Origin: Arthrobacter sp.
GTDB taxonomy: Bacteria; Actinomycetota; Actinomycetes; Actinomycetales; Micrococcaceae
Length of the DNA stretch: 64,000 nucleotides
Direction: 5' to 3'
NCBI RefSeq assembly: GCF_031179985.1
Contig: NZ_JAPSHJ010000013.1
Location: 12,710-76,709 of the forward strand
Position numbers and translations under genes: made by a program. Below the pieces are notes generated by a model. It ran no database searches. It was not told the origin of the DNA and saw only the letters and a list, made by a program, of their open reading frames with translations. Shown here piece after piece: positions 1 to 64,000 of the stretch. Each line of letters opens with the position of its first letter. Position 1 is the stretch's first letter.

Positions 1-447
1 CGAGCTGCGGAAGGTCACACCCTTTTTGTGGATGTTCCGGTAGAGATTGCGGTTAACCGGTTTCATGGCAGCAAGGATGTCCTTGAAATCCGGCTCCAAG
101 TCAATAATCCAACTCAGTTCAGGCTGCTGGTTCGACGGCGCCGGCTCGAGTCCACGACGCCGCAGGAGGGCGTCCGCTTCATCGGACGGAAGCCCCGCGT
201 TGACGGGCTCGATCCGGACACAGACGGCACCGCAGCGCTTGGCCAGCGCCACCAGCGAGGCCAAGGCCTTGTCGAACGACTCCAGAGAATCAGCCACCGG
301 ACCGTACGGCGTGTACAGCACCGCCCCGGCGGGATTCTTCTCTTCGATGGCCAGGAAGCTCCAGCCCGGGCCGGACTCCTCATGCACTGCCCTGCCGAGG
401 GCGCGCTGGAACCCGGCCCACGCAGCGGATTGCAGGAACGACTTCAC
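1..447 (-). CDS. FemAB/FemX-family peptidoglycan interpeptide-bridge peptidyltransferase, N-terminal part (runs off window start)
   Basis: Not in the ORF track. Manual minus-strand translation from GTG at 447 is open to base 1: (M)KSFLQSAAWAGFQRALGR...LYTPYGPV...VCVRIEP...SWIIDLEPDFKDILAAMKPVNRNLYRNIHKKGVTFRS. FLQS..W, PYGP, RIEP and IDL...ll..m....R..i.k..kkGV are FemAB-family hallmarks. Start is 2 nt after the manA stop. Confidence 0.85.
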   Translation of the reverse strand, partial: MKSFLQSAAWAGFQRALGRAVHEESGPGWSFLAIEEKNPAGAVLYTPYGPVADSLESFDKALASLVALAKRCGAVCVRIEPVNAGLPSDEADALLRRRGLEPAPSNQQPELSWIIDLEPDFKDILAAMKPVNRNLYRNIHKKGVTFRSS

Positions 448-449
448 GA

Positions 450-1700
450 TCACGCCCTCAATGCTGTGGTCACGGCAAAAGCACGGGCAGTTTCCGTCGC
501 ACCGGACACTGGATGGATGTTCACAGGCGCCTCCGCTGCGGGCACATATGCACTCCCGCCTCGGCCGAGGTGAAGATCTCCCTTGGGGGAGTCGAGCAAT
601 ACAGAGCCGGAAACTACGATGATCAGGGCCGCCCCGGACTGCGCCACCGGCACCGGCTCGGCCCCTGGAGCAAGCACGACATGCTGCAACTGGAACTCCT
701 TGAACGGCGGGCAGTACAGCTCCTGCCCCAAACCCGACACCTCGGGCGCGAGCATGGGGACCGCAACAGCCGAGAAGTCAATGGTATTGAGCAGTTCCGG
801 GACGTCAATGAATTTCGGCGTCAGGCCACCGCGGAGGACGTTGTCTGACGACGCCATGACTTCGATTCCCAACCCGTGCAGGTAGGCGTGGATGTTTCCG
901 GCAGGAAGATACATCGCCTCGCCAGGGCTGAGCGAAATGCGGTTCAGCAACAAAGAAATCAGCACACCAGGATCGCCCGGGTAATGATCGTTCAGCTCAA
1001 GGGCCGTGGTGAGTTCCTTCTCGTAGGGCTTCTGGATCAAGCCGGCTTTTACGGCGCCGACAAGATCCCCGACGGCGTCGGAAACGTCCTGGCCTCCGCT
1101 GATCAGGCGCGTAAATGCTGCCCTGAGCCCTTCAGGTTCCGGGTTCCCCTTCAAGTCCTCCATCACGAGGCCCAGAACAGCCGGAACGTCCAACGACAGT
1201 TGATCCATGGAACGCGCAACATGCTCCAGCAAAGCGAGGGTGGAGGGAATCGGACGGAATCCGCAAAGTGCCTCGAACGGCGTCAGCGCGAAGATCATTT
1301 CGGGTTTGTGGTTGTCGTCTTTATAGTTGCGTTCCACGGCATTGCGGTCCACGCCGGCAGCTTCCTCCCGGGCAAAACCTTCCCTGGCCTGCCTAAGCGT
1401 GGGATGGACCTGCAGGGACAACGGGCTGTCGGCCGCCAGCACCTTCAGGAGGAACGGCAGCCGGGGTCCAAACTCAGAAGTGCTGGCAGCGCCGAGGTGG
1501 TGCACGGGGTCGTCCGCGATGAGGGAGTCCAGCCTTTGCATACCGCCGTCGGACGTCTTCGCGACGGAAGGGGCGCCGGGGTGGGCGCCGAGCCATAGTT
1601 CGGCTTCAGGTCCGCCGGACGCCGGCCGTCCCAGAAAACCTGCTATTGCCGTCTTCGAACCCCAAGCGTAAGGGCGGAGGACATTCTCAATTTCGTACAA
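450..1700 (-). CDS. manA: Mannose-6-phosphate isomerase, class I
   Basis: YAWGS, AELWLGAH, LPFLLKVL, LSLQVHP, NYKDDNHKPE, HAYLHG, EVMASSDNVLRGGLTPK motifs. Confidence 0.97.
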   Translation of the reverse strand: MYEIENVLRPYAWGSKTAIAGFLGRPASGGPEAELWLGAHPGAPSVAKTSDGGMQRLDSLIADDPVHHLGAASTSEFGPRLPFLLKVLAADSPLSLQVHPTLRQAREGFAREEAAGVDRNAVERNYKDDNHKPEMIFALTPFEALCGFRPIPSTLALLEHVARSMDQLSLDVPAVLGLVMEDLKGNPEPEGLRAAFTRLISGGQDVSDAVGDLVGAVKAGLIQKPYEKELTTALELNDHYPGDPGVLISLLLNRISLSPGEAMYLPAGNIHAYLHGLGIEVMASSDNVLRGGLTPKFIDVPELLNTIDFSAVAVPMLAPEVSGLGQELYCPPFKEFQLQHVVLAPGAEPVPVAQSGAALIIVVSGSVLLDSPKGDLHLGRGGSAYVPAAEAPVNIHPVSGATETARAFAVTTALRA

Positions 1701-1780
1701 AACCAGAAATCCCTATCTGTTGCTGCTTCGTGATGGCTGCATCGTGTGGCCGGCTCACTGACGTCGGCGGCCGGAAGGGT

Positions 1781-3427
1781 CTACAACGGTGCGCACTGGC
1801 CGTTAGTGGCTACGAGCTCGCGGATCGACTGTTCGTCGCCGTTGCGTTTGAACTCATTCAGCAGTTCCGCTGTGATCGGTTGCCCATCGGGCGTCGTGGT
1901 CACCGGTGTGAAGTCCGACGGCGCCGGCGCGGGCTGCGTCAGGGGCACCCCGGTCAGCGGTCCCGCCGCCATGGGCTGACCGCCCGAGGCTGCCTGCCGG
2001 GCGAGAGGTTCGACCATGGTGTCGTCCAGGGCACCAGCCGTCGGGGACGCCTGGCTGCCGAGCAGTTGGCGGACTTTGTCGTGGATGATGCCAAAGTCCG
2101 GGACGGTGGAGAAGGAGGCATTAAAGTCGGGCGGGCCGATGGTCAGGCGGGCGACGTCCTGCCCCTTGGCCTTCACTGCAAGATCCACAAAGCTCCCCAG
2201 TTGGGAAGCCGAGATGTTGGAGTCCACCACCTTGGTTCCGGCCTCAGCGATGTCCTGGAATTTGGACAAGAGAGTAGCCGGGTCCAATTGCTTCAGCATG
2301 GCCTGCTGGACGCATTGTTGCCGCTGGATGCGTGAATAGTCGTCCACAAATTCCCGCGACCGGCCATACCAGAGCGCGTGGTGACCATCCAGATGCTGTT
2401 CACCTGCAGGAATCCATCCCTCAGGCATGCCATGGATCCCGTTCGCCTCGTCCACCATCAGACCGCTCATGGGAACCCACCCTCCGGCCTTGATCCTGAT
2501 GCCGCCCATGGCATCGATGAGCTTGGAGAAGCCCTCCATGTCCACGAGGACGTATGCCTGAACCTTGATGCCGAGGGAGCCCGAGACGGCTTCGAGAGTT
2601 GCCTGTGCACCTGGGTCGGCGACACCGGGATACAGATCCTGGTGTTCATTGGTGACCTCGGTGTTGATGGCGTTGATGAGGCATTCATTGCCGCAGTCAT
2701 AGCCGTCAGGGTAAATCTGGCGCATCGGTGAGTCTTCGCTGAACTGTGCATTCTGCAGGTTTCGAGGGATGGAGATAATGGCTGTCTTGCCGGTTTCGGC
2801 GTCGACGCTGATCACCGACAGGCTGTCAGGACGCCGTCCCGTGCGGTCGGCACCGGCGTCACCGCCCATCATCAAAAAGTTGTACCTGCCCTCGGAGGGT
2901 TCGATGGCGGGCCCTGTTGCGTTGAAAATACTGCCGATGGCGTTTCGGCCGATGTTCAGCAGGTAGGCAGCATAGCCCAGGGAACCGCTGCTCAGGACCA
3001 TGGCAAGTACCAACGCAACGCCGACAGCGGGCCGGACGCGGGGCTCAAGAAGGACCGGACGGATCAGCCTGAGGGTATTGACGAACAAAATGGCCCATCC
3101 CACAGCCAGGGCAACCAGGAGCAGGATGAGAATCAGGGAAGAGACCGGGTTTGTGACAATTCCAATCAACAGCGTCCGGTTCGTGGCTACCAGGACCAGC
3201 ATGAGCACAATAAGCACCCAGGCCGCCAAGGTCACACGCAAGGCACGCCGGCCAAGTCTGCGGTCACCGGCAACAATCTGCGCGCTGCCCGGTGCGAACA
3301 ATGTGAGCAGGATCAGGACGAAGGCACGCTTCGTCCTGACGGGGGCGGCCGCACTGGCGGGATGACGTACCGGGTCCGTCAGGACACCGCCTTGCTGCTC
3401 ATCCCTGTGTAGTTGGGTGTTGGACAT
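1781..3427 (-). CDS. LCP (LytR-CpsA-Psr) family glycopolymer-peptidoglycan ligase
   Basis: Three N-terminal TM helices, then NFLMMGGD..RPDSLSVISVD..ISIPRN..INAIN..VDMEGF..LIDAMGG..LWYGRSR..DDYSRIQRQQ. Start moved to ATG 3427 (MSNTQL) because the longer ORF overlaps purE. Confidence 0.93.
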   Translation of the reverse strand: MSNTQLHRDEQQGGVLTDPVRHPASAAAPVRTKRAFVLILLTLFAPGSAQIVAGDRRLGRRALRVTLAAWVLIVLMLVLVATNRTLLIGIVTNPVSSLILILLLVALAVGWAILFVNTLRLIRPVLLEPRVRPAVGVALVLAMVLSSGSLGYAAYLLNIGRNAIGSIFNATGPAIEPSEGRYNFLMMGGDAGADRTGRRPDSLSVISVDAETGKTAIISIPRNLQNAQFSEDSPMRQIYPDGYDCGNECLINAINTEVTNEHQDLYPGVADPGAQATLEAVSGSLGIKVQAYVLVDMEGFSKLIDAMGGIRIKAGGWVPMSGLMVDEANGIHGMPEGWIPAGEQHLDGHHALWYGRSREFVDDYSRIQRQQCVQQAMLKQLDPATLLSKFQDIAEAGTKVVDSNISASQLGSFVDLAVKAKGQDVARLTIGPPDFNASFSTVPDFGIIHDKVRQLLGSQASPTAGALDDTMVEPLARQAASGGQPMAAGPLTGVPLTQPAPAPSDFTPVTTTPDGQPITAELLNEFKRNGDEQSIRELVATNGQCAPL

Positions 3428-3437
3428 TTTGTGCTCC

Positions 3438-4025
3438 CTAACGGCTGCCCCGGCGGATGACGTTTTCGTCGGAGAACACTTCGCCGGCTTTCTGGCGGAG
3501 GGCCTCGCCCTTGCGGGTGGCGACGTTATTGAGTTCCTGCGCGAATTCCAGCAGCTCACTCCGGAGACGGAGCGCCAGTTCATCGGTCCCGGAGGCGAGC
3601 GTCCGAACCGCGAGCAGCCCCGCGTTGCGGGCCCCACCGATGGAGACTGTCGCGACCGGCACTCCCGCCGGCATCTGCACGATGGAAAGCAGGGAATCCA
3701 TGCCGTCAAGGGTCTTCAGGGGAACAGGAACGCCGATGACCGGCAAGGGCGTCACCGACGCCAGCATCCCGGGCAGGTGGGCGGCACCGCCTGCACCTGC
3801 GATGATGACGCGCAAGCCGCGCTCATGGGCGGTTTGGCCGTAACGGATCATTTCGAGAGGCATCCGGTGTGCCGACACAACGTCCGCTTCAAAGGGGATG
3901 CCAAACTCGGCCAAGGCATCGGCGGCAGCTTCCATGACCGGCCAGTCGGAATCGGAGCCCATGACCAGGCCAACAATGGGAACGGGCTGTGCGGTGCCGG
4001 AAGGAGCCGCAGCTTCGCTGGTCAT
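3438..4025 (-). CDS. purE: N5-carboxyaminoimidazole ribonucleotide mutase
   Basis: [48 protein letters not shown]. Confidence 0.98.
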
Positions 4026-5218
4026 GAGTTCTCCTCGGAAGTTGCAGTTGCCGTCTGGGCAGGACGCCGGCCGTCGCGGATGGTGGCGGCGACCGTCGTC
4101 GCGCGTTCCCTGAGGGACTCAACATCCGCCGCCGAGGCGCCCACCAGGTTGACATGGCCTATCTTCCTGCCCGGACGCACCGCTTTGGCGTAGCAGTGCA
4201 CCTTCGCGGCCGGCTCGACGGCGAGGGCGAGGTGATAGGCCGAATAAAGGTCCTGGTTCTCTCCGCCCAGGAAGTTTTTCATGACCGCCACGGCGCCAAG
4301 GACGTCGGTGGCCCCGAGGGGAAGGTTGAGGACCGCACGCAGGTGCTGTTCGAACTGGCTGGTCACCGAACCGTCCTGGGTCCAGTGGCCGGTGTTATGC
4401 GGGCGCATGGCCAATTCGTTGATCAGGAAACCTGCGCCTACCCCTGGCGTCTCAAACATTTCTACAGCCATAACGCCGGTCACTCCGAGCTCATTGGCGA
4501 TGCGAACCGCCGCCTCTTCGGCGGCCGCCGCCACATCGAGGGACATGCCCTGGGCTGGAGCGATAACCTCGTCACACACTCCGTCCACCTGCACCGTATG
4601 CACTACAGGCCAGGCCCGGGATTCACCATCCGGCGTCCGGGCTACGAGAGCTGAGAGTTCTCTGCTGAAATCGACCTTGGCTTCAGCCAGGAGGGGGTTC
4701 ATGGCGTCGAACCAATCGCTGGTGGCAGCAGCTTCCTCCGGTGTTGCGACAATCCGCACCCCCTTGCCGTCGTATCCGCCGCGAGGCATTTTCAGCACCA
4801 CTGGCCAGCCGGTTTTGTCGCCGAACTCAGTAAGTTCCGCAACATCGTGCACAGCCGCCCACGCCGGATTCGGGAGCTCTAAACGGTCGATGGCGGCACG
4901 CATGACCAGCTTGTCCTGGGCGTTAACCAAGGCGTCCGGTCCGGGTTGAACGTTGACTCCTGCCTCCAGGAGGGCGCGGAGATGCGCAGTGGGGACGTGC
5001 TCGTGATCGAAAGTCATAACGTCAAGGCCGCGGGAGAACTCCAAGAGGGCGTCCAGGTCCTTGTAGTCGCCGACGGGAGCGGTGGGTACCGCTGACACTG
5101 CCGAAACGTCCTCTCCTTCGGCAAGAACGCGGAGTTCGAAGCCGAGGGCGGTAGCTGCAGGGGCCATCATGCGCGCTAATTGGCCGCCGCCAACTACGCC
5201 GATTACAGGAAAAGTCAC
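4022..5218 (-). CDS. purK: 5-(carboxyamino)imidazole ribonucleotide synthase
   Basis: [53 protein letters not shown]; ATGA overlap with purE. Confidence 0.98.
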
Positions 5219-5400
5219 ATGTGCCAGCCTACAGAATGGGGGGCCGGTTGCGGACTTCCACCCCGCCAGGAACGTGTTTTACGCCTCATTCGTCCGCTCC
5301 CTGCGCGTAAATGGAGGATATTCGGAGTAGTCTCCCAGCCTGCCGGGCTAAAATGGACTCTCGGCCCAGTGGCCTAATGTTCATTTAGCCATGGAGGGTC

Positions 5401-5997
5401 ATGTTTTACTCAGTTGCAGAGCGTATCCGGGGGCTTGCCTCGCTCTTCTGGCGCGAGGTAGCCAAGTTCGGTGCTGTGGGCGGTGTGGCGTTTGTCATCG
5501 ACAACGGGCTGACCTATTACCTCATGCACGGTCCAATGATCGACAGCAATGCAAAGGCACGGCTGGTTGGAGCCACTGTCGCAACCATCTTCTCGTGGAT
5601 CGCGAACCGACTCTGGACATTCCGCCACCGCCGGCAGGACAACGTGACACGCGAGTTCATCATGTTCGCGCTTATCAACGGCATCGGCATCGGGATCTCC
5701 ACCGGCTTGACGGCTGCGGCACAGTACGGCCTCAACATCACCGATAAGAACCTCCTCTTCCTGGCAGGAGTCTTTGGCATTCTGGTGGCAACGGTAGTGA
5801 GATTCTTCGCTTACCGGTTCCTCGTTTTCAACAAGGAACTCGATGAAGAGCCGGAGTTCTCCCACGACCACGAGCTCATTGAACTCCACCCGCACGCCCA
5901 CGAGAAGGAAGCAGTCACTGTGCCCGGGCACGATGCCTCGGAAGCGGGGATCCAAAACGCTGTCAAGGATTCGGACGGACCAGGAAAAGCTCTCTGA
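5401..5997 (+). CDS. GtrA-family lipid-linked sugar translocase with an acidic/His-rich C-terminal tail
   Basis: EVAKFGAVGGVAFVID, NRLWTF, four TM segments, RFFAYRFLVF; RBS GGAGG upstream. Confidence 0.9.
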   Translation: MFYSVAERIRGLASLFWREVAKFGAVGGVAFVIDNGLTYYLMHGPMIDSNAKARLVGATVATIFSWIANRLWTFRHRRQDNVTREFIMFALINGIGIGISTGLTAAAQYGLNITDKNLLFLAGVFGILVATVVRFFAYRFLVFNKELDEEPEFSHDHELIELHPHAHEKEAVTVPGHDASEAGIQNAVKDSDGPGKAL

Positions 5998-6055
5998 GTA
6001 CGTCCGTCCACTGACCTGCTCTGAGAGTTGAGCGTCTGTGAGTTGAGCTGCAGTG

Positions 6056-6760
6056 TCAGCTGCCTTGCACGCGCTCGTTGGCGAGGAGCTTGTCCGTAAT
6101 CTCCACATCGGAGTGCACCAGAACGACTGACCCATCCTGCCGCCAGGCTCCCAGGGACTGCATCAGGACCTGCTCCAGCCCCTCGCCGGCCTTCACCAGG
6201 AGCCGGGCCCCGTCTTGATGACTTACGGCGAAGCCGTCAAGCAGATCAGAGTGACGGTACGTGGTTCCATCAGCGGATGTGACGGCCGGGTCCGTCGGAT
6301 CCGGGTCGGTGTGCGACATAAAAACGTCACCATGGGAGCGGACCTCGGCAGCGTAGTCAACGACGCCGGGTGGCAGTTCACCGGGCCAGCGCATGGCCAA
6401 TGCCGGCAGCGGAACCGCAATGACCGCGTCGTAGGTGGCTGAACCTCGTGGCGCTCCGGGCTCGCCGGTGACAAGAAGGTCCGCTTCGCCGTCGTCCAAT
6501 ACTGTGGTCATCCCGAGCTGCCAGGCAGCCAAGGCCAGAATGATCGATTTCCAGTGCGGGGGCAGGTCAAGCCTGAGACGGGAGCCGGGGCCGGCGTCGA
6601 GCTCGTCCTGGAGCAGATTGCTGGTTTTGGCGACCCAATTGTCCAGTACCCGGCCCGAGAGCTCCACACGTTCTGAGTCGGGTCCGTACCAGGTAAGCCG
6701 CGGTGAGGTGGAATGTCCGGAACGCAGGGCTGTCATCAGTTCAGTCGCCGGGATGCTCAT
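6056..6760 (-). CDS. TIGR03089-family protein (truncated acyl-CoA synthetase-like)
   Basis: PRLTWYGPDSERVELSGRVLDNWVAKTSNLL..LPPHW, typical whiB neighbour; start moved to MSIPA. Confidence 0.85.
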   Translation of the reverse strand: MSIPATELMTALRSGHSTSPRLTWYGPDSERVELSGRVLDNWVAKTSNLLQDELDAGPGSRLRLDLPPHWKSIILALAAWQLGMTTVLDDGEADLLVTGEPGAPRGSATYDAVIAVPLPALAMRWPGELPPGVVDYAAEVRSHGDVFMSHTDPDPTDPAVTSADGTTYRHSDLLDGFAVSHQDGARLLVKAGEGLEQVLMQSLGAWRQDGSVVLVHSDVEITDKLLANERVQGS

Positions 6761-7079
6761 GGTTCCCATCTTGCCACGAGCCCTCACGGCGCAGAACCGG
6801 GACCTCGGGCGTTGAATCGAGACCTGCTGTGGGTTTGATCGGAAGGCTTTCCGGGCCTGCCCGAACTGCTGGGAACCTGCTGTGTGATCTCCGACACGTT
6901 CAACGTTACTAACGTTGGTGGTGTTACTTGACCCAGACCGCAACTTTCCCCGGGATTTGGGTAAATGCCAAGAAAAAAAGTCAGCATGCTGTCAAAATCG
7001 TTGCTGCTACGCGGCCTTAACGGAAAATTCCCGGGCGTGGCGCGGCACCGAATCGCGCCTTGTGTTGATTATTATCCCG

Positions 7080-7117
7080 GACACCGCTTGACGCACTGCT
7101 ACTTACACACGTGTAAT
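7080..7117 (+). promoter_or_regulatory. Putative sigma-A promoter of whiB (TTGACG-N18-TGTAAT) with an upstream GACAC box and an overlapping TTACAC-N2-GTGTAA palindrome
   Basis: GACAC 7080-7084, TTGACG 7088-7093, TGTAAT 7112-7117, inverted repeat 7103-7116. Confidence 0.6.
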
Positions 7118-7206
7118 TAGTTATCGAAAGCCCTTGCGCGACTACGTGGCACACAACCGAGTGTCTCAGGATGCAGGCAAGGGCGGAAACATCAGGAAGG
7201 GACGCC

Positions 7207-7752
7207 ATGGGGCAAGCTGAGCGTATCCAGGAAGATGCCGTCGTAGCCGGTCAGGCAACGGCAAAATACCGTTCAAGGGGGGTACCAAGCGACTGGTACG
7301 TGGATCCGGCTGATCCGGATGCCGCGGAACGGTACGACCAGAGCACTAAGGATTCACTGCAGGACCAGGCCACAGCATTTCTGGCCGCACACGAGGCACT
7401 TCTGGAGGGGACCCAGGAGCAGGACGATGATCCTCTTGACCCGCCTATGGAGCTGCAGACGCTCCATTCGGGAACCACCGCCCAGCCTGTCTGGATCGGC
7501 CTCCCCTTAGAGCAAGGCTTCGACGACGAAGGCGAACTCGGATGGCAGACCGATGCGTTGTGCGCCCAAACCGATCCGGAAGCGTTCTTTCCTGAAAAGG
7601 GCGGATCAACCCGTGATGCCAAAAAGGTTTGCGGAGCATGCAATGTTCGCTCTCAATGCCTGGAATACGCGTTGGCGAACGATGAAAGGTTTGGCATCTG
7701 GGGAGGCCTCTCCGAGCGTGAGCGTCGCCGGCTGAGAAAGCGAGCGGTCTGA
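7207..7752 (+). CDS. whiB: WhiB/WhiB2 Fe-S transcriptional regulator with an acidic N-terminal extension
   Basis: CAQTDPEAFFPEKGGSTRDAKKVCGAC..C..GIWGGLSERERRRL; RBS GGAAGG before ATG 7207. Confidence 0.95.
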   Translation: MGQAERIQEDAVVAGQATAKYRSRGVPSDWYVDPADPDAAERYDQSTKDSLQDQATAFLAAHEALLEGTQEQDDDPLDPPMELQTLHSGTTAQPVWIGLPLEQGFDDEGELGWQTDALCAQTDPEAFFPEKGGSTRDAKKVCGACNVRSQCLEYALANDERFGIWGGLSERERRRLRKRAV

Positions 7753-10700
7753 TTCATCAGGACGTACTGGTCACGGCCGTTGTGGTTTCCCACAACGGCG
7801 GTGGCTATCTCCCTCGGACCTTGGCTGCGTTGACGCAGCAAACCCGGCCTGTTGATGCCTTTATTGGCGTGGACACCGGTTCCCGTGACGATTCGGCAGC
7901 GCTTCTGGAAGAAGCTTTCGGGCAGGCGAATGTTGTCTCCTTCAACGGTACAAAAACCGGTATGGGAGGAGCTATCAGGGCCGGCCTGGCTGCTAAGGCG
8001 CCGTGGAATCCGGAGAGCCAAACGGTCAACGAATGGATCTGGCTGCTTCACGACGACGCCGCACCCCATCCTGGCGCCCTTGCCGAGCTGTTGTACGCCG
8101 TCGAACGTGCGCCCTCGGTGACGGTAGCGGGGTGCAAGCAATTGGACTGGGACGCCGGGCGCCGCCTCATCGACGTCGGGCTTTCTACGAGCCGTTGGGG
8201 TGAGCGGCTGACGCTCATTGAGGTTGACGAGCTCGATCAGGGCCAGTACGACGGCAGGACCGATACTTTCGCGGTCAATTCGGCCGGCATGCTGGTGCGC
8301 CGCGATGTCTGGGAGGACCTCAAGGGCTTCGACCCGGCACTTCCGGGAACAGGCGACGACGTCGACTTCTGTTGGCGTAACAGGCTGGCAGGTCACCGGG
8401 TGGTGGTTGTGCCTTCAGCGAAGGTCTTTCATGTGTCCCACCGCCCGCATGCCTTGGGTAATGCCGCGGCGGCGAGAAAGGCACAGGTCTACCTGCGGCT
8501 CAAGCATTCACAACTGTGGAAGGTCCCGGGGCACGCCATCGGTGCATTGCTGGGCAGCCTGTTCAAGGTGGTGTTAAGCCTTGCAGTGAAGGACCCCGGT
8601 CACGGATTCTCCCAACTGCTCGCCACCCTGGTTTCGTTGAGTCGACCGGCTGCTGTACTCCGGGGCCGGCGCGAAGCTGCACGTACCAGGCGTATCCGTC
8701 GCTCCGTCATCAAGGGACTCCAGACGCCCCGCCGCGAGGTATGGTCCCACCGGCGTTCTCTCATGGAAGCGATTGGCTCCCACGATTCCGATGACTCCCT
8801 CTCCAATGATCCTTTGGACGAGCAGCCAAGTGGAGACTCCAGTGATGACTTTGCCGCTCTGACCACAACAAAACGAGGGTGGGTGGGAGCCGGCGCCCTG
8901 GCTGCGGTCATCCTGGCCGCCGTCGCTTCAGTGACGGGGCTGTTGACCCTGTTCCAGGCCGAAGCCGTTTCCGGTGGAGCCCTCCTGCCCGTTTCGTCAG
9001 GTCTTTCCGAGGTCTGGCACCACGCCTCGAGCTGGTGGATAGGACTGGGAGCCGGTATGCCCGGCCACGGTGACCCGTTCGCTTTCCTCCTGTGGGTGCT
9101 CAGCGTCCTCGGCGGTGGCAACGGCAATGTGGTTATTACCTGGCTCGTTTTCCTCGCGATGCCGCTTTCTGGCCTGGCGGCCTGGTTTGCGTCCGGGGGA
9201 TTTACAGCACGCCGAAGGATTCGATTCGTCGCGGCGCTGCTCTGGGCCGGAGCTCCGGCCGTGCAGGTTGCGCTGAACCAAGGCCGTCTGGGCGCTCTTC
9301 TGGCACACGTCATGCTGCCTTTGCTGGTCCTTGCGCTGTTGCGTGCCACAGGCACGGCAATCGGTCATGGCCGGTTCAGTCTTCCCGCAGAGGGGGAGTC
9401 GCGGTTCCGCGAAAATCCGCCCAGCAAGCCAGGAATCAACGGAACTCCCTCCTGGACCGCGGCTGCTGCAGCGGGCCTTGTTTTGGCAGTTGTAACTGCC
9501 GCTGCGCCATCCCTGTTGTTGCCTTCGTGCGCCGTGATAGTCCTGCTGGGCATCATGTTGCGCGGCCGTGGGAGAACCCTTTGGTGGACTCTGCTGCCGA
9601 GTGCTGTCCTCTTCGTTCCTTTCGGACTTTCTTTGCTGGACCGTCCGCGTGCCCTGTTGGCTGACCCGGGACTGCCCCTGGCATTTGATGCTGCCCCTTT
9701 GTGGCAGCAAGTTCTGGGACAGCCCCTGGCGTTTGACGTCTTTGGCGGACTGTCAGGCCTTCCCGTTTTTTCCGGCTACGGCGTTCCCTGGGCTCTGCTC
9801 CTGGCCATCCTTGTTGGCCTGCCCAGTTTGTTGCTGGCCGTGGCGGCCCTCTTTGTGCGCGGTCGCGGCGCTGCCACAGCCCGAACCCTGTGGGTGGCTG
9901 CGCTGATAATTCTCGCGGGAGGCTGGCTGGCTGGCAAGGTTGCCACCGGAGAGTCCACCGGCACTCTGGTGACACCCTTCACCGGCCCGTTTGTTTCTGC
10001 CGCTTCCATTGCGTTTCTGGGGGCAGCGGTTATTGGAGCGGAGAGGCTGTTGGCCGTCTCGGAACGGGTCACAGATTCGCAGGGGAGGCGTGTCGCCACC
10101 CGTTCGCTGGCCATTTTGACAGCTACTATGCTTCTCGCCGGTCCGCTTGCCGGTCTCACTGCATGGACGGCTCAAAACGTCATCCCCCAGGCCGCCGGTG
10201 AAGACGATCCTGAGCAGGGCCAGCCGCTGGGCACGCCAATGCTGATAGCGGCAACCCAACCACGGATACTGCCTGCGACTGCCATCGACCGCGGTGTGGG
10301 ACCGGAACAGACCCGGACTCTCCTGATCAGTACGCAGCAGGACGGGTCCTTCGATGCCACCCTGATGCGCGGCGCGGGGACCACCCTTGATGACCTGTCC
10401 ACCATCGCGGCCGCCCGCAACATCATGGGGGAGCCGGGGGAGGAAACAGTCAGGGACGACGACGCCGCCACAGCCTCCCTCCGTACAGCTGTAGCCACCA
10501 TAGTTGCTGCCCAGGGCGTGGACCCCCGTCCTGAGCTGGAGCAGTTGGGCGTCGGTTTTGTAGTTCTCCGTGCGGCCGACACTGCCGCGCAGCTCACGGC
10601 CAGCAGAATGGATGCCGTTCCTGGGCTTGTCACTGTAGGCCAAACGGACGTCGGCTGGCTGTGGCGGATCAGTCCGCTGAACCAGCCAGTCATCGATGCC

Positions 10701-11099
10701 GCCGACATCGCCCACCGGGTCCGCATCGTTGACGGAAAAGGCGCAACCGTCGGGATGGTTCCCTCCGGACTCGAGTCCGTCGACGTTCCGGTATCTGCGG
10801 GCGAGGAAGGACGATTGGTTGTCCTGGCGGAACGAGCGGATGCCGGTTGGACTGCGTGGCTGGATGGACGACGCCTCACGTCAACTACCTCCGGTTGGGC
10901 GCAGGCCTTTACGCTGCCGGCGCAAGGGGGGCAATTGACCATCCGCTACGAGAATCCGTGGGCATTCCCTTCAGGCCTGATCCAGGCGATTGTCATCGGA
11001 CTGACCATCATTCTTGCCATTCCCGTACCTGCCCGAAGGCTGAACTCCGGCCTTTCACGGGACGAAGGCTCGCTGCGTAAGGAACACCAGAATGCATAA
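7752..11099 (+). CDS. GT2 glycosyltransferase fused to a large multi-TM/extracytoplasmic domain; start uncertain (CTG 7749/ATT 7752 vs GTG 7782)
   Basis: VVSHNGG..DTGSRD..WIWLLHDDA..GDDVDFCWR GT-A motifs, about 12-14 hydrophobic segments, C-terminal GWTAWLDG..GWAQAF. Confidence 0.88.
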   Translation: MHQDVLVTAVVVSHNGGGYLPRTLAALTQQTRPVDAFIGVDTGSRDDSAALLEEAFGQANVVSFNGTKTGMGGAIRAGLAAKAPWNPESQTVNEWIWLLHDDAAPHPGALAELLYAVERAPSVTVAGCKQLDWDAGRRLIDVGLSTSRWGERLTLIEVDELDQGQYDGRTDTFAVNSAGMLVRRDVWEDLKGFDPALPGTGDDVDFCWRNRLAGHRVVVVPSAKVFHVSHRPHALGNAAAARKAQVYLRLKHSQLWKVPGHAIGALLGSLFKVVLSLAVKDPGHGFSQLLATLVSLSRPAAVLRGRREAARTRRIRRSVIKGLQTPRREVWSHRRSLMEAIGSHDSDDSLSNDPLDEQPSGDSSDDFAALTTTKRGWVGAGALAAVILAAVASVTGLLTLFQAEAVSGGALLPVSSGLSEVWHHASSWWIGLGAGMPGHGDPFAFLLWVLSVLGGGNGNVVITWLVFLAMPLSGLAAWFASGGFTARRRIRFVAALLWAGAPAVQVALNQGRLGALLAHVMLPLLVLALLRATGTAIGHGRFSLPAEGESRFRENPPSKPGINGTPSWTAAAAAGLVLAVVTAAAPSLLLPSCAVIVLLGIMLRGRGRTLWWTLLPSAVLFVPFGLSLLDRPRALLADPGLPLAFDAAPLWQQVLGQPLAFDVFGGLSGLPVFSGYGVPWALLLAILVGLPSLLLAVAALFVRGRGAATARTLWVAALIILAGGWLAGKVATGESTGTLVTPFTGPFVSAASIAFLGAAVIGAERLLAVSERVTDSQGRRVATRSLAILTATMLLAGPLAGLTAWTAQNVIPQAAGEDDPEQGQPLGTPMLIAATQPRILPATAIDRGVGPEQTRTLLISTQQDGSFDATLMRGAGTTLDDLSTIAAARNIMGEPGEETVRDDDAATASLRTAVATIVAAQGVDPRPELEQLGVGFVVLRAADTAAQLTASRMDAVPGLVTVGQTDVGWLWRISPLNQPVIDAADIAHRVRIVDGKGATVGMVPSGLESVDVPVSAGEEGRLVVLAERADAGWTAWLDGRRLTSTTSGWAQAFTLPAQGGQLTIRYENPWAFPSGLIQAIVIGLTIILAIPVPARRLNSGLSRDEGSLRKEHQNA

Positions 11100-12873
11100 G
11101 GATGACGACGACGTGGTGCCGCCCCCGGAAGCCCCGGAACTTCCGCCCCTGCTGCCCAAGCGGGACGCTGCACCACGCGTCAAACCTGCGCTGCACAGCA
11201 GGGCTGCGCCGTCCGGGAACGCACCTGGAAAACCGCCCCGCAAGCCCGGCAGGCCCACGAAGAAGCCGGCTAAAGCGGTCAGGGGCGGCAAAGGGTCACG
11301 GTTGAAGGGCTCCGCCAGTACTGTGAAACGTGTCCTGTCGGCTGTGGGCGTTCTGGCCTGTGCTGCCGGCATGGTGACTGCCGCGTCCTTCGTTCCTTCC
11401 GCCTCAGGCGGCAGGCACATTGACGCGCCGCTCACGGCGGTCCCGGCAGGAAGTAAGGTGGAAATCTGCCCGGGACCCGCCCGGCTCCTTGAGGGGACAC
11501 CTGTTGGAACCGATCCTCAGTTCAGCCCTGAATCCGGTACTGCAAACAGCCAGGTTGACGCTGCCGTTTTGAGCACCAGCGCAGGGAAAGTTCCGGAAAG
11601 CCGGTTGGCAGCCCTCGACGGAAAAACTCTGACAGAGGTCTCGAAAGATGCGGAGGGCGCTCTGGCGCAAACGGGTGCTGCCGCTCTCGCGGCCGGTGTT
11701 GTTTCCCAGCGCGACGTCGATGCGGTCAGCGTTCTGAGCGCCGATGCACTCAACAACCAGCAGGCGACCGCCAGCGCAGTCATGAGCTACACAGCTACGG
11801 ACGGAGACCTCCGAGGGTCCGCCGCTGCAGCCTGCCAGGAGCCGGCCAATGATTTGTGGCTGGTGGGGGCAAATACGTCGGTGGGCAGGACAGCGGTCCT
11901 GAACCTGAGCAATGCTTCCAGCACTCCGGCAACCGTCAGCCTGGATCTGTACGGCAAGGCAGGGCAAATCCAGGCTCCTGGAAGCCGGGGTCTGCTGGTT
12001 CCCCCGGGTAGCACCCGTGCCATCGTCCTTGCAGGACTTGCCGCTGAACAGGACAGGCTTGGCGTCCATGTCCGAAGCGTGGGCGGTCCCGTCACTGCAG
12101 TCATCCAACAAAGCGTCCTCCGTGGACTGACCCCGGGTGGTGTGGACTTCATAGCGCCAGGGGCGCCGCCGTCAGCGCGGCAGGTGGTGTCCGGATTGTC
12201 CATTCAGGACCCCGCCGACATCAAATCCCAGACGTCAAAGAGCGGCTATGCGGATGCCGGACCTGCGCTTCAGTTGGCCGTTCCCGGACCGGTGGACGCC
12301 GTGGTGGAGGTCAAGCTCTTTGGACGTGACGGCCAAAAAGCCCTTCCCAACGGAGGTGTGGTCACCGCGAAGGCCGGCTCAGTAACGGAAGTTTCCCTCG
12401 CCGGGGTTCCGGCGGGCCAGTACACGGTGTCAGCCAGCTCTGATGTCACGTTTGCCGCCGCGGCACGGGTAACCCGGGGAACAGCATCGGGTGGAGCGTC
12501 CGACGTCGCATGGTCACCCTCTTCAGCAAGGCTTGGGAGCGAGCATGTGGTACCCGTCCCTCGTACAGGGGAGCGGATTCTCGTGTTCGGGGCACCAGAG
12601 GACCGGGCAAAGATCACCTACACGCCCATCACCGAGGACGGAAAAATCCGTAAAGCCGGCACCGCGGACATTGCAGGGGGCACGACGGCGAGTATCAAGG
12701 TTCCCGACAAAGTGGACGGGGCCGCGGTGCTGGGTTACGTCATCTCCGCTTCCGGTGACCCTGCTTACGGCGCCGTCCTGCTGGGACAGGATGAAGGTAC
12801 TGACGTCTCCGTGGTGGCTTTTGCCCCGGGTGCTGCCGGCCAGGAAGAGGTTCCGGTAACCCTGGGTTACTAG
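11092..12873 (+). CDS. DUF5719-family secreted/membrane-anchored protein
   Basis: Basic/Pro-rich N-terminus, one TM helix, C..P, WLVGANT.VGR, L.LSN, usual partner of the preceding GT2. Confidence 0.8.
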   Translation: MHKDDDDVVPPPEAPELPPLLPKRDAAPRVKPALHSRAAPSGNAPGKPPRKPGRPTKKPAKAVRGGKGSRLKGSASTVKRVLSAVGVLACAAGMVTAASFVPSASGGRHIDAPLTAVPAGSKVEICPGPARLLEGTPVGTDPQFSPESGTANSQVDAAVLSTSAGKVPESRLAALDGKTLTEVSKDAEGALAQTGAAALAAGVVSQRDVDAVSVLSADALNNQQATASAVMSYTATDGDLRGSAAAACQEPANDLWLVGANTSVGRTAVLNLSNASSTPATVSLDLYGKAGQIQAPGSRGLLVPPGSTRAIVLAGLAAEQDRLGVHVRSVGGPVTAVIQQSVLRGLTPGGVDFIAPGAPPSARQVVSGLSIQDPADIKSQTSKSGYADAGPALQLAVPGPVDAVVEVKLFGRDGQKALPNGGVVTAKAGSVTEVSLAGVPAGQYTVSASSDVTFAAAARVTRGTASGGASDVAWSPSSARLGSEHVVPVPRTGERILVFGAPEDRAKITYTPITEDGKIRKAGTADIAGGTTASIKVPDKVDGAAVLGYVISASGDPAYGAVLLGQDEGTDVSVVAFAPGAAGQEEVPVTLGY

Positions 12874-12947
12874 TGCTTCATTGGCACGAACACCGAATTA
12901 TTGCTGCCGGCGTTCGCCATCAGCTGCGAGCTTTTAGACCTGGCGGC

Positions 12948-13508
12948 TCAGTACCGCCGCCGGTAAACGGGGTCCAGTGTCTCGGGCGCCACGCCAAGCA
13001 TTTCTGCCGTATGCTCCACCACCACGTCGTGAACAAGATCCTGCAGCTCTTCCCTGCTGGTGCAGGCCTGCTCCACAACCCGACGGTAAACAGTAATAAC
13101 GGGACCTTCGTCCTCTGCGGCGGGTTCGTAGGAGCCCATGGGCGCGGGAGCAGAATCGGCTACAAGCTGTTCGAGCCCTGGCGGGATTTCATCCACGGCA
13201 AAGCGGACGCCGTCGAGCGGCTTTCCCCAGATATCATGCAGACGCTGGGCGGAATCGAGGACCAGCTCATCAAAGCGTTCGGAGCGGGTGCGGTAACCGG
13301 GCAGGGTTGGAAGCATCAGTTCCCCTCGGAGGCCGCGCCCGTGCCGGTTCCTGCGCCGCTGCCTGAAGCCCTTGCTCACGACGGTTTTGCCCTTGGTTTT
13401 GCCCCTTGCGCTGGTGGCGCTGGAATCCTGAAGGCTGGCGTCCTGCGGGCTGGCGGCCTGGTCAGCCAACCGGACCGTAAAAGCCGGATCGTGGTTCGAT
13501 GACTGCAT
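12948..13508 (-). CDS. Zincin-like metallopeptidase family protein (DUF1025-like)
   Basis: RRRNRHGRGLRG, FDELVLD, ITVYRRVV, DVVVEHTAEMLG..PETLDP; start moved to MQSS (TACAGT-N6-ATG). Confidence 0.8.
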   Translation of the reverse strand: MQSSNHDPAFTVRLADQAASPQDASLQDSSATSARGKTKGKTVVSKGFRQRRRNRHGRGLRGELMLPTLPGYRTRSERFDELVLDSAQRLHDIWGKPLDGVRFAVDEIPPGLEQLVADSAPAPMGSYEPAAEDEGPVITVYRRVVEQACTSREELQDLVHDVVVEHTAEMLGVAPETLDPVYRRRY

Positions 13509-13661
13509 ACACTGACTGTAAACCCGCGGAATGAAATTCGCGACAAAAACGTCGCAGCCACGGCCACTGGATTTATCAGGCGGAACGGCTGGCAAGGCAC
13601 GCGGCAGGCACGGCGCCGCAATGCAAGGAGCCGGGCTGAAGGGGGAGTAGTCTGTGATGTC

Positions 13662-14051
13662 GTGGGTGCAATTCGTCAATGTTCAAGATCAGCCTGCCGC
13701 CAATCCGCGGTGGCCACTTTGACGTACGTCTATGCAGACTCAACGGCCGTCCTGGGTCCTTTAGCCACTTACGCTGAGCCGCATTGTTACGACCTTTGCG
13801 AGCAGCACGCCGGATCTTTGACCGTTCCGCGCGGCTGGGAGGTACTGAGACTGGCAATGCCCACCCATCCACCCCAGCCGGGTCCGGATGACCTCTTGGC
13901 GCTGGCACACGCTGTTCGGGAGGCGGCTTCCCGCCCTTCAGAAAAGGAGCCGTCGCCCGGCCACCGTTCATCCCCGGGCGTCCTTGAAGCTCCCGCTCCC
14001 ACCGAGGGCACCCGCCGGGGACATTTGCGAATCCTCCGCGAACCGTCCTGA
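13662..14051 (+). CDS. DUF3499 family protein
   Basis: RQCSRSAC..AVATLTYVYADSTAVLGPLA..EPHCYDLCEQHA..LTVPRGW. Confidence 0.92.
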   Translation: MGAIRQCSRSACRQSAVATLTYVYADSTAVLGPLATYAEPHCYDLCEQHAGSLTVPRGWEVLRLAMPTHPPQPGPDDLLALAHAVREAASRPSEKEPSPGHRSSPGVLEAPAPTEGTRRGHLRILREPS

Positions 14052-14131
14052 GGGCAACTGGCGGTACGCTTGAAGCTGCAAATCCGTCAGCTAACGGCGC
14101 CCCGCTGCGGCGCCCGCCAGGAGCATCCACC

Positions 14132-14380
14132 ATGCCAAAGATCAGTGCTGAACTGCTGTCTGTCCTGCGTTGCCCCGTAACGGGATCTTCGCTCGTACAA
14201 GAAGGCGACGAACTCGTGTCGACGATGCCAGGGGAAACCGGCGAAATGCTCCACTATCCCATCGAGGATGGCATCCCGCTGCTCTTGCCGCCCGAACTTC
14301 TGCCAGCCGCGACTGCGGCATCGTCGGACCAGCATGACGCAGTCCTTCACACTGCGACTGGGCGCCTGGACGACCACTAA
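14132..14380 (+). CDS. Trm112-family small protein
   Basis: [25 protein letters not shown]; RBS AGGAG. Confidence 0.85.
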
Positions 14381-14457
14381 CAGAACGCCGCGCGTCCTGG
14401 CCCCGCCCGGCCACCAACTTTTCCAGTACATCTTTCCGGCTTTACCAAAGGATCCAC

Positions 14458-15945
14458 ATGACTCTCGACTACAAGGTTGCTGATATTTCCCTCGCTGAGG
14501 CCGGGCGGCACCAAATACGCCTGGCGGAGCATGAAATGCCCGGGCTCATGTCCCTGCGCGCAGAATTCGGTCCCACTCAGCCCCTCAAGGGCGCCAGGAT
14601 CGCCGGTTCTCTGCACATGACGGTCCAGACCGCCGTTCTGATCGAAACACTGACGGCGCTGGGTGCCGAGGTCCGCTGGGCCTCCTGCAACATCTTCTCC
14701 ACCCAGGATGAAGCCGCCGCCGCTGTTGTCGTAGGCAAGGGGACCGAAGATGATCCCCAGGGCGTCCCGGTTTTCGCCTGGAAAGGTGAAACCCTCGAGG
14801 AGTACTGGTGGACCGCCGAGCAGATCCTCACCTGGCCTGGCGCGGACACTGATCCGGAACTGGGACCGAACATGATTCTCGACGACGGCGGTGACGCCAC
14901 GCTGCTGGTTCACCGGGGTGTGGAGTTTGAGGCTGCCGGAGCCGTCCCGTCGGCTGGCGCGGACGATCCTGAGGAATACGCGATTGTCCTGGACCTGCTC
15001 AAGAGGACCCTCACCGAGGATCCGCAGAAGTGGACCAGGATGGCTGCCCGGATCCATGGCGTCAGCGAAGAGACCACCACCGGGGTCCACCGGCTGTACC
15101 AGTTGGCGGAGCAGGGAAAGCTCCTGTTCCCGGCCATTAACGTTAATGATTCGGTTACCAAGAGCAAGTTCGACAACAAGTACGGAATCCGCCACTCCCT
15201 GCCGGACGGACTCAACCGGGCCACCGATGTCCTCATAGGCGGCAAGGTCGCCGTCGTCTGCGGTTATGGCGACGTCGGCAAGGGTGCCGCGGAAGCCCTG
15301 CGCGGCCAGGGTGCCCGTGTCATTGTCACCGAGATTGATCCCATCTGCGCCCTCCAGGCTGCGATGGACGGCTACCAGGTGGCCAGGCTTGAATCCGTGT
15401 TGGCACAGGGTGACATCTTCATTACCACCACGGGCAACAAGGACGTCATCATGGCCGAGCACATGGCGGGCATGAAGAACAAGGCCATCGTGGGAAACAT
15501 CGGCCATTTCGACAACGAAATCGATATGGCCGGACTGGCCCGGATACCAGGCATCCGTAAAGTGGAAATCAAGCCCCAGGTCCACGAGTGGGTTTTCGCT
15601 GATGACTCCTCAGGGGAAGAGAAGGGCCGGTCGATCATTGTCTTGTCCGAGGGCAGGCTCCTGAATCTGGGCAACGCAACCGGCCACCCGTCCTTCGTCA
15701 TGAGCAACTCGTTTGCGAACCAGACCATCGCGCAGATCGAGCTCTTCACGAAGAAGGATCAGCCCGACGGGCAGCGGGAATACGAGAACCTGGTGTACGT
15801 CCTCCCCAAGATCCTTGACGAAAAGGTGGCCAGGCTCCACCTTGATGCCTTGGGAGTTGAACTGACCGAGCTCTCGAAGGACCAGGCTGAGTACCTGGAC
15901 ATCGACGCTGCCGGTCCGTATAAGCCTGAGCACTACCGCTACTGA
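14458..15945 (+). CDS. ahcY: Adenosylhomocysteinase
   Basis: [67 protein letters not shown]. Confidence 0.99.
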
Positions 15946-15950
15946 TGCCA

Positions 15951-15994
15951 GTTCCAGCAATGGCCCCGGACCGATCCGGGGCCATTGCTGGAAC
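15951..15994. terminator. Perfect 20-bp inverted repeat directly after ahcY; likely terminator
   Basis: GTTCCAGCAATGGCCCCGGA-ccga-TCCGGGGCCATTGCTGGAAC; no U-tract. Confidence 0.75.
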
Positions 15995-16134
15995 GGCGCC
16001 ACGCCGGGTGCCGGATCAACGCCGTGGTCTTGGGCTGTTTGGACGTGGGATAAAATTGGTTTGTCGGCAATGCACGCTGGACAGATTAAACGGGGGCTGA
16101 CCATCGGCCTGTCGGGGGACACGGAGAATTTGGC

Positions 16135-17367
16135 ATGACTGAGACCAGGAACCGGAAGACCGGGAAAATCATTGCCGTTGTGGCGATGTGCGCGGCTGTT
16201 GCCGCTGGAGGCATAGGAGTCGCAACCGCTCCCAGCTGGGCCGGCCAGGCTATAGCCTCCGAATCCGCCAGCCCCGTCCGCAACACCCCAGGCCTTGCCG
16301 CACCTGTGGTGAAGGCCGTTGAGCTTGGCGTCACTCCCACCGACGGCGCGCAAAGCGTCAATCCTGCTGCGGCCCCGTCCGTGAAGGCCATCAACGGGCA
16401 GGTAAAGGACGTGGTCCTGGTCCCCGCCGACGGCGGGACGCCTCTTGAAGGTACCCTGAGCGCGGACGGCACCACGTGGACGGCCGTTGACCCCCTTACC
16501 TTCAATACTGCCTACAACTACAGTTTCACGATTGTTGATGAAGCCGGCCGCGAGACCAAAAAAACCCAGACGTTCACCACGGTAGCGAAGGCGAATGAAG
16601 CCGACGCAGCGGTGTACCCGGAGAACGGCGCCACCGTGGGTTCGGGCCAGCCCATTGAAATCGTGTTCAGCGAACCTGTGATCAACAAAGAAGCCATGGA
16701 AAAGGCAGTCACCGTGACGGCCTCTTCCGGGCAGGCAGTTGCCTGGCGCTGGTACTCGGACCAGCGCGTCCGGATCCGGCCGGAAACCTTCTGGGCCTCG
16801 AACAGCAAGGTCTCTGTGGACATGAAGCTGTTCGGCGTGGATTTCGGGAACGGAATGATCGGCAACTTTAACTCCACGGTTTCCTTCACTACAGGGCCGC
16901 AGCGTCTCGCCGTCGTCGATGACATCACCAAAACCATGAAGGTCTACTTTGACGGGCAGCTGGTCAAAACGGCTCCCGTGACCCTGGGCGACCCCGAGTG
17001 GCTTTCACCCACCGGATTTGCCGTCATCATGGAGCAGGAGCGCCATTCAAAGTTCAACGCGGGAAGCATCGGGCTGAAGCCGGGCGACAAGGGCTACTAC
17101 CCGCCGCTCACGGTGGAGTACGCCAACCGGCTGACGTCCTCCGGCGTCTATGTCCATCAGGCACTTGAGTCTGCCTGGGGAGCTGTCGGGCGATCCAACG
17201 TGTCCCACGGCTGCGTGGGTCTCCTTCCGGATGACGCTGCCTGGTTCTTCAACAACATGAAGACCGGCGATGTTGTCCAGACGCTCAACACCGGGGCACC
17301 GGCAGTGGAACCGCTTGAGGGCTACGGCGACTGGAACATCCCCTGGGCTCAGTACGCCCAGCGCTGA
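16135..17367 (+). CDS. L,D-transpeptidase (Ig-like domains + YkuD)
   Basis: Signal/TM, PENGATVGSGQPI, YVHQA..NVSHGCVGL catalytic H-x-C motif, GYGDWN. Confidence 0.93.
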   Translation: MTETRNRKTGKIIAVVAMCAAVAAGGIGVATAPSWAGQAIASESASPVRNTPGLAAPVVKAVELGVTPTDGAQSVNPAAAPSVKAINGQVKDVVLVPADGGTPLEGTLSADGTTWTAVDPLTFNTAYNYSFTIVDEAGRETKKTQTFTTVAKANEADAAVYPENGATVGSGQPIEIVFSEPVINKEAMEKAVTVTASSGQAVAWRWYSDQRVRIRPETFWASNSKVSVDMKLFGVDFGNGMIGNFNSTVSFTTGPQRLAVVDDITKTMKVYFDGQLVKTAPVTLGDPEWLSPTGFAVIMEQERHSKFNAGSIGLKPGDKGYYPPLTVEYANRLTSSGVYVHQALESAWGAVGRSNVSHGCVGLLPDDAAWFFNNMKTGDVVQTLNTGAPAVEPLEGYGDWNIPWAQYAQR

Positions 17368-17375
17368 CCGCGCTC

Positions 17376-18185
17376 CTAGCTGCTGTCCCGTCCGTACGGC
17401 AAGCGGTGAAGCCGTTCTCCGATCCTGTTACTGCGTTCCCGGGCCTTGACCAGGCGGTTCATCTCCCGCTCCCGGCGCTCGGCAAGGACTGCCGCGAGGT
17501 AGTCCTCCGGGTATGTTCCGGGGGGAGGGGCCGGCGCCACATGCTCTGCAATTTCCGTTGCGAGGGAGGCAGCCATGCCAATACGCGAGGCCGGCGCCAT
17601 TCTTCCGGCCTGCCGCATGAACTGGACAGCCCGACGAGCTGAGCCATCGGGAATCCGGCCAATATCAGCCAGAGCCACCCAGGACCGCAGATGAGGTGGA
17701 ATAAACAAGGGCAGAGCCGGCTCGGCAGGTACTCTCCGACGCAAAGAATAGGTACCGGCAAGAATGTCACCGAGGCGTTTGGATTTCTCGTTGAACAGAG
17801 CGACGGCGATTGCCAGGCCGCCAAACGTCAAATAGATCTCGATGAATCCGGTCAATCCACGGATGACGGCGTGCCGGAAGCGGATGGCTCCGCCGTCGTC
17901 GCGCACTATCCGTAGTCCAGTCGCCAACTTACCCAGCGACAGACCGCGCGTCACCGTCTCAATGGCCACCGGGACCATCACGAAGCAAAACACAACGCTG
18001 ACCAGAACGATGGTCCGCATGGCAGCTTCGTCGATTTCGCTCCAGAGGGAGGACATCAGGATGAGGATCAGAATGAACAGCACCACGTTGACCAGAACGT
18101 CGAGCAGCAAGCCCAGGGAGCGGGCTGCGAAGGACGCCGGACGCAACTCCAGGACGACTGCCTCGCCCGTGATGATTGAACTCAA
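17376..18185 (-). CDS. RDD family membrane protein
   Basis: IITGEAVVLELRPASFAAR, GLSLGK..GLRIVRDDGG, KRLGDILAGT. Confidence 0.92.
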   Translation of the reverse strand: MSSIITGEAVVLELRPASFAARSLGLLLDVLVNVVLFILILILMSSLWSEIDEAAMRTIVLVSVVFCFVMVPVAIETVTRGLSLGKLATGLRIVRDDGGAIRFRHAVIRGLTGFIEIYLTFGGLAIAVALFNEKSKRLGDILAGTYSLRRRVPAEPALPLFIPPHLRSWVALADIGRIPDGSARRAVQFMRQAGRMAPASRIGMAASLATEIAEHVAPAPPPGTYPEDYLAAVLAERREREMNRLVKARERSNRIGERLHRLPYGRDSS

Positions 18186-18269
18186 AGCCGGGCCCCATCC
18201 CTATTAGCAAATCCTGACTCAGCAAAGATCCTGATCTTGACAGTCTATTGCGCACGCTAGGGTGGTCCC

Positions 18270-19265
18270 GTGGACATTGATGCGTTTTCTGCGGTCAACA
18301 GTGACAAATGGTCAAGACTTTATGATCTGGCGTATAAACGCAGTTTGACCGGCCAGGAGGCGGACGAACTTCTTCGCCTCTATCAGGTGACTTCGTCGCA
18401 TCTTTCCCTGCTCCGCTCGGTAGCCCCGGAAAGCGGGCTGTCCGCCACTCTCTCCGCGACTCTCGCCCAGGCACGCACCAGATTTACCGGTGCACGTTCG
18501 AACTTTATGGACGACGTCGCGAACTTCTTTGTGATTGCCCTTCCAGCAGCTTTCTACCGTCTCCGCTGGTTGACTCTCTGGTGCGGAATCGCCTTTTGTC
18601 TGGTGGCCGCGGCCTACGCCTGGTGGATCGGCTCCTCGCCCGAAGCCCTCCGGGCTGCTTTTGGCAACGACGAGAGGGTGAGGCAGTACGTGGAGGAGGA
18701 CTTCATCAACTACTACTCCGAGAACCCGGCAGCCTCCTTTGCCGGTGCCGTATGGACCAACAATGCCTGGATCTGTGCCCAGGCGGTGGCACTTGGTATT
18801 ACGGGCTTCTGGGTGCCGATGATTCTCTTCGCAAATGCCCAGGGCGTCGGAGTCGCTGCCGGCGTTTTTGCCTCGGTAGGAAAATCGGACGTGTTTTTCA
18901 GCTACATTCTTCCGCACGGGATGATGGAACTGACGGCGGTCTTCATAGCTGCAGCGGCCGGTCTCAAAATCTTCTGGGCCTGGATCGTCCCCGGTCCCCG
19001 CACGCGGAGCCAGGCGGTAGCCAGGGAAGGCCGCTCGCTGATTACGGTGGCACTCGGGCTTGTCCTGGTCCTGTTTGTTTCCGGAATAGTGGAGGGTTTT
19101 GTGACGCCGAGTTTCTTGCCTGTGTGGGCAAAACTGGGAATCGGTGCTGCAGTACTGGCCGGCTACTGGCTCTACGCCCTTCTGCTTGGGAAGAAGGCTT
19201 ACCAGTCGGGCGCACGCGGGGATCTGAATGATCAGGATGCCGGGTACTCCGAAATTACCGCTTGA
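18270..19265 (+). CDS. SpoIIM-family (DUF95) membrane protein
   Basis: MDIDAF..W.RL, VWTNNA, ILPHGMMELTAVFIAAAAGL, SGIVEGFVTPS. Confidence 0.92.
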   Translation: MDIDAFSAVNSDKWSRLYDLAYKRSLTGQEADELLRLYQVTSSHLSLLRSVAPESGLSATLSATLAQARTRFTGARSNFMDDVANFFVIALPAAFYRLRWLTLWCGIAFCLVAAAYAWWIGSSPEALRAAFGNDERVRQYVEEDFINYYSENPAASFAGAVWTNNAWICAQAVALGITGFWVPMILFANAQGVGVAAGVFASVGKSDVFFSYILPHGMMELTAVFIAAAAGLKIFWAWIVPGPRTRSQAVAREGRSLITVALGLVLVLFVSGIVEGFVTPSFLPVWAKLGIGAAVLAGYWLYALLLGKKAYQSGARGDLNDQDAGYSEITA

Positions 19266-19403
19266 TCCTTTTGGCGTGTGGCCTGCAGCAGGGCGCGACC
19301 GCCACCGGGGCGTAATCGTTGCCGGAGCGTAATGGTCTCGGAAGGGGTGGCATCTCGCCGGGCGGAAGCCCCTAACGGTAGGCTCGTCAGGAGATAAGTA
19401 GCG

Positions 19404-20726
19404 TTGCCCATTCCCCCGACAGGTAACGCGGAGCCCTACGGAAGCGATGCAGCAGTGACTGAAAAGACACCCACCCCTCCTAACCGCCAGGATCACCATC
19501 TTGATCCCTCAGCGGATTCCGACGAGCCCGCGTTCGACTGGATGAAGCCGGCCGCTCAGGCATCTCCAGTGCAGGCAACTCCGGCCCAGGCATCTCCAGC
19601 CCGGACAACGCCGGCAAGCGCAGATCCGGCAAAGGCTCCTGGCGGTAGTGGAGCCAGTGGCACACCAAAGACCGGCGACCCCGTAACGGGCGGATTGCCT
19701 CAAGCGGGAAGCAGGGCCGATCGTAAGGCAGCCGAGTCTGCTGCCGAGCCTGCCACGCCAGGTAAGGGCAGCGCGCCTGCCAACGGTGCCGCCACTGCCA
19801 ACGGCGCGGCCACTGCCAACGGCGCGGCATCAGGCAAGGGCGGCGCGCCAAGCAAGGCCGGGTCACATTTCCGGGAGCCCCTGCCCACCTCCGCACTGCA
19901 CGTCCGTCCTCCTGAGGAAGAAGTACAGCGCAGGAATGCGGAGCGGGAACAGGCGGCGAAGTCCAAGCCCGTGTTGCCCCGCGTTATGCAGGTGGCACTG
20001 GCAGTTTTCTACCCCGTCATTCTCCTGGTCCTCGCTGTCCGTGCTGTCACTAGCCCATTGTTCCTGTGGGTGGAGTACAACAGGCCCGGGTTCCCGGGCG
20101 ACGGATATGGCTTCAGCACTGATGACCGGATGACGTACGGTTCCTACACTGTGGACTACCTGGGGAACTGGGCCGGCCCGAGGTATCTCGGCGAACTGGT
20201 AAACCGCAGCGGGGACCAGCTGTTCAAAGATGGCGAGGTCAGCCACATGGCCGACGTCAAACTCGTGATCCTGTCAGCTTTCGGTGCCGGGATTCTGCTG
20301 ACGCTGCTGAGCATCATCGCCATCATCTACCTTCGCCGCCGCAGCACCGGGGGAGTACGCCGCGGATTGTTTGCAGGGGCCATCGTCACCCTGGTGATCA
20401 TCATCGGTCTCGGCGTGTTGGCGTTTCTGGGCTGGGAACAGTTCTTCACCGAGTTCCACCGGATATTCTTCGCCAGCGGATCCTGGACGTTCGCGCTGGA
20501 AGACACACTCATCCGGTTGTTCCCCGGCCAGTTCTGGATAGATGCAGGGATCGTCATCGCGGCCCTGGTCCTGCTGACAGCTATCATCACCTTGATCCTG
20601 ACGTGGCCGACCCGCAAACGCCGCGGACTGGTTTCGGAAGATAAGCCCGCTGCAAGCGAAGTGGATGACACGGCGGGGGCGGCGGATCCCAAAGCGTCAG
20701 GAAAAGGCGCCTCGGTGGTCTCCTAG
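19404..20726 (+). CDS. TIGR01906/DUF1461-family membrane protein with a long low-complexity N-terminus; start uncertain
   Basis: EVSHMADVK, WEQFFTEFHRIFF..GSWTF...DTLIRLFPGQFW. Confidence 0.85.
   Translation: MPIPPTGNAEPYGSDAAVTEKTPTPPNRQDHHLDPSADSDEPAFDWMKPAAQASPVQATPAQASPARTTPASADPAKAPGGSGASGTPKTGDPVTGGLPQAGSRADRKAAESAAEPATPGKGSAPANGAATANGAATANGAASGKGGAPSKAGSHFREPLPTSALHVRPPEEEVQRRNAEREQAAKSKPVLPRVMQVALAVFYPVILLVLAVRAVTSPLFLWVEYNRPGFPGDGYGFSTDDRMTYGSYTVDYLGNWAGPRYLGELVNRSGDQLFKDGEVSHMADVKLVILSAFGAGILLTLLSIIAIIYLRRRSTGGVRRGLFAGAIVTLVIIIGLGVLAFLGWEQFFTEFHRIFFASGSWTFALEDTLIRLFPGQFWIDAGIVIAALVLLTAIITLILTWPTRKRRGLVSEDKPAASEVDDTAGAADPKASGKGASVVS
19557..19616 (+). repeat. Four imperfect 15-bp tandem units (QASPV/QATPA/QASPA/RTTPA)
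   Basis: caggcatctccagtg caggcaactccggcc caggcatctccagcc cggacaacgccggca. Confidence 0.8.
19779..19832 (+). repeat. Three 18-bp tandem units (ANGAAT x2, ANGAAS)
   Basis: gccaacggtgccgccact gccaacggcgcggccact gccaacggcgcggcatca. Confidence 0.9.
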
Positions 20727-22432
20727 ATCCAGGACGGCATCCACATCCGGAACCGCCATTGCTGGTAGGAAATGACCTCGGCGGTCCACACCGGATAGAA
20801 AAAGGCGGACAAAAGCACGGCGCAGACGAGGAACAGCGCCACGAAGTAAAGACCCGACCTCCGCCTGAGCAGGCTGTCAGTGCGCTTGCCGAGCATCAGG
20901 CCCAGGCAATAGACCAGGGCCAGAACCAGGAACGGCTCGAAGGACACCGCATAGAAAAAGAACGTGGTGCGCTCCGGGTAGAGGAACCAGGGAAGATAAC
21001 CGGCAGTAATGCCGGCAAGGATGCCTCCTGCCCTCCAGTCCCGTCTGCCCGCCCACCAGGACAGCAGAATCACGACGGCGATTGCGGCACCCCACCAGAT
21101 CAGCGGGTTGCCCACGGAGAGTATGGCTGAGGTGCAATTCGGCCCATCACAGCCGGGCGTTCCGGCTTTGGGCGACTCGTAAAAGAACGAAGTGGGCCGT
21201 CCCATGACCAGCCATGTCCAGGGACTGGCCTCGTACGGATGATCCGAGCTCAGTCCCTGATGGAATTTGTAGGCTTCAAGGTGGTAGTGGGCCAGTGACC
21301 GGGCCCATCCCGGCAGCCAGCCCCACTCGCTGGAAGGATGGGTGTCCGCCCACCGGCGGTAGTAGGCGTCTTTGGAGAGCAGCCAGCCCGCCCACGTTCC
21401 CAGATACACCACTGCCGCTACGGGGACGGTGCCAAGGAAGGCAGGGATGCCATCCTTGATGATCCCGCCGCTGATCCAGCCGCGGATTCCCGCGACGCGC
21501 CTGGCATTGAGGTCCCAGAAGACCGTCAGCAAGCCGAAGGCTGCAACGAAGAAGAGGCCCGACCATTTGGTGCCCACGGCCAGCCCAAGGCATACGCCGG
21601 CAGCGACGCGCCACCAGCGGACACCCAGCCAGGGACCGGACAAGAGATCGATGGTGGTTGGCCTGCCGTCTTTGGTGGCTGCCGCCTGCCTTCCCAGCCG
21701 CACCGCCAGCCGTCGTCGGCCGTCGTCGCGGTCCATCAGCAGGGCGCCGAAAGCGGCAAGGATCCAGAACATCAGGAAAATATCCAGCAGTGAGGTCCTG
21801 GACATGACGAGGTGGTGTCCGTCGACCGCGATCAGGATTCCCGCCACAGCTCCCAAGGCCAGGGAACGAAACAGCTTCTGTGCAATAAGGGCGATCAGGA
21901 ACACTGAGAGGGTTCCCGTGAGGGCGGCACCGAACCGCCAGCCGAAGGGGTTATCCGGGCCGAAAAGCCACATTCCTGCAGCAATCATCCATTTGCCGAC
22001 CGGCGGATGGACCACATATTCGGGGGTGTCCAGCAGCACTCCCGGGTTCCCGGCGTTGAAGGAATCGTTGGCTTTGTCCGGCCAGCTCCGTTCATAGCCA
22101 CTGATCAGGTATGAATAACCGTCTTTCACATAGTAGGTCTCATCGAAGACCAGGCTCCGGGGTGAGTCCAGGCGGACGAACCTCAGGACCCCGGCAATGG
22201 CTGCTGTCAGGGCGGGAATCAGCCAGTACCAGAGGCGGAGCGACGGCGGGTAGTCCCGCCAGCTCTGGATCTCCCCGATCAGCCGTTGCCTCAAGGAATC
22301 AGGAGTAAAGGCTTCCGAGGGGCGGGCGATCCAACGGTGACCTTCCAGGTTGCGGCCGCTGCCAAGGGGTGTTGCGGCTGGTGGAGCCGCCGGTTCGGCC
22401 TCGACGGGCTGCTGCAGGGAGGTCTGAGTCAC
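20723..22432 (-). CDS. pmt: Protein O-mannosyltransferase (GT39/PMT)
   Basis: VFDETYY, VVHPPVGKWMIA, FGWRF, SRTSLLDIFL, TKWSG, HPYEASPW, FFYA. Confidence 0.93.
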   Translation of the reverse strand: MTQTSLQQPVEAEPAAPPAATPLGSGRNLEGHRWIARPSEAFTPDSLRQRLIGEIQSWRDYPPSLRLWYWLIPALTAAIAGVLRFVRLDSPRSLVFDETYYVKDGYSYLISGYERSWPDKANDSFNAGNPGVLLDTPEYVVHPPVGKWMIAAGMWLFGPDNPFGWRFGAALTGTLSVFLIALIAQKLFRSLALGAVAGILIAVDGHHLVMSRTSLLDIFLMFWILAAFGALLMDRDDGRRRLAVRLGRQAAATKDGRPTTIDLLSGPWLGVRWWRVAAGVCLGLAVGTKWSGLFFVAAFGLLTVFWDLNARRVAGIRGWISGGIIKDGIPAFLGTVPVAAVVYLGTWAGWLLSKDAYYRRWADTHPSSEWGWLPGWARSLAHYHLEAYKFHQGLSSDHPYEASPWTWLVMGRPTSFFYESPKAGTPGCDGPNCTSAILSVGNPLIWWGAAIAVVILLSWWAGRRDWRAGGILAGITAGYLPWFLYPERTTFFFYAVSFEPFLVLALVYCLGLMLGKRTDSLLRRRSGLYFVALFLVCAVLLSAFFYPVWTAEVISYQQWRFRMWMPSWI

Positions 22433-22486
22433 GTGCCCATGCTACCTTTTACGGCTGTACTCCTTGGCGGCAGTACGCTGGTTGAT

Positions 22487-23407
22487 GTGGATCCTCAACT
22501 CAGCACTTCTCCCCTCAGCCCTGCGCCAACGGACGCACCTGACGCAGCCCACGAACCAGGGGGCGGAGCCGGCGGCGCAGGCCGTGTCGTACTGGCGGCC
22601 ACGCCCATCGGAAACGTGGGGGACGCATCCTCAAGGCTGATAGAGCTGCTGAGTACCGCGGACATCGTCGCTGCTGAGGACACCAGGCGCCTGCACCGTC
22701 TCGTCCAGAGTCTGAACATTACCGTCGCCGGCCGGATCATCAGCTACCACGAGCACAACGAAGCCACAAAGACAGCAGAGCTTCTTGACCATGTGAAAAC
22801 GGGTAAAACCCTGGTGATGGTTACGGATGCCGGCATGCCGTCCGTCTCAGATCCTGGCTTCCGGCTGGTGGAGGGAGCGGTTGCCGCAGGGCTCACCGTG
22901 ACGGCTGTTCCAGGCCCGTCCGCAGTGTTGACTGCGCTGGCCCTGTCCGGGTTGCCTACGGACAGGTTCTGCTTTGAAGGCTTTCTGCCCCGCAAATCGG
23001 GGGAGCGTGCGTCCCGGCTCGCTGAGCTCGATCAGGAGCGCCGGACCATGGTGTTCTTCGAGGCGCCGCACCGGCTTGAGCCAATGCTCCGTGCCCTGCA
23101 CGAGCGGTTTGGCGCTGAACGGCAGGCGGCCGTCTGCCGTGAACTCACCAAGACGTATGAGGAAGTGATTCGCGGGACCCTGCGCGAGTTGTTGGAGTGG
23201 GCCGAGACCCAGGACGTCCGGGGGGAAATAGCTGTGGTGGTGGGCGGGGCACCGGAAAAAACGCCCGGACAGCCCGAAGACCATGTTGCCGCAGTAAACG
23301 AATTGATTTCCCAAGGTATCCGTCTCAAGGAAGCAGTGGCAGCTGTTGCTGAGGACGCCAGGGTCAGTAAACGTGAGCTGTATTCGGCGGTGTTGGCTGC
23401 GCGCTGA
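22487..23407 (+). CDS. rsmI: 16S rRNA C1402 2'-O-methyltransferase
   Basis: LAATPIGN..AAEDTR..SYHEHN..DAGMPSVSDPG..PGPSA..FEGFLP..RELTKTYEE; start moved to leaderless GTG 22487. Confidence 0.95.
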   Translation: MDPQLSTSPLSPAPTDAPDAAHEPGGGAGGAGRVVLAATPIGNVGDASSRLIELLSTADIVAAEDTRRLHRLVQSLNITVAGRIISYHEHNEATKTAELLDHVKTGKTLVMVTDAGMPSVSDPGFRLVEGAVAAGLTVTAVPGPSAVLTALALSGLPTDRFCFEGFLPRKSGERASRLAELDQERRTMVFFEAPHRLEPMLRALHERFGAERQAAVCRELTKTYEEVIRGTLRELLEWAETQDVRGEIAVVVGGAPEKTPGQPEDHVAAVNELISQGIRLKEAVAAVAEDARVSKRELYSAVLAAR

Positions 23408-23430
23408 CTGCTGTGCAGATGCACAGCAGT
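23407..23430. terminator. Hairpin directly after rsmI
   Basis: ACTGCTGTGC-agat-GCACAGCAGT perfect 10-bp stem. Confidence 0.55.
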
Positions 23431-23546
23431 AGCCGCTTCGCACAGTGCGCAATTTCGTAGACACCCCTGAGAACCGGGCAGTACGGTGGCAGTAATCCAG
23501 CTTCTGGCTGAACCACCCAAACCCAACTGCTGACGAGGGAGTCATC

Positions 23547-25046
23547 GTGACTGTCACTGCACACCACACTGTAACCGCGGAGCGTGAGCGCGAGTTGCTG
23601 TCCTCTGTTCCTACTGGTCTTCTGATCAATGGCGAGTGGCGTCCGGCTGCTTCCGGGAAGACGTTCGACGTCGAGGATCCCTCCACCGGGAATACCCTCG
23701 TCAGCATCGCTGACGCCGGTCCCGAGGATGGCGCGGCAGCACTTGATGCCGCCGCCGCTGCCCAAGAATCCTGGGTTAAGGTTCCTGCCCGTGAGCGCGG
23801 CGAAATTCTGCGCCGCGCGTTCGAGCTTGTGACGGAACGCGCCGATGACTTTGCACTGCTGATGACCCTCGAGATGGGCAAGCCACTGGCCGAAGCGCGC
23901 GGCGAGGTCACCTACGGTGCAGAATTCCTGCGCTGGTTCTCTGAGGAAGCAGTCCGGGCTTTTGGACGCTATTCAGTCTCCCCTGACGGAAAGTCCCGGC
24001 TCCTGGTCCAGAAGAAGCCGGTAGGGCCTTGCCTGCTGATCACGCCGTGGAACTTTCCGCTGGCCATGGCTACCCGAAAGATCGCCCCGGCGGTCGCTGC
24101 CGGCTGCACCATGGTGCTCAAATCTGCAAACCTTACCCCGCTGACCTCCCAGCTCTTTGCAGCAGTCATGATGGAGGCAGGGCTCCCGGCAGGCGTCCTG
24201 AACGTCATCCCCACCTCGACGGCAGGCGCGACCACAGGTCCCCTGATCAAGGACTCCCGGCTCAGGAAGCTCTCCTTCACCGGCTCCACTGAGGTTGGCC
24301 GCCGTCTGCTCTCGGACGCATCGGAGAACGTCCTCAGGACGTCCATGGAGCTCGGCGGGAACGCACCCTTTGTGGTGTTCGGGGATGCCGACGTCGACGC
24401 AGCAGTCGCTGGCGCAATGCTCGCCAAGCTGCGGAACATGGGTGAGGCTTGCACTGCAGCCAACCGTTTCATCGTGCACGAGTCAGTGGCTGATGAGTTC
24501 GCGGAAAAGTTCGCGGCAAAAATGGCCGACATGACCACAGCGCGTGGAACCGAAGAAAACTCGAAGGTCGGCCCGCTCATCGACGCCAAGAGCAGGGACA
24601 AGGTGCACGAACTTGTGTCCGACGCTGTTGCTGCCGGAGCAGTCACGGTAACGGGCGGCGCACCGGTAGATGGACCCGGCTACTTCTACCAGCCCACCAT
24701 CCTCAAGGGCGTCACGGAGGGCACCCGCATCCTGTCCGAGGAAATCTTCGGACCGGTGGCCCCGATCATCACGTTCGATACCGAAGACGAAGCCGTCCGT
24801 CTGGCCAACAACACCGAATACGGACTCGTGGCCTACGTATACACGAGGGACCTCAACCGCGGTATTCGGATGGGAGAACGCCTCGAGACGGGAATGCTGG
24901 GCCTGAATGCCGGCGTCGTCTCCAATGCCGCAGCTCCCTTTGGCGGTGTGAAGCAGTCCGGCCTCGGGCGGGAAGGCGGCCTCGAAGGCATCGAGGAGTA
25001 CCTCTACACCCAGTACATCGGCATTGCCGATCCCTACGCCGGATAG
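23547..25046 (+). CDS. gabD: NAD(P)-dependent succinate-semialdehyde dehydrogenase
   Basis: ITPWNFP, FTGSTEVG, MELGGNAP, GEACTAANR, EEIFGP, PFGGVKQSGLGREG. Confidence 0.88.
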   Translation: MTVTAHHTVTAERERELLSSVPTGLLINGEWRPAASGKTFDVEDPSTGNTLVSIADAGPEDGAAALDAAAAAQESWVKVPARERGEILRRAFELVTERADDFALLMTLEMGKPLAEARGEVTYGAEFLRWFSEEAVRAFGRYSVSPDGKSRLLVQKKPVGPCLLITPWNFPLAMATRKIAPAVAAGCTMVLKSANLTPLTSQLFAAVMMEAGLPAGVLNVIPTSTAGATTGPLIKDSRLRKLSFTGSTEVGRRLLSDASENVLRTSMELGGNAPFVVFGDADVDAAVAGAMLAKLRNMGEACTAANRFIVHESVADEFAEKFAAKMADMTTARGTEENSKVGPLIDAKSRDKVHELVSDAVAAGAVTVTGGAPVDGPGYFYQPTILKGVTEGTRILSEEIFGPVAPIITFDTEDEAVRLANNTEYGLVAYVYTRDLNRGIRMGERLETGMLGLNAGVVSNAAAPFGGVKQSGLGREGGLEGIEEYLYTQYIGIADPYAG

Positions 25047-25098
25047 CCCCTTTCCGCGCCGGCTTCACGTGCCTGGCGTTCCAGCCAGCCTTCCTTTG

Positions 25099-27606
25099 CT
25101 AGCCTTCCCTGACACGGCGCAGGCCGTCGCGCGTCCTTACCAATGTTCGTGCGGCGGCCCGCCGCCAGACGCCAACGTTCCGGGAGACTGCACGGAACGG
25201 CGTGCCGAGGGTGGACAGCCAGCGATCCATCACGGCAGGCGGGAGCCACGATGCCCGGAACCTCACCAACCGCCGTGCATTAGCCCGCAGGGCAGCGATG
25301 ATCAGGTCTATCCGCGCGGCGGCTATTGCCGCAGGAGTTCCGCCGGGCCGGGACTCGCCGGGTGCAGCTTGTGACCGCAGGGGCCGCCCATACTCCCGGC
25401 GCTCGAAATCCTGCACCAGGGAATCAACTGCCCGATGGGCTGCACCGTCCCTGCCGTCTTCCTCGCCCAGCGCTCCTGACCGGCGCAGGCGGGCGGAGAA
25501 ATGCCGGGGAGTCTCACTGGGCCGTGGCGGTACACCGTAATCAATTGCCAAATCGCGGAGCTCGGCCCAGGACTGCAGTGCAGCGTCGTCGCTGGCCGCA
25601 GGTCCCGGCCTCAGCCGGCGGGACCGCAGCCCCGTGCGAATCAGCCGCGGCGAAGCCAGAAGCAAGCCGAGCAGAAGTACGCCCAAGCCACCATAGAGAA
25701 CCGGCAGCAGCTGGAAGCCGGCAGCCCCAGCGGCCCCGCCGCCGGGAAGAGGCACGGGTGCGGTGCTGGGAAGCGGTGCGGCGCTGGCAGCGCCTGACGG
25801 AATCAGGTCGTCATTGTTCTGGTTCGTACTGGCACCGCCGGAGATGCTTGTCTCCGAGGCGTAAGCGGGAACCACTCCGCGTGAGGGAGTCGGTTCGAAG
25901 GGAACCCAGCCCAGGCCTTCGAAGTACAGCTCTGGCCACGCATGCGCATCCCGGGCGTCCACCTCATACTCAGGCACGGCACCCTGCCCTGCCAGCGAAA
26001 CTGTCTGTCCGGTTGGCCTGCCGGGGGCATAACCCACGGCGATACGGCTGGGGATACCCTCAAGCCGGGCCATGACAGCCATCGCGGACGCATAGTGGAT
26101 GCAGTAGCCGCTCTTTTGGGCGAGGAAATCGGCCAGGACGGACAGCCCGTTGCCGTCATAGCCACCCTGGACGGGAGATTCCAGGGAATAGGTGAACTCT
26201 GATGAACGAAGGTATCTCTGGATTGCCAGGGCCTTGGAATACGATGTGTTGCTTTCCCTGGTAATTGTGTCGGCCGTGGTCCGGACGATGTCCGGAACCC
26301 CTGCCGGCGGGCGGATGAAATCATCTGAAATCCCCCGTACAGGAGCGGACGACCTGGCCAGCAGGTCTACTGTCAAGGTGGGCATGCTGGAGACCACCAC
26401 GTACTGCTGGCCCCGGGAATTGGTGTCAACGCCCTTGATGCTCAGTGTGGAAGGATCCCAGCTCCACCTGCCATCCAGGCCGTTCACACCGGCAGGTGCA
26501 TACGGCACAGGAAGATACGGGCTGGTGAATTGCCCTGCATTGATGACCGTAATGCTGCGGGCCATCTCGGTGGCGCTGATCTCGTAGCCCGGATCCAGCC
26601 TTGCTACGCCTCCCCGGCGCGTGTCATCCCGGTCATCAGGCGCCCACGACTCTCCGTCAAACCGATCCACCGTTACTGATCTGAGGTACAGCGGCGAGGT
26701 GGCCGTGGAGGCATACGTAATCCGTCCCTCCCCGGTCGGGCTTCGAAGGCTGTTGCCCAGGCTGATCATGGGGTTGAGGCCGCTTGATGAACCCCATGGG
26801 TTCAGGCGCGAGCCTTGGGGGAATGTGCCCCTCTCAAACCCTGGAATCAGTGGTTGAAGCAGGAGTGTGGCAAGGAGCGCCACACCGCCTGTCATGGCCG
26901 CCCGTTTGAACTGCCCCGGATTCCTGCCCGCTCCCGCCTGCAGCCGGTTGGCTGAGAACCACTGGCTGCAGCCCACGATCATCAGGTAGCCAACGGCGGT
27001 GACGATGAATGCCGGAAGCCCGACGCTCTGGGGCTTGATCATTGCCGGAACCACCAGGACCGCAAGCAATCCGAGACCGCTCGTGGCGGGCATTCCGAGG
27101 GGGACGGCAAGCGCATCGACCAGAATTACCACCAGCCCCAGAACAGCGCAGGTCACCAGTACGATGCCAACGTTGGGGGCGACGGGGGCACTTTCGGCGA
27201 GGACTGTTTCCGTGGCCCTGCGCACGTACAGGCCCAGCATATCCATCGTTTCGCCGGATGGAATGAATCCTGCGATGCTGTTCCTGCGGAAAAAGGTGAA
27301 GGTCAGAATAAGGACCAGGGAGACGAAGCCGCCTGCGGCAACCAGCAGCGGTTGGGCCCGGGCCGCGCGCAGCAACGCCATGGCAGCCACCACAACAACC
27401 ACGGTGGTCACGACGGGAATGTACCAGGCCCAGCCACGCAACACCCCATTAAGTGATAACGCGGCGCCACTCACGGCCAGCGCCACGGCTGCCGCCATCG
27501 CCCACGGGTAAGGGCCTACACGGCGGGGGGCACCTTGTCGGGGGTCGGTTGGAGCCAGGACAAGTGCAGGTGCTGAGGTGTCTGTCCGCTGGGGCGTCAT
27601 GGTCAT
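25099..27606 (-). CDS. TgpA-like transglutaminase-domain membrane protein (DUF3488 + TGc)
   Basis: N-terminal TM bundle; GYCIHYASAMAVMAR..RIAVGY..DAHAWPELYFEGLGWVPFEPTP (Cys-His-Glu triad). Confidence 0.93.
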   Translation of the reverse strand: MTMTPQRTDTSAPALVLAPTDPRQGAPRRVGPYPWAMAAAVALAVSGAALSLNGVLRGWAWYIPVVTTVVVVVAAMALLRAARAQPLLVAAGGFVSLVLILTFTFFRRNSIAGFIPSGETMDMLGLYVRRATETVLAESAPVAPNVGIVLVTCAVLGLVVILVDALAVPLGMPATSGLGLLAVLVVPAMIKPQSVGLPAFIVTAVGYLMIVGCSQWFSANRLQAGAGRNPGQFKRAAMTGGVALLATLLLQPLIPGFERGTFPQGSRLNPWGSSSGLNPMISLGNSLRSPTGEGRITYASTATSPLYLRSVTVDRFDGESWAPDDRDDTRRGGVARLDPGYEISATEMARSITVINAGQFTSPYLPVPYAPAGVNGLDGRWSWDPSTLSIKGVDTNSRGQQYVVVSSMPTLTVDLLARSSAPVRGISDDFIRPPAGVPDIVRTTADTITRESNTSYSKALAIQRYLRSSEFTYSLESPVQGGYDGNGLSVLADFLAQKSGYCIHYASAMAVMARLEGIPSRIAVGYAPGRPTGQTVSLAGQGAVPEYEVDARDAHAWPELYFEGLGWVPFEPTPSRGVVPAYASETSISGGASTNQNNDDLIPSGAASAAPLPSTAPVPLPGGGAAGAAGFQLLPVLYGGLGVLLLGLLLASPRLIRTGLRSRRLRPGPAASDDAALQSWAELRDLAIDYGVPPRPSETPRHFSARLRRSGALGEEDGRDGAAHRAVDSLVQDFERREYGRPLRSQAAPGESRPGGTPAAIAAARIDLIIAALRANARRLVRFRASWLPPAVMDRWLSTLGTPFRAVSRNVGVWRRAAARTLVRTRDGLRRVREG

Positions 27607-29099
27607 CGGTCTACTCCTGCTCCACGCCGTACATCAGCGGCCGCGGTGGAGCCTGCGGCATCGCCCTCATCGAATGAGACCCAGGCTGCGGGCAGGGACG
27701 TAGTTGCCTTGACCGCGATGGCCCGCCAGCCGCCAAGCCGCAGGGCTTCCAGTGCATCATGGGACGCCTCGGGATGATCGGTGATGACGATGGCGAAGGC
27801 GTTGGCGCCGAAGGCCGCTGCCTGCGACAGCGATCGGGCTTCCTGCAGGGTAACCTTTCCCAGGATAGCCAGGAGGGGTCCCCGGAGGCGGTGGGCGGAA
27901 AGTTTGTCGATCAGCCTGGTGTCAAATGCGCGGGGACCGGACTCGGCCAGGAGAGAGTTTTCCCGGGCGTCCCGGTTTTCCCGCTTCTCGCCATCCGTGT
28001 CACTCTCCCTGCGGTCACCATTTCTTCTCTCGGTGTCCCCTCGACCGGAGTTTCGGCGGATGTGGTGGGAACCTGAAAGCTGGATTGCTGCGAGGCTTTC
28101 CGCCACGGATTGCAGTCCGGCGGCTCCGTTGAAGTCCTCAGACTCCGGTTCAGGTGCCGAAGGGGAGTGAAGGAAGGCAGGATCCCCGTGCGCATCAAGG
28201 AACCGAAGCACATAGTTACGCTCAGCGAGGTGCGTGCTGATGGACATTGCCGCAGTAACGGCCCATTCAAAGCTGTCGCTGGTGACGAGTTCCTGGCCGG
28301 AGTCTCCGTGTGCTCCACTGAAGACCGAACTAAGAGCGTTGTGGAAAGCGGTGTACCTCTGATCGAGAATGATGGTGGCTTCCGGCGTCGTGACTGATTC
28401 CTCCTGCCGCACCATCAGCTCGCCATGGCGCGCTGTCGCTGCCCAGTGCACCCTCCGCATGGGGTCACCGTGGCGGTACTCCCGTGTCATGACGTCGTCG
28501 TCACTCGGATTGGCCCGGATCCGCGTGGCAGTCACTCCGTCGCTGCCGCGCGCACCCGCGAGTCCGGTAATGGGAAGTTCGACGGCGGCGGGCGTCACAG
28601 TGAGCGTGTCGCCGTCGTCTATGGAATGGCGATGGAGGGAGAGTCCAAAGGGATCACTGAATTCCGCTGTGACCGGGCCGATGGTGAATTGGCCGCGCTT
28701 CCCGGACCGCAGATGGTACTCGTAGCGGCTGGTTCCGCCGACTGCGGAGCGGGCAGGGAACCGGAACGCCGGGGACTCCCCGAACCGCGGCGGAAGTTTC
28801 TCCTCCATCATCACAACACCCGCGCCTGCCCCGGTCCGCGCCACGGCAAGCCTGACGGTTGAGGTGGCGGAAGTTTCAACCGTGGAGGGATTGAACTCCC
28901 GGTAGACCTGGAACCTCGGCTTCAGGATCCTGATTCCGAGCAGCGCCATCAGCGGCAACAGGATGAGCAGCAGCGCCAAGGTGAGGAGATCGCGCCGCCC
29001 CATCACTTGCGCGAGCAGGAGCGCCAGAACGCCGGCGGTCAGGAGGCCCCAGCCGCGGGTACTGAAAATGTGTTTGGGAAGGTGATCAAGGACAGCCAA
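27603..29099 (-). CDS. DUF58 (vWA-like) protein
   Basis: STRGWG, LRSGKRGQFTIGP, REYRHGDPMRRVHWAATARHGELMVRQEE, FEWAVTAAMS. Confidence 0.93.
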   Translation of the reverse strand: MAVLDHLPKHIFSTRGWGLLTAGVLALLLAQVMGRRDLLTLALLLILLPLMALLGIRILKPRFQVYREFNPSTVETSATSTVRLAVARTGAGAGVVMMEEKLPPRFGESPAFRFPARSAVGGTSRYEYHLRSGKRGQFTIGPVTAEFSDPFGLSLHRHSIDDGDTLTVTPAAVELPITGLAGARGSDGVTATRIRANPSDDDVMTREYRHGDPMRRVHWAATARHGELMVRQEESVTTPEATIILDQRYTAFHNALSSVFSGAHGDSGQELVTSDSFEWAVTAAMSISTHLAERNYVLRFLDAHGDPAFLHSPSAPEPESEDFNGAAGLQSVAESLAAIQLSGSHHIRRNSGRGDTERRNGDRRESDTDGEKRENRDARENSLLAESGPRAFDTRLIDKLSAHRLRGPLLAILGKVTLQEARSLSQAAAFGANAFAIVITDHPEASHDALEALRLGGWRAIAVKATTSLPAAWVSFDEGDAAGSTAAADVRRGAGVDR

Positions 29100-29111
29100 C
29101 GTGCGTACCTG

Positions 29112-30236
29112 CTAACTGCGGTTCCGCAGGGTTTGCCCCGGATCCAGTCCGCGTTGGCCAGCCAGCCTCGGCGCGGAGAGGGCAACATTCTGTTCGACCG
29201 GAATTCTGGCGAGGATTCCCCGGATCACACTTTGCGGGCTTTCGCCCGTGCTGGCAGCTTTCCGGTCCAGGATGATCCTGTGCGCGAGAACCGATTCGGC
29301 AATGCCCATCACATCATCCGGAAGAACAAAGTCCCTGCCTTCCAGCGCGGCTGTGGCCTTGGCGGCCCGCAGCAACTGAAGCAGGGAGCGTGGGCTCGCG
29401 CCGAGGCGCAGAAGGGCGCTTTCCCGGGTGGCCCGCCCGATGGCAACTGTATATTCCTTCACCGCCTGGGAAACGTAAACCTGCTGCACGGTGGTGATCA
29501 TTGCAGCGACGTCAGCCGCCGTAACCACAGCTGAGACGTTGGCCAGGGGAGAGGTCGCCTGATGCGTCTCCAGCATCTCTATTTCGGAGTCTTTATCCGG
29601 GTATCCCATGGAAATCCGTGCCATGAACCTGTCCCGCTGCGCTTCGGGAAGGGGGTAAGTTCCCTCCATCTCGATTGGATTTTGAGTGGCTACCACCATG
29701 AACGGCTCATCCAGATGGTAGGAATCCCCGTCCACCGTGACCTGGTGCTCTTCCATGCACTCCAGAAGTGCCGACTGGGTTTTGGCTGATGCCCGGTTGA
29801 TCTCATCGCCGATCACGATGTTTGCGAACACCGCTCCCGGCCGGAACTCGAAAAGCCGTGAGGCCTGGTTGTAGATGGATACGCCCGTGACGTCCGAGGG
29901 CAGTAGGTCCGGGGTGAACTGAATGCGGCTGACGGAACAGTCAATGGTGCGCGCCAGCGTCTTGGCCAGGAGCGTCTTGCCAACCCCCGGCACATCTTCC
30001 AGCAGCAGGTGGCCTTGGGCCAACAAAACGGTCAGGGCGAGCTTGGCGGCGTCTGCCTTCCCGTCGATCACAGTGTTGATCGCCGTCAGGATTCGCTCGC
30101 TGGCAGCGTGGAAGGCCTCGGCCCGCATCGCTGCGGGCCGGTGTCCGTTCACGTGCCCGGCAGTTGCCGCAGCAACAGCCAGGCCCTGCCTTTCGGCAAG
30201 CGCTTCATCTACGGTGATGTGTCGCTGGGGGTCCAT
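29112..30236 (-). CDS. MoxR-family AAA+ ATPase
   Basis: HLLLEDVPGVGKT, RIQFTPDLLPSD, DEINRASAKTQSALLE, ATQNPIEMEGTYPLPEAQRDRF; start moved to MDPQR (RBS GAAAGG). Confidence 0.96.
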   Translation of the reverse strand: MDPQRHITVDEALAERQGLAVAAATAGHVNGHRPAAMRAEAFHAASERILTAINTVIDGKADAAKLALTVLLAQGHLLLEDVPGVGKTLLAKTLARTIDCSVSRIQFTPDLLPSDVTGVSIYNQASRLFEFRPGAVFANIVIGDEINRASAKTQSALLECMEEHQVTVDGDSYHLDEPFMVVATQNPIEMEGTYPLPEAQRDRFMARISMGYPDKDSEIEMLETHQATSPLANVSAVVTAADVAAMITTVQQVYVSQAVKEYTVAIGRATRESALLRLGASPRSLLQLLRAAKATAALEGRDFVLPDDVMGIAESVLAHRIILDRKAASTGESPQSVIRGILARIPVEQNVALSAPRLAGQRGLDPGQTLRNRS

Positions 30237-30398
30237 CGGCAACCTTTCAGCCCTGGGGGAACTCGACGGGACGGCTGGGACAGCCGGCGCCCGCCAACGG
30301 GTGTGTGCCTGTCTTGGTACCAGACTACTAACACAACTGCCGGGCCTAACAGAGAGTTCCGGGTAAATCTGGGGACATCGCCCGGTTAAGGTAGAGGA

Positions 30399-31286
30399 AT
30401 GCTCAACCCGCTGACTCCCGTGCCCTTCCGTGAGCCTGGCAGCGACGGTTCCGGCAGGCACGGCTATCCGCCCGCGCCCGAACCGCTCCCCGTACCTGTC
30501 ATGGACAATCACACGCATCTGGATTTCCGTTCCGGATCCCTGACGGTGGACGCCTCTGCCGCCCTGGATGCGGCTGCAGCCGTTGGAGTCCAAGGGGCTG
30601 TCCAAGTGGGATGCGACCTTGAGTCCTCACGGTTTACGGTTCAGGCAGTGGAACGGGATTCCCGCCTCCTGGGCGCCGTGGCGATTCACCCCAATGACGC
30701 ACCCGAGTATGCCCGAAAAGGGGAACTCGAGGATGCCCTTTCGGAAATAGAAACGCTTGCTTCGCACCCCAGAATCCGTGCCATCGGCGAGACGGGGCTT
30801 GATTTCTTCCGTACGGAGGGGGAAGGCCTTGCCCATCAGCGCTACTCCTTCCGGCGCCACATTGATATCGCCAAGCGGCTGGACCTCACGCTGCAGATTC
30901 ACGACCGCGACGCCCATGACGACGTCGTTCAGGTGCTGAAGGAAGAAGGGGCCCCGTCCCGGGTGGTTTTCCACTGCTTTTCCGGCGGCGAGGACCTCGC
31001 GCGAATCTGCAACAACGAGGGCTGGTACATGTCCTTCGCCGGGACGCTGACCTTCAAGAGCGCCCGCGATCTCAGGAGCGCCCTTGCCATAGCCGAACCG
31101 GACCGGGTGTTGGTTGAAACCGATGCCCCTTACCTGACCCCGCACCCGTTCCGTGGCCGCCCGAATGCGAGCTACATGATTCCTTACACCGTCCGCGCGA
31201 TGGCGGAATTGACAGGCTCCGAGCTGTCCGGACTGTGCTCCGGAATTGCTGCAAATACCCTACGGGCTTACGGCTCCTGGGTGTGA
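30399..31286 (+). CDS. tatD: TatD-family deoxyribonuclease
   Basis: DNHTHLD, AVAIHPN, AIGETGLDF, LQIHDRDA, FHCFSG, VETDAPYLTP. Confidence 0.95.
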   Translation: MLNPLTPVPFREPGSDGSGRHGYPPAPEPLPVPVMDNHTHLDFRSGSLTVDASAALDAAAAVGVQGAVQVGCDLESSRFTVQAVERDSRLLGAVAIHPNDAPEYARKGELEDALSEIETLASHPRIRAIGETGLDFFRTEGEGLAHQRYSFRRHIDIAKRLDLTLQIHDRDAHDDVVQVLKEEGAPSRVVFHCFSGGEDLARICNNEGWYMSFAGTLTFKSARDLRSALAIAEPDRVLVETDAPYLTPHPFRGRPNASYMIPYTVRAMAELTGSELSGLCSGIAANTLRAYGSWV

Positions 31287-31347
31287 ACGGCTGCCCTTCC
31301 TGAGGGGACGCTGGCTATACCGAGTATGCAAAATTCTTGGTGGCTTT

Positions 31348-31366
31348 ATAACGCTTCGGTTACAGT
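31348..31366 (+). promoter_or_regulatory. Possible OmpR-family (MtrA/GlnR-like) direct repeat ATAAC-N6-GTTAC overlapping a TACAGT -10 element upstream of rpfB
   Basis: ATAACgcttcgGTTACAGT; 11-bp spacing of GTNAC-like half sites. Confidence 0.35.
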
Positions 31367-31580
31367 GGACAATTATTAGCCGGGGTCGGGGAAGGCCTTC
31401 GGATAATTCACTGGTCTCCGCGCCGCACCGTTCGCGCGCGCGGGGAGCTCAAGTGTGGCGGCGCACAGGCGTGCTGCAAGCTTTCGGACATCGTCCGGCT
31501 TTGCCCTGAGGGCAATCGAGTTTGCAACAGGCGTGTGCGTTATTCCCCGTGCCCGGATGGTTCAAAAGTTACGGGCAATC

Positions 31581-32738
31581 GTGGTCAAACTATTCACTTC
31601 CGACGGCAAGCTAAGCGTCGTCAAGGTCGGTACACAGCTTGTGGTGCTTGTTGCACTCGTTCTGGGACTCGTGGCCTTTGTCGGCAACAACAAAACAATC
31701 ACCTTGAACGTTGACGGCCAGGTAAGCTCCGTCCAGACATTCGGAGGCACCGTTGGTCAAGTGGTAAAGGCCGCCAAGGTGGAACTGCAGGCAGCAGACC
31801 GTGTATCCCCCTCGGCGGATGCCATGGTTGAAAACGGCTCAGTCATCAACATCAACCGCGTCAAGGCAGTGAAAATCAACCTGGACGGCGCGGAAAAGAC
31901 TGTCAGCACCACTTCTGCAAACGTGGAAGGCCTCGTCACCGAGCTTGGGGTTGCCAGCTCATCCTCCGTGTCTGTTCCGAAGGATTCGCAACTGGCTGTG
32001 TCGGGATCAATTGTCACTATCTCCACGCCGAAGAACGTGAGCATTGTGGCAGACGGCAAAGCGAGCAAAACCACCACCACAGCTCCCACCGTCGCTGACG
32101 TTCTCGAGGATGCCGGCATCGTCCTCGGCGCAAGCGACCGCAGTTCACAGCCCGCTCACGCGCCGGTTGTAAGCGACATGGTCATCAAGGTTTCCCGGGT
32201 TGACGCCAGCAAGACCGCCACCACCTCCGAAGAGATCCCTTTCGAGACCCTGTCTTCGGAAAGCGCTGACCTGCCTAAGGGAGAGAGGAAGGTCACCCAG
32301 GCCGGCGCCGCCGGCAAGGTTGACAAGACCTTCAAGCTGGTTCTTGTTGATGGACGCGAAGCCTCCCGGACCCTCGTCTCCGAGAACGTCACTTCCCAGC
32401 CCGTCACTGAAAAAGTGACTGTAGGCACCAAAGTGGCCGCGCCTGTAGCGGCCCCGGCCGGCACCAGCACCGGGGCAGCGGCTCCGGCAATGATGAATGA
32501 AGCGATGTGGGACAAGATCGCCCAGTGCGAGTCCGGTGGAAACTGGTCCATCAACACCGGGAACGGCTACTACGGCGGACTTCAGTTCGATATCCAGACC
32601 TGGATCGGTTCAGGCGGCGGGGCCTACGCGTCAAATGCAAGCCTGGCAACAAAAGCCCAGCAGATCGACATCGCCAACCGCGTCTATGCGCAGCGTGGAC
32701 TCCAGCCTTGGGGTTGCGGCTGGGCAGCCTCCAGCTGA
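31581..32738 (+). CDS. rpfB: RpfB-type resuscitation-promoting factor (DUF348 x3, G5, lytic transglycosylase); alternative start ATG 31557
   Basis: TM helix, three ubiquitin-like repeats, G5 (TQAGAAG..V.VGT), WDKIAQCESGGNWSINTGNGYYGGLQF..QGLQPWGC; tatD-rpfB-rsmA-ispE order. Confidence 0.93.
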   Translation: MVKLFTSDGKLSVVKVGTQLVVLVALVLGLVAFVGNNKTITLNVDGQVSSVQTFGGTVGQVVKAAKVELQAADRVSPSADAMVENGSVININRVKAVKINLDGAEKTVSTTSANVEGLVTELGVASSSSVSVPKDSQLAVSGSIVTISTPKNVSIVADGKASKTTTTAPTVADVLEDAGIVLGASDRSSQPAHAPVVSDMVIKVSRVDASKTATTSEEIPFETLSSESADLPKGERKVTQAGAAGKVDKTFKLVLVDGREASRTLVSENVTSQPVTEKVTVGTKVAAPVAAPAGTSTGAAAPAMMNEAMWDKIAQCESGGNWSINTGNGYYGGLQFDIQTWIGSGGGAYASNASLATKAQQIDIANRVYAQRGLQPWGCGWAASS

Positions 32739-32801
32739 CGAGCTCAAGCAAGTAAAGAAGGCAGGTCCCTTACCGCAGCTGACCACAGTGGTAATGGACT
32801 C

Positions 32802-32836
32802 AAGGCCGGGCCGGGATCCATCCGGGCCCGGCCTTT
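32802..32836 (+). terminator. GC-rich hairpin between rpfB and rsmA
   Basis: AAGGCCGGGCCGGGA..TCCGGGCCCGGCCTT, one mismatch, short T run. Confidence 0.55.
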
Positions 32837-32886
32837 CCCGTCTCCACGGCCACGGCCGGCCTGGCCTGGCGGGATAGGATACCTAG

Positions 32887-33777
32887 GTGACTGAACCGAC
32901 TCCCGCTACGCCCGGCACCGCGGCGCCCGCACCCCTTTTGGGCGCCTCCGACATCCGCAGGCTTGCTGAGGAGATCGGGGTCCGTCCCACCAAGACCCTC
33001 GGTCAGAACTTCGTCATTGACGGAAACACCATCCGCCGAATCGTTTCTGTGGCCGGTATTCATGCTGATGAAACAGTGCTTGAGGTTGGCCCGGGACTCG
33101 GCTCATTGACCCTGGGCCTGCTGGACGCAGCCAAAGCCGTTGTCGCCGTCGAAATTGATCCTGTGTTGGCGGGAAAACTGCCGGAAACCGTGAATGCGTG
33201 GCGTCCCCACGCGGCCGATGACTTCCACCTGGTACTTGCGGACGCCATGAAGGTGACAAGCCTGCCGGTGGAACCGACCGCGTTGGTGGCCAACCTGCCA
33301 TACAACGTGGCGGTACCCGTGGTGCTTCACCTCCTGCAGCACTTCCCAAGCCTTCGGCACGGTCTGGTGATGGTCCAGGATGAAGTGGCAGACCGTTTGG
33401 CTGCCGGCCCTGGCTCGAAGACCTACGGCGTGCCGTCCGTGAAGGCTGCCTGGTACAGCAGCATGCGGAAGGCCGGCGTGATCGGCATGAACGTTTTCTG
33501 GCCTGCTCCGAAGATCAGCTCGGGCCTCGTCTCCTTCACCCGCCGGGAAGCCCCCGTGACAACGGCCACCCGGGAACAGGTGTTCGCAGTCATAGATGCA
33601 GCGTTCGCGCAGCGCCGCAAAACCCTGCGAGCTGCCCTCGCCGGATGGGCCGGAAGCGCGGCGGAAGCCGAACGGTGCTTGCGGGCGGCAGGCATCGACC
33701 CTTCAGCGCGCGGCGAGGTCATAGATATCACCGCCTTTGCCAGGATCGCGGAAGCCCATGCGATCCAGGGAGTGTGA
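32887..33777 (+). CDS. rsmA: 16S rRNA adenine dimethyltransferase (KsgA)
   Basis: [43 protein letters not shown]. Confidence 0.98.
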
Positions 33778-33834
33778 GTCCCTGTGCCCCGGTCTTTCTT
33801 GGAGCGCCGCCCTGCAATGCCATAGCTTGGACTC

Positions 33835-34797
33835 ATGAACGCAGTGAGAGGGCGCTTTGCAGCACGTACTGTTCGGGCCAAGGCTCCGGGCAAGGTCAAC
33901 GTCTCACTGGGTGTAGGACCCCTGCGGGAAGACGGCTATCACTCAGTCGCAAGCGTTTATCTGGCTGTTTCCCTCTATGAAGAAGTAGCTGCCACCAGTA
34001 CGGCAACCCCTGGGATAACAGTCAGTATTGCCCCGGCCAGCACTTTGGACCTTGACGACGTGGACATTCCCCTCGACGAGCAGAACCTTGCCTACAAGGC
34101 TGCGGCGATCATGGCCGATGTGTCCGAGCACTCTACCGGCGTGCATCTGGAAATCACCAAGCGGGTACCTGTTGCGGGCGGAATGGGAGGCGGTTCTGCC
34201 GATGCCGCAGCCACCCTGGTGGCCTGCGACGCTCTGTGGAACAGCGGACTTTCCCGTGACGAACTCGCTCATCTGGCGGCTGAGCTTGGCGCCGACGTAC
34301 CGTTTTCGCTGCTCGGCGGAACGGCTGTGGGGCTCGGGGTGGGCGATGAACTCTCTCCCGCCCTCGCCAAGGCGCAAACGGACTGGGTGCTTGTAACAGC
34401 GGATTTTGGCCTGCCCACTCCTGAGGTTTTCCGGACCCTGGATAAGTTGCGCGATGCGGAAGGACTTCCGGTTGAGGAGCCCACCGCCGTCGATCCAAAG
34501 ATCCTCAAGGCACTGCGGAGCGGAGACGCCGACGCCCTTAGCCGCGTAATGGTCAATGACCTGCAGCGCGCCTCGTTTGAACTGGCGCCCGGGCTGCGGG
34601 ATATCCTTGGACTCGGTGAATCCCGTGGTGCCATCGCCGGCCTCGTGTCCGGCTCCGGTCCAACGGTGGCGTTGCTGGCACATAATCCTGCTGCGGCAGA
34701 AGGCCTGGCGGAAGATCTTCGCCACCATGGCCTCAATGCCCAGGCTGTCCATGGCCCTGTACACGGTGCGCGCATCATCTCCGATACGCTCCTTTAG
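33835..34797 (+). CDS. ispE: 4-diphosphocytidyl-2-C-methyl-D-erythritol kinase
   Basis: APGKVNVSL, GYHSVASV, KRVPVAGGMGGGSADAA, LGADVPF, NDLQ, VSGSGPT. Confidence 0.97.
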   Translation: MNAVRGRFAARTVRAKAPGKVNVSLGVGPLREDGYHSVASVYLAVSLYEEVAATSTATPGITVSIAPASTLDLDDVDIPLDEQNLAYKAAAIMADVSEHSTGVHLEITKRVPVAGGMGGGSADAAATLVACDALWNSGLSRDELAHLAAELGADVPFSLLGGTAVGLGVGDELSPALAKAQTDWVLVTADFGLPTPEVFRTLDKLRDAEGLPVEEPTAVDPKILKALRSGDADALSRVMVNDLQRASFELAPGLRDILGLGESRGAIAGLVSGSGPTVALLAHNPAAAEGLAEDLRHHGLNAQAVHGPVHGARIISDTLL

Positions 34798-34841
34798 TAG
34801 CTTTTGACAGTTTTGACCTTTTCCTAAGAAAGCAGTTCCCA

Positions 34842-36668
34842 GTGGCACACCTGCTCGGCGGCGAGAACCTCTCGGTCTCGTATGCAACCCGCACCGTCCT
34901 CGACGGCGTTACCCTCGGCCTCGAGGAGGGCGACCGGATCGGCATGGTGGGGCGCAACGGTGACGGCAAATCGACCCTGATGCGGCTTCTTTCGATGCGC
35001 TCCACCCCCGATTCAGGCCGGGTGACCAAGCGGGGCGACGTCAATGTGGGCTATCTGGACCAGAGTGATGTGCTCGACGGCGACCTGACGGTGGGGGCCG
35101 CCATAGTGGGGGATCAGGCCGACTACGAGTGGGCCCGCAACCCCCAGATTCGCGAAGTCATGGGAGGACTCGTCTCCGACGTCGACTGGCACGCAAACGT
35201 CCACGCTCTTTCCGGCGGCCAAAAGCGACGGGTAGCGCTGGCCAAGCTGCTGATCGAAGACCACGACGTCATCATGCTTGATGAGCCAACCAACCATCTC
35301 GACGTCGAAGGCGTCGCCTGGCTCTCGCGACACCTCAAGACCCGGTGGCGGGTCAACCAGGGCGCGTTCCTGGTGGTTACCCACGACCGTTGGTTCCTTG
35401 ACGAAGTCTGCACCAAGACCTGGGAAGTCCACGACGGTATCGTGGATCCGTTTGACGGCGGCTACGCCGCCTACGTATTGGCCCGCGCCGAACGCGACCG
35501 GTCCGCTTCCGTGATGGAAAGCAAGCGGCAGCAGCTCGTTAAAAAGGAACTTGCCTGGCTGAGGCGAGGTGCACCGGCCCGGACCGCCAAACCCAAGTTC
35601 AGGATCGAAGCGGCCAATGAGCTGATCGCCGACGTCCCTGAGCCCCGGGATTCGATGGCACTGAGCAAGATGGCCACCGCCCGCCTGGGCAAGGACGTTT
35701 TGGATCTGGAGAATGTCACCCTGGACTTCCTGGGCGGGCAACCCGGCCAGAAACTCTTCGACAACATCACCCTGCGGCTGGCTCCCGGCGAGCGGCTGGG
35801 CCTGGTGGGCGTGAACGGCGCCGGAAAAACGACGCTCCTGAAACTGCTCAATGGAGAGATCCAGCCGACGTCCGGAAAGGTCAAGCGCGGCAAGACAGTT
35901 GTCACGGCTGTTTTGACCCAGGAGGTCAAGGAGCTCGACGACGTCGCCGACCTTCGCGTCATTGAGGTGATTGAGCGCGAAAAGCGCTCCTTCAACGTGG
36001 GCGGCAAGGAATTCACAGCCGGCCAGCTCGTGGAGCAGTTGGGCTTCACCAACCAGAAGCAGTGGACACCAGTGCGCGACCTCTCGGGTGGAGAACGACG
36101 ACGTCTGCAGCTCCTGCGGCTGCTGGTGGGCGAGCCCAATGTGCTCATGCTGGATGAGCCCACCAACGACCTCGATACCGATACCCTTGCAGCCGTCGAG
36201 GATGTCCTCGACGGCTGGCCGGGTACCCTGGTTGTGGTCAGCCACGACCGCTACCTGCTGGAACGCGCCACCGATCACCAGATGGCACTGCTGGGCGACG
36301 GCAAGATCCGCGCCCTGCCCCGCGGCGTGGATCAGTACCTGGAACTGCGGGAATCGGCGCTTGCAGGTTCCACCATCACAGGAGGCGGCAATCCCGTGAT
36401 CGCTGCAAGCGGCAGCACCGCTCCGGCGGCCCCCGGTGCGTCCGAAGCTGAGAAGCGGGACGCCCGCAAGGCCAAGAACAGGATCGAACGCCAGCTGGGC
36501 AAAGTCAGCCAGCAAGAGGAAAAGATCCACGCCCAGATGGTTAAGAGCACGTCCGATAACGACTTCGACTCCATGGCTGAGCTCAACAAGAAGCTGAAGA
36601 CACTGGCCGACGACCGGGAAGCCCTCGAGCTCGAATGGCTCGAAGCCCTGGAAGTCCTCGGAGAGTAA
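34842..36668 (+). CDS. ABC-F family ATPase (Uup-like)
   Basis: Two ABC domains (GRNGDGKS/LSGGQ/LDEPTNH; GVNGAGKT/LSGGE/LDEPTND), no TM, C-terminal coiled coil. Confidence 0.95.
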   Translation: MAHLLGGENLSVSYATRTVLDGVTLGLEEGDRIGMVGRNGDGKSTLMRLLSMRSTPDSGRVTKRGDVNVGYLDQSDVLDGDLTVGAAIVGDQADYEWARNPQIREVMGGLVSDVDWHANVHALSGGQKRRVALAKLLIEDHDVIMLDEPTNHLDVEGVAWLSRHLKTRWRVNQGAFLVVTHDRWFLDEVCTKTWEVHDGIVDPFDGGYAAYVLARAERDRSASVMESKRQQLVKKELAWLRRGAPARTAKPKFRIEAANELIADVPEPRDSMALSKMATARLGKDVLDLENVTLDFLGGQPGQKLFDNITLRLAPGERLGLVGVNGAGKTTLLKLLNGEIQPTSGKVKRGKTVVTAVLTQEVKELDDVADLRVIEVIEREKRSFNVGGKEFTAGQLVEQLGFTNQKQWTPVRDLSGGERRRLQLLRLLVGEPNVLMLDEPTNDLDTDTLAAVEDVLDGWPGTLVVVSHDRYLLERATDHQMALLGDGKIRALPRGVDQYLELRESALAGSTITGGGNPVIAASGSTAPAAPGASEAEKRDARKAKNRIERQLGKVSQQEEKIHAQMVKSTSDNDFDSMAELNKKLKTLADDREALELEWLEALEVLGE

Positions 36669-36692
36669 GCAAGCGTCGGGGGCCCGGGCGGG

Positions 36693-37379
36693 CTAGTCCT
36701 CGCTGTGGAGCTCTGGTTCCTTTTGCAGGCCTGTCAGACCGTTCCAGGCCAGGTTCACGAGGTGGGCGGCTACTTCGCGTTTGTCCGGCTGCCGGCTGTC
36801 CTGCCACCACTGCCCGGTCATTGCCACCATGCCCACCAGCATCTGGGCGTACATTGCGCCATCCGCCGAGCTGAAGCCGCGGCGGGCAAATTCGTCGGCA
36901 AGGATATGCTCCACGCGTGCAGTGACATGGGAAAGCAAGGTGGAGAAGGCGCCCTCCGGCTGGGACGGCGGCGCGTCGCGCATCAGGATTCTGAAGCCGT
37001 CCGTCCGGTCCTCGATATAGGTAAGGAGGGCCAATGCGGCACGTTCCACCAAAACCCGGGGCTTGGCTTCCTCGGTCAGGGCTTCATTGATGGACGCCAG
37101 GAGGATGCGGAACTCACCTTCCACCACTTGCGTGTAGAGGCCCTCCTTGGATCCGAAGTGCTCATAGATGACCGGCTTGGATACACCTGCAGCCGCAGCG
37201 ATTTCCTCAATCGTGGTTCCATCAAGGCCTCGGACCGCGAAAAGCCCGCGTCCCACTTCAATCAGCTGGGTGCGCCGCTGCAGACCTGTCATTCGGGAGC
37301 GCGGGGTGTGGCGGGGGTCCCCGGCCGGCGTGCCGGTGGGGTTCTGCGCCCCGCGGGGCATGCCTGCGCTCTTGCTCAC
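36693..37379 (-). CDS. TetR-family transcriptional regulator
   Basis: RMTGLQRRTQLIEVGRGLFA..TTIEEIAAAAGVSKPVIYEHFGSKEGLY; start moved to GTG 37379 because the longer ORF spans the tRNA. Confidence 0.93.
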   Translation of the reverse strand: MSKSAGMPRGAQNPTGTPAGDPRHTPRSRMTGLQRRTQLIEVGRGLFAVRGLDGTTIEEIAAAAGVSKPVIYEHFGSKEGLYTQVVEGEFRILLASINEALTEEAKPRVLVERAALALLTYIEDRTDGFRILMRDAPPSQPEGAFSTLLSHVTARVEHILADEFARRGFSSADGAMYAQMLVGMVAMTGQWWQDSRQPDKREVAAHLVNLAWNGLTGLQKEPELHSED

Positions 37380-37501
37380 TGCTCCATCATGCCCTATAAG
37401 GCGTGGTGGCCGGGGGAGGGTTTGGGGTGCTGAGTCGCGTGTGCGCCGACGTTCATGGCAGAATTGATTCTCGTGCCGCGGGGCTTCACCCCGAGGCGCG
37501 G

Positions 37502-37573
37502 TCCGCTCTGGTGTAATGGCAGCACCCCGGCCTTTGGAGCCGTGGAGTATAGGTTCGAATCCTATGGGCGGAA
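37502..37573 (+). tRNA. tRNA-Gln (UUG), CCA not encoded
   Basis: Acceptor TCCGCTC/GGGCGGA with U1-A72, D-arm GTG/CAC, anticodon loop CT-TTG-GA, T-arm ATAGG-TTCGAAT-CCTAT; usual position upstream of glmU. Confidence 0.95.
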
Positions 37574-37746
37574 CTGCCGCAGTAGCCGGGTTACCGGAAA
37601 CCCGGGCCGGTATGAAAGCGTGTCCAGTAGGATGATCTTGATGCCGCGACCGGACTGCAGCTCCGGATCGCATGCCGCATCATAGGCCAGCACGAAGCAC
37701 ACTGAACGCGCGATCCACTGAGCAATCTAGCAAGGAGACTCTGTAC

Positions 37747-39237
37747 GTGAGCCCCGTAAATACTGGTCCCGCCGCCGTGATCGTCCTGGCTGCAGGTGCC
37801 GGTACCCGGATGAAATCGCGCACACCAAAAATCCTTCACGAAATTGGCGGACGTTCGCTTGTGGGGCACGCCCTCCACACGGCCCGCTCCGTCAACCCGA
37901 AGCAGCTGGCTCTGGTGGTCCGCCATGAACGTGATCTTGTCGCTTCCCACCTGAATGAGCTGGATCCTTCCGCGTTGATCGTGGATCAGGACGAACTTCC
38001 CGGCACTGGCCGCGCAGTCGAAGTTGCCTTGGAGGCCCTGGACAGCACCGCGCCGCTCACCGGAACTGTTGTAGTCACTTACGGGGATGTCCCGCTCCTG
38101 ACCGGGGAACTGCTCTCCGACCTGATTTCGGTCCACGAATCGGAGGGAAATGCTGTCACTGTGCTGACGGCTGTACTCGAGGACGCCACAGGTTACGGCC
38201 GGATTCTCCGGGACCTCGATGGCACAGTCGCAGGGATCCGCGAACACAAAGATGCTTCCGACGTCGAGCTGGGCATAAAAGAGATCAATTCCGGAATCTA
38301 CGCCTTCGACGCTGCGGTCCTGCGGGATTCATTGCGCCACATCACCACGGACAATGCCCAGGGCGAGAAGTACCTCACCGATGTCCTCGGTCTGGCCCGG
38401 GCTGCAGGCGGACGCGTGGCGGCGGTGGTCACCTCTGACCGCTGGCAGGTTGAAGGCGCGAATGACAGGGTCCAGCTCTCCGCGCTGGGTGCGGAGCACA
38501 ACCGCCGCATTGTCGAGGCGTGGATGCGCGCAGGAGTCACCGTTGTTGACCCCGCGACGACCTGGATCGACTCGACCGTGATGATTGAGGAAGATGTGCG
38601 GCTGCTGCCCAACACCCAGCTTCACGGCGCCACGCACGTGGCGAGGGACGCCGTGGTCGGCCCCGATACCACGTTGACCGACGTGACCGTGGGGGAGGGC
38701 GCCACCGTCGTCCGTACCCACGGCTCCGGGGCGGTTCTTGGAGCCGGTTCGAACGTCGGGCCGTTTACCTACCTCCGTCCTGGTACCGTCCTGGGTGAGA
38801 CGGGCAAGATCGGCGCGTTCTACGAAACCAAAAACGTCACGATCGGACGCGGCTCTAAACTTTCCCATCTTGGTTATGCCGGTGACGCTGAGATCGGTGA
38901 AGACACCAACATCGGCTGCGGGAACATCACCGCAAATTACGACGGCGAGAAAAAGCACCGCACGGTGATCGGCTCCGGTGTACGGACAGGTTCAAATACA
39001 GTTTTCGTGGCCCCTGTCGAGGTAGGCAACGGCGCCTACACCGGAGCGGGTGCCGTCGTGCGGCAGAACGTTCCCGCCGGCGCACTGGCACTGTCGCTGG
39101 CCAAGCAGCGCAACGCCGAAGGCTGGGTGGCGGCAAACAGGCCAGGCAGCGTCTCGGCAAAGCTGGCGGAAGAAGCAGCCCACCGCGAAGATTCCTCAAA
39201 CACTCCGGCATCAACAGAAGAGGGCAAGCAACCATGA
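37747..39237 (+). CDS. glmU: Bifunctional UDP-GlcNAc pyrophosphorylase/glucosamine-1-P acetyltransferase
   Basis: LAAGAGTRMKS, GTGRAV, YGDVPL, EINSGIY, GEKYLTD, hexapeptide repeats, TANYDG; RBS AAGGAG. Confidence 0.98.
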   Translation: MSPVNTGPAAVIVLAAGAGTRMKSRTPKILHEIGGRSLVGHALHTARSVNPKQLALVVRHERDLVASHLNELDPSALIVDQDELPGTGRAVEVALEALDSTAPLTGTVVVTYGDVPLLTGELLSDLISVHESEGNAVTVLTAVLEDATGYGRILRDLDGTVAGIREHKDASDVELGIKEINSGIYAFDAAVLRDSLRHITTDNAQGEKYLTDVLGLARAAGGRVAAVVTSDRWQVEGANDRVQLSALGAEHNRRIVEAWMRAGVTVVDPATTWIDSTVMIEEDVRLLPNTQLHGATHVARDAVVGPDTTLTDVTVGEGATVVRTHGSGAVLGAGSNVGPFTYLRPGTVLGETGKIGAFYETKNVTIGRGSKLSHLGYAGDAEIGEDTNIGCGNITANYDGEKKHRTVIGSGVRTGSNTVFVAPVEVGNGAYTGAGAVVRQNVPAGALALSLAKQRNAEGWVAANRPGSVSAKLAEEAAHREDSSNTPASTEEGKQP

Positions 39238-40214
39238 CCGAAATTACGGCGCGCGGCGAGAAGAAGCTGGTACTCGCTGCTGGGCGGGCCCATCCCGACC
39301 TTGCCCGCGAGATCGCCAAGGAGCTCGGCACAGAACTGCTGCCAGTTGACGCCTATGATTTCGCGAACGGCGAGATCTACGTCCGCGCCGGCGAAAGCGT
39401 TCGCGGTACCGATGCGTTCGTTATCCAGGCGCATCCCGCTCCGCTGAACAACTGGCTGATGGAGCAGCTGATCATGATTGATTCGCTGAAGCGGGCTTCC
39501 GCCAAACGCATCACCGTGGTTTCCCCGTTCTACCCGTATGCACGGCAGGACAAAAAGGGCCGCGGCCGCGAGCCCATTTCGGCCCGCCTGATCGCAGATC
39601 TCTACAAAACGGCCGGTGCCGACCGCATCATGAGTGTGGATTTGCACACTTCCCAGATCCAGGGGTTCTTTGACGGCCCTGTGGACCATTTGATGGCCAT
39701 CCCGCTCCTGGCCGACTACATCCGCACCCGCGTCGACGCTGAGAACATTACGGTGGTCTCCCCTGACACCGGACGCGTGCGCGTTGCCGAGCAATGGGCG
39801 GAACGCCTCGGCGGCGCACCGCTGGCTTTCGTCCACAAGAGCCGCGACCTGACTGTGCCCAACCAGGCGGTCTCCAAGACCGTCGTGGGCCAGATTGAGG
39901 GCCGGACGTGCGTCCTTATCGATGACATGATCGACACCGGTGGTACCATCTCCGGTGCAGTGCAGGTCCTCAAGAACGCCGGGGCCAAGGACGTCATCAT
40001 CGCAGCCACCCACGCCGTATTCTCTGATCCGGCCGCACGCAGGCTCTCTGAATCGGGGGCGCGTGAAGTTGTGGTCACCAACACCCTGCCGATCACCGCC
40101 GACAAGAGTTTCCCGCAACTCACAGTGCTCTCCATCGCACCGTTGATTGCCCGGGCCATCCGCGAAGTGTTCGACGACGGATCGGTGACAAGCCTGTTCG
40201 ACGGCAACGCCTGA
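39234..40214 (+). CDS. prs: Ribose-phosphate pyrophosphokinase
   Basis: FANGEI, PFYPYARQDKK, DLHTSQIQGFF, VSPDTGRV, IDDMIDTGGT. Confidence 0.98.
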   Translation: MTEITARGEKKLVLAAGRAHPDLAREIAKELGTELLPVDAYDFANGEIYVRAGESVRGTDAFVIQAHPAPLNNWLMEQLIMIDSLKRASAKRITVVSPFYPYARQDKKGRGREPISARLIADLYKTAGADRIMSVDLHTSQIQGFFDGPVDHLMAIPLLADYIRTRVDAENITVVSPDTGRVRVAEQWAERLGGAPLAFVHKSRDLTVPNQAVSKTVVGQIEGRTCVLIDDMIDTGGTISGAVQVLKNAGAKDVIIAATHAVFSDPAARRLSESGAREVVVTNTLPITADKSFPQLTVLSIAPLIARAIREVFDDGSVTSLFDGNA

Positions 40215-40313
40215 GCGCGGTCGGCAACAATTTCCCGGCTATTGGCACAAGCCGGCGGCGGGCCCGTTTTCAGGAATCGGGCCCGACGCTGGTAAACTTC
40301 TTGACGATACCTT

Positions 40314-40446
40314 GGCGAGGGAGAGCGGCCGTTAGTTCCGGTAACTTACGGATCAATACCGCAGTCTCCGTTATCGACTGGGTCTGAATCTCCTTCGTGA
40401 AGGGTAGCCGCAAAAGGCTGGCCGGCGTTGAAGGTCGCAACAGACC
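40314..40446 (+). ncRNA. Candidate structured 5' leader of rplY
   Basis: Nested stems GGAGA/TCTCC, GCGG/CCGC, CCGT/ACGG, AGTT/AACT, then GGTCTG/CAGACC and CCTTC/GAAGG; TAAACT -10 at 40293-40298. Confidence 0.45.
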
Positions 40447-40488
40447 TCCGCCCTTGCTGAACACAATTTAGCCTTCAAGGAGATCGAC

Positions 40489-41082
40489 ATGTCTGAGCAG
40501 AAGCTCGCAGCAGAAGTACGCACCGAATTCGGCAAGGGCTTCGCCCGCCGCGCACGCATGGCCGGCCAGATTCCCGCCGTCATCTATGGACACGGTGCAG
40601 AGCCGATCCACATCACCCTCCCGAGCAAGGCCACCACGCTCGCTGTCCGCAAGGCCAACGCCCTGCTTTCCCTGGACATCAACGGCGACGTTCACCTCGC
40701 CCTGGTCAAGGACATCCAGCGCGACCCAATCAAGCAGATCATCGAGCACATTGACCTGCTGACCGTCATCAAGGGCGAAAAGGTCACCGTCGACGTCCCC
40801 GTCCACGTGACCGGCGAGCTGGCTCCGGGCAACGTCTACAACCAGGAACTCACCGTCATCTCCCTTGAGGCCGAGGCAACCCACCTGCCCACCGCCGTCG
40901 AGGTCGACATCGAAGGCCGCACGGCCGGCGAGCACATCCACGCATCGGACCTGGTTCTGCCGAAGGGCTCCGTCCTGCTGGCCGACGCCGACGCACTCGT
41001 GGTCCACATCTCCGAGGCCACCGAGTCCGCTGAAGGCGAAGAGGCTGAAGCCGGCGAGGCATCCGCCGCTTCCGCCGAGTAG
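40489..41082 (+). CDS. rplY: 50S ribosomal protein L25/Ctc
   Basis: RTEFGKGFARR..IPAVIYGHG..KDIQRDP..HIDL..VDVPV; acidic tail. Confidence 0.97.
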   Translation: MSEQKLAAEVRTEFGKGFARRARMAGQIPAVIYGHGAEPIHITLPSKATTLAVRKANALLSLDINGDVHLALVKDIQRDPIKQIIEHIDLLTVIKGEKVTVDVPVHVTGELAPGNVYNQELTVISLEAEATHLPTAVEVDIEGRTAGEHIHASDLVLPKGSVLLADADALVVHISEATESAEGEEAEAGEASAASAE

Positions 41083-41099
41083 CACAGGCAAGTTAAAAA

Positions 41100-41131
41100 C
41101 AGTGGCCGGGTCCGGGCGGACCCGGCCACTG
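41100..41131 (+). terminator. Intrinsic terminator-like hairpin after rplY
   Basis: CAGTGGCCGGGTCC-gggc-GGACCCGGCCACTG perfect 14-bp stem, preceded by an A run. Confidence 0.75.
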
Positions 41132-41228
41132 CCGTTTCCCGGCGCCGTCCTGACCCTGCATTGCTTTCGCGGGCACTCTCTGGCTTGCGTTGCAAAAACA
41201 GGGCGTTCGCCAACCTAGGATGGATTTC

Positions 41229-41813
41229 ATGACTGAGACGTGGCTGATAGCAGGCCTTGGAAACCCGGGACCCGGGTACAGCCGCAACAGGCACAACGTG
41301 GGCCAAATGGTCCTGGACGAACTTGCAGCCCGTCTGGGCGGCACCTTCAAGACGCATAAGGCGAGAGCCCAGGTTTTGGAGGGCCGGCTGGGCCCCGGGG
41401 GGCCGCGAGTGGTGCTGGCCAAGCCCCTGAGCTACATGAATGTCTCCGGCGGTCCTGTCTCCGGCCTGGCCGCGTTCTACTCAGTGGATCCGGCGCACGT
41501 TGTTGTTGTCCATGACGAGATTGATATTCCCTTTAATACAGTCAAGCTGAAGCTCGGTGGCGGGGAGGGCGGGCACAACGGCCTACGGGACATTTCGAAG
41601 GCGCTGGCTACCAAAGATTATCTGCGGGTGCGCGTAGGCGTAGGCCGCCCGCAGGGTCGCATGGACACGGCAGACTACGTCCTGAGAGATTTCTCGACGA
41701 CGGAAAAGAAGGATCTCCCCTTCCTCGTGGATGAGGCCGCCGACGCCGTCGAACTCCTCGTCAGGGACGGCCTGACAGTCGCCCAGCAGAAATTTCATCC
41801 GGCCAAAGCATGA
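41229..41813 (+). CDS. pth: Peptidyl-tRNA hydrolase
   Basis: [44 protein letters not shown]. Confidence 0.98.
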
Positions 41814-42024
41814 CGTCCGGCAGGTCGCGGAGCGGCCTTTGTCAGGGCAAGGAGTACGTCCCTTTCAGGGGCGTGACGGGACGGCGTCGGAATGCGCAAT
41901 TCTTGATGAAATCTAGGTGCCAGCTGCCCTGTTTTACAGTCGGGGCCACGGGGTAGTCTTGCTCGTAAGCGGGGGAAGGCCAGAAAAGCCTTATACCCGC
42001 CACGCGGGACGTAAGGAAAAGTTC

Positions 42025-44763
42025 ATGTCAATCGAGCCACTCAGCTGGGGACGTGGGTCTACTGGTAGCGCGCTTGCTGATCCAGTGACGTTTGCCGGTC
42101 CGGACGAGCATCAAAAATGGTCACTGCCGGCACGAAGCGCTGATCTCGGCCACATCCGCGCCGCCCTGACAGACGCCGATTCCCTGGGCGTTGTCATCAC
42201 CGGGGCACGCGGGGTGGGGAAGTCTTCACTGGCCAGAACCGCTGTCATGGAATTGGGCTCCGAAGTCTTTACCCTCCAGCTGCGCAACACTTTGGCCGGC
42301 TCAAAGACTCCGTATGGCTGCCTTGCATTTCTCCTCGCCCGCCTGCCGCAGGCCGCCATGGGATCGCCCACCGCTATCCTCCAAGGCATCACTTCCCTCA
42401 TCCGGAACGATGCCGGTGGACGGGAGTGCGTCATAACGCTGGACAGTACAGCCAGCCTGGATGACATGAGTGCCGGGGTGCTGCTGAACATCCTGCTGAC
42501 ACGCACTGCGAGGATCATCGCGATTGCCCCGAACATCAGCGATCTGCCGGCTGATTTCCACTGGCTTTTGACGGAGCGGCGGCTCACCGAGGTCCGCCTC
42601 GAGAACCTCAACGAACTGCAGACCAAGCAGGTGCTGCTCTCCTTGCTTGGCCATCGTGTTTCCTCCTCGCTCGTGAGTACCTTCCACTCCATCGTTGGCG
42701 GCAACCCCATGCTCCTGAAGGCACTTGTGGCCGAGCAGCAACTGGCGGGGAACCTTATCCTTTCCGACTCGGTATGGACGCTGCGGGACAAAGTGGTTCT
42801 CGACGGCGGCACCGGGCTCGATGACATCGTCCGCTCCCGCTGGATGCGCGAAACCCCCGAGACACGGGCAGTCATTGAAATGTTGTCCTGCGCGCGGACT
42901 GTTTCCCTGGCGAGGCTGACGGGCGTGTTCGGCACGGACATCATTGCTGACATGGAAGACGCAGGGTTGTTGAGCGTGGCCCGTTCCGACAACCGCTGGG
43001 TGACCCTCAGGGAACAGTACCTCGGTGATGTGGTGCGGTCGTGGCTGAGCGTCGCGCGGCGAAGGGAGTTGCGGACCAAGCTCCTGGGCGACCGTGAGCC
43101 GGACGTCTCGCATATGACACTCGAAGAGCTCATAGGGTTCGCGGCGTGGACCCATGAATGCGAGGCCGAACTGCGGCCGCCCGTCGCGCTGGCGGCAGCT
43201 GAGGCGGCCAATCAGCTGTTCGATCCGAGGTTTGCTCTCACCTGTGCCGGCAGCCTGAAAAAATCGGACGACGAATGGGTGGCGGGGCAGCGCCAAAAGG
43301 CGGCGTCCTGTCTGCTCCTGGATCTTCCGCTGCAAGCCATGGCGGCCCTCGACGACATCACTCCGGCTCAACTGCAGGAACTCGCTGACCTGGACTTCGC
43401 TGAAGTTGTTGCTGCCAAATGCGACGTGATGGTGTGGTTGCCCGAACATAAGAGCAAGGTGCCCGAACTCCTGGGGCAGGCACGGGAGCGCCTCGGAGTG
43501 AAGCGCGGCACCAGGCTGTCCTGGCCCGATCCGCTGGCAGCGGCCGCTAACAGGATCAGCCTGAGTGAATTCGAATACCATGCCTTCACAGGAAATTTTG
43601 CCAATATCGTCCAGGACCTCGAAGAGGCGGCCGACCCCCAGCTGAACAATGATCTCTGGTTCAGGATGCAGTCGGCCATCATCCTCATGGAAGCCCTTTC
43701 AACCATGGGCCGTGAGATGGATGCCCTGCAGCTCATGCGGATGCTCGGCGGCCAGCTCTCTGACGCCGGACACATCGTGGGTCTTCGCGAAAAGTTCTCG
43801 ATCCGGGCATTTACCGTGCTGCTTCAGGCAGGCAGATGGCGGCAGTGCCTCGACCTCGTCAACCCTCCCAGGTCCCAGGACGCCCGTGGCCTCGCATTCC
43901 GGACGTCCGCTTCAGAGTTGTCCACGGGACTTGCCTACGTCTATTCGGGACGCGGAGCCATTGCCCTGGAGTCCCTTCTTTCCTCCGTTGCACAGCTTGA
44001 GCTTCGGCCCGTCATGAACACGCTCCAGGCTGCCTATGCGGCAACGGCCTTTGCCTATGCCCAGATTGGCGACGCCGGCCAGGCGCGCAAGTACCTTGAA
44101 AAGCTCCGCACGTCCCGGGGCGAATGTACCTTCGCCATCAGGACAGTCACCAACTTCTGTGCAGACATGGCAGGCCGGTGGCTGGGGGACGGCGATGCAA
44201 CCAACAGGCTACTGGCCTCCGCACGCGAGGACATTGTCGAGGGCAGGTTTACGCTGGCCGGAATCAGTCTCCTCGGTGCAACTGTGAACGGTTCAGAGGA
44301 CGACTTGCGCCTTCTCGAAACCGTAGCGGGGCATCGGCAGGGCCCGATGGCCGAAATGTCGAGGCTCATAGCAGTGGGCACCCGGACAAAGAACGCAAAA
44401 GTCCTGCTCGCCGGAGGTGAGCTCGCCGCATCAATGGAGCTCGACGTCGTCGAGGCACGTTGTGTGGCCCTTGCTGTTGATTTTGCCCGGATGGCCGGCG
44501 ACTCAACCTCTGCCCGGACTGCGCAGGCACGGCTGGACCATCTCTCCTCCACGGTCAGCAGCCTGCCCATTGTCCCCAGCAGCGGAAGTCCACTCCTTAC
44601 CGCAAGGGAACGGCAGATAGCGCGCCTGGCGGGGCGGGGCACCTCCAACCGTGACATCGCCCAGGAGATGGGCGTCTCGGTCCGCACTGTCGAGGGTCAC
44701 CTCTACCAGGTTTTCACTAAGCTTGGCGTAACCTCACGGGGTGATTTGCCTGGACTCGTCTAG
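42025..44763 (+). CDS. Large NTPase-LuxR (LAL/MalT-like) regulator, copy 1
   Basis: Walker A GARGVGKS, GGNP motif, C-terminal LTARERQIARLAGRG.SNRDIA..SVRTVEGHLYQVFTKLGV; start moved to ATG 42025 (after TAGTCT -10). Confidence 0.92.
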   Translation: MSIEPLSWGRGSTGSALADPVTFAGPDEHQKWSLPARSADLGHIRAALTDADSLGVVITGARGVGKSSLARTAVMELGSEVFTLQLRNTLAGSKTPYGCLAFLLARLPQAAMGSPTAILQGITSLIRNDAGGRECVITLDSTASLDDMSAGVLLNILLTRTARIIAIAPNISDLPADFHWLLTERRLTEVRLENLNELQTKQVLLSLLGHRVSSSLVSTFHSIVGGNPMLLKALVAEQQLAGNLILSDSVWTLRDKVVLDGGTGLDDIVRSRWMRETPETRAVIEMLSCARTVSLARLTGVFGTDIIADMEDAGLLSVARSDNRWVTLREQYLGDVVRSWLSVARRRELRTKLLGDREPDVSHMTLEELIGFAAWTHECEAELRPPVALAAAEAANQLFDPRFALTCAGSLKKSDDEWVAGQRQKAASCLLLDLPLQAMAALDDITPAQLQELADLDFAEVVAAKCDVMVWLPEHKSKVPELLGQARERLGVKRGTRLSWPDPLAAAANRISLSEFEYHAFTGNFANIVQDLEEAADPQLNNDLWFRMQSAIILMEALSTMGREMDALQLMRMLGGQLSDAGHIVGLREKFSIRAFTVLLQAGRWRQCLDLVNPPRSQDARGLAFRTSASELSTGLAYVYSGRGAIALESLLSSVAQLELRPVMNTLQAAYAATAFAYAQIGDAGQARKYLEKLRTSRGECTFAIRTVTNFCADMAGRWLGDGDATNRLLASAREDIVEGRFTLAGISLLGATVNGSEDDLRLLETVAGHRQGPMAEMSRLIAVGTRTKNAKVLLAGGELAASMELDVVEARCVALAVDFARMAGDSTSARTAQARLDHLSSTVSSLPIVPSSGSPLLTARERQIARLAGRGTSNRDIAQEMGVSVRTVEGHLYQVFTKLGVTSRGDLPGLV

Positions 44764-47461
44764 CGGCCGCGTTCCGAAGTCAGGCTCGGTGAACCGGCAG
44801 CTGACCGGACGCCGGGAGACGATGGAACGCGTCTGCCAGACGATCCTCAACAAAACCAGCCAGGCAGTTTTTCTGATCTCCGGCCCCGGGATCGGTAAGA
44901 GCGCCTTGGTCGAAGCAATCAGTGAACGGCTTACCCGGGACATGAATGTCCTGCGGATCCATGGAAGTTCGTCGCTGGCCAAGGTTCCCTTCGGCGTTTT
45001 GGCGCCCTATACCTCCGGACTGTCGGCGGAGGACGCCGTGTCTCCCGTCGCTGTTCTGAGGTCTGTCTGGTCCTACTTCCAAAAACTCCGCTCAGCCAAG
45101 GACGGCCCGCTCCTGCTGGTGGTCGACGACGCCCATCACCTTGATGACGCCACTGCAAGCATTGTCGTTGACATGGTTTCTGCGGGCTGGGCAAGTGTGC
45201 TGGCTACTGGCCGTTCCCGGCCGGGCCTTCCTGCTGCGATGAACCAGCTTTGGTACGACGGACTCGCGGACCGGATCGATCTCCGGCCGCTGACGCAGGA
45301 GCAGGTGGCGGAAGCGGTGGCCCATGCCCTGGAAGGCATCGTCCCTGAAAGTACTGTGCAGGCTCTTTGGGCAGAATCAGGGGGTAATCCCTTATTGCTG
45401 GACTGCCTGCTGAATGACGCTATCGAGTCTGGATCCTTGGTGAAGCGGAACAGCATCTGGCTGCTCCTGGGCTCCTGGCCGTCGGGTGGACGTAAGCTCA
45501 CCGACGTCGTAGCGAAGCAGCTGCAGCGCAGGAGCGCTGAGGAGCAGGAGGCACTGAAGCTGATTGCGCTCTCTGAGCCCGTTCCACGAGGACTTATCGA
45601 AGAAGTGTGCGGTGCTCCGGCTGTCCGTTCCCTCCTGGAACACCAGCTGGTCCGGGAGTCAACAGGGGGGTCGGCCGAGCTGAGGCTGTGGTATCCCAGT
45701 TACAGCGGAGCCATTCGCCGCATGGTCTCAGCATCAAGAAGCCTCCACTTGCGCAAACAGCTGCTTCAGCATGCAGATCACCACCCCGCCACGGCCGAGG
45801 GAATGCTGCGGATGGTCAGCTGGTCACTCGAATGCGGAGCCGAAGTGCCCGATGCGGAATTGCTGGAGGCATCCGTCCTGGCCGCCAGACTGTTCCAGGA
45901 CTCGCTGGCACTGGATGCGGCCGCCCGGATCCGTGACCCCGATCTCCGCCAACGCGGGCAGGTTGCCATGGCCAGGGCCCACTACAATCGGGGCAGCTAT
46001 GAGGAGGCAGCCAGGCAGCTGGATCTCCATTTTGCTGCGGACGGGGAACCTGCACGGAACCCCGGGGATGTGCTCCTCTGGGCCTGCACCCACGCCGCTT
46101 TGGGGCACATTCCGGAGGCGTTCCTCGAAGATGCCCGGCGACTCCTGGACATTAACGGCCATGCTGCCAAAACGGGGGAACTGTCGGACACCTCGGGCAG
46201 CGAGATGCGGCACTGGATCGTCTTGGAACTCTTCGCTCTGAGTGCTGCTGCCGATTACCGGTCGCTGGGCAAATACCTGGATGAATTCGAATCCCTTCGG
46301 CCAGGAGAGGATCTGAGTGGAGGGTCGCCGGCCAGACGGGCTTTTATGCTGGCCATGCGGTCAGAAGTGCTTCGTTCGGAGGGACGGCCCCAGTCGGCGG
46401 AGAACATCGCAGCTGAAGCTCATGCACTCCTCACCGCGGACGGCAGCGAACTCTTCTTCTTCCCTGAGTTTGTGCTCCATCGCCAGCTGGGTGCAGCAAT
46501 GTCCGCCGGACATTGGATAGCAGTGGAGGACTACCTCGGAGCGTATACAAGGCAGCGAAGCCATGCATTGGTCACCTTCGGGGGGACCGTGCAAAGCTGG
46601 CGCGGCCTTTCCCTCCTGCTGCGGGATACGCTCGATACGGCGGGGGCATATCTGCTTCCGGCCGTTGAAGCCCTGCGGGAGAACGACCCGCTTGGCCTGT
46701 TGCCGGTGACTCTCGCGGCGGCGACTTACGCCGCTGCCAGGACGGGAGACACAGTGCAAGCCCGGCGTCTCCTTCAGGATTTTGATTACCTCGAGACCCC
46801 CGGGAGGGGTTTCGACGCCGAGTACGCCCGGATTTTTTCTGCTGCAAGCACTGACGTTCTACGGGGCGGGGATGGCGGCCCGATTACTTTGCTGGCACTT
46901 CTTGATGACCCCTCGGTGGTGTCGTCGCCAGGCGCGGAGCTTTTGATCCACGCTGTGGCCGCGGAACTGGGCCATCACGGCGACTACTCCCGGATTGCCA
47001 GCCTGACAGAGAATATGGAAGGCTCCTGGGCCGGTGCTTGGCATAAGTTTGCCGCCGCGCATCTTTCAGGCACCGCTGCGGACTACCTGGAAGCAGGAGA
47101 AGCTGTGCACGCGGCCGGACTGATACGGGTTGCACGGAACCTGTTTGCAGCTGCAGCTGACCGCTACGGCACTGCCGGCGATCGGCCCCGCTCACGGGAG
47201 GCAGCGGCCCGCAGGGATGATTGTGATCGGGAACTTCGAGTCACTATTGACATTGGGGCGGCCTCCGAGTCGTCCTCCGGAGTCCAGCTGACGCGGCGTG
47301 AGCGGGACATCGTTGTCCTGGCGGTCGAGGGGCTGACTGACAGGCAAATCGCGGACAGACTCATGGTTTCGGTCCGAACCGTTGAAGGGCACCTTTACCG
47401 CAGCTATGCCAAACTTGGCATTCGCGGCCGGGATCAGCTCGCTTCTGCCGTTCGCCTCTGA
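44741..47461 (+). CDS. Large NTPase-LuxR regulator, copy 2
   Basis: GPGIGKS, LVVDDAHHLD, SGGNP, LTRRERDIV..TDRQIA..SVRTVEGHLYRSYAKLG. Confidence 0.93.
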   Translation: MICLDSSSGRVPKSGSVNRQLTGRRETMERVCQTILNKTSQAVFLISGPGIGKSALVEAISERLTRDMNVLRIHGSSSLAKVPFGVLAPYTSGLSAEDAVSPVAVLRSVWSYFQKLRSAKDGPLLLVVDDAHHLDDATASIVVDMVSAGWASVLATGRSRPGLPAAMNQLWYDGLADRIDLRPLTQEQVAEAVAHALEGIVPESTVQALWAESGGNPLLLDCLLNDAIESGSLVKRNSIWLLLGSWPSGGRKLTDVVAKQLQRRSAEEQEALKLIALSEPVPRGLIEEVCGAPAVRSLLEHQLVRESTGGSAELRLWYPSYSGAIRRMVSASRSLHLRKQLLQHADHHPATAEGMLRMVSWSLECGAEVPDAELLEASVLAARLFQDSLALDAAARIRDPDLRQRGQVAMARAHYNRGSYEEAARQLDLHFAADGEPARNPGDVLLWACTHAALGHIPEAFLEDARRLLDINGHAAKTGELSDTSGSEMRHWIVLELFALSAAADYRSLGKYLDEFESLRPGEDLSGGSPARRAFMLAMRSEVLRSEGRPQSAENIAAEAHALLTADGSELFFFPEFVLHRQLGAAMSAGHWIAVEDYLGAYTRQRSHALVTFGGTVQSWRGLSLLLRDTLDTAGAYLLPAVEALRENDPLGLLPVTLAAATYAAARTGDTVQARRLLQDFDYLETPGRGFDAEYARIFSAASTDVLRGGDGGPITLLALLDDPSVVSSPGAELLIHAVAAELGHHGDYSRIASLTENMEGSWAGAWHKFAAAHLSGTAADYLEAGEAVHAAGLIRVARNLFAAAADRYGTAGDRPRSREAAARRDDCDRELRVTIDIGAASESSSGVQLTRRERDIVVLAVEGLTDRQIADRLMVSVRTVEGHLYRSYAKLGIRGRDQLASAVRL

Positions 47462-47592
47462 CCCGTCATCAGGTCGGGAACCACCTGTCCATGCAGAGAC
47501 AGTAATGTTCACAACTACTTGTTTTTTTCGGTGGCAAACAAGCGAGGCATGAGTACACCTGTTCTTCCTACTTCGGCAACTACTGGGAAATG

Positions 47593-47607
47593 GAGTACTT
47601 CGTACTC
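47593..47607. promoter_or_regulatory. GAGTAC-N3-GTACTC palindrome, candidate operator upstream of LuxR copy 3
   Basis: Perfect 6-3-6 inverted repeat; extra (C/G)TACT half sites nearby; TAAGTT -10 at 47631-47636. Confidence 0.45.
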
Positions 47608-47679
47608 GTGTCCATGGTCAAGGACTTTCGTAAGTTGGGGGTTAGCACGGGCCCCTAACGGGATACGAAGGACTTCACC

Positions 47680-50373
47680 ATGATTCATTCAGACGCCGCC
47701 ACTCTCCCCGGCCTCAGACGCCCACAGGTTTTGCAGGGCGAGCACGTCCCCAACGGCATGTCGGCGTACTGCAGAAAGCCCTTGGTGGATGAGGTTCTGG
47801 CGGCTCTGGCGCAGGGCCAGAACCTCGGCGTGGTCTTGGTGGGGACCTACGGGACAGGAAAGACCTATCTGGCGCGGCAGGCGCTCGATCGACTCGACGG
47901 GCAGGCCTTCGTTGTTCAAATCCGGGGGAGTTCCGCCGCTGATGCCATGCCATACGGCGCCCTGAGTTCGTTGTTGTGCGAACTGGATGAAGACCTGGTC
48001 ACCAGCCCATTGGCCGTACTCAGGGGAATAACGCAACTTCTGCGGCGCAGGGCGGACGGAAAGAGCATCCTCGTGTTTGTGGACAACGTCCAGGACCTCG
48101 ATGAACTTGCCGCAGTGGTCCTCACCCAGCTGGCGGCCAACGGAACGGTGCAGCTCGTCGTCACCTGCCAGGATCTGCCCAAGGCTCCACGTGGGATCGT
48201 GGGGCTGTGGAAGGACGGATTGTTGCACCGCGTGGATGTACGCCCCTTCAGCCAGCCGGACGTAGCGCAGTGGCTGGAAGCAACGCTTGGCGGACCCGTA
48301 TCATTGGCCTGCAGCGAGGTGCTGTACAACGCCAGCGGCGGGAACCCACGCTTTCTGGAAGCCATCCTGCACGAGCAGACCCGGGCGGCCACTCTGGTGC
48401 ATTCCGACGGCGTCTGGGTGCTGACGGGCAAGCCGCTTGCTTACAGCCGGACCATGACAGATACGGTCTTCACTGCCCTCAGTTCCATTTCCGCTGCTGA
48501 GAAGCACGTGACCGAAGTGCTGGCCTTGGCGGGAACCCTGACCCTTGACCATCTCATCAGCGTCAGCGATCCGGCGGCCATTGATGCCCTGCAGCAACGC
48601 GGGTACCTCACCGTAGTGCACGGCGATCCATCGTCGGTTTCCCTCACGAATGCGCTGATGGCCAACGTTGTCCGCAAAGAAGTACCGGCAGGCCGGAGCA
48701 GGGAACTCCTCGCCGGCGTCGTTGCTTGTGCAGATTTCTCCGTTATGCCCCCGTCAGCAGAATTATCCCTGGCCGCATGGGCAGCTGATTGCGGAATGCA
48801 ACTGGAGGCAGATAAGGCTCTCTACGCTGCAGGGCTGGCCAACCGTGCAGGAAACCCGGCCTTGGCCCTCCGCCTCATCGACTTGCTCCATGACCCGGCA
48901 GGGCGGGTTGCAGCTGTGGCGGAAAAGATCAGGGCACTCATCGGGTTGGGTGAGCTGGTGAAGGCGAGGAACCTCGCTTTGGACCCTGCCGCCGTCGCCG
49001 AAGCGCCCTTGAGGCGCTGGGTTGACATCATGCTGCTCCGAAGCGCATTGCTGTGCTCCGATGACAGACCGGAGGCAGATCCGCGTGCGCCGCTGGACGA
49101 AGTCCATGCCCGGCTAAAAGCGGAGGAATCGGGTTCAGACCCTGATGCCCACGGTCTGTTGGATATGCGCGAGGAGCTTTCATTGGCCCAGGCGCAGGTT
49201 GCCGTCCATGATGGCCGGTACCGGGAGGCTCTTTCAGGCCTGACGCGTCTCGTTGATGGTGCGCCAAGCACTGAAGGCCGCACGCTGGCCGCGAGCTTGC
49301 TTGCCGCCCTGTTGGCTCTGACCGGGCGCGGGGCCGAGGCATCATCGCTGATGAGGTCGGTACGGGCGTCGCGCTCAGAAATCGACGTACCGCTGCCTAT
49401 GCACACCTTGCCTGCCTCTGCCCTGTTGGGGTTGCTGCCGGCAGCGTCTACAGCCCACGACGCCGCGGCAGTTGCAGCCGGGTCCAACATCTTCCTGGCG
49501 GCACACGGCGCCACCTCACGGGAGCTTGGAACAGGTGTTCTGGACGCCTACTGCGGACGATCCGAACAGGCTCTGGAACGATTGATCCCCGCCCTGAGCC
49601 AGCTGAAGCAACTGGATCCGGACAGCACGTCCGCATTGGGAGCAGCCTCCATTGCCTACGCGTACGCTTTGCTGGGCGAAAAAGACCTTGCCTTGGAATA
49701 CCTGCAAACGAGCCAGCGGGAGCAAAAACGGACCTCGAGATGGGTACTGAGCGTCTGCTCCTACTTCCAGCTGCTGACCTCCGCTGAACTCGCTTCGAAG
49801 GAAAAGGCAATCGTGCGCCTGTTCGGGCTCGCGGATGAAGCCCGCAGCAGGCACGCCACCGCCCTGGAGCTGATGTTCCTGAGCGCAGCCGTGCGGTTGG
49901 GCAGTAACGGCGGGACTGAGCGCCTGGTGGCGGTTGCGTCCAGCGTCCAGAGCACTCTTGGCCGGCAATGCGAAGCGTATGGAACAGGAGTTATCAAGCG
50001 GAACAGTTCCGCGCTCCTTGAGGTAGCCAGGGAGGCCGCTACCGCAGGAAATGTGGTCTTCGCCAGGGACGCTGCTCGGGCAGCCCTCAAAATTGCGAAC
50101 GATGCTTCTGACAGGAACGCTATCAGGGCCGCGCAGCAGCTGATCCGGGGAGGTGCGCCGGCAGCAGCTGGAGGCGGACACGCGTCCCTGGGGGAGGGGC
50201 AACTGACGGCCCGCGAACATGAGGTGGCAGCCATGGCCGCCGCCGGTGTGAGCAACAAAGACATCGCAGCCAAAATGCATATTTCGGTTCGTACCGTTGA
50301 GGGCCATCTTTACCAGATTTACGGCAAGCTGCAGGTGACCTCACGGGCCGAACTCAGGGAATCATTTGCATAG
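47680..50373 (+). CDS. Large NTPase-LuxR regulator, copy 3
   Basis: GTYGTGKT, VFVDNVQDLD, SGGNP, LTAREHEVA..SNKDIA..SVRTVEGHLYQIYGKL. Confidence 0.93.
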   Translation: MIHSDAATLPGLRRPQVLQGEHVPNGMSAYCRKPLVDEVLAALAQGQNLGVVLVGTYGTGKTYLARQALDRLDGQAFVVQIRGSSAADAMPYGALSSLLCELDEDLVTSPLAVLRGITQLLRRRADGKSILVFVDNVQDLDELAAVVLTQLAANGTVQLVVTCQDLPKAPRGIVGLWKDGLLHRVDVRPFSQPDVAQWLEATLGGPVSLACSEVLYNASGGNPRFLEAILHEQTRAATLVHSDGVWVLTGKPLAYSRTMTDTVFTALSSISAAEKHVTEVLALAGTLTLDHLISVSDPAAIDALQQRGYLTVVHGDPSSVSLTNALMANVVRKEVPAGRSRELLAGVVACADFSVMPPSAELSLAAWAADCGMQLEADKALYAAGLANRAGNPALALRLIDLLHDPAGRVAAVAEKIRALIGLGELVKARNLALDPAAVAEAPLRRWVDIMLLRSALLCSDDRPEADPRAPLDEVHARLKAEESGSDPDAHGLLDMREELSLAQAQVAVHDGRYREALSGLTRLVDGAPSTEGRTLAASLLAALLALTGRGAEASSLMRSVRASRSEIDVPLPMHTLPASALLGLLPAASTAHDAAAVAAGSNIFLAAHGATSRELGTGVLDAYCGRSEQALERLIPALSQLKQLDPDSTSALGAASIAYAYALLGEKDLALEYLQTSQREQKRTSRWVLSVCSYFQLLTSAELASKEKAIVRLFGLADEARSRHATALELMFLSAAVRLGSNGGTERLVAVASSVQSTLGRQCEAYGTGVIKRNSSALLEVAREAATAGNVVFARDAARAALKIANDASDRNAIRAAQQLIRGGAPAAAGGGHASLGEGQLTAREHEVAAMAAAGVSNKDIAAKMHISVRTVEGHLYQIYGKLQVTSRAELRESFA

Positions 50374-51718
50374 CTGACGGAGTCCGACGGAGACTGAGGG
50401 CATCCATGATGGCGGCAACGGCTGCATCCACGCCGACTTCAGCCGTGTTGATGACCAGATCCGCATCAGCCGGCACTTCATAGGGCGAGCTGATTCCGGT
50501 AAATTCCGGAATCTGGCCAGCCCGGGCCCGTGCATAGAGTCCTTTCCTGTCCCGCGCTTCGCACACACTCAGCGGAGTGGACACATGGACCAGGATGAAG
50601 GAGCCCGCCGGAGCCATCGCCCGCACTTCCCGTCGGGTGGAATCAAACGGCGCAATGGGCGCACACACGGCGTCGCCCCCGGAAGCAGCAATCAGCGAAG
50701 CGACCCAGCCGATACGGCGGATGTTCGTTTCCCTGTCCTCCTTTGAGAAGCCGAGCCCCGACGAAAGCAACCGACGGACATCGTCGCCATCGAGTAGTGT
50801 CACAGTCCTCTCACCTGCCGCCTGCAGCCGTTGCGCGAGGGCTCGGGCGATGGTCGATTTTCCCGATCCTGAGAGCCCGGTGAAGAAGACGACGCTACCC
50901 GTAGTGCTGCCTGCCCCCGTGTTGCCCGATACCGGGTGGGCGGGGAGTGACTGGCTTGGGATTGACTGGTTTGGCATTGCCTGGCTTGGACGATGGCCGA
51001 AGCGCGCATGGTCGATGCCGGCCTGTGGCTCATCCGGGACTGTGAAGTCCAGAAGTACATTGGCGCCAAGGTTTCGGAAGACGAGCTCCTGGATCAGCTC
51101 GTCCTCCCGATTGCCCGAACGGGCCGGCGACCGGAGCACCAACAGCCTGGAACTGGAACCGGGAACTTCAGCGGCGCATTGCTCAAGGACAGTCATCAAC
51201 TCCAGCGCTGTATACCGCCCGTGCTGCTGCGGACCGGTAACAGCCACCAGGCAGAGGTCTGCGTTGCGGCTTGCGGCGACGGAAACTGCGCGGGCCATCT
51301 GGGCTGCCAGCGGGGGCTTGGAGAAGGCGGACACAACGAACTTCCGGCCAGCAGCGGAAGCCAGTGGTTCTGTTATGCGCAAGTGTCTGAGAGGCGGATG
51401 CTCTGCTGCCTTAAGCGGGCTCAAGGCCCCTGCGAGGTAGATTCCCGTCCCCGGAGCTGACTCGAAGCCGGAAACTGTCAGGAGGGCCAGGGGGGTGCCG
51501 TCCGGATCGCATAGCAGCAGCGCAGATTCCCGTACGGCGCGTTCGCCCACCGAACGGGGCAGCAACAAGGTCACCGCGGTGGGCCAACGGACCGGAACAC
51601 TGGAGGGCAGGCAGTATCCGTGGGCGGGAGCGTACAAGCCACCCAGAAGGAGCTCAAGCTCATCCAAGGCACCGTCCGAAAGTACGTGCCACGGAAGGGC
51701 GCCCGCATGGGGGGTCAT
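50354..51718 (-). CDS. cysC: Adenylyl-sulfate kinase with an N-terminal degenerate Sat-type ATP-sulfurylase region
   Basis: C-terminal FFTGLSGSGKST, LLDGDDVR, GFSKEDRETNIRRIG, CEARDRKGLY, FTGISSPYEVP; N-terminal LDELELLLGG.YAP..CDPDGTPLALL PUA-like segment. Confidence 0.9.
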   Translation of the reverse strand: MTPHAGALPWHVLSDGALDELELLLGGLYAPAHGYCLPSSVPVRWPTAVTLLLPRSVGERAVRESALLLCDPDGTPLALLTVSGFESAPGTGIYLAGALSPLKAAEHPPLRHLRITEPLASAAGRKFVVSAFSKPPLAAQMARAVSVAASRNADLCLVAVTGPQQHGRYTALELMTVLEQCAAEVPGSSSRLLVLRSPARSGNREDELIQELVFRNLGANVLLDFTVPDEPQAGIDHARFGHRPSQAMPNQSIPSQSLPAHPVSGNTGAGSTTGSVVFFTGLSGSGKSTIARALAQRLQAAGERTVTLLDGDDVRRLLSSGLGFSKEDRETNIRRIGWVASLIAASGGDAVCAPIAPFDSTRREVRAMAPAGSFILVHVSTPLSVCEARDRKGLYARARAGQIPEFTGISSPYEVPADADLVINTAEVGVDAAVAAIMDALSLRRTPSAMQMIP

Positions 51719-52689
51719 GGCTGCCTCTCCATCGAGTGGAGGGTGTGAGTTGCCGATGGTGCTGCGCTGCGGCGTTGGCGCATCTCGCTCGTGGCCAGGG
51801 CGGGAAATCCTTTCGAACGCCGAATGGCCATCCAGACGAACGGCGCCACCAGGACTGCTCCTGCCAGTAATATGGCTGTGGGGAGCGTGTCCACTCCCAG
51901 CATTTTCAGGCCGGAGGCAAACAGGACCACTGCAAGCGCCCTGCGAATGAATCCGCCGTTAAGTCGGCTCGAGAGTTGTGCACCCAAAAAGACGCCCGGC
52001 ACGCTTCCGAGGATCAGGGGAAGCGTCAGTTCGAGGCTGAGCTCACCGAAAAGGGAATGACTGACGGCGGCGGCGGCCACCAGGGGGACAGCCTGTACAA
52101 GGTCCGTTCCTACCAGCTGACCGGCTTTCAGCCCCGGATAAATCATCATCAGCCCGATGATAATGAGTGAACCGGAACCCACTGACGTCATCCCGACCAC
52201 CAGACCGCCGAACACGCCCAGGACTATGGTTACCAGGGGGCGGGCGGATATCAAGGGACGTGCGTGCGGAAGACCGGTGCCCTGTCCGCTCCGGCTTTTA
52301 GCCCGCTCCTGGAGCCTCAGGTACGCCCGGACTGCCAGGAGGCCAGCGGCAAGCAGCAGGGCCGCTCCCAGAGCTGTTTTAACTGTCGTCTGAGCGGCAT
52401 CTCCTGGTCCCAGCCATTTCAGGATCAACACACCGCTGAAGGCTGCCGGGACAGAGCCAATTATCAGCCACTTCACGAGCTCAAGGTTGACGGTGCCGCG
52501 GCGGAGGTGGACTGCCGATCCAACAGGTTTCATGACAGCGCTCGCCACCAGATCACTGGATACCGCAGCCAGGGGCGGAACCCCAAAAACCAGCACGAGT
52601 ACAGGAGTCATCAGCGCGCCACCACCCATGCCGGTAAGACCGACCACTATTCCCACGCCGAAGGCGGCGAACACCAGCATCATGTCCAT
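51715..52689 (-). CDS. TauE/SafE-family (sulfite/sulfate) permease
   Basis: VGLTGMGGGALMTPVLV, AVSSDL, GMTSVGSGSL, LVGTDL.QAVPL, GSVPGV.LGA; start uncertain. Confidence 0.92.
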   Translation of the reverse strand: MDMMLVFAAFGVGIVVGLTGMGGGALMTPVLVLVFGVPPLAAVSSDLVASAVMKPVGSAVHLRRGTVNLELVKWLIIGSVPAAFSGVLILKWLGPGDAAQTTVKTALGAALLLAAGLLAVRAYLRLQERAKSRSGQGTGLPHARPLISARPLVTIVLGVFGGLVVGMTSVGSGSLIIIGLMMIYPGLKAGQLVGTDLVQAVPLVAAAAVSHSLFGELSLELTLPLILGSVPGVFLGAQLSSRLNGGFIRRALAVVLFASGLKMLGVDTLPTAILLAGAVLVAPFVWMAIRRSKGFPALATSEMRQRRSAAPSATHTLHSMERQP

Positions 52690-53115
52690 AAGAGCAGATT
52701 TTGTCACTGCAGGGACCCGCCGGAAATGCGTAGGGGCGGTAGGGAAAGGCAGTACTTTCGGCGGGGGAACAAGTAGTGTCTGCAGCGCTTTCCACAACCC
52801 GGGCGGCGCCGGGCAGACCCGCTCACAGCGCTTCGAAACACTAAATCAGAAGCTCGGCAGAACCAACAGGTAGTTCCCGGATCCACTGTGCCGGCAGACA
52901 GGTAATAGCGGCCCCCGAGTGCGTAAGCAGCCCCCCAAAGACGAGTATGGGCTACCCATGTGCGCCAACGCCGGCCCGCCTACGCTTTTGGTATCAAGTC
53001 ATCCACGCACCGGGTCCGAAGCAGGTCTCACAATGCGCACCAGTAACCCTTTTTCCCCTTTCCTTCCGGTCACTCCCGAAATCGCCCCGCACAGCAATCT
53101 GCGGGTCCCCAGGAC

Positions 53116-53177
53116 GGGGCCGACGGCGTTGAAGTCTTCTGAGACCAAGACTTCTCCCCCCAGTCGTCGTCGGCCCC
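53116..53177 (+). other. Strong two-part hairpin in the 5' region of the polysaccharide operon
   Basis: GGGGCCGACGGCG..CGTCGTCGGCCCC (13 bp, one G-U) enclosing GAAGTCTT-N8-AAGACTTC. Confidence 0.6.
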
Positions 53178-53210
53178 CCAAGCTTTACCCGGCCCGTTAG
53201 GACGGCCCCC

Positions 53211-54758
53211 ATGAGTCCATTGGACGAATCCGCTTTCATGGGCCCGGGCCTGAAACTGGGCCCACACCCGCACAGCTACCCGGAACGTGGCAGTTCACGC
53301 CTCGAGCAATCGAGCCAGCAGACCAAAACCACAGGCCTCAGATGGGCCGGCCGTTACCAGCGGATTCTGTTCCTGTCGGATGCGCTGGTGCTGGCCGTTG
53401 TTGCTGCTGCCGCCCAAGTGGGCAGATTTGGCTTTGACGACAGAGACGTTACGGTCGGATTTTTCGAAGTCGCCTACACCTACCTCTCCATCGGGATCGC
53501 AGCCGCCTGGATGGTGGTGCTTGGTATTTACCGCACACGTGATCCCCGGGTAGTGGGGGTTGGCGCCGAAGAGTACAAGCGCGTCATCAGCGCCACCGTC
53601 ACCCTGTTGGGGCTTGTGGCAATTCTTTGTGCAGTCCTCAAAATTGACGTGGCCAGAGGCTACTTCGCGCTCGCCTTCCCGTTAGGGATCGTGGGGTTGA
53701 TCTCCTCGCGCTGGATTCTGCGCCAGTGGCTCACCAAGCAACGGACATTCGGGCATTATTTGTCGCGCGTCATCGTCCTGGGCCGTGGAAAGGACGTCCG
53801 CTACGTCATCAACCAGATCCAGAAAAAATCAGGCGCTGCATATGAAGTGGTGGGCGCAGCGTTGCCACACGCGGAGGAAAGGGAATTCCTCATTACCGGA
53901 TCAGGTCCGGTTCCTGTGGTGGCCACCGTGGGCACAGTCGTGGAGGCGGTTGAGCGCCTTGAGGCGGACGCCGTGATTGTGGCAGGACCGGTCAAGGGCG
54001 GCAGCAAGTACGTTCAACGGCTGGGTTGGAAGCTGGAGGAATCCGCGACGGAACTGGTGCTGGCCACCGGGTTGACGAACGTGGCCGGCCCCAGAATCCA
54101 TTCCCGCCCGGTTGAGGGACTTCCGCTGATGCATGTGGAGCTTCCACGCTACTCAGGAGCGAAGCACGTCCTCAAGAGGCTCCTGGACATTGTTCTCTCC
54201 GCTATGGCCTTGATCGTCCTGCTTCCTGTTTTCGCGGTCCTCGCATTCCTGATCAAGCGGGACAGTGATGGCCCTGTGATCTTCCGTCAGGAAAGGATTG
54301 GCCAGGGCGGCAAGAAGTTCCTGATGTACAAGTTCCGGTCAATGGTGCAGACGGCCGAGGATGACCTTGCCGGACTTCTGGACCAGAACGAGGGCTCCGG
54401 TGTCCTGTTTAAGATGCGTCATGACCCACGCGTCACGGATGTCGGACGCTGGATGCGCAAATACTCGCTCGACGAACTGCCCCAATTCTGGAATGTGCTG
54501 CTGGGGGACATGAGCCTGGTAGGCCCGCGGCCGCCTCTGCAGCGGGAAGTGGATGGCTATAAGGCCCGTGTCCACAGGAGGCTTTACATCAAGCCAGGCC
54601 TGACAGGAATGTGGCAGATCAACGGACGGTCCGAGCTCAACTGGCAGGACAGCATCCGACTGGACCTCTACTACGTCGAAAACTGGTCACTTGCCGGCGA
54701 CATCATCATCCTGTGGCGGACCGTCAAAATGCTCATCAACCCACAGGGAGCGTACTGA
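53211..54758 (+). CDS. Priming polyprenyl-phosphate sugar-1-phosphate transferase (WcaJ/CpsE/WbaP family)
   Basis: N-terminal TMs, CoA_binding_3-like region, [76 protein letters not shown]. Confidence 0.96.
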
Positions 54759-55678
54759 TGAAGGGCATTCCGATCGATGTGACGCGGCTGACTTTGCTCG
54801 GGGAAATCGCAGCCGTTGCCGGGTCCAGGGCCGATGAAGAGCTGGCGCGCGAGCTGGCCACCGTCGCTGGATCGATGTTGCTCGCCTTCCGGGAATCCGC
54901 GGATGGGGCCGGCTTAGCTGCAGATGAACTGCGTGCTCAGGGTGACGCACGCGCCCAGAAACTGCTGAGCAAGGCCCTGCTTCAGCACCGGCCAGATGAT
55001 GCCGTCCTCTCTGAAGAGGCACCTGACGATCCGGCCCGCCTGTCCGCCCACCGGGTGTGGATCATCGACCCGTTGGACGGAACCAGGGAATTCGCTGAGG
55101 GTCGAAGCGATTGGGCTGTGCATGTTGCGCTGCACTCCCACGGGAGGTTGACCGCTGGAGCGGTTGCCGTTCCCGCATTGGGTTACGTCACTGGCCGCAA
55201 GGACGGGCTATGGGTACGGAAACCCGGCCGGCAGCTTCGAATCGCTGTTTCCCGGTCCCGGCCTCCCCAACTGGCGGAAGCCGTGGCTGGACGACTTGGC
55301 GCAAAACTCGAGCCGATGGGGTCAGCCGGGTACAAAACCTGCGCCGTTATCAGCGGGGAGGTAGATGCCTACCTGCATTCGGGCGGCCAGTTTGAGTGGG
55401 ATTCAGCGGCACCGGTTTTCGCTGCGCGCCAGGCTGGATTGCACGCCAGCCGGGTGGACGGTTCGGAGTTGCTGTACAACCAGAAGTCGCCGAGCCTGCC
55501 TGATCTGCTGATTTGCCACCCAGATATTCGCGACATACTGCTGGTGGCCATTGCGGACGTTCTGAAAGATCCGTCCGGCAGAGGTTCTTTGGCCCAGCGC
55601 GCATCAGGAGAGCGTTCATCAGGACAGCGTCCGTCCGGACAGTCCCGCTATGGGAACGCACAGGACAGGAGAGGCTGA
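54758..55678 (+). CDS. cysQ: 3'(2'),5'-bisphosphate nucleotidase (PAP phosphatase)
   Basis: VLSEE, VWIIDPLDGTREF, DWAVHVAL, VSRSR, MGSAG.K, GQFEWDSAAP; TGATG overlap. Confidence 0.93.
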   Translation: MKGIPIDVTRLTLLGEIAAVAGSRADEELARELATVAGSMLLAFRESADGAGLAADELRAQGDARAQKLLSKALLQHRPDDAVLSEEAPDDPARLSAHRVWIIDPLDGTREFAEGRSDWAVHVALHSHGRLTAGAVAVPALGYVTGRKDGLWVRKPGRQLRIAVSRSRPPQLAEAVAGRLGAKLEPMGSAGYKTCAVISGEVDAYLHSGGQFEWDSAAPVFAARQAGLHASRVDGSELLYNQKSPSLPDLLICHPDIRDILLVAIADVLKDPSGRGSLAQRASGERSSGQRPSGQSRYGNAQDRRG

Positions 55679-56595
55679 TGACTCCCAAAGATCGGCCCAA
55701 GCGCAGGCTGACGCAGCTCGAAGTGCTGGAGTCGGAGGCGATCTTCATCATCCGCGAAGTGGTCGCCGAGACGGACAATCCGGCGATGCTGTTCTCCGGA
55801 GGCAAGGACTCCATGGTGATGCTCCATCTCGCCGTGAAGGCCTTCGCCCCAGGATCCGTGCCGTTTTCCCTCCTTCACGTGGATACCGGGCACAACTTTC
55901 CGGAAGTTCTGGAGTTCAGGGACCGCTGTGTAGGTAAGTACTTGCTGAACCTCGTGGTGGCCTCTGTCCAGGACGCATTGGACCGCGGCATAGTTCACCA
56001 AGAACCGAACGGCTCGCGCAACAGAATCCAAACGCCTGTGCTGCTCGAAACTGCGCAGAAGAACGGGTTCACCGCATTGCTGGGCGGCGCACGCCGGGAT
56101 GAAGAAAAGGCCCGTGCGAAGGAACGTGTATTTTCGTTCCGGGACGAGTTTGGGCAGTGGGATCCGAAAAACCAGCGCCCCGAGCTGTGGAGCATCTTCA
56201 ACGCCGAGGTCCACCAAGGTGAAAGCATCAGGGTGTTTCCGCTCTCCAACTGGACCGAACTGGACGTCTGGGACTACATCCGCCAAGAGGGCATTGATCT
56301 TCCGTCGATCTACTACGCGCACGAGCGGGAAGTCTTCGAACGCGGGGGCATGCTGTTTGCGGCCAACGAATTCTGCAGGCCTAAAAACGACGAGCCCACG
56401 TCAGTGCAAAAAGTCAGGTACCGGACAGTCGGCGATGCGACCCTGACGGCTGCTGTCCGCTCCGATGCCGACACCGTGGACAAGGTGGTAGCTGAGATAG
56501 CAACCACCCGGATCACGGAGCGCGGTGCGACCCGGGGAGATGACCGCGTCGGTGCAGCGGCCATGGAGGACCGGAAGAAAGAAGGCTACTTCTAA
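55678..56595 (+). CDS. cysD: Sulfate adenylyltransferase subunit 2
   Basis: LESEAIFIIREV, FSGGKDS, HVDTGHNF, GGARRDEEKARAKER, PELW, RVFPLSNWTE, RYRTVGD, MEDRKKEGYF. Confidence 0.98.
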   Translation: MTPKDRPKRRLTQLEVLESEAIFIIREVVAETDNPAMLFSGGKDSMVMLHLAVKAFAPGSVPFSLLHVDTGHNFPEVLEFRDRCVGKYLLNLVVASVQDALDRGIVHQEPNGSRNRIQTPVLLETAQKNGFTALLGGARRDEEKARAKERVFSFRDEFGQWDPKNQRPELWSIFNAEVHQGESIRVFPLSNWTELDVWDYIRQEGIDLPSIYYAHEREVFERGGMLFAANEFCRPKNDEPTSVQKVRYRTVGDATLTAAVRSDADTVDKVVAEIATTRITERGATRGDDRVGAAAMEDRKKEGYF

Positions 56596-57842
56596 TGGAT
56601 CTCTTGAGATTTGCCACGGCGGGATCCGTAGATGACGGCAAGAGCACCTTGATCGGACGGTTGCTCTATGACTCGAAATCCATCTTCACGGATCAGCTTG
56701 AATCCATTGAGCGGACCAGCCGGGCCATGGGTTCGGACTACACGGAACTGGCGTTGCTCACTGACGGGTTAAGGGCAGAACGTGAGCAAGGGATAACCAT
56801 CGACGTCGCCTATAGATACTTTGCTACGGCTAAGCGGAAATTCATCGTGGCGGACACACCCGGACATATCCAGTACACACGGAACATGGTGACCGGGGCA
56901 TCCACCGCCGACATGGCTATTATGCTCGTCGATGCGCGGAAGGGGCTGCAGGAGCAAAGCCGGCGCCATGCATTCCTTGTCTCGCTGCTGAAAGTGCCGC
57001 ACCTGGTGCTTGCCATAAACAAGATGGATCTCGTTGCCTGGTCTCAGGACGTCTTTGAGGATATCCGGCATGACTTCGTGGAATTCGCCGCCAAGCTCGA
57101 TATTCCTGACCTGACGGTCATACCGCTTTCCGCCCTCACCGGTGACAACGTGGTGAGCCGCTCAGAGAATATGCCCTGGTACCAGGGAACGTCGCTGATG
57201 ACCCATCTGGAGAACGTTTACATAGCCAGTGACAGGAATTTGGTGGATGGCCGGTTCCCTGTCCAATACGTGATCCGGCCCCATTCAAACCGCTTCCCCG
57301 ATTACCGCGGGTACGCGGGGAAGATCGCCGGCGGAGTCATGCGCATCGGCGATGAGGTGGTGGTCCTGCCCAGCGGGCTTCCGTCGCGCATCGCCTCGAT
57401 CGAGTCCGCAAGCGGACCTGTCAACGAAGCGTTCGCTCCAATGTCCGTCGTCGTGCGGCTCGAGGACGACATTGATATCTCACGCGGGGACATGATTTGC
57501 AGACCGCACAACCAGCCAAAAGTCTCGCAGGATATTGACGCGATGATCTGTTGGATGAGCGAGGAGCCCTTGCGCCCGGGCCAGAAGCTGGTGGTCAAGC
57601 ACACCACACGGCGGGCGCGGGCACTCGTCAAGGACGTGCAGTACGAACTGGACATCAACACCCTGCACCGCAACGAACAGGCGGAGGAGCTCAAGCTCAA
57701 CTCCATCGGGAGGGTTCGGCTGCGCACCACCATTCCGCTTCTTGCGGATGAGTACCACCGAAACAGGGAAACAGGCGGCTTCATCCTCATTGATGAACAC
57801 TCCCTGCGAACAGTAGGCGCGGGGATGATCCTGTCCGTCTGA
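56595..57842 (+). CDS. cysN: Sulfate adenylyltransferase subunit 1 (GTPase), no fused CysC
   Basis: TAGSVDDGKSTLIGRLL, DGLRAEREQGITIDVAYRYF, DTPGH.QYTRNMVTGAS, NKMD, RFPVQYV, TGGFILID..TVGAGM. Confidence 0.97.
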   Translation: MDLLRFATAGSVDDGKSTLIGRLLYDSKSIFTDQLESIERTSRAMGSDYTELALLTDGLRAEREQGITIDVAYRYFATAKRKFIVADTPGHIQYTRNMVTGASTADMAIMLVDARKGLQEQSRRHAFLVSLLKVPHLVLAINKMDLVAWSQDVFEDIRHDFVEFAAKLDIPDLTVIPLSALTGDNVVSRSENMPWYQGTSLMTHLENVYIASDRNLVDGRFPVQYVIRPHSNRFPDYRGYAGKIAGGVMRIGDEVVVLPSGLPSRIASIESASGPVNEAFAPMSVVVRLEDDIDISRGDMICRPHNQPKVSQDIDAMICWMSEEPLRPGQKLVVKHTTRRARALVKDVQYELDINTLHRNEQAEELKLNSIGRVRLRTTIPLLADEYHRNRETGGFILIDEHSLRTVGAGMILSV

Positions 57843-57895
57843 AGCATCCGCCGGTACGTCACCGGCTCGTCAAAGAAACGTGGAGAAACGAGACG

Positions 57896-58399
57896 ATGAG
57901 AACAGCCAGGTATGGTGTCCGCAATCATCCCGTTGCGCCCGGAACCGAGAGGATTCTGCTGGTTGGATCCAGCGGCGGCCATCTCGCGCAATTGCTGGCC
58001 CTTGAACCCTGGTGGGCGCACCAATCGAGGGCCTGGGTAACCTTCAAAACGCCCGACGCCGAGTTCGGCCTGCGGAATGAGCAAGACGTCACTTGGGCAT
58101 ACTCCCCAACCACCCGGAACATCCCGAACCTGCTGCGGAACTCAAAACTGGCGTGGTCATTGATGCGGCAGTTCCGTCCAACCGTGGTGATCTCGACTGG
58201 AGCAGGAAGCGCCCTGCCCTTTTTTGCCCTTGCGAAGATGATGTCCACCACAACTGTGTACATAGAAGTTTATGACCGGGTAGACAGCCCCACGCTCACC
58301 GGAAGACTGTGCCGGCCATTTACCGACCTGATGTTGGTCCAGTGGCGTGACCAGCTGGGACTCTACCGTGACGCCCATGTACTGGGGAGACTGCTGTGA
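57896..58399 (+). CDS. Alg14/PssD/CpsF-family glycosyltransferase N-half (acceptor-binding)
   Basis: LVGSSGGHLAQL, WVTF..PD, PTTRNIPNL, VVISTGAG.ALPFF, VYIEV.DR..PTLTGRL, VQW. Confidence 0.93.
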   Translation: MRTARYGVRNHPVAPGTERILLVGSSGGHLAQLLALEPWWAHQSRAWVTFKTPDAEFGLRNEQDVTWAYSPTTRNIPNLLRNSKLAWSLMRQFRPTVVISTGAGSALPFFALAKMMSTTTVYIEVYDRVDSPTLTGRLCRPFTDLMLVQWRDQLGLYRDAHVLGRLL

Positions 58400-59691
58400 A
58401 CGAGGCTCCAGTACATGGCCAGCCGGACAATGCCTCCACTCCGAGAAGCATCAGTGTTCTTGTGGGTACTGACCATCACGAGTTTTCCCGGTTGGTCGAC
58501 TGGGCTGATGGTTGGGCAACCGAACATCCGCAGGACAAAGTCACGGTGCAGTTCGGCCACAGCCGGGCACCCGCTTCTGCCGAGGGGCACAGCTTCATGT
58601 CTCCTGCCGCGCTCGCCGAACTCATGGCCACGAGCGACATCGTTGTTGCGCATGGCGGACCTGCCACTATCTCCGGGGCGAGAGCTGCGGGGCACGTACC
58701 GCTGGTGCTGCCAAGGGATCCGGCCCTGGGAGAGCATGTTGACGATCATCAGCAGCGGTTCGCGAGCTGGTCCGCCCAGAGATCGTTGGTCACCAAGGTG
58801 GTATCGGTGCCGGAGCTGCAGGAACGGGTCTCGGCCTTGGCAGGGGAAGGTTCAGGGACCAAGAGCGGAAACCTCGATGGAGCGCGGCAGGGCGACGACG
58901 CGGCAAGCCACCTTCCGCTGCTCCTGGCGAAGGCGAGGACTGCAACCAACCGAGCCACTCCAGGCGCCCCCGTGGTTTTGTACGTCTCCGGCGCAAGTGC
59001 GGCGACGTCGTCGTACCTTTCCGCCCTCAGCCGTGCAGAAGGCGCCGTGATGCTGGGGGATATCGGGCAGCTATGGGAGCAGGGCATAGTCAAAAACGCC
59101 GGCTGCGCCTGCGGGGCGCCTTTTTCCTCCTGTCAGTTCTGGCTTCGAGTGGGGAAGGAGGCCTTTGGAGGCTGGGATGATGTGGACGTCCGCTCCATCA
59201 AACGGCTGGGGGAGTCCGTCAGGTCTGCTGGAAAACTGATGCTGGGGGTCCTGCCCTTTGAACCTCCGTTGCTCCGCCGACAGCTCGCTGAGCACTCGTC
59301 GTACTACCTTGCTCTGTTCCGGGCAGTGCAGGACATCACCGGCGGGAAGGTGCTGGTGTGTTGCGGTGCGGACCCTGTTCTGGCTTTCGCCTTGAGCCAC
59401 AACCGTGAAATTGATGTGCGGATTCTGTATCTGGCTGGAAGGCCGGGCCGGCCAGTGATCAGCGACGACGTCCCCGGTTCGTTAGCCGCGAGATGGCTGT
59501 CCTCGAGGATGGGGGCACAATTCCTCAGGATGCGTCACGTTCCCCGCGCCGTCATCGGGCGCAAGCGTTATCTGAACGACCCCTTGAAAGCACTGCACTC
59601 GGTGGGCCGAAAACTCGAGCTCCCCGATTCCTGGCCCGTTCAAGGCGCTCCCCAGGAGTTCCATCCCCTTCTGCGAGAGGACCTGCCGTGA
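58396..59691 (+). CDS. Fusion: Alg13/PssE/CpsG GT28 C-half plus a degenerate sulfotransferase-like domain
   Basis: VLVGTDHHEFSRL..VQFG..VVAHGGPATI..PR....GEHVDDHQ (PssE); from aa ~193 VVLYVSG..GDIGQLWEQG..CACGAPFSSCQFW..AFGGW..YYLALFRAVQDITGGKVLV. Confidence 0.8.
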   Translation: MNEAPVHGQPDNASTPRSISVLVGTDHHEFSRLVDWADGWATEHPQDKVTVQFGHSRAPASAEGHSFMSPAALAELMATSDIVVAHGGPATISGARAAGHVPLVLPRDPALGEHVDDHQQRFASWSAQRSLVTKVVSVPELQERVSALAGEGSGTKSGNLDGARQGDDAASHLPLLLAKARTATNRATPGAPVVLYVSGASAATSSYLSALSRAEGAVMLGDIGQLWEQGIVKNAGCACGAPFSSCQFWLRVGKEAFGGWDDVDVRSIKRLGESVRSAGKLMLGVLPFEPPLLRRQLAEHSSYYLALFRAVQDITGGKVLVCCGADPVLAFALSHNREIDVRILYLAGRPGRPVISDDVPGSLAARWLSSRMGAQFLRMRHVPRAVIGRKRYLNDPLKALHSVGRKLELPDSWPVQGAPQEFHPLLREDLP

Positions 59692-60596
59692 GCACGGTGT
59701 CGGTGATCATAGCCACGCGGGACCGCCCCGAGATGCTCAGGGAGGCGATCGCGGCGGTCGCTGGCCAGGCCTTCGACGGCGAGATTGAAATCATCGTGGT
59801 TTACGATCAGTCAGCCCCGGACACCTCACTCCAAGCATCAGAGGGCACCAGGCGTGTCAGGGTGATCAGCAACTCCCGCACCCCCGGCCTGGCAGGGGCC
59901 CGCAACAGCGGAATCCTTGCTGGCACCGGAGACTATGTGGCCTTTTGCGACGACGACGACTACTGGAAGCCCGGAAAGCTCGCGGCCCAGGTCAAACGGA
60001 TGGAGACCGATTCCGGCGTCGAGTTTGTCACGTGTGGAATTTCAGTACAGTACGACGGCGTCACTCACGACCGCCCGCTGGGCAGGGACATCGTGACCTT
60101 CGATGAACTGCTGCGGGACCGGCACACGGAGCTGCACCCCTCAACCTTTTTGATGCGGCGTTCAGCGGCAATCACTGGTTTTGGACTTGTGGACGAAGAG
60201 GTTCCCGGCGGATTCGGCGAAGACTACGAGTTTCTGCTCCGGGCCGCAAAATCCCACTCGATTGCCCATGTTCGTGAGGTTCTGGCGGTGGTTCGCTGGG
60301 GTGGACAGTCATTCTTCTTCAGGCGCTGGCAGACCATGTCCGACGGGCTGTCCTGCCTGCTCGACAGATTCCCGGAATTTGAAACTACACCTGCCGGCTC
60401 TGCCAGGATCCGGGGGCAGATTGCCTTCGCGAACGCCGCTTTGAAGAACCGGCGGATTGCCCTCCTGTGGGCAGTGTCGGCCTTCAGGCGCAACCCCCTT
60501 GAACTGAGAGCGCCGCTGGCAATCGCCGTCGCCGCCGGGGTGCTGTCCCCGGACAGGGTGATGGTTGAGCTGCACAAGCGGGGGCGGGGAATCTAA
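59688..60596 (+). CDS. GT2-family glycosyltransferase
   Basis: VSVIIATRDR, VVYDQS, GLAGARNSG, AFCDDDDYW, EDYEFLLR; GTGA overlap. Confidence 0.93.
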   Translation: MSTVSVIIATRDRPEMLREAIAAVAGQAFDGEIEIIVVYDQSAPDTSLQASEGTRRVRVISNSRTPGLAGARNSGILAGTGDYVAFCDDDDYWKPGKLAAQVKRMETDSGVEFVTCGISVQYDGVTHDRPLGRDIVTFDELLRDRHTELHPSTFLMRRSAAITGFGLVDEEVPGGFGEDYEFLLRAAKSHSIAHVREVLAVVRWGGQSFFFRRWQTMSDGLSCLLDRFPEFETTPAGSARIRGQIAFANAALKNRRIALLWAVSAFRRNPLELRAPLAIAVAAGVLSPDRVMVELHKRGRGI

Positions 60597-60639
60597 AACG
60601 CGGAATCTTAGACGTGGCAGGATCTTCGCGGCGGACTAC

Positions 60640-60674
60640 AAGAGGCGGCAGGAGCATTGCTCCGGCCGCCTCTT
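60640..60674. terminator. Hairpin between convergent operons, possibly bidirectional
   Basis: AAGAGGCGGC-a-GGAGC-att-GCTCC-g-GCCGCCTCTT. Confidence 0.6.
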
Positions 60675-60699
60675 CCCTGTCCACGAAGCCAACTGTCAG

Positions 60700-61779
60700 T
60701 CAGTATCCAAACACCCGTTCCACCACACGTATCGAGGCCTGTCCATCGTCCAGCGGGCAGAAACGTGAGACGAAGGTCCGGTACCGCTCTGCATTGGCGC
60801 GGTGGCCCTCCTCCAGATTGCTCAAGGCGGCGCCCAGGGATTCGGTGTCCGTCACGATGGTTCCTGGCGCCCACTCCTCGTAGTCGTAGTACAACCCACG
60901 AACATTGTCCCGGTAGCGGGCCAGGTCGTAGGGGAAGAGAACTATTGGCTTTCCGGTGACTGCAAAGTCAAAAATGGCTGAGGAGTAGTCCGAGACCATC
61001 ACATCTGCCGCCAAATAAAGTTCGGCGATATCCGGGTAATTGCTGACGTCGAGAGTAAAGCCGTCGCGGCCAGGCGGCGCGCTCTTCACCACGCTGTGCA
61101 TGCGGTTGAGGATTACTGTTCCGGCAGGTGTTGTCTTCTGCAGCAGATCCAGGTCCAAGACCCCGGGATCCGTGAATTTCCCGTCTGGATGGGGAGAATC
61201 ATCGCGCCATGTGGGGGCGTTCAGGACCACCAGGGCGGAAGGATCCAGCCCAAGCTCCTTGCGTACTTCTTCCCTGATCCTTGGCGCTTCGGCCGACTTA
61301 AGGATGTCGTTACGAGGGTAGCCGGTTTCCAGCAACTCCCCATCAAATCGGAACGCACCCCTGAGAATGTCGGAGCTGCTGGGAGCTGGGGAGAGCAGGT
61401 AGTCCCATTTTTTGATGTCCCGTTCAAGCCGCTTCTGATGGGCGGCAGCGCCTGGGTAAGTCCTGAACTCCTCGTCGAAACCAATGGTCTTGAACGGGGT
61501 ACCGTGCCAGGTTTGGAGATACCTGACCCTTGGACCTTTGACCAGGTGTTTGCTGACGACATCATTGCTGATGAGGTAGTGGCAGCTGTACAGCCTCGCA
61601 AAGTACTCCGGGGTGTGCCGACGCACCCTGGCTACGCCGTCAGGCAAGCGGGTTGATTCGTCCGCCACCCAAACCAGTTTCAGATCGGGGCGGAGCTTTT
61701 GCAGGGCCTCGGAAATGGCCCGGGGGCTGTCAGCGTATTTTCCACGCCAGCTTTCAAAGAGAACGGTTTTCTGTTTCAT
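60700..61779 (-). CDS. TagF/TagB-family CDP-polyol:glycopolymer phosphotransferase
   Basis: FESWRG.YADSP, QTWHGTPFK.IG.D, GYPRND, APTWR, RMH, SDYSSAIFDF, CP.DDG.AS; both catalytic-type His motifs present. Confidence 0.92.
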   Translation of the reverse strand: MKQKTVLFESWRGKYADSPRAISEALQKLRPDLKLVWVADESTRLPDGVARVRRHTPEYFARLYSCHYLISNDVVSKHLVKGPRVRYLQTWHGTPFKTIGFDEEFRTYPGAAAHQKRLERDIKKWDYLLSPAPSSSDILRGAFRFDGELLETGYPRNDILKSAEAPRIREEVRKELGLDPSALVVLNAPTWRDDSPHPDGKFTDPGVLDLDLLQKTTPAGTVILNRMHSVVKSAPPGRDGFTLDVSNYPDIAELYLAADVMVSDYSSAIFDFAVTGKPIVLFPYDLARYRDNVRGLYYDYEEWAPGTIVTDTESLGAALSNLEEGHRANAERYRTFVSRFCPLDDGQASIRVVERVFGY

Positions 61780-63407
61780 ATCTCGTTCCTTTCAGGGGAA
61801 GGGGAGTCTTTTCTCGAGAGAATGGTTTTTAGTGTCGGCAGGCGCAGCTTCCCCCGCCAGAGCCACAGGAGAAACGCATACGCCGCACAGCCGGCTGCCA
61901 GGACGCCGAAGAACTCCCCCAGGTGCGTCCGCTGCAGCAGACTCAGGGTCAGCAGCGGGATTCCGAGGCAAGCCACATTGGCCACCGCTACCAGTGCCGA
62001 CCGCCAGCCGAATGGGTCCATGGCGAGGAGCTTCTTGACCCTCTCGAGAGTCAGTAAGTTCTTGAGTAAAACGGCGATGCCCCATGCAACCGCAGCACCG
62101 ACAATTCCCCACAGCGGAATGAGGATCAGGCAAAGACCGATATCCGCCGCCAAAGTAGTCAATGCAATCCAAAGACTGGTCCGGCTGCCGCCTGCCATCA
62201 ACAACAAGGTGTCCAATGGCCCGGCAGCAACGCCTGCAAGCATGGCGATACTCATCAGAATCACCACCGCTCCGGCACTTTCCACGTTGTAGCCTGCGCC
62301 GAAGATCATCAGGTAGAAGCCGCCCGCTGCCCCTGTGACCATGTAGAGCGGCCAGGCTACGGCCATGCTCCACGCTGTCGAGATCCGGAAGACGTCAGCC
62401 GCATCCGCATGGCGCCCTTTTGCAAGGAGTTGGCTGAACCGGGGTTGCAGGACCTGTTGAATTGCTTGGGTGGCGAACTGGCCCAGGGCCACGAACCGTG
62501 TTGCCGCTGTGTAGAGCGCCGCATCCTGCACAGACAGCAGGGCGGCGATCAGGATGATGTCGGAACGCTGAAGCAGGATCTGGCAAAGACGCGCAATTCC
62601 CCGCGGCCAGGTGAAACCCCAGAATTCCCGACGGACCATCGCGCGGTCATTCAGCGGCGCCGTGTGGTGATCAATACCGCGGCGGCGAAGCATTCTGCGG
62701 AAGATCAGGACCGATACCACGCCTGCAATGGCGTACGGGGCAACCCATCCGGCGGAGAGCAGGAGCACTCCGCCGCCAGCCAGGGCAGCCAGCCAAACGC
62801 TCAGCGGCTGCAGCATAGTGCGCAGGAACTTGTCGATCAGGACGGTGCTGCGTACCGTTCCGAAAGAGCGGGCACCTGCCAACGAAAAATCACCCCAGGC
62901 GGCCACCGGCAGGAGCAAGGCAAACATCAGCAGGACCAGGGAGCCTTGGGGAGTGTCCAGGCCGATCAAAGGTGCCAGTTGGCCGGCCAGAAGGGCAGTT
63001 CCCAGCGCCAGCACCAGGCTGGTCAGCAGGACCGGACGGAGGGCGACTGACAGACATTGGGAGATATCAGCAGTGCGGCCAGTCGCCTCGTACCGGAGCA
63101 TAAAGCGGGCCAGCCCGCTTTCAGTACCCAGGGAGGCGGCACCCAGCAATATCAGAAACGCAGATGATGCTGCGAAGAACATACCGGCAGTGGCCTGGTC
63201 ATAGAGTTGGGTGACCACCACGATGAGACCGAAGCCGAAAACCGCGGAAACGGCTGCCCCGAGGAGGTTGAACACTCCACTGCGTGCAATATGCGATAGC
63301 TGGGCGTCGACCGCTTCAGTGTTCGCCGCTTCACTGCCCACGAGCACTGGCACTGCTGGAGGCGACTGGAACTTTGGCAGCGGCGGGTCCCTCTGCTCCA
63401 TTTCCAT
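61776..63407 (-). CDS. Wzx-type (MOP superfamily) oligosaccharide flippase
   Basis: IARSGVFNLLGA, about 12-14 TMs, RSDIILIAAL..ALYTAA.R, LLLMAG, NL.LIP.WGIVGAA. Confidence 0.9.
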   Translation of the reverse strand: MEMEQRDPPLPKFQSPPAVPVLVGSEAANTEAVDAQLSHIARSGVFNLLGAAVSAVFGFGLIVVVTQLYDQATAGMFFAASSAFLILLGAASLGTESGLARFMLRYEATGRTADISQCLSVALRPVLLTSLVLALGTALLAGQLAPLIGLDTPQGSLVLLMFALLLPVAAWGDFSLAGARSFGTVRSTVLIDKFLRTMLQPLSVWLAALAGGGVLLLSAGWVAPYAIAGVVSVLIFRRMLRRRGIDHHTAPLNDRAMVRREFWGFTWPRGIARLCQILLQRSDIILIAALLSVQDAALYTAATRFVALGQFATQAIQQVLQPRFSQLLAKGRHADAADVFRISTAWSMAVAWPLYMVTGAAGGFYLMIFGAGYNVESAGAVVILMSIAMLAGVAAGPLDTLLLMAGGSRTSLWIALTTLAADIGLCLILIPLWGIVGAAVAWGIAVLLKNLLTLERVKKLLAMDPFGWRSALVAVANVACLGIPLLTLSLLQRTHLGEFFGVLAAGCAAYAFLLWLWRGKLRLPTLKTILSRKDSPSPERNEI

Positions 63408-63999
63408 TCTTCTTGCTGCCCGCCATCAGATTGCCGGAAGTCTTGGCGGGACGCGTCCTGGCCGGTTCCAAAACCACGGCTCCAAGCAGGTTCACGGATA
63501 GCTCCCGGCAGACTTCAACAGAACTGTTAAGGTCCGTGACCTTGGTAGAGCCATAGGCGATCTCAACAATGACGGATTTGAAAGTACTCGCCAACAGCTG
63601 GGCATTGGGGCTGAGCATAGGACCAGTGACGACCAGCACAACGTCTGCACGGTGCGCCAGCGAGCCAATCACCCCGATGAGCCGGGGGGTGACCCGGTGC
63701 TGTGCAGAGCCTGCTTCCCGGGAACCGCTGCCCAGGACCTGAAGCGTGGGTGACAGGCTCACCAATGTTTCGTCAACGGCGATATTCTCGTCCAGGAGGT
63801 CAGCCAGGCCTGGATAATCTGCCCGGACCAAGGGTGGCATGACCAGGCGGCCCGTCGTGTCTACAACGAGTGTCTTGATCCCTGCCTCTGCAAGCGACCA
63901 GGCGATTGAGACTGCAGAGAGCGGCTGCGCTGCGTCTTTACCGGCAGTACTCAACAGGATGACATTGCTCCGGTGAAGCCTGGTGAAGTCCAGGACGTT
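63331..63999 (-). CDS. Wzc/CpsD-like (BY-kinase fold) C-terminal domain, degenerate; gene begins beyond the window
   Basis: Frame open to the window edge (NVLDFTRLHRSNVILLSTAGK..); SIAWSLAEAGIKTLVVD, PGLADLL, L.VL.SG, DVVLV..GP, VIVEI..G.T, NLLGAVV. Confidence 0.75.
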   Translation of the reverse strand, partial: NVLDFTRLHRSNVILLSTAGKDAAQPLSAVSIAWSLAEAGIKTLVVDTTGRLVMPPLVRADYPGLADLLDENIAVDETLVSLSPTLQVLGSGSREAGSAQHRVTPRLIGVIGSLAHRADVVLVVTGPMLSPNAQLLASTFKSVIVEIAYGSTKVTDLNSSVEVCRELSVNLLGAVVLEPARTRPAKTSGNLMAGSKKNGNGAEGPAAAKVPVASSSASARGQ

Positions 64000-64000
64000 G

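Follow-up and report, generated by a model that had tools for sequence, protein, structure and literature searches.

A TagF-family transferase gene coupled to a Wzx-type flippase gene in a conserved sulfation locus of Micrococcaceae

We analyzed a 64,000-nucleotide stretch of Arthrobacter sp. DNA (the window), in which a gene for a stand-alone TagF-family transferase, P0001, overlaps that of a Wzx-type flippase, P0002. Both genes belong to a conserved, compact actinobacterial locus whose expected product is a Wzx/Wzy polymer modified with sulfate and glycerol phosphate. In the reading that we favor and consider probable, P0001 would use CDP-glycerol to attach glycerol phosphate to the lipid-linked repeat unit prior to flipping, giving a decorated Wzx/Wzy polysaccharide rather than a teichoic acid hybrid. 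Sulfate and glycerol phosphate are probably both present on the surface polymer.

Among bacterial polysaccharides, sulfated ones are rare; they are wanted as heparin-like or carrageenan-like materials, and to our knowledge the gene clusters described for them come almost all from Gram-negative marine bacteria and cyanobacteria. The coupling of TagF and Wzx is ordinary in itself, and the presence of sulfate and glycerol phosphate on one polysaccharide is known already from Cobetia marina (PMC11766843). Our literature search found no paper on a locus joining sulfotransferase, CDP-glycerol and Wzx. Since the locus is carried by cultured relatives (Arthrobacter sp. H14-L1, Paenarthrobacter sp. Z7-10 and Paenarthrobacter sp. 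DKR-5), its polymer chemistry is directly testable. A more interesting by-product of the analysis is a widespread, apparently uncharacterized family of TagD-Gfo/Idh/MocA fusion proteins, the oxidoreductase half of which is decaying in this clade.

The transferase, the flippase and their junction

The following features lie at this end of the window:
60700..61779, minus strand: stand-alone TagF-family (Glyphos_transf) polyol-phosphate transferase P0001, 359 aa (Pfam, TagF alignment, AF2 model)
61776..61779, minus strand: ATGA overlap of the wzx stop and the tagF-like start, with predicted translational coupling (sequence)
61776..63407, minus strand: MOP-superfamily (Wzx-type) oligosaccharide flippase P0002, 543 aa as the longest ORF (NCBIfam, Atlas structure, orthologues)
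61788..61793, minus strand: Shine-Dalgarno-like GAAAGG within the wzx 3′ end, 8 nt upstream of the tagF-like ATG (sequence)
63331..64000, minus strand: 3′ part of a Wzc-like gene (545 aa in total, extending past the window end), heading the operon side with Wzy-like, Wzc-like, wzx and tagF-like genes (NCBIfam)

P0001 matched the Pfam family Glyphos_transf (PF04464) with an E-value of 6.8e-96 and 321.9 bits, above the cut-off of 22.1, and the match spans residues 2-357 of the protein and positions 12-366 of the 367 in the profile. It aligns with residues 351-709 of S. epidermidis TagF (3L7I; E 2e-72, 247 bits), and the identity to the whole TagF catalytic domain is 35-36%. The AF2 model of P0001 (pLDDT 90.4, pTM 0.90) matches 3L7K with a TMq of 0.90 and an rmsd of 2.8 Å (E 1e-32), corresponding to a GT-B-like two-Rossmann fold. 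In the alignment to 3L7I, His92 of the WHG motif is equivalent to TagF H444 and His228 of the RMH motif to TagF position 584; both histidines are invariant across 34 homologues, and the donor-site motifs GYPRND, APTWRDD and DYSS are kept. These results bear out the earlier note, which had described a stand-alone 359-aa TagF/TagB domain with WHG and RMH motifs, and suggest by sequence and model that P0001 is a functional-looking TagF-family polyol-phosphate transferase, with the activity predicted. It is the only PF04464/TagF-family gene of the genome.

Scored against the NCBIfam equivalog models, P0001 reached 255.7 bits for TarF (NF041712, cut-off 550), 40.2 for TagB/TarB (NF041711, cut-off 500) and 86.7 for TarL (NF041713, cut-off 1000). 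As these scores are below the cut-offs, P0001 is a member of the family and not an orthologue of the named wall teichoic acid enzymes. Its bit scores are 247 with TagF, 256 with the TarF model and 114 with Cps3D versus 86-87 with the ribitol-phosphate polymerase TarL, which places it, at the level of sequence similarity, far closer to the glycerol-phosphate enzymes than to TarL. The solved TagF is a polymerase, and single addition and oligomerization by P0001 are indistinguishable from sequence.

For P0002, sequence support for a Wzx-type flippase is weak: NCBIfam gave 34.8 bits for WZX_like, below the cut-off of 300, and 21 bits for SpoVB, and we found no Pfam match at E≤0.01, including Polysacc_synt PF01943 and PF13440, and no PDB match. 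The structure supports this identity, with the Atlas model (pTM 0.83) matching Polysacc_synt/oligosaccharide-flippase clusters at a TM of 0.85-0.90 over ~500 residues, where both sides are predicted models and not solved structures; 92-98% of the cluster members carry PF01943. The Wzx flippase that the earlier note placed beside the transferase is thus consistent with the model comparison. The true start of P0002 may be ~18 codons further in, and the Atlas record begins at residue 19.

At the junction, the end of wzx (...GAG ATA TGA) and the beginning of the tagF-like gene (ATG AAA CAG) share 4 nt, confirming the ATGA overlap noted before, and this ATG is the sole possible start because an in-frame stop lies 15 nt upstream. 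GAAAGG or GAAGGAG is found at the equivalent site in four related genomes (G089, G031, G020 and G108), which is consensus-level evidence. A scan for promoters and terminators around both genes gave nothing beyond shuffled expectation.

The sulfation locus and its conservation

The rest of the window contains the following features relevant to the pathway:
1781-3709, minus strand: LCP gene (PF03816, E 2e-22), 57 kb away and outside the syntenic block; the genome has three LCP genes
50354..52797, minus strand: APS kinase (CysC; Pfam APS_kinase, E 6e-57) and TauE-family anion exporter/permease (TauE, E 1.8e-42)
53211..54758, plus strand: initiating polyprenyl-phosphate hexose-1-phosphate transferase (Bac_transf; Pfam E 8e-70; TIGR03025, 427 bits, above cut-off)
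54611..57842, plus strand: CysQ-like PAP phosphatase, CysD and CysN for PAPS supply and PAP removal (Pfam Inositol_P, PAPS_reduct, GTP_EFTU)
57896..60596, plus strand: Alg14-like and Alg13-like split glycosyltransferase followed by a GT2 glycosyltransferase (Pfam; NCBIfam PssE, 54 bits), converging on the tagF-like gene

The locus also carries a PAPS-dependent sulfotransferase. The BY-kinase domain matches of the Wzc-like gene are weak (NCBIfam TIGR01007, 37 bits).

This ~27-kb locus is common to four other Micrococcaceae genomes. Synteny extends over about 21 genes in G089, G031 and G020, with a rearranged order in G108, and in the four genomes the wzx orthologues, which are 49-69% identical, adjoin the TagF gene. 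Seven loci, including two metagenome contigs (L053 and L054), have these genes in the sequence Wzc-like, Wzx, TagF. Adjacency of wzx and tagF was observed in all seven, down to 50% identity, and the junction is either an overlap or a spacer of ≤12 nt. The tagF-like gene was found in 4 of 120 family genomes and was not found at E≤1e-40 in the four same-genus genomes searched, which points to an accessory gene rather than one with a core function in the wall. In class-wide samples (400 genomes, 3-5 candidates scored per genome), we found no stand-alone orthologue of >50% identity among the candidates scored, and the TagD-like fusion of this locus was seen in at least one further genome. A scan of genome contigs with a single protein as the query returned four distant relatives only. 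The metagenome scan yielded mostly ~1200-aa multidomain TagF-like genes, and L053 and L054 were the only contigs of this locus type. The stretch itself occurs in rhizosphere and soil metagenome sequencing runs, which may be its source, and no RNA run containing it was listed.

In the pathway that we propose, the Bac_transf enzyme would start the repeat unit on undecaprenyl diphosphate, and the Alg14/Alg13-type and GT2 glycosyltransferases would extend it. P0001, acting as a TagF/TarF-type CDP-glycerol glycerophosphotransferase at the cytoplasmic face of the membrane, would attach one glycerol phosphate, or very few, to the undecaprenyl-diphosphate-linked unit through a phosphodiester bond, with CDP-glycerol presumably provided by the TagD-like cytidylyltransferase of the locus (the fusion protein P0123, whose Gfo/Idh/MocA half is decayed). 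The PAPS-dependent sulfotransferase would sulfate the same repeat unit, the co-translated Wzx-type flippase would flip the finished unit, and the Wzy-like protein with its Wzc-like partner would polymerize it. The end product may be a capsule, a wall polysaccharide or an exopolysaccharide with sulfate and glycerol-phosphate groups.

The earlier note had proposed a doubly anionic hybrid of teichoic acid and Wzy-type polymer, in which polyol phosphate is carried by the repeat units or links them. A polymer with sulfate and phosphodiester is a reasonable prediction given a TagF-family enzyme, its predicted co-transcription with Wzx and the conserved PAPS/sulfotransferase polysaccharide locus, but the hybrid was overstated and a known arrangement was presented as new. 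The sequence does not show if the phosphate joins repeat units or decorates them; decoration is the more economical reading because Wzy-like and Wzc-like genes are conserved in the operon. The earlier note also suggested attachment to peptidoglycan by an LCP ligase such as the one at 1781-3427, but we found nothing connecting that gene with this locus.

The CDP-alcohol donor and the position of the phosphate

The earlier statement that the window contains no TagD or TarI is correct, as its only IspD-like match is a GlmU-type gene (37672-39237), but was misleading, since the locus continues past the window end and has a TagD-like gene there. The genome search for tagD/tarI was therefore positive. 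The product of this gene, located 9.6 kb past the TagF gene, is P0123, a TagD-like cytidylyltransferase fused to a Gfo/Idh/MocA domain. Residues 38-164 of P0123 align to the entire B. subtilis TagD (1COZ; E 5e-31), with R79 and K81 corresponding to TagD K44 and K46, and HxGH, RTxGxSST and R79-G-K81 are invariant across 121 family members. P0123 is the sole strong TagD-like match in the genome (95.8% complete), and TagD-like and TagF-like genes are present one-to-one, with one of each in this genome.

The Gfo/Idh/MocA half of P0123 has lost its catalytic triad, which reads RQT as opposed to an intact KEY in strain DKR-5. Within the clade, the triad drifts from K/E/Y to KET, KQT, RQT or PAA and the cytidylyltransferase motifs are invariant, which suggests that the transferase half is sufficient on its own, as one would expect with the common metabolite sn-glycerol 3-phosphate as substrate. 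The fusion family spans phyla, and the cytidylyltransferase domain is ~74% identical to other members. Our literature search found no paper describing a TagD-Gfo/Idh/MocA fusion; the family is distinct and very conserved, and the search found no characterization of its substrate.

Points against the favored reading are the score of P0123 in the TagD/TarD equivalog TIGR01518 (105-108 bits, below the cut-off of 165.4, with the HxGH and RTxGxSST motifs present), the pairing of an intact fusion with a LicD-family transferase in a same-genus genome (G012), the intact K/E/Y triad at the same locus in G020, where the oxidoreductase may still matter, and a Bcs1-like IspD-SDR fusion on contig C64, which makes CDP-ribitol probably available too. 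The donor might be another CDP-alcohol phosphate, namely CDP-2-glycerol as with pneumococcal Gtp1-3, CDP-ribitol from C64, or the product of the fusion family, although we regard this as unlikely. The conservation of the fusion across phyla in spite of its low equivalog score speaks for another donor, as does an APH/choline-kinase-like protein, P0245 (HGDxxxxN and DWE motifs), which is encoded directly after the fusion here and recurs in all six loci whose sequence extends that far, namely those of five genomes and L054 (L053 breaks off at this point). However, P0001 is much nearer to the glycerol-phosphate enzymes than to TarL, a LicD-like transferase is already part of the C64 module, and the oxidoreductase half is decaying in this genome. 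Moreover, G108 and L054 keep the kinase together with the sulfotransferase but have no cytidylyltransferase within the stretch examined, and G108, whose locus is without the fusion, apparently depends on an ordinary stand-alone TagD encoded beside a 1172-aa TagF-like gene elsewhere in the genome.

If the donor were a different one, the conserved APH-like kinase might make the alcohol phosphate. One idea is that the fusion and P0245 are the counterpart of Gtp2-Gtp1-Gtp3. The gene adjoining the fusion in G012 was considered as a homologue of the P0245 kinase and rejected as not homologous, and the genes inserted between fusion and kinase in relatives encode CBM proteins and an acyltransferase, which have no relation to glycerol phosphate. 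With a slightly slimmer chance, the conserved set of kinase, TagD-like protein (whether its Gfo/Idh/MocA half is live or not) and stand-alone TagF-like protein may form a dedicated pathway for a non-canonical CDP-alcohol phosphate such as glycerol 2-phosphate, or the kinase may add a phosphomonoester to the glycan as a third anionic group. If so, in either form, the polymer of these Micrococcaceae would be a sulfated phospho-polysaccharide with three modifications, of a kind not described before, and the graded decay of the oxidoreductase would record a recent change of donor chemistry.

Glycerol phosphate could also lie in the main chain, joining the repeat units by phosphodiesters into a true teichoic-acid-like Wzy-type polymer similar to pneumococcal teichoic acid. 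Wzy-dependent polymers with in-chain ribitol phosphate do exist, in pneumococcal teichoic acid and in the serogroup 6 capsules. TagF-family enzymes are able to place a polyol phosphate in the chain for a glycosyltransferase to extend, and the three sugar-adding activities of the locus may act before or after P0001. Nevertheless, nothing in the sequence requires phosphate in the main chain, side-chain glycerol phosphate is commoner in Wzy-dependent capsules with gct or wchX (PMC1391919), and the solved sulfated Cobetia capsule has a Man-6-P-Gro side group (PMC11766843), which makes an in-chain position quite improbable. A role for P0001 as processive polymerase or primase in making a classical poly(glycerol phosphate) wall teichoic acid, with the adjacent wzx gene unrelated to it, is very improbable: the enzyme's nearest solved relative is the polymerase TagF and the genome has three LCP genes and a single WecG/TagA-like gene (on contig C61, off the locus), but the close wzx junction is kept in all seven loci, the gene travels with the sulfation locus as an accessory gene, relatives making classical polymers use ~1200-aa multidomain TagF-like proteins, the locus has a Bac_transf initiator with Wzx, Wzy-like and Wzc-like genes, and no ABC exporter, including the TagGH type, was found among the annotated genes of the syntenic block.

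Comparison with known systems

P0001 shares its fold, both catalytic histidines and the CDP-glycerol-site motifs with TagF (3L7I-3L7M) and TarF/TagB. It is without the ~350-residue N-terminal region of TagF and belongs to a Wzx/Wzy locus instead of the TagO/TagA/TagGH pathway; unlike TagF, it is probably not processive. Cps3D of Actinobacillus pleuropneumoniae (8QOY; E 8.6e-32, TMq 0.75 with P0001) and the Bcs3-type enzymes also have a TagF-like domain that serves a capsule rather than wall teichoic acid. These proteins, however, are multidomain polymerases of ~1100 aa that serve ABC-transporter (group 2) capsules, whereas P0001 consists of one 359-aa domain and is encoded in a Wzx/Wzy locus.

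The capsule of Cobetia marina KMM 1449, ->4)-a-L-Rhap2S-(1->3)-b-D-Manp6PGro-(1->, has been chemically proven to carry sulfate and glycerol phosphate on each repeat, and its cluster contains PAPS and sulfotransferase genes as does the present locus (PMC11766843). Unlike here, the capsule belongs to a Gram-negative host and leaves the cell through an ABC transporter, and the authors propose that glycerol phosphate is added by the LtaS-type WcbQ using phosphatidylglycerol, not by a TagF-type enzyme with CDP-glycerol (PMC11766843).

The pneumococcal cps loci of serogroups 23 and 15 have the gene order wzx-wchX-gtp1-gtp2-gtp3, and other serotypes carry gct (PMC5581491; PMC1391919). As in the Arthrobacter locus, these systems are Wzy-dependent, the glycerol-phosphate transferase gene directly follows wzx, and a CDP-glycerol-type donor pathway is encoded in the locus. 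We take WchX to be a PF04464 protein, and the likeness to WchX and Gtp1-3 is drawn from gene order, not from sequences. The present locus differs in its actinobacterial host, in its full PAPS supply and sulfotransferase, and in a donor synthase whose TagD-like domain is fused to a decayed Gfo/Idh/MocA domain.

The flippase and TagF-type gene pair

The stand-alone 359-aa TagF-type gene with WHG and RMH motifs, described in the earlier note as overlapping a flippase stop codon by ATGA, was confirmed from the sequence. The two genes are arranged as follows.

61776-63407, minus strand: P0002, flippase ORF, 543 aa, first of the pair
60700-61779, minus strand: P0001, TagF-like ORF, 359 aa, second of the pair

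P0002 ends with GAG ATA TGA and P0001 starts with ATG AAA CAG, giving a 4-nt overlap. As an in-frame stop lies 15 nt upstream, this ATG is the sole possible start of P0001, and a Shine-Dalgarno-like GAAAGG is located 8 nt upstream of it inside the P0002 gene. The first ~18-40 codons of P0002 are unmatched in its orthologues (tblastn alignments start at residues 25-36), and in the Atlas the protein begins at residue 19. Translation of P0002 probably starts at a later codon than the first ATG.

P0001 matched Pfam Glyphos_transf (PF04464) end to end (E 6.8e-96), and its alignment to the solved S. epidermidis TagF covers residues 351-709 of that protein (E 2e-72). In this alignment, His92 of WHG corresponds to TagF H444, exactly the column at which the H444N entry 3L7J differs, and His228 of RMH pairs with the histidine found at chain position 584 of TagF. 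All 34 aligned homologues have both histidines, and GYPRND, APTWRDD and DYSS are common to P0001 and TagF. The AlphaFold model made from the 34-homologue alignment (pLDDT 90.4, pTM 0.90) matched TagF best (TMq 0.90), followed by Cps3D and TarL (0.75). P0001 scored 256 bits with the TarF model and 247 bits with TagF, in contrast to 86-87 bits with the ribitol-phosphate polymerase TarL, so that glycerol-phosphate enzymes score far higher; it falls under all equivalog cut-offs. It is the sole PF04464 gene in the genome, which is 95.8% complete.

P0002 scored 34.8 bits with NCBIfam WZX_like, short of a Wzx assignment by sequence profile, and profile and PDB sequence searches returned no Pfam or PDB match. 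Its Atlas model superposes over ~500 residues (TM 0.85-0.90) on clusters annotated as oligosaccharide flippases, in which 92-98% of members carry PF01943. On these structural grounds, we accept P0002 as a predicted MOP/Wzx-type flippase.

The surrounding locus and its distribution

Within the window, the pair is accompanied by divergent CysC and TauE genes and by a Bac_transf initiating transferase followed by CysQ, CysD and CysN, while a split Alg14/Alg13-type glycosyltransferase and a GT2 gene converge on the TagF-like gene. The contig extends 14.8 kb past the window, and this stretch (L008) contains the following genes in order.

Window 63331-64000 and L008:541-2178, minus strand: Wzc-like gene (its remainder opens L008), weak BY-kinase domain matches
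Wzy-like membrane protein, 736 aa
L008:4780-7956, plus strand: PKD-domain protein, 1058 aa
ORF, 222 aa
L008:8614-10068 (G000:C83:84113-85567), plus strand: P0123, cytidylyltransferase-Gfo/Idh/MocA fusion, 484 aa
L008:10119-11423, plus strand: P0245, ORF, 434 aa
Sulfotransferase, intact-looking, with 5′-PSB-like GTQRSGTT and 3′-PB-like RNPVNRAYS
SufS and NifU, apparently housekeeping genes at the flank

The Wzc-like protein matched TIGR01007 weakly (37 bits; cut-off 108) and had no match in the Pfam search, in agreement with the possibility that it is a pseudokinase. P0245 contains HGDxxxxN and DWE motifs; it had no Pfam match at E<=0.001, the APH match being sub-threshold (E 0.0015), and its structural matches in the Atlas are APH-family kinases, some of them with kinase-methyltransferase (WbdD-like) architectures. 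The gene is kept adjoining the sulfotransferase in five genomes and in the metagenome contig L054, and its product may act as a kinase on a small alcohol or on the glycan.

A stand-alone P0001 orthologue was present in four of 120 same-family genomes (76, 75, 65 and 56% identity), where the remaining matches were ~1200-aa multidomain TagF-like proteins; a search of four same-genus genomes did not find one. Among named sequences, P0001 comes closest to proteins annotated as Arthrobacter sp. H14-L1 (76%) and Paenarthrobacter sp. Z7-10 (75%). A tblastn search with 21 locus proteins found synteny of the entire block in G089, G031 and G020, and a rearranged version of it in G108. The gene order Wzc-like, Wzx, TagF recurs, along with a sulfotransferase, in two metagenome contigs (L053, 60%; L054, 50%), of which L054 additionally carries the kinase-like gene and PAPS genes. 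Across all seven loci, wzx and tagF either overlap or are separated by <=12 nt. Among the 53 metagenomic TagF-family loci nearest P0001, just four have a stand-alone protein of <=450 aa as their product. The conserved junction, the synteny and the patchy occurrence thus indicate that the pair is a stable part of an accessory, sporadic sulfated-polysaccharide locus.

The PKD-repeat protein is a conserved locus member, with duplication or expansion seen in two genomes, G089 and G031, whose loci also encode CBM_4_9 proteins; in G031, an Acyl_transf_3 gene is inserted between the fusion and the kinase gene. Besides L008:4780-7956, the regions concerned are L045:4207-5841 and L043:10556-12322, both minus strand. 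These proteins may be glycan-binding or glycan-modifying accessories.

The candidate donor synthase

The earlier note had found no tagD or tarI in the window and called for a genome search, in which the best TIGR01518 match was P0123 (108 bits), encoded on the same contig 9.6 kb from the TagF-like gene and ~7.4 kb past the end of the window. Residues 38-164 of P0123 align with the entire B. subtilis TagD (1COZ, E 5e-31) and with S. aureus TarD. All 121 family members share HxGH, RTxGxSST and GSDW without change, together with the basic pair R79/K81, aligned with K44/K46 of TagD. Since the score is under the TagD equivalog cut-off of 165 bits, the substrate assignment stays putative.

In this fusion family, which is widespread across phyla under generic names only, the canonical Gfo/Idh/MocA residues are largely retained (Lys of EKP in 116/121, Glu in 115/121, Tyr in 113/121). 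P0123 has Arg, Gln and Thr at these positions, and GTGSA in place of the GxGRI dinucleotide motif. The clade with the locus displays graded states: KEY in strain DKR-5 (G020), KET in Z7-10 (G031) and in P0127 and P0129 (both ~71-72% identical to P0123), KQT in one sequence, RQT in the source genome and PAA in another. For the Gfo half, identity between the clade and the rest of the family is 45-50%, compared with 57-70% when four sampled members outside the clade are set against one another; for the cytidylyltransferase half it stays at ~74%. We read these sequences as suggesting that the clade fusions lost the oxidoreductase function and kept the transferase function.

G108 has the locus without the fusion and, elsewhere, a stand-alone TagD ~4.6 kb from a 1172-aa TagF-like gene, whereas the four genomes with an in-locus fusion had no other strong match to the TagD-like half. 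This single contrast fits the transferase half of the fusion supplying the donor for P0001. Two findings speak against the simple CDP-glycerol reading: the cross-phyla conservation of the family and the situation in the same-genus genome G012. There, an intact KEY fusion is divergent from a LicD-family gene in a different Wzy/Wzz/GT4 locus (L051, G012:C10, 8170-10875), and no TagF-like gene was found in that genome. Fusions of this family therefore serve LicD-type as well as TagF-type transferases. CDP-ribitol is a possible but less likely donor for P0001: the genome does encode a Bcs1-like CDP-ribitol synthase, but this adjoins its own LicD-like gene on the 9-kb contig C64 (L052), together with a metallophosphoesterase and a GT4 gene.

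L052 (G000:C64) 5532-7025, minus strand: IspD-SDR fusion, Bcs1-like CDP-ribitol synthase
L052 (G000:C64) 3982-5535, minus strand: LicD-like/methyltransferase fusion

The C64 set constitutes a second, independent polyol-phosphate decoration module of the same genome.

Predicted pathway and comparison with known systems

With CDP-glycerol as the preferred donor, the Bac_transf enzyme would start an undecaprenyl-diphosphate-linked unit, which the Alg14/13-type and GT2 enzymes would lengthen. The sulfotransferase would draw PAPS from CysDN and CysC, with PAP cleared by CysQ, and P0001 would transfer glycerol phosphate onto the unit at the cytoplasmic face. The co-translated flippase P0002 would carry the finished unit outward for polymerization by the Wzy-like and Wzc-like proteins. 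We infer the single glycerol-phosphate addition, its acceptor, the order of steps and the fate of the polymer. The earlier interpretation of the locus, a hybrid of teichoic acid and Wzy-type polymer with sulfate and phosphodiester groups, is partly supported: the coupled pair is confirmed, and the polymer itself is a prediction. The LCP gene proposed for its attachment (1781-3709) is real, one of three in the genome, and lies 57 kb away outside the syntenic block.

In pneumococci, glycerol 1- or 2-phosphate is a constituent of Wzy-dependent capsules whose loci include gct or gtp1-3 as well as the transferase gene wchX (PMC1391919). The serogroup 23 order wzx-wchX-gtp1-gtp2-gtp3 (PMC5581491) has the same flippase-then-transferase arrangement as the P0002-P0001 pair. 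The solved capsule of Cobetia marina, Rha2S-Man6PGro, bears sulfate and glycerol phosphate on each repeat; its synthesis follows an ABC-transporter pathway, for which a transferase of the LtaS type has been proposed (PMC11766843). There is thus precedent for the predicted chemistry as well as for the gene coupling; what is new is that the two are combined in an actinobacterial Wzx/Wzy locus with a TagF-type enzyme, alongside a decaying fusion partner.
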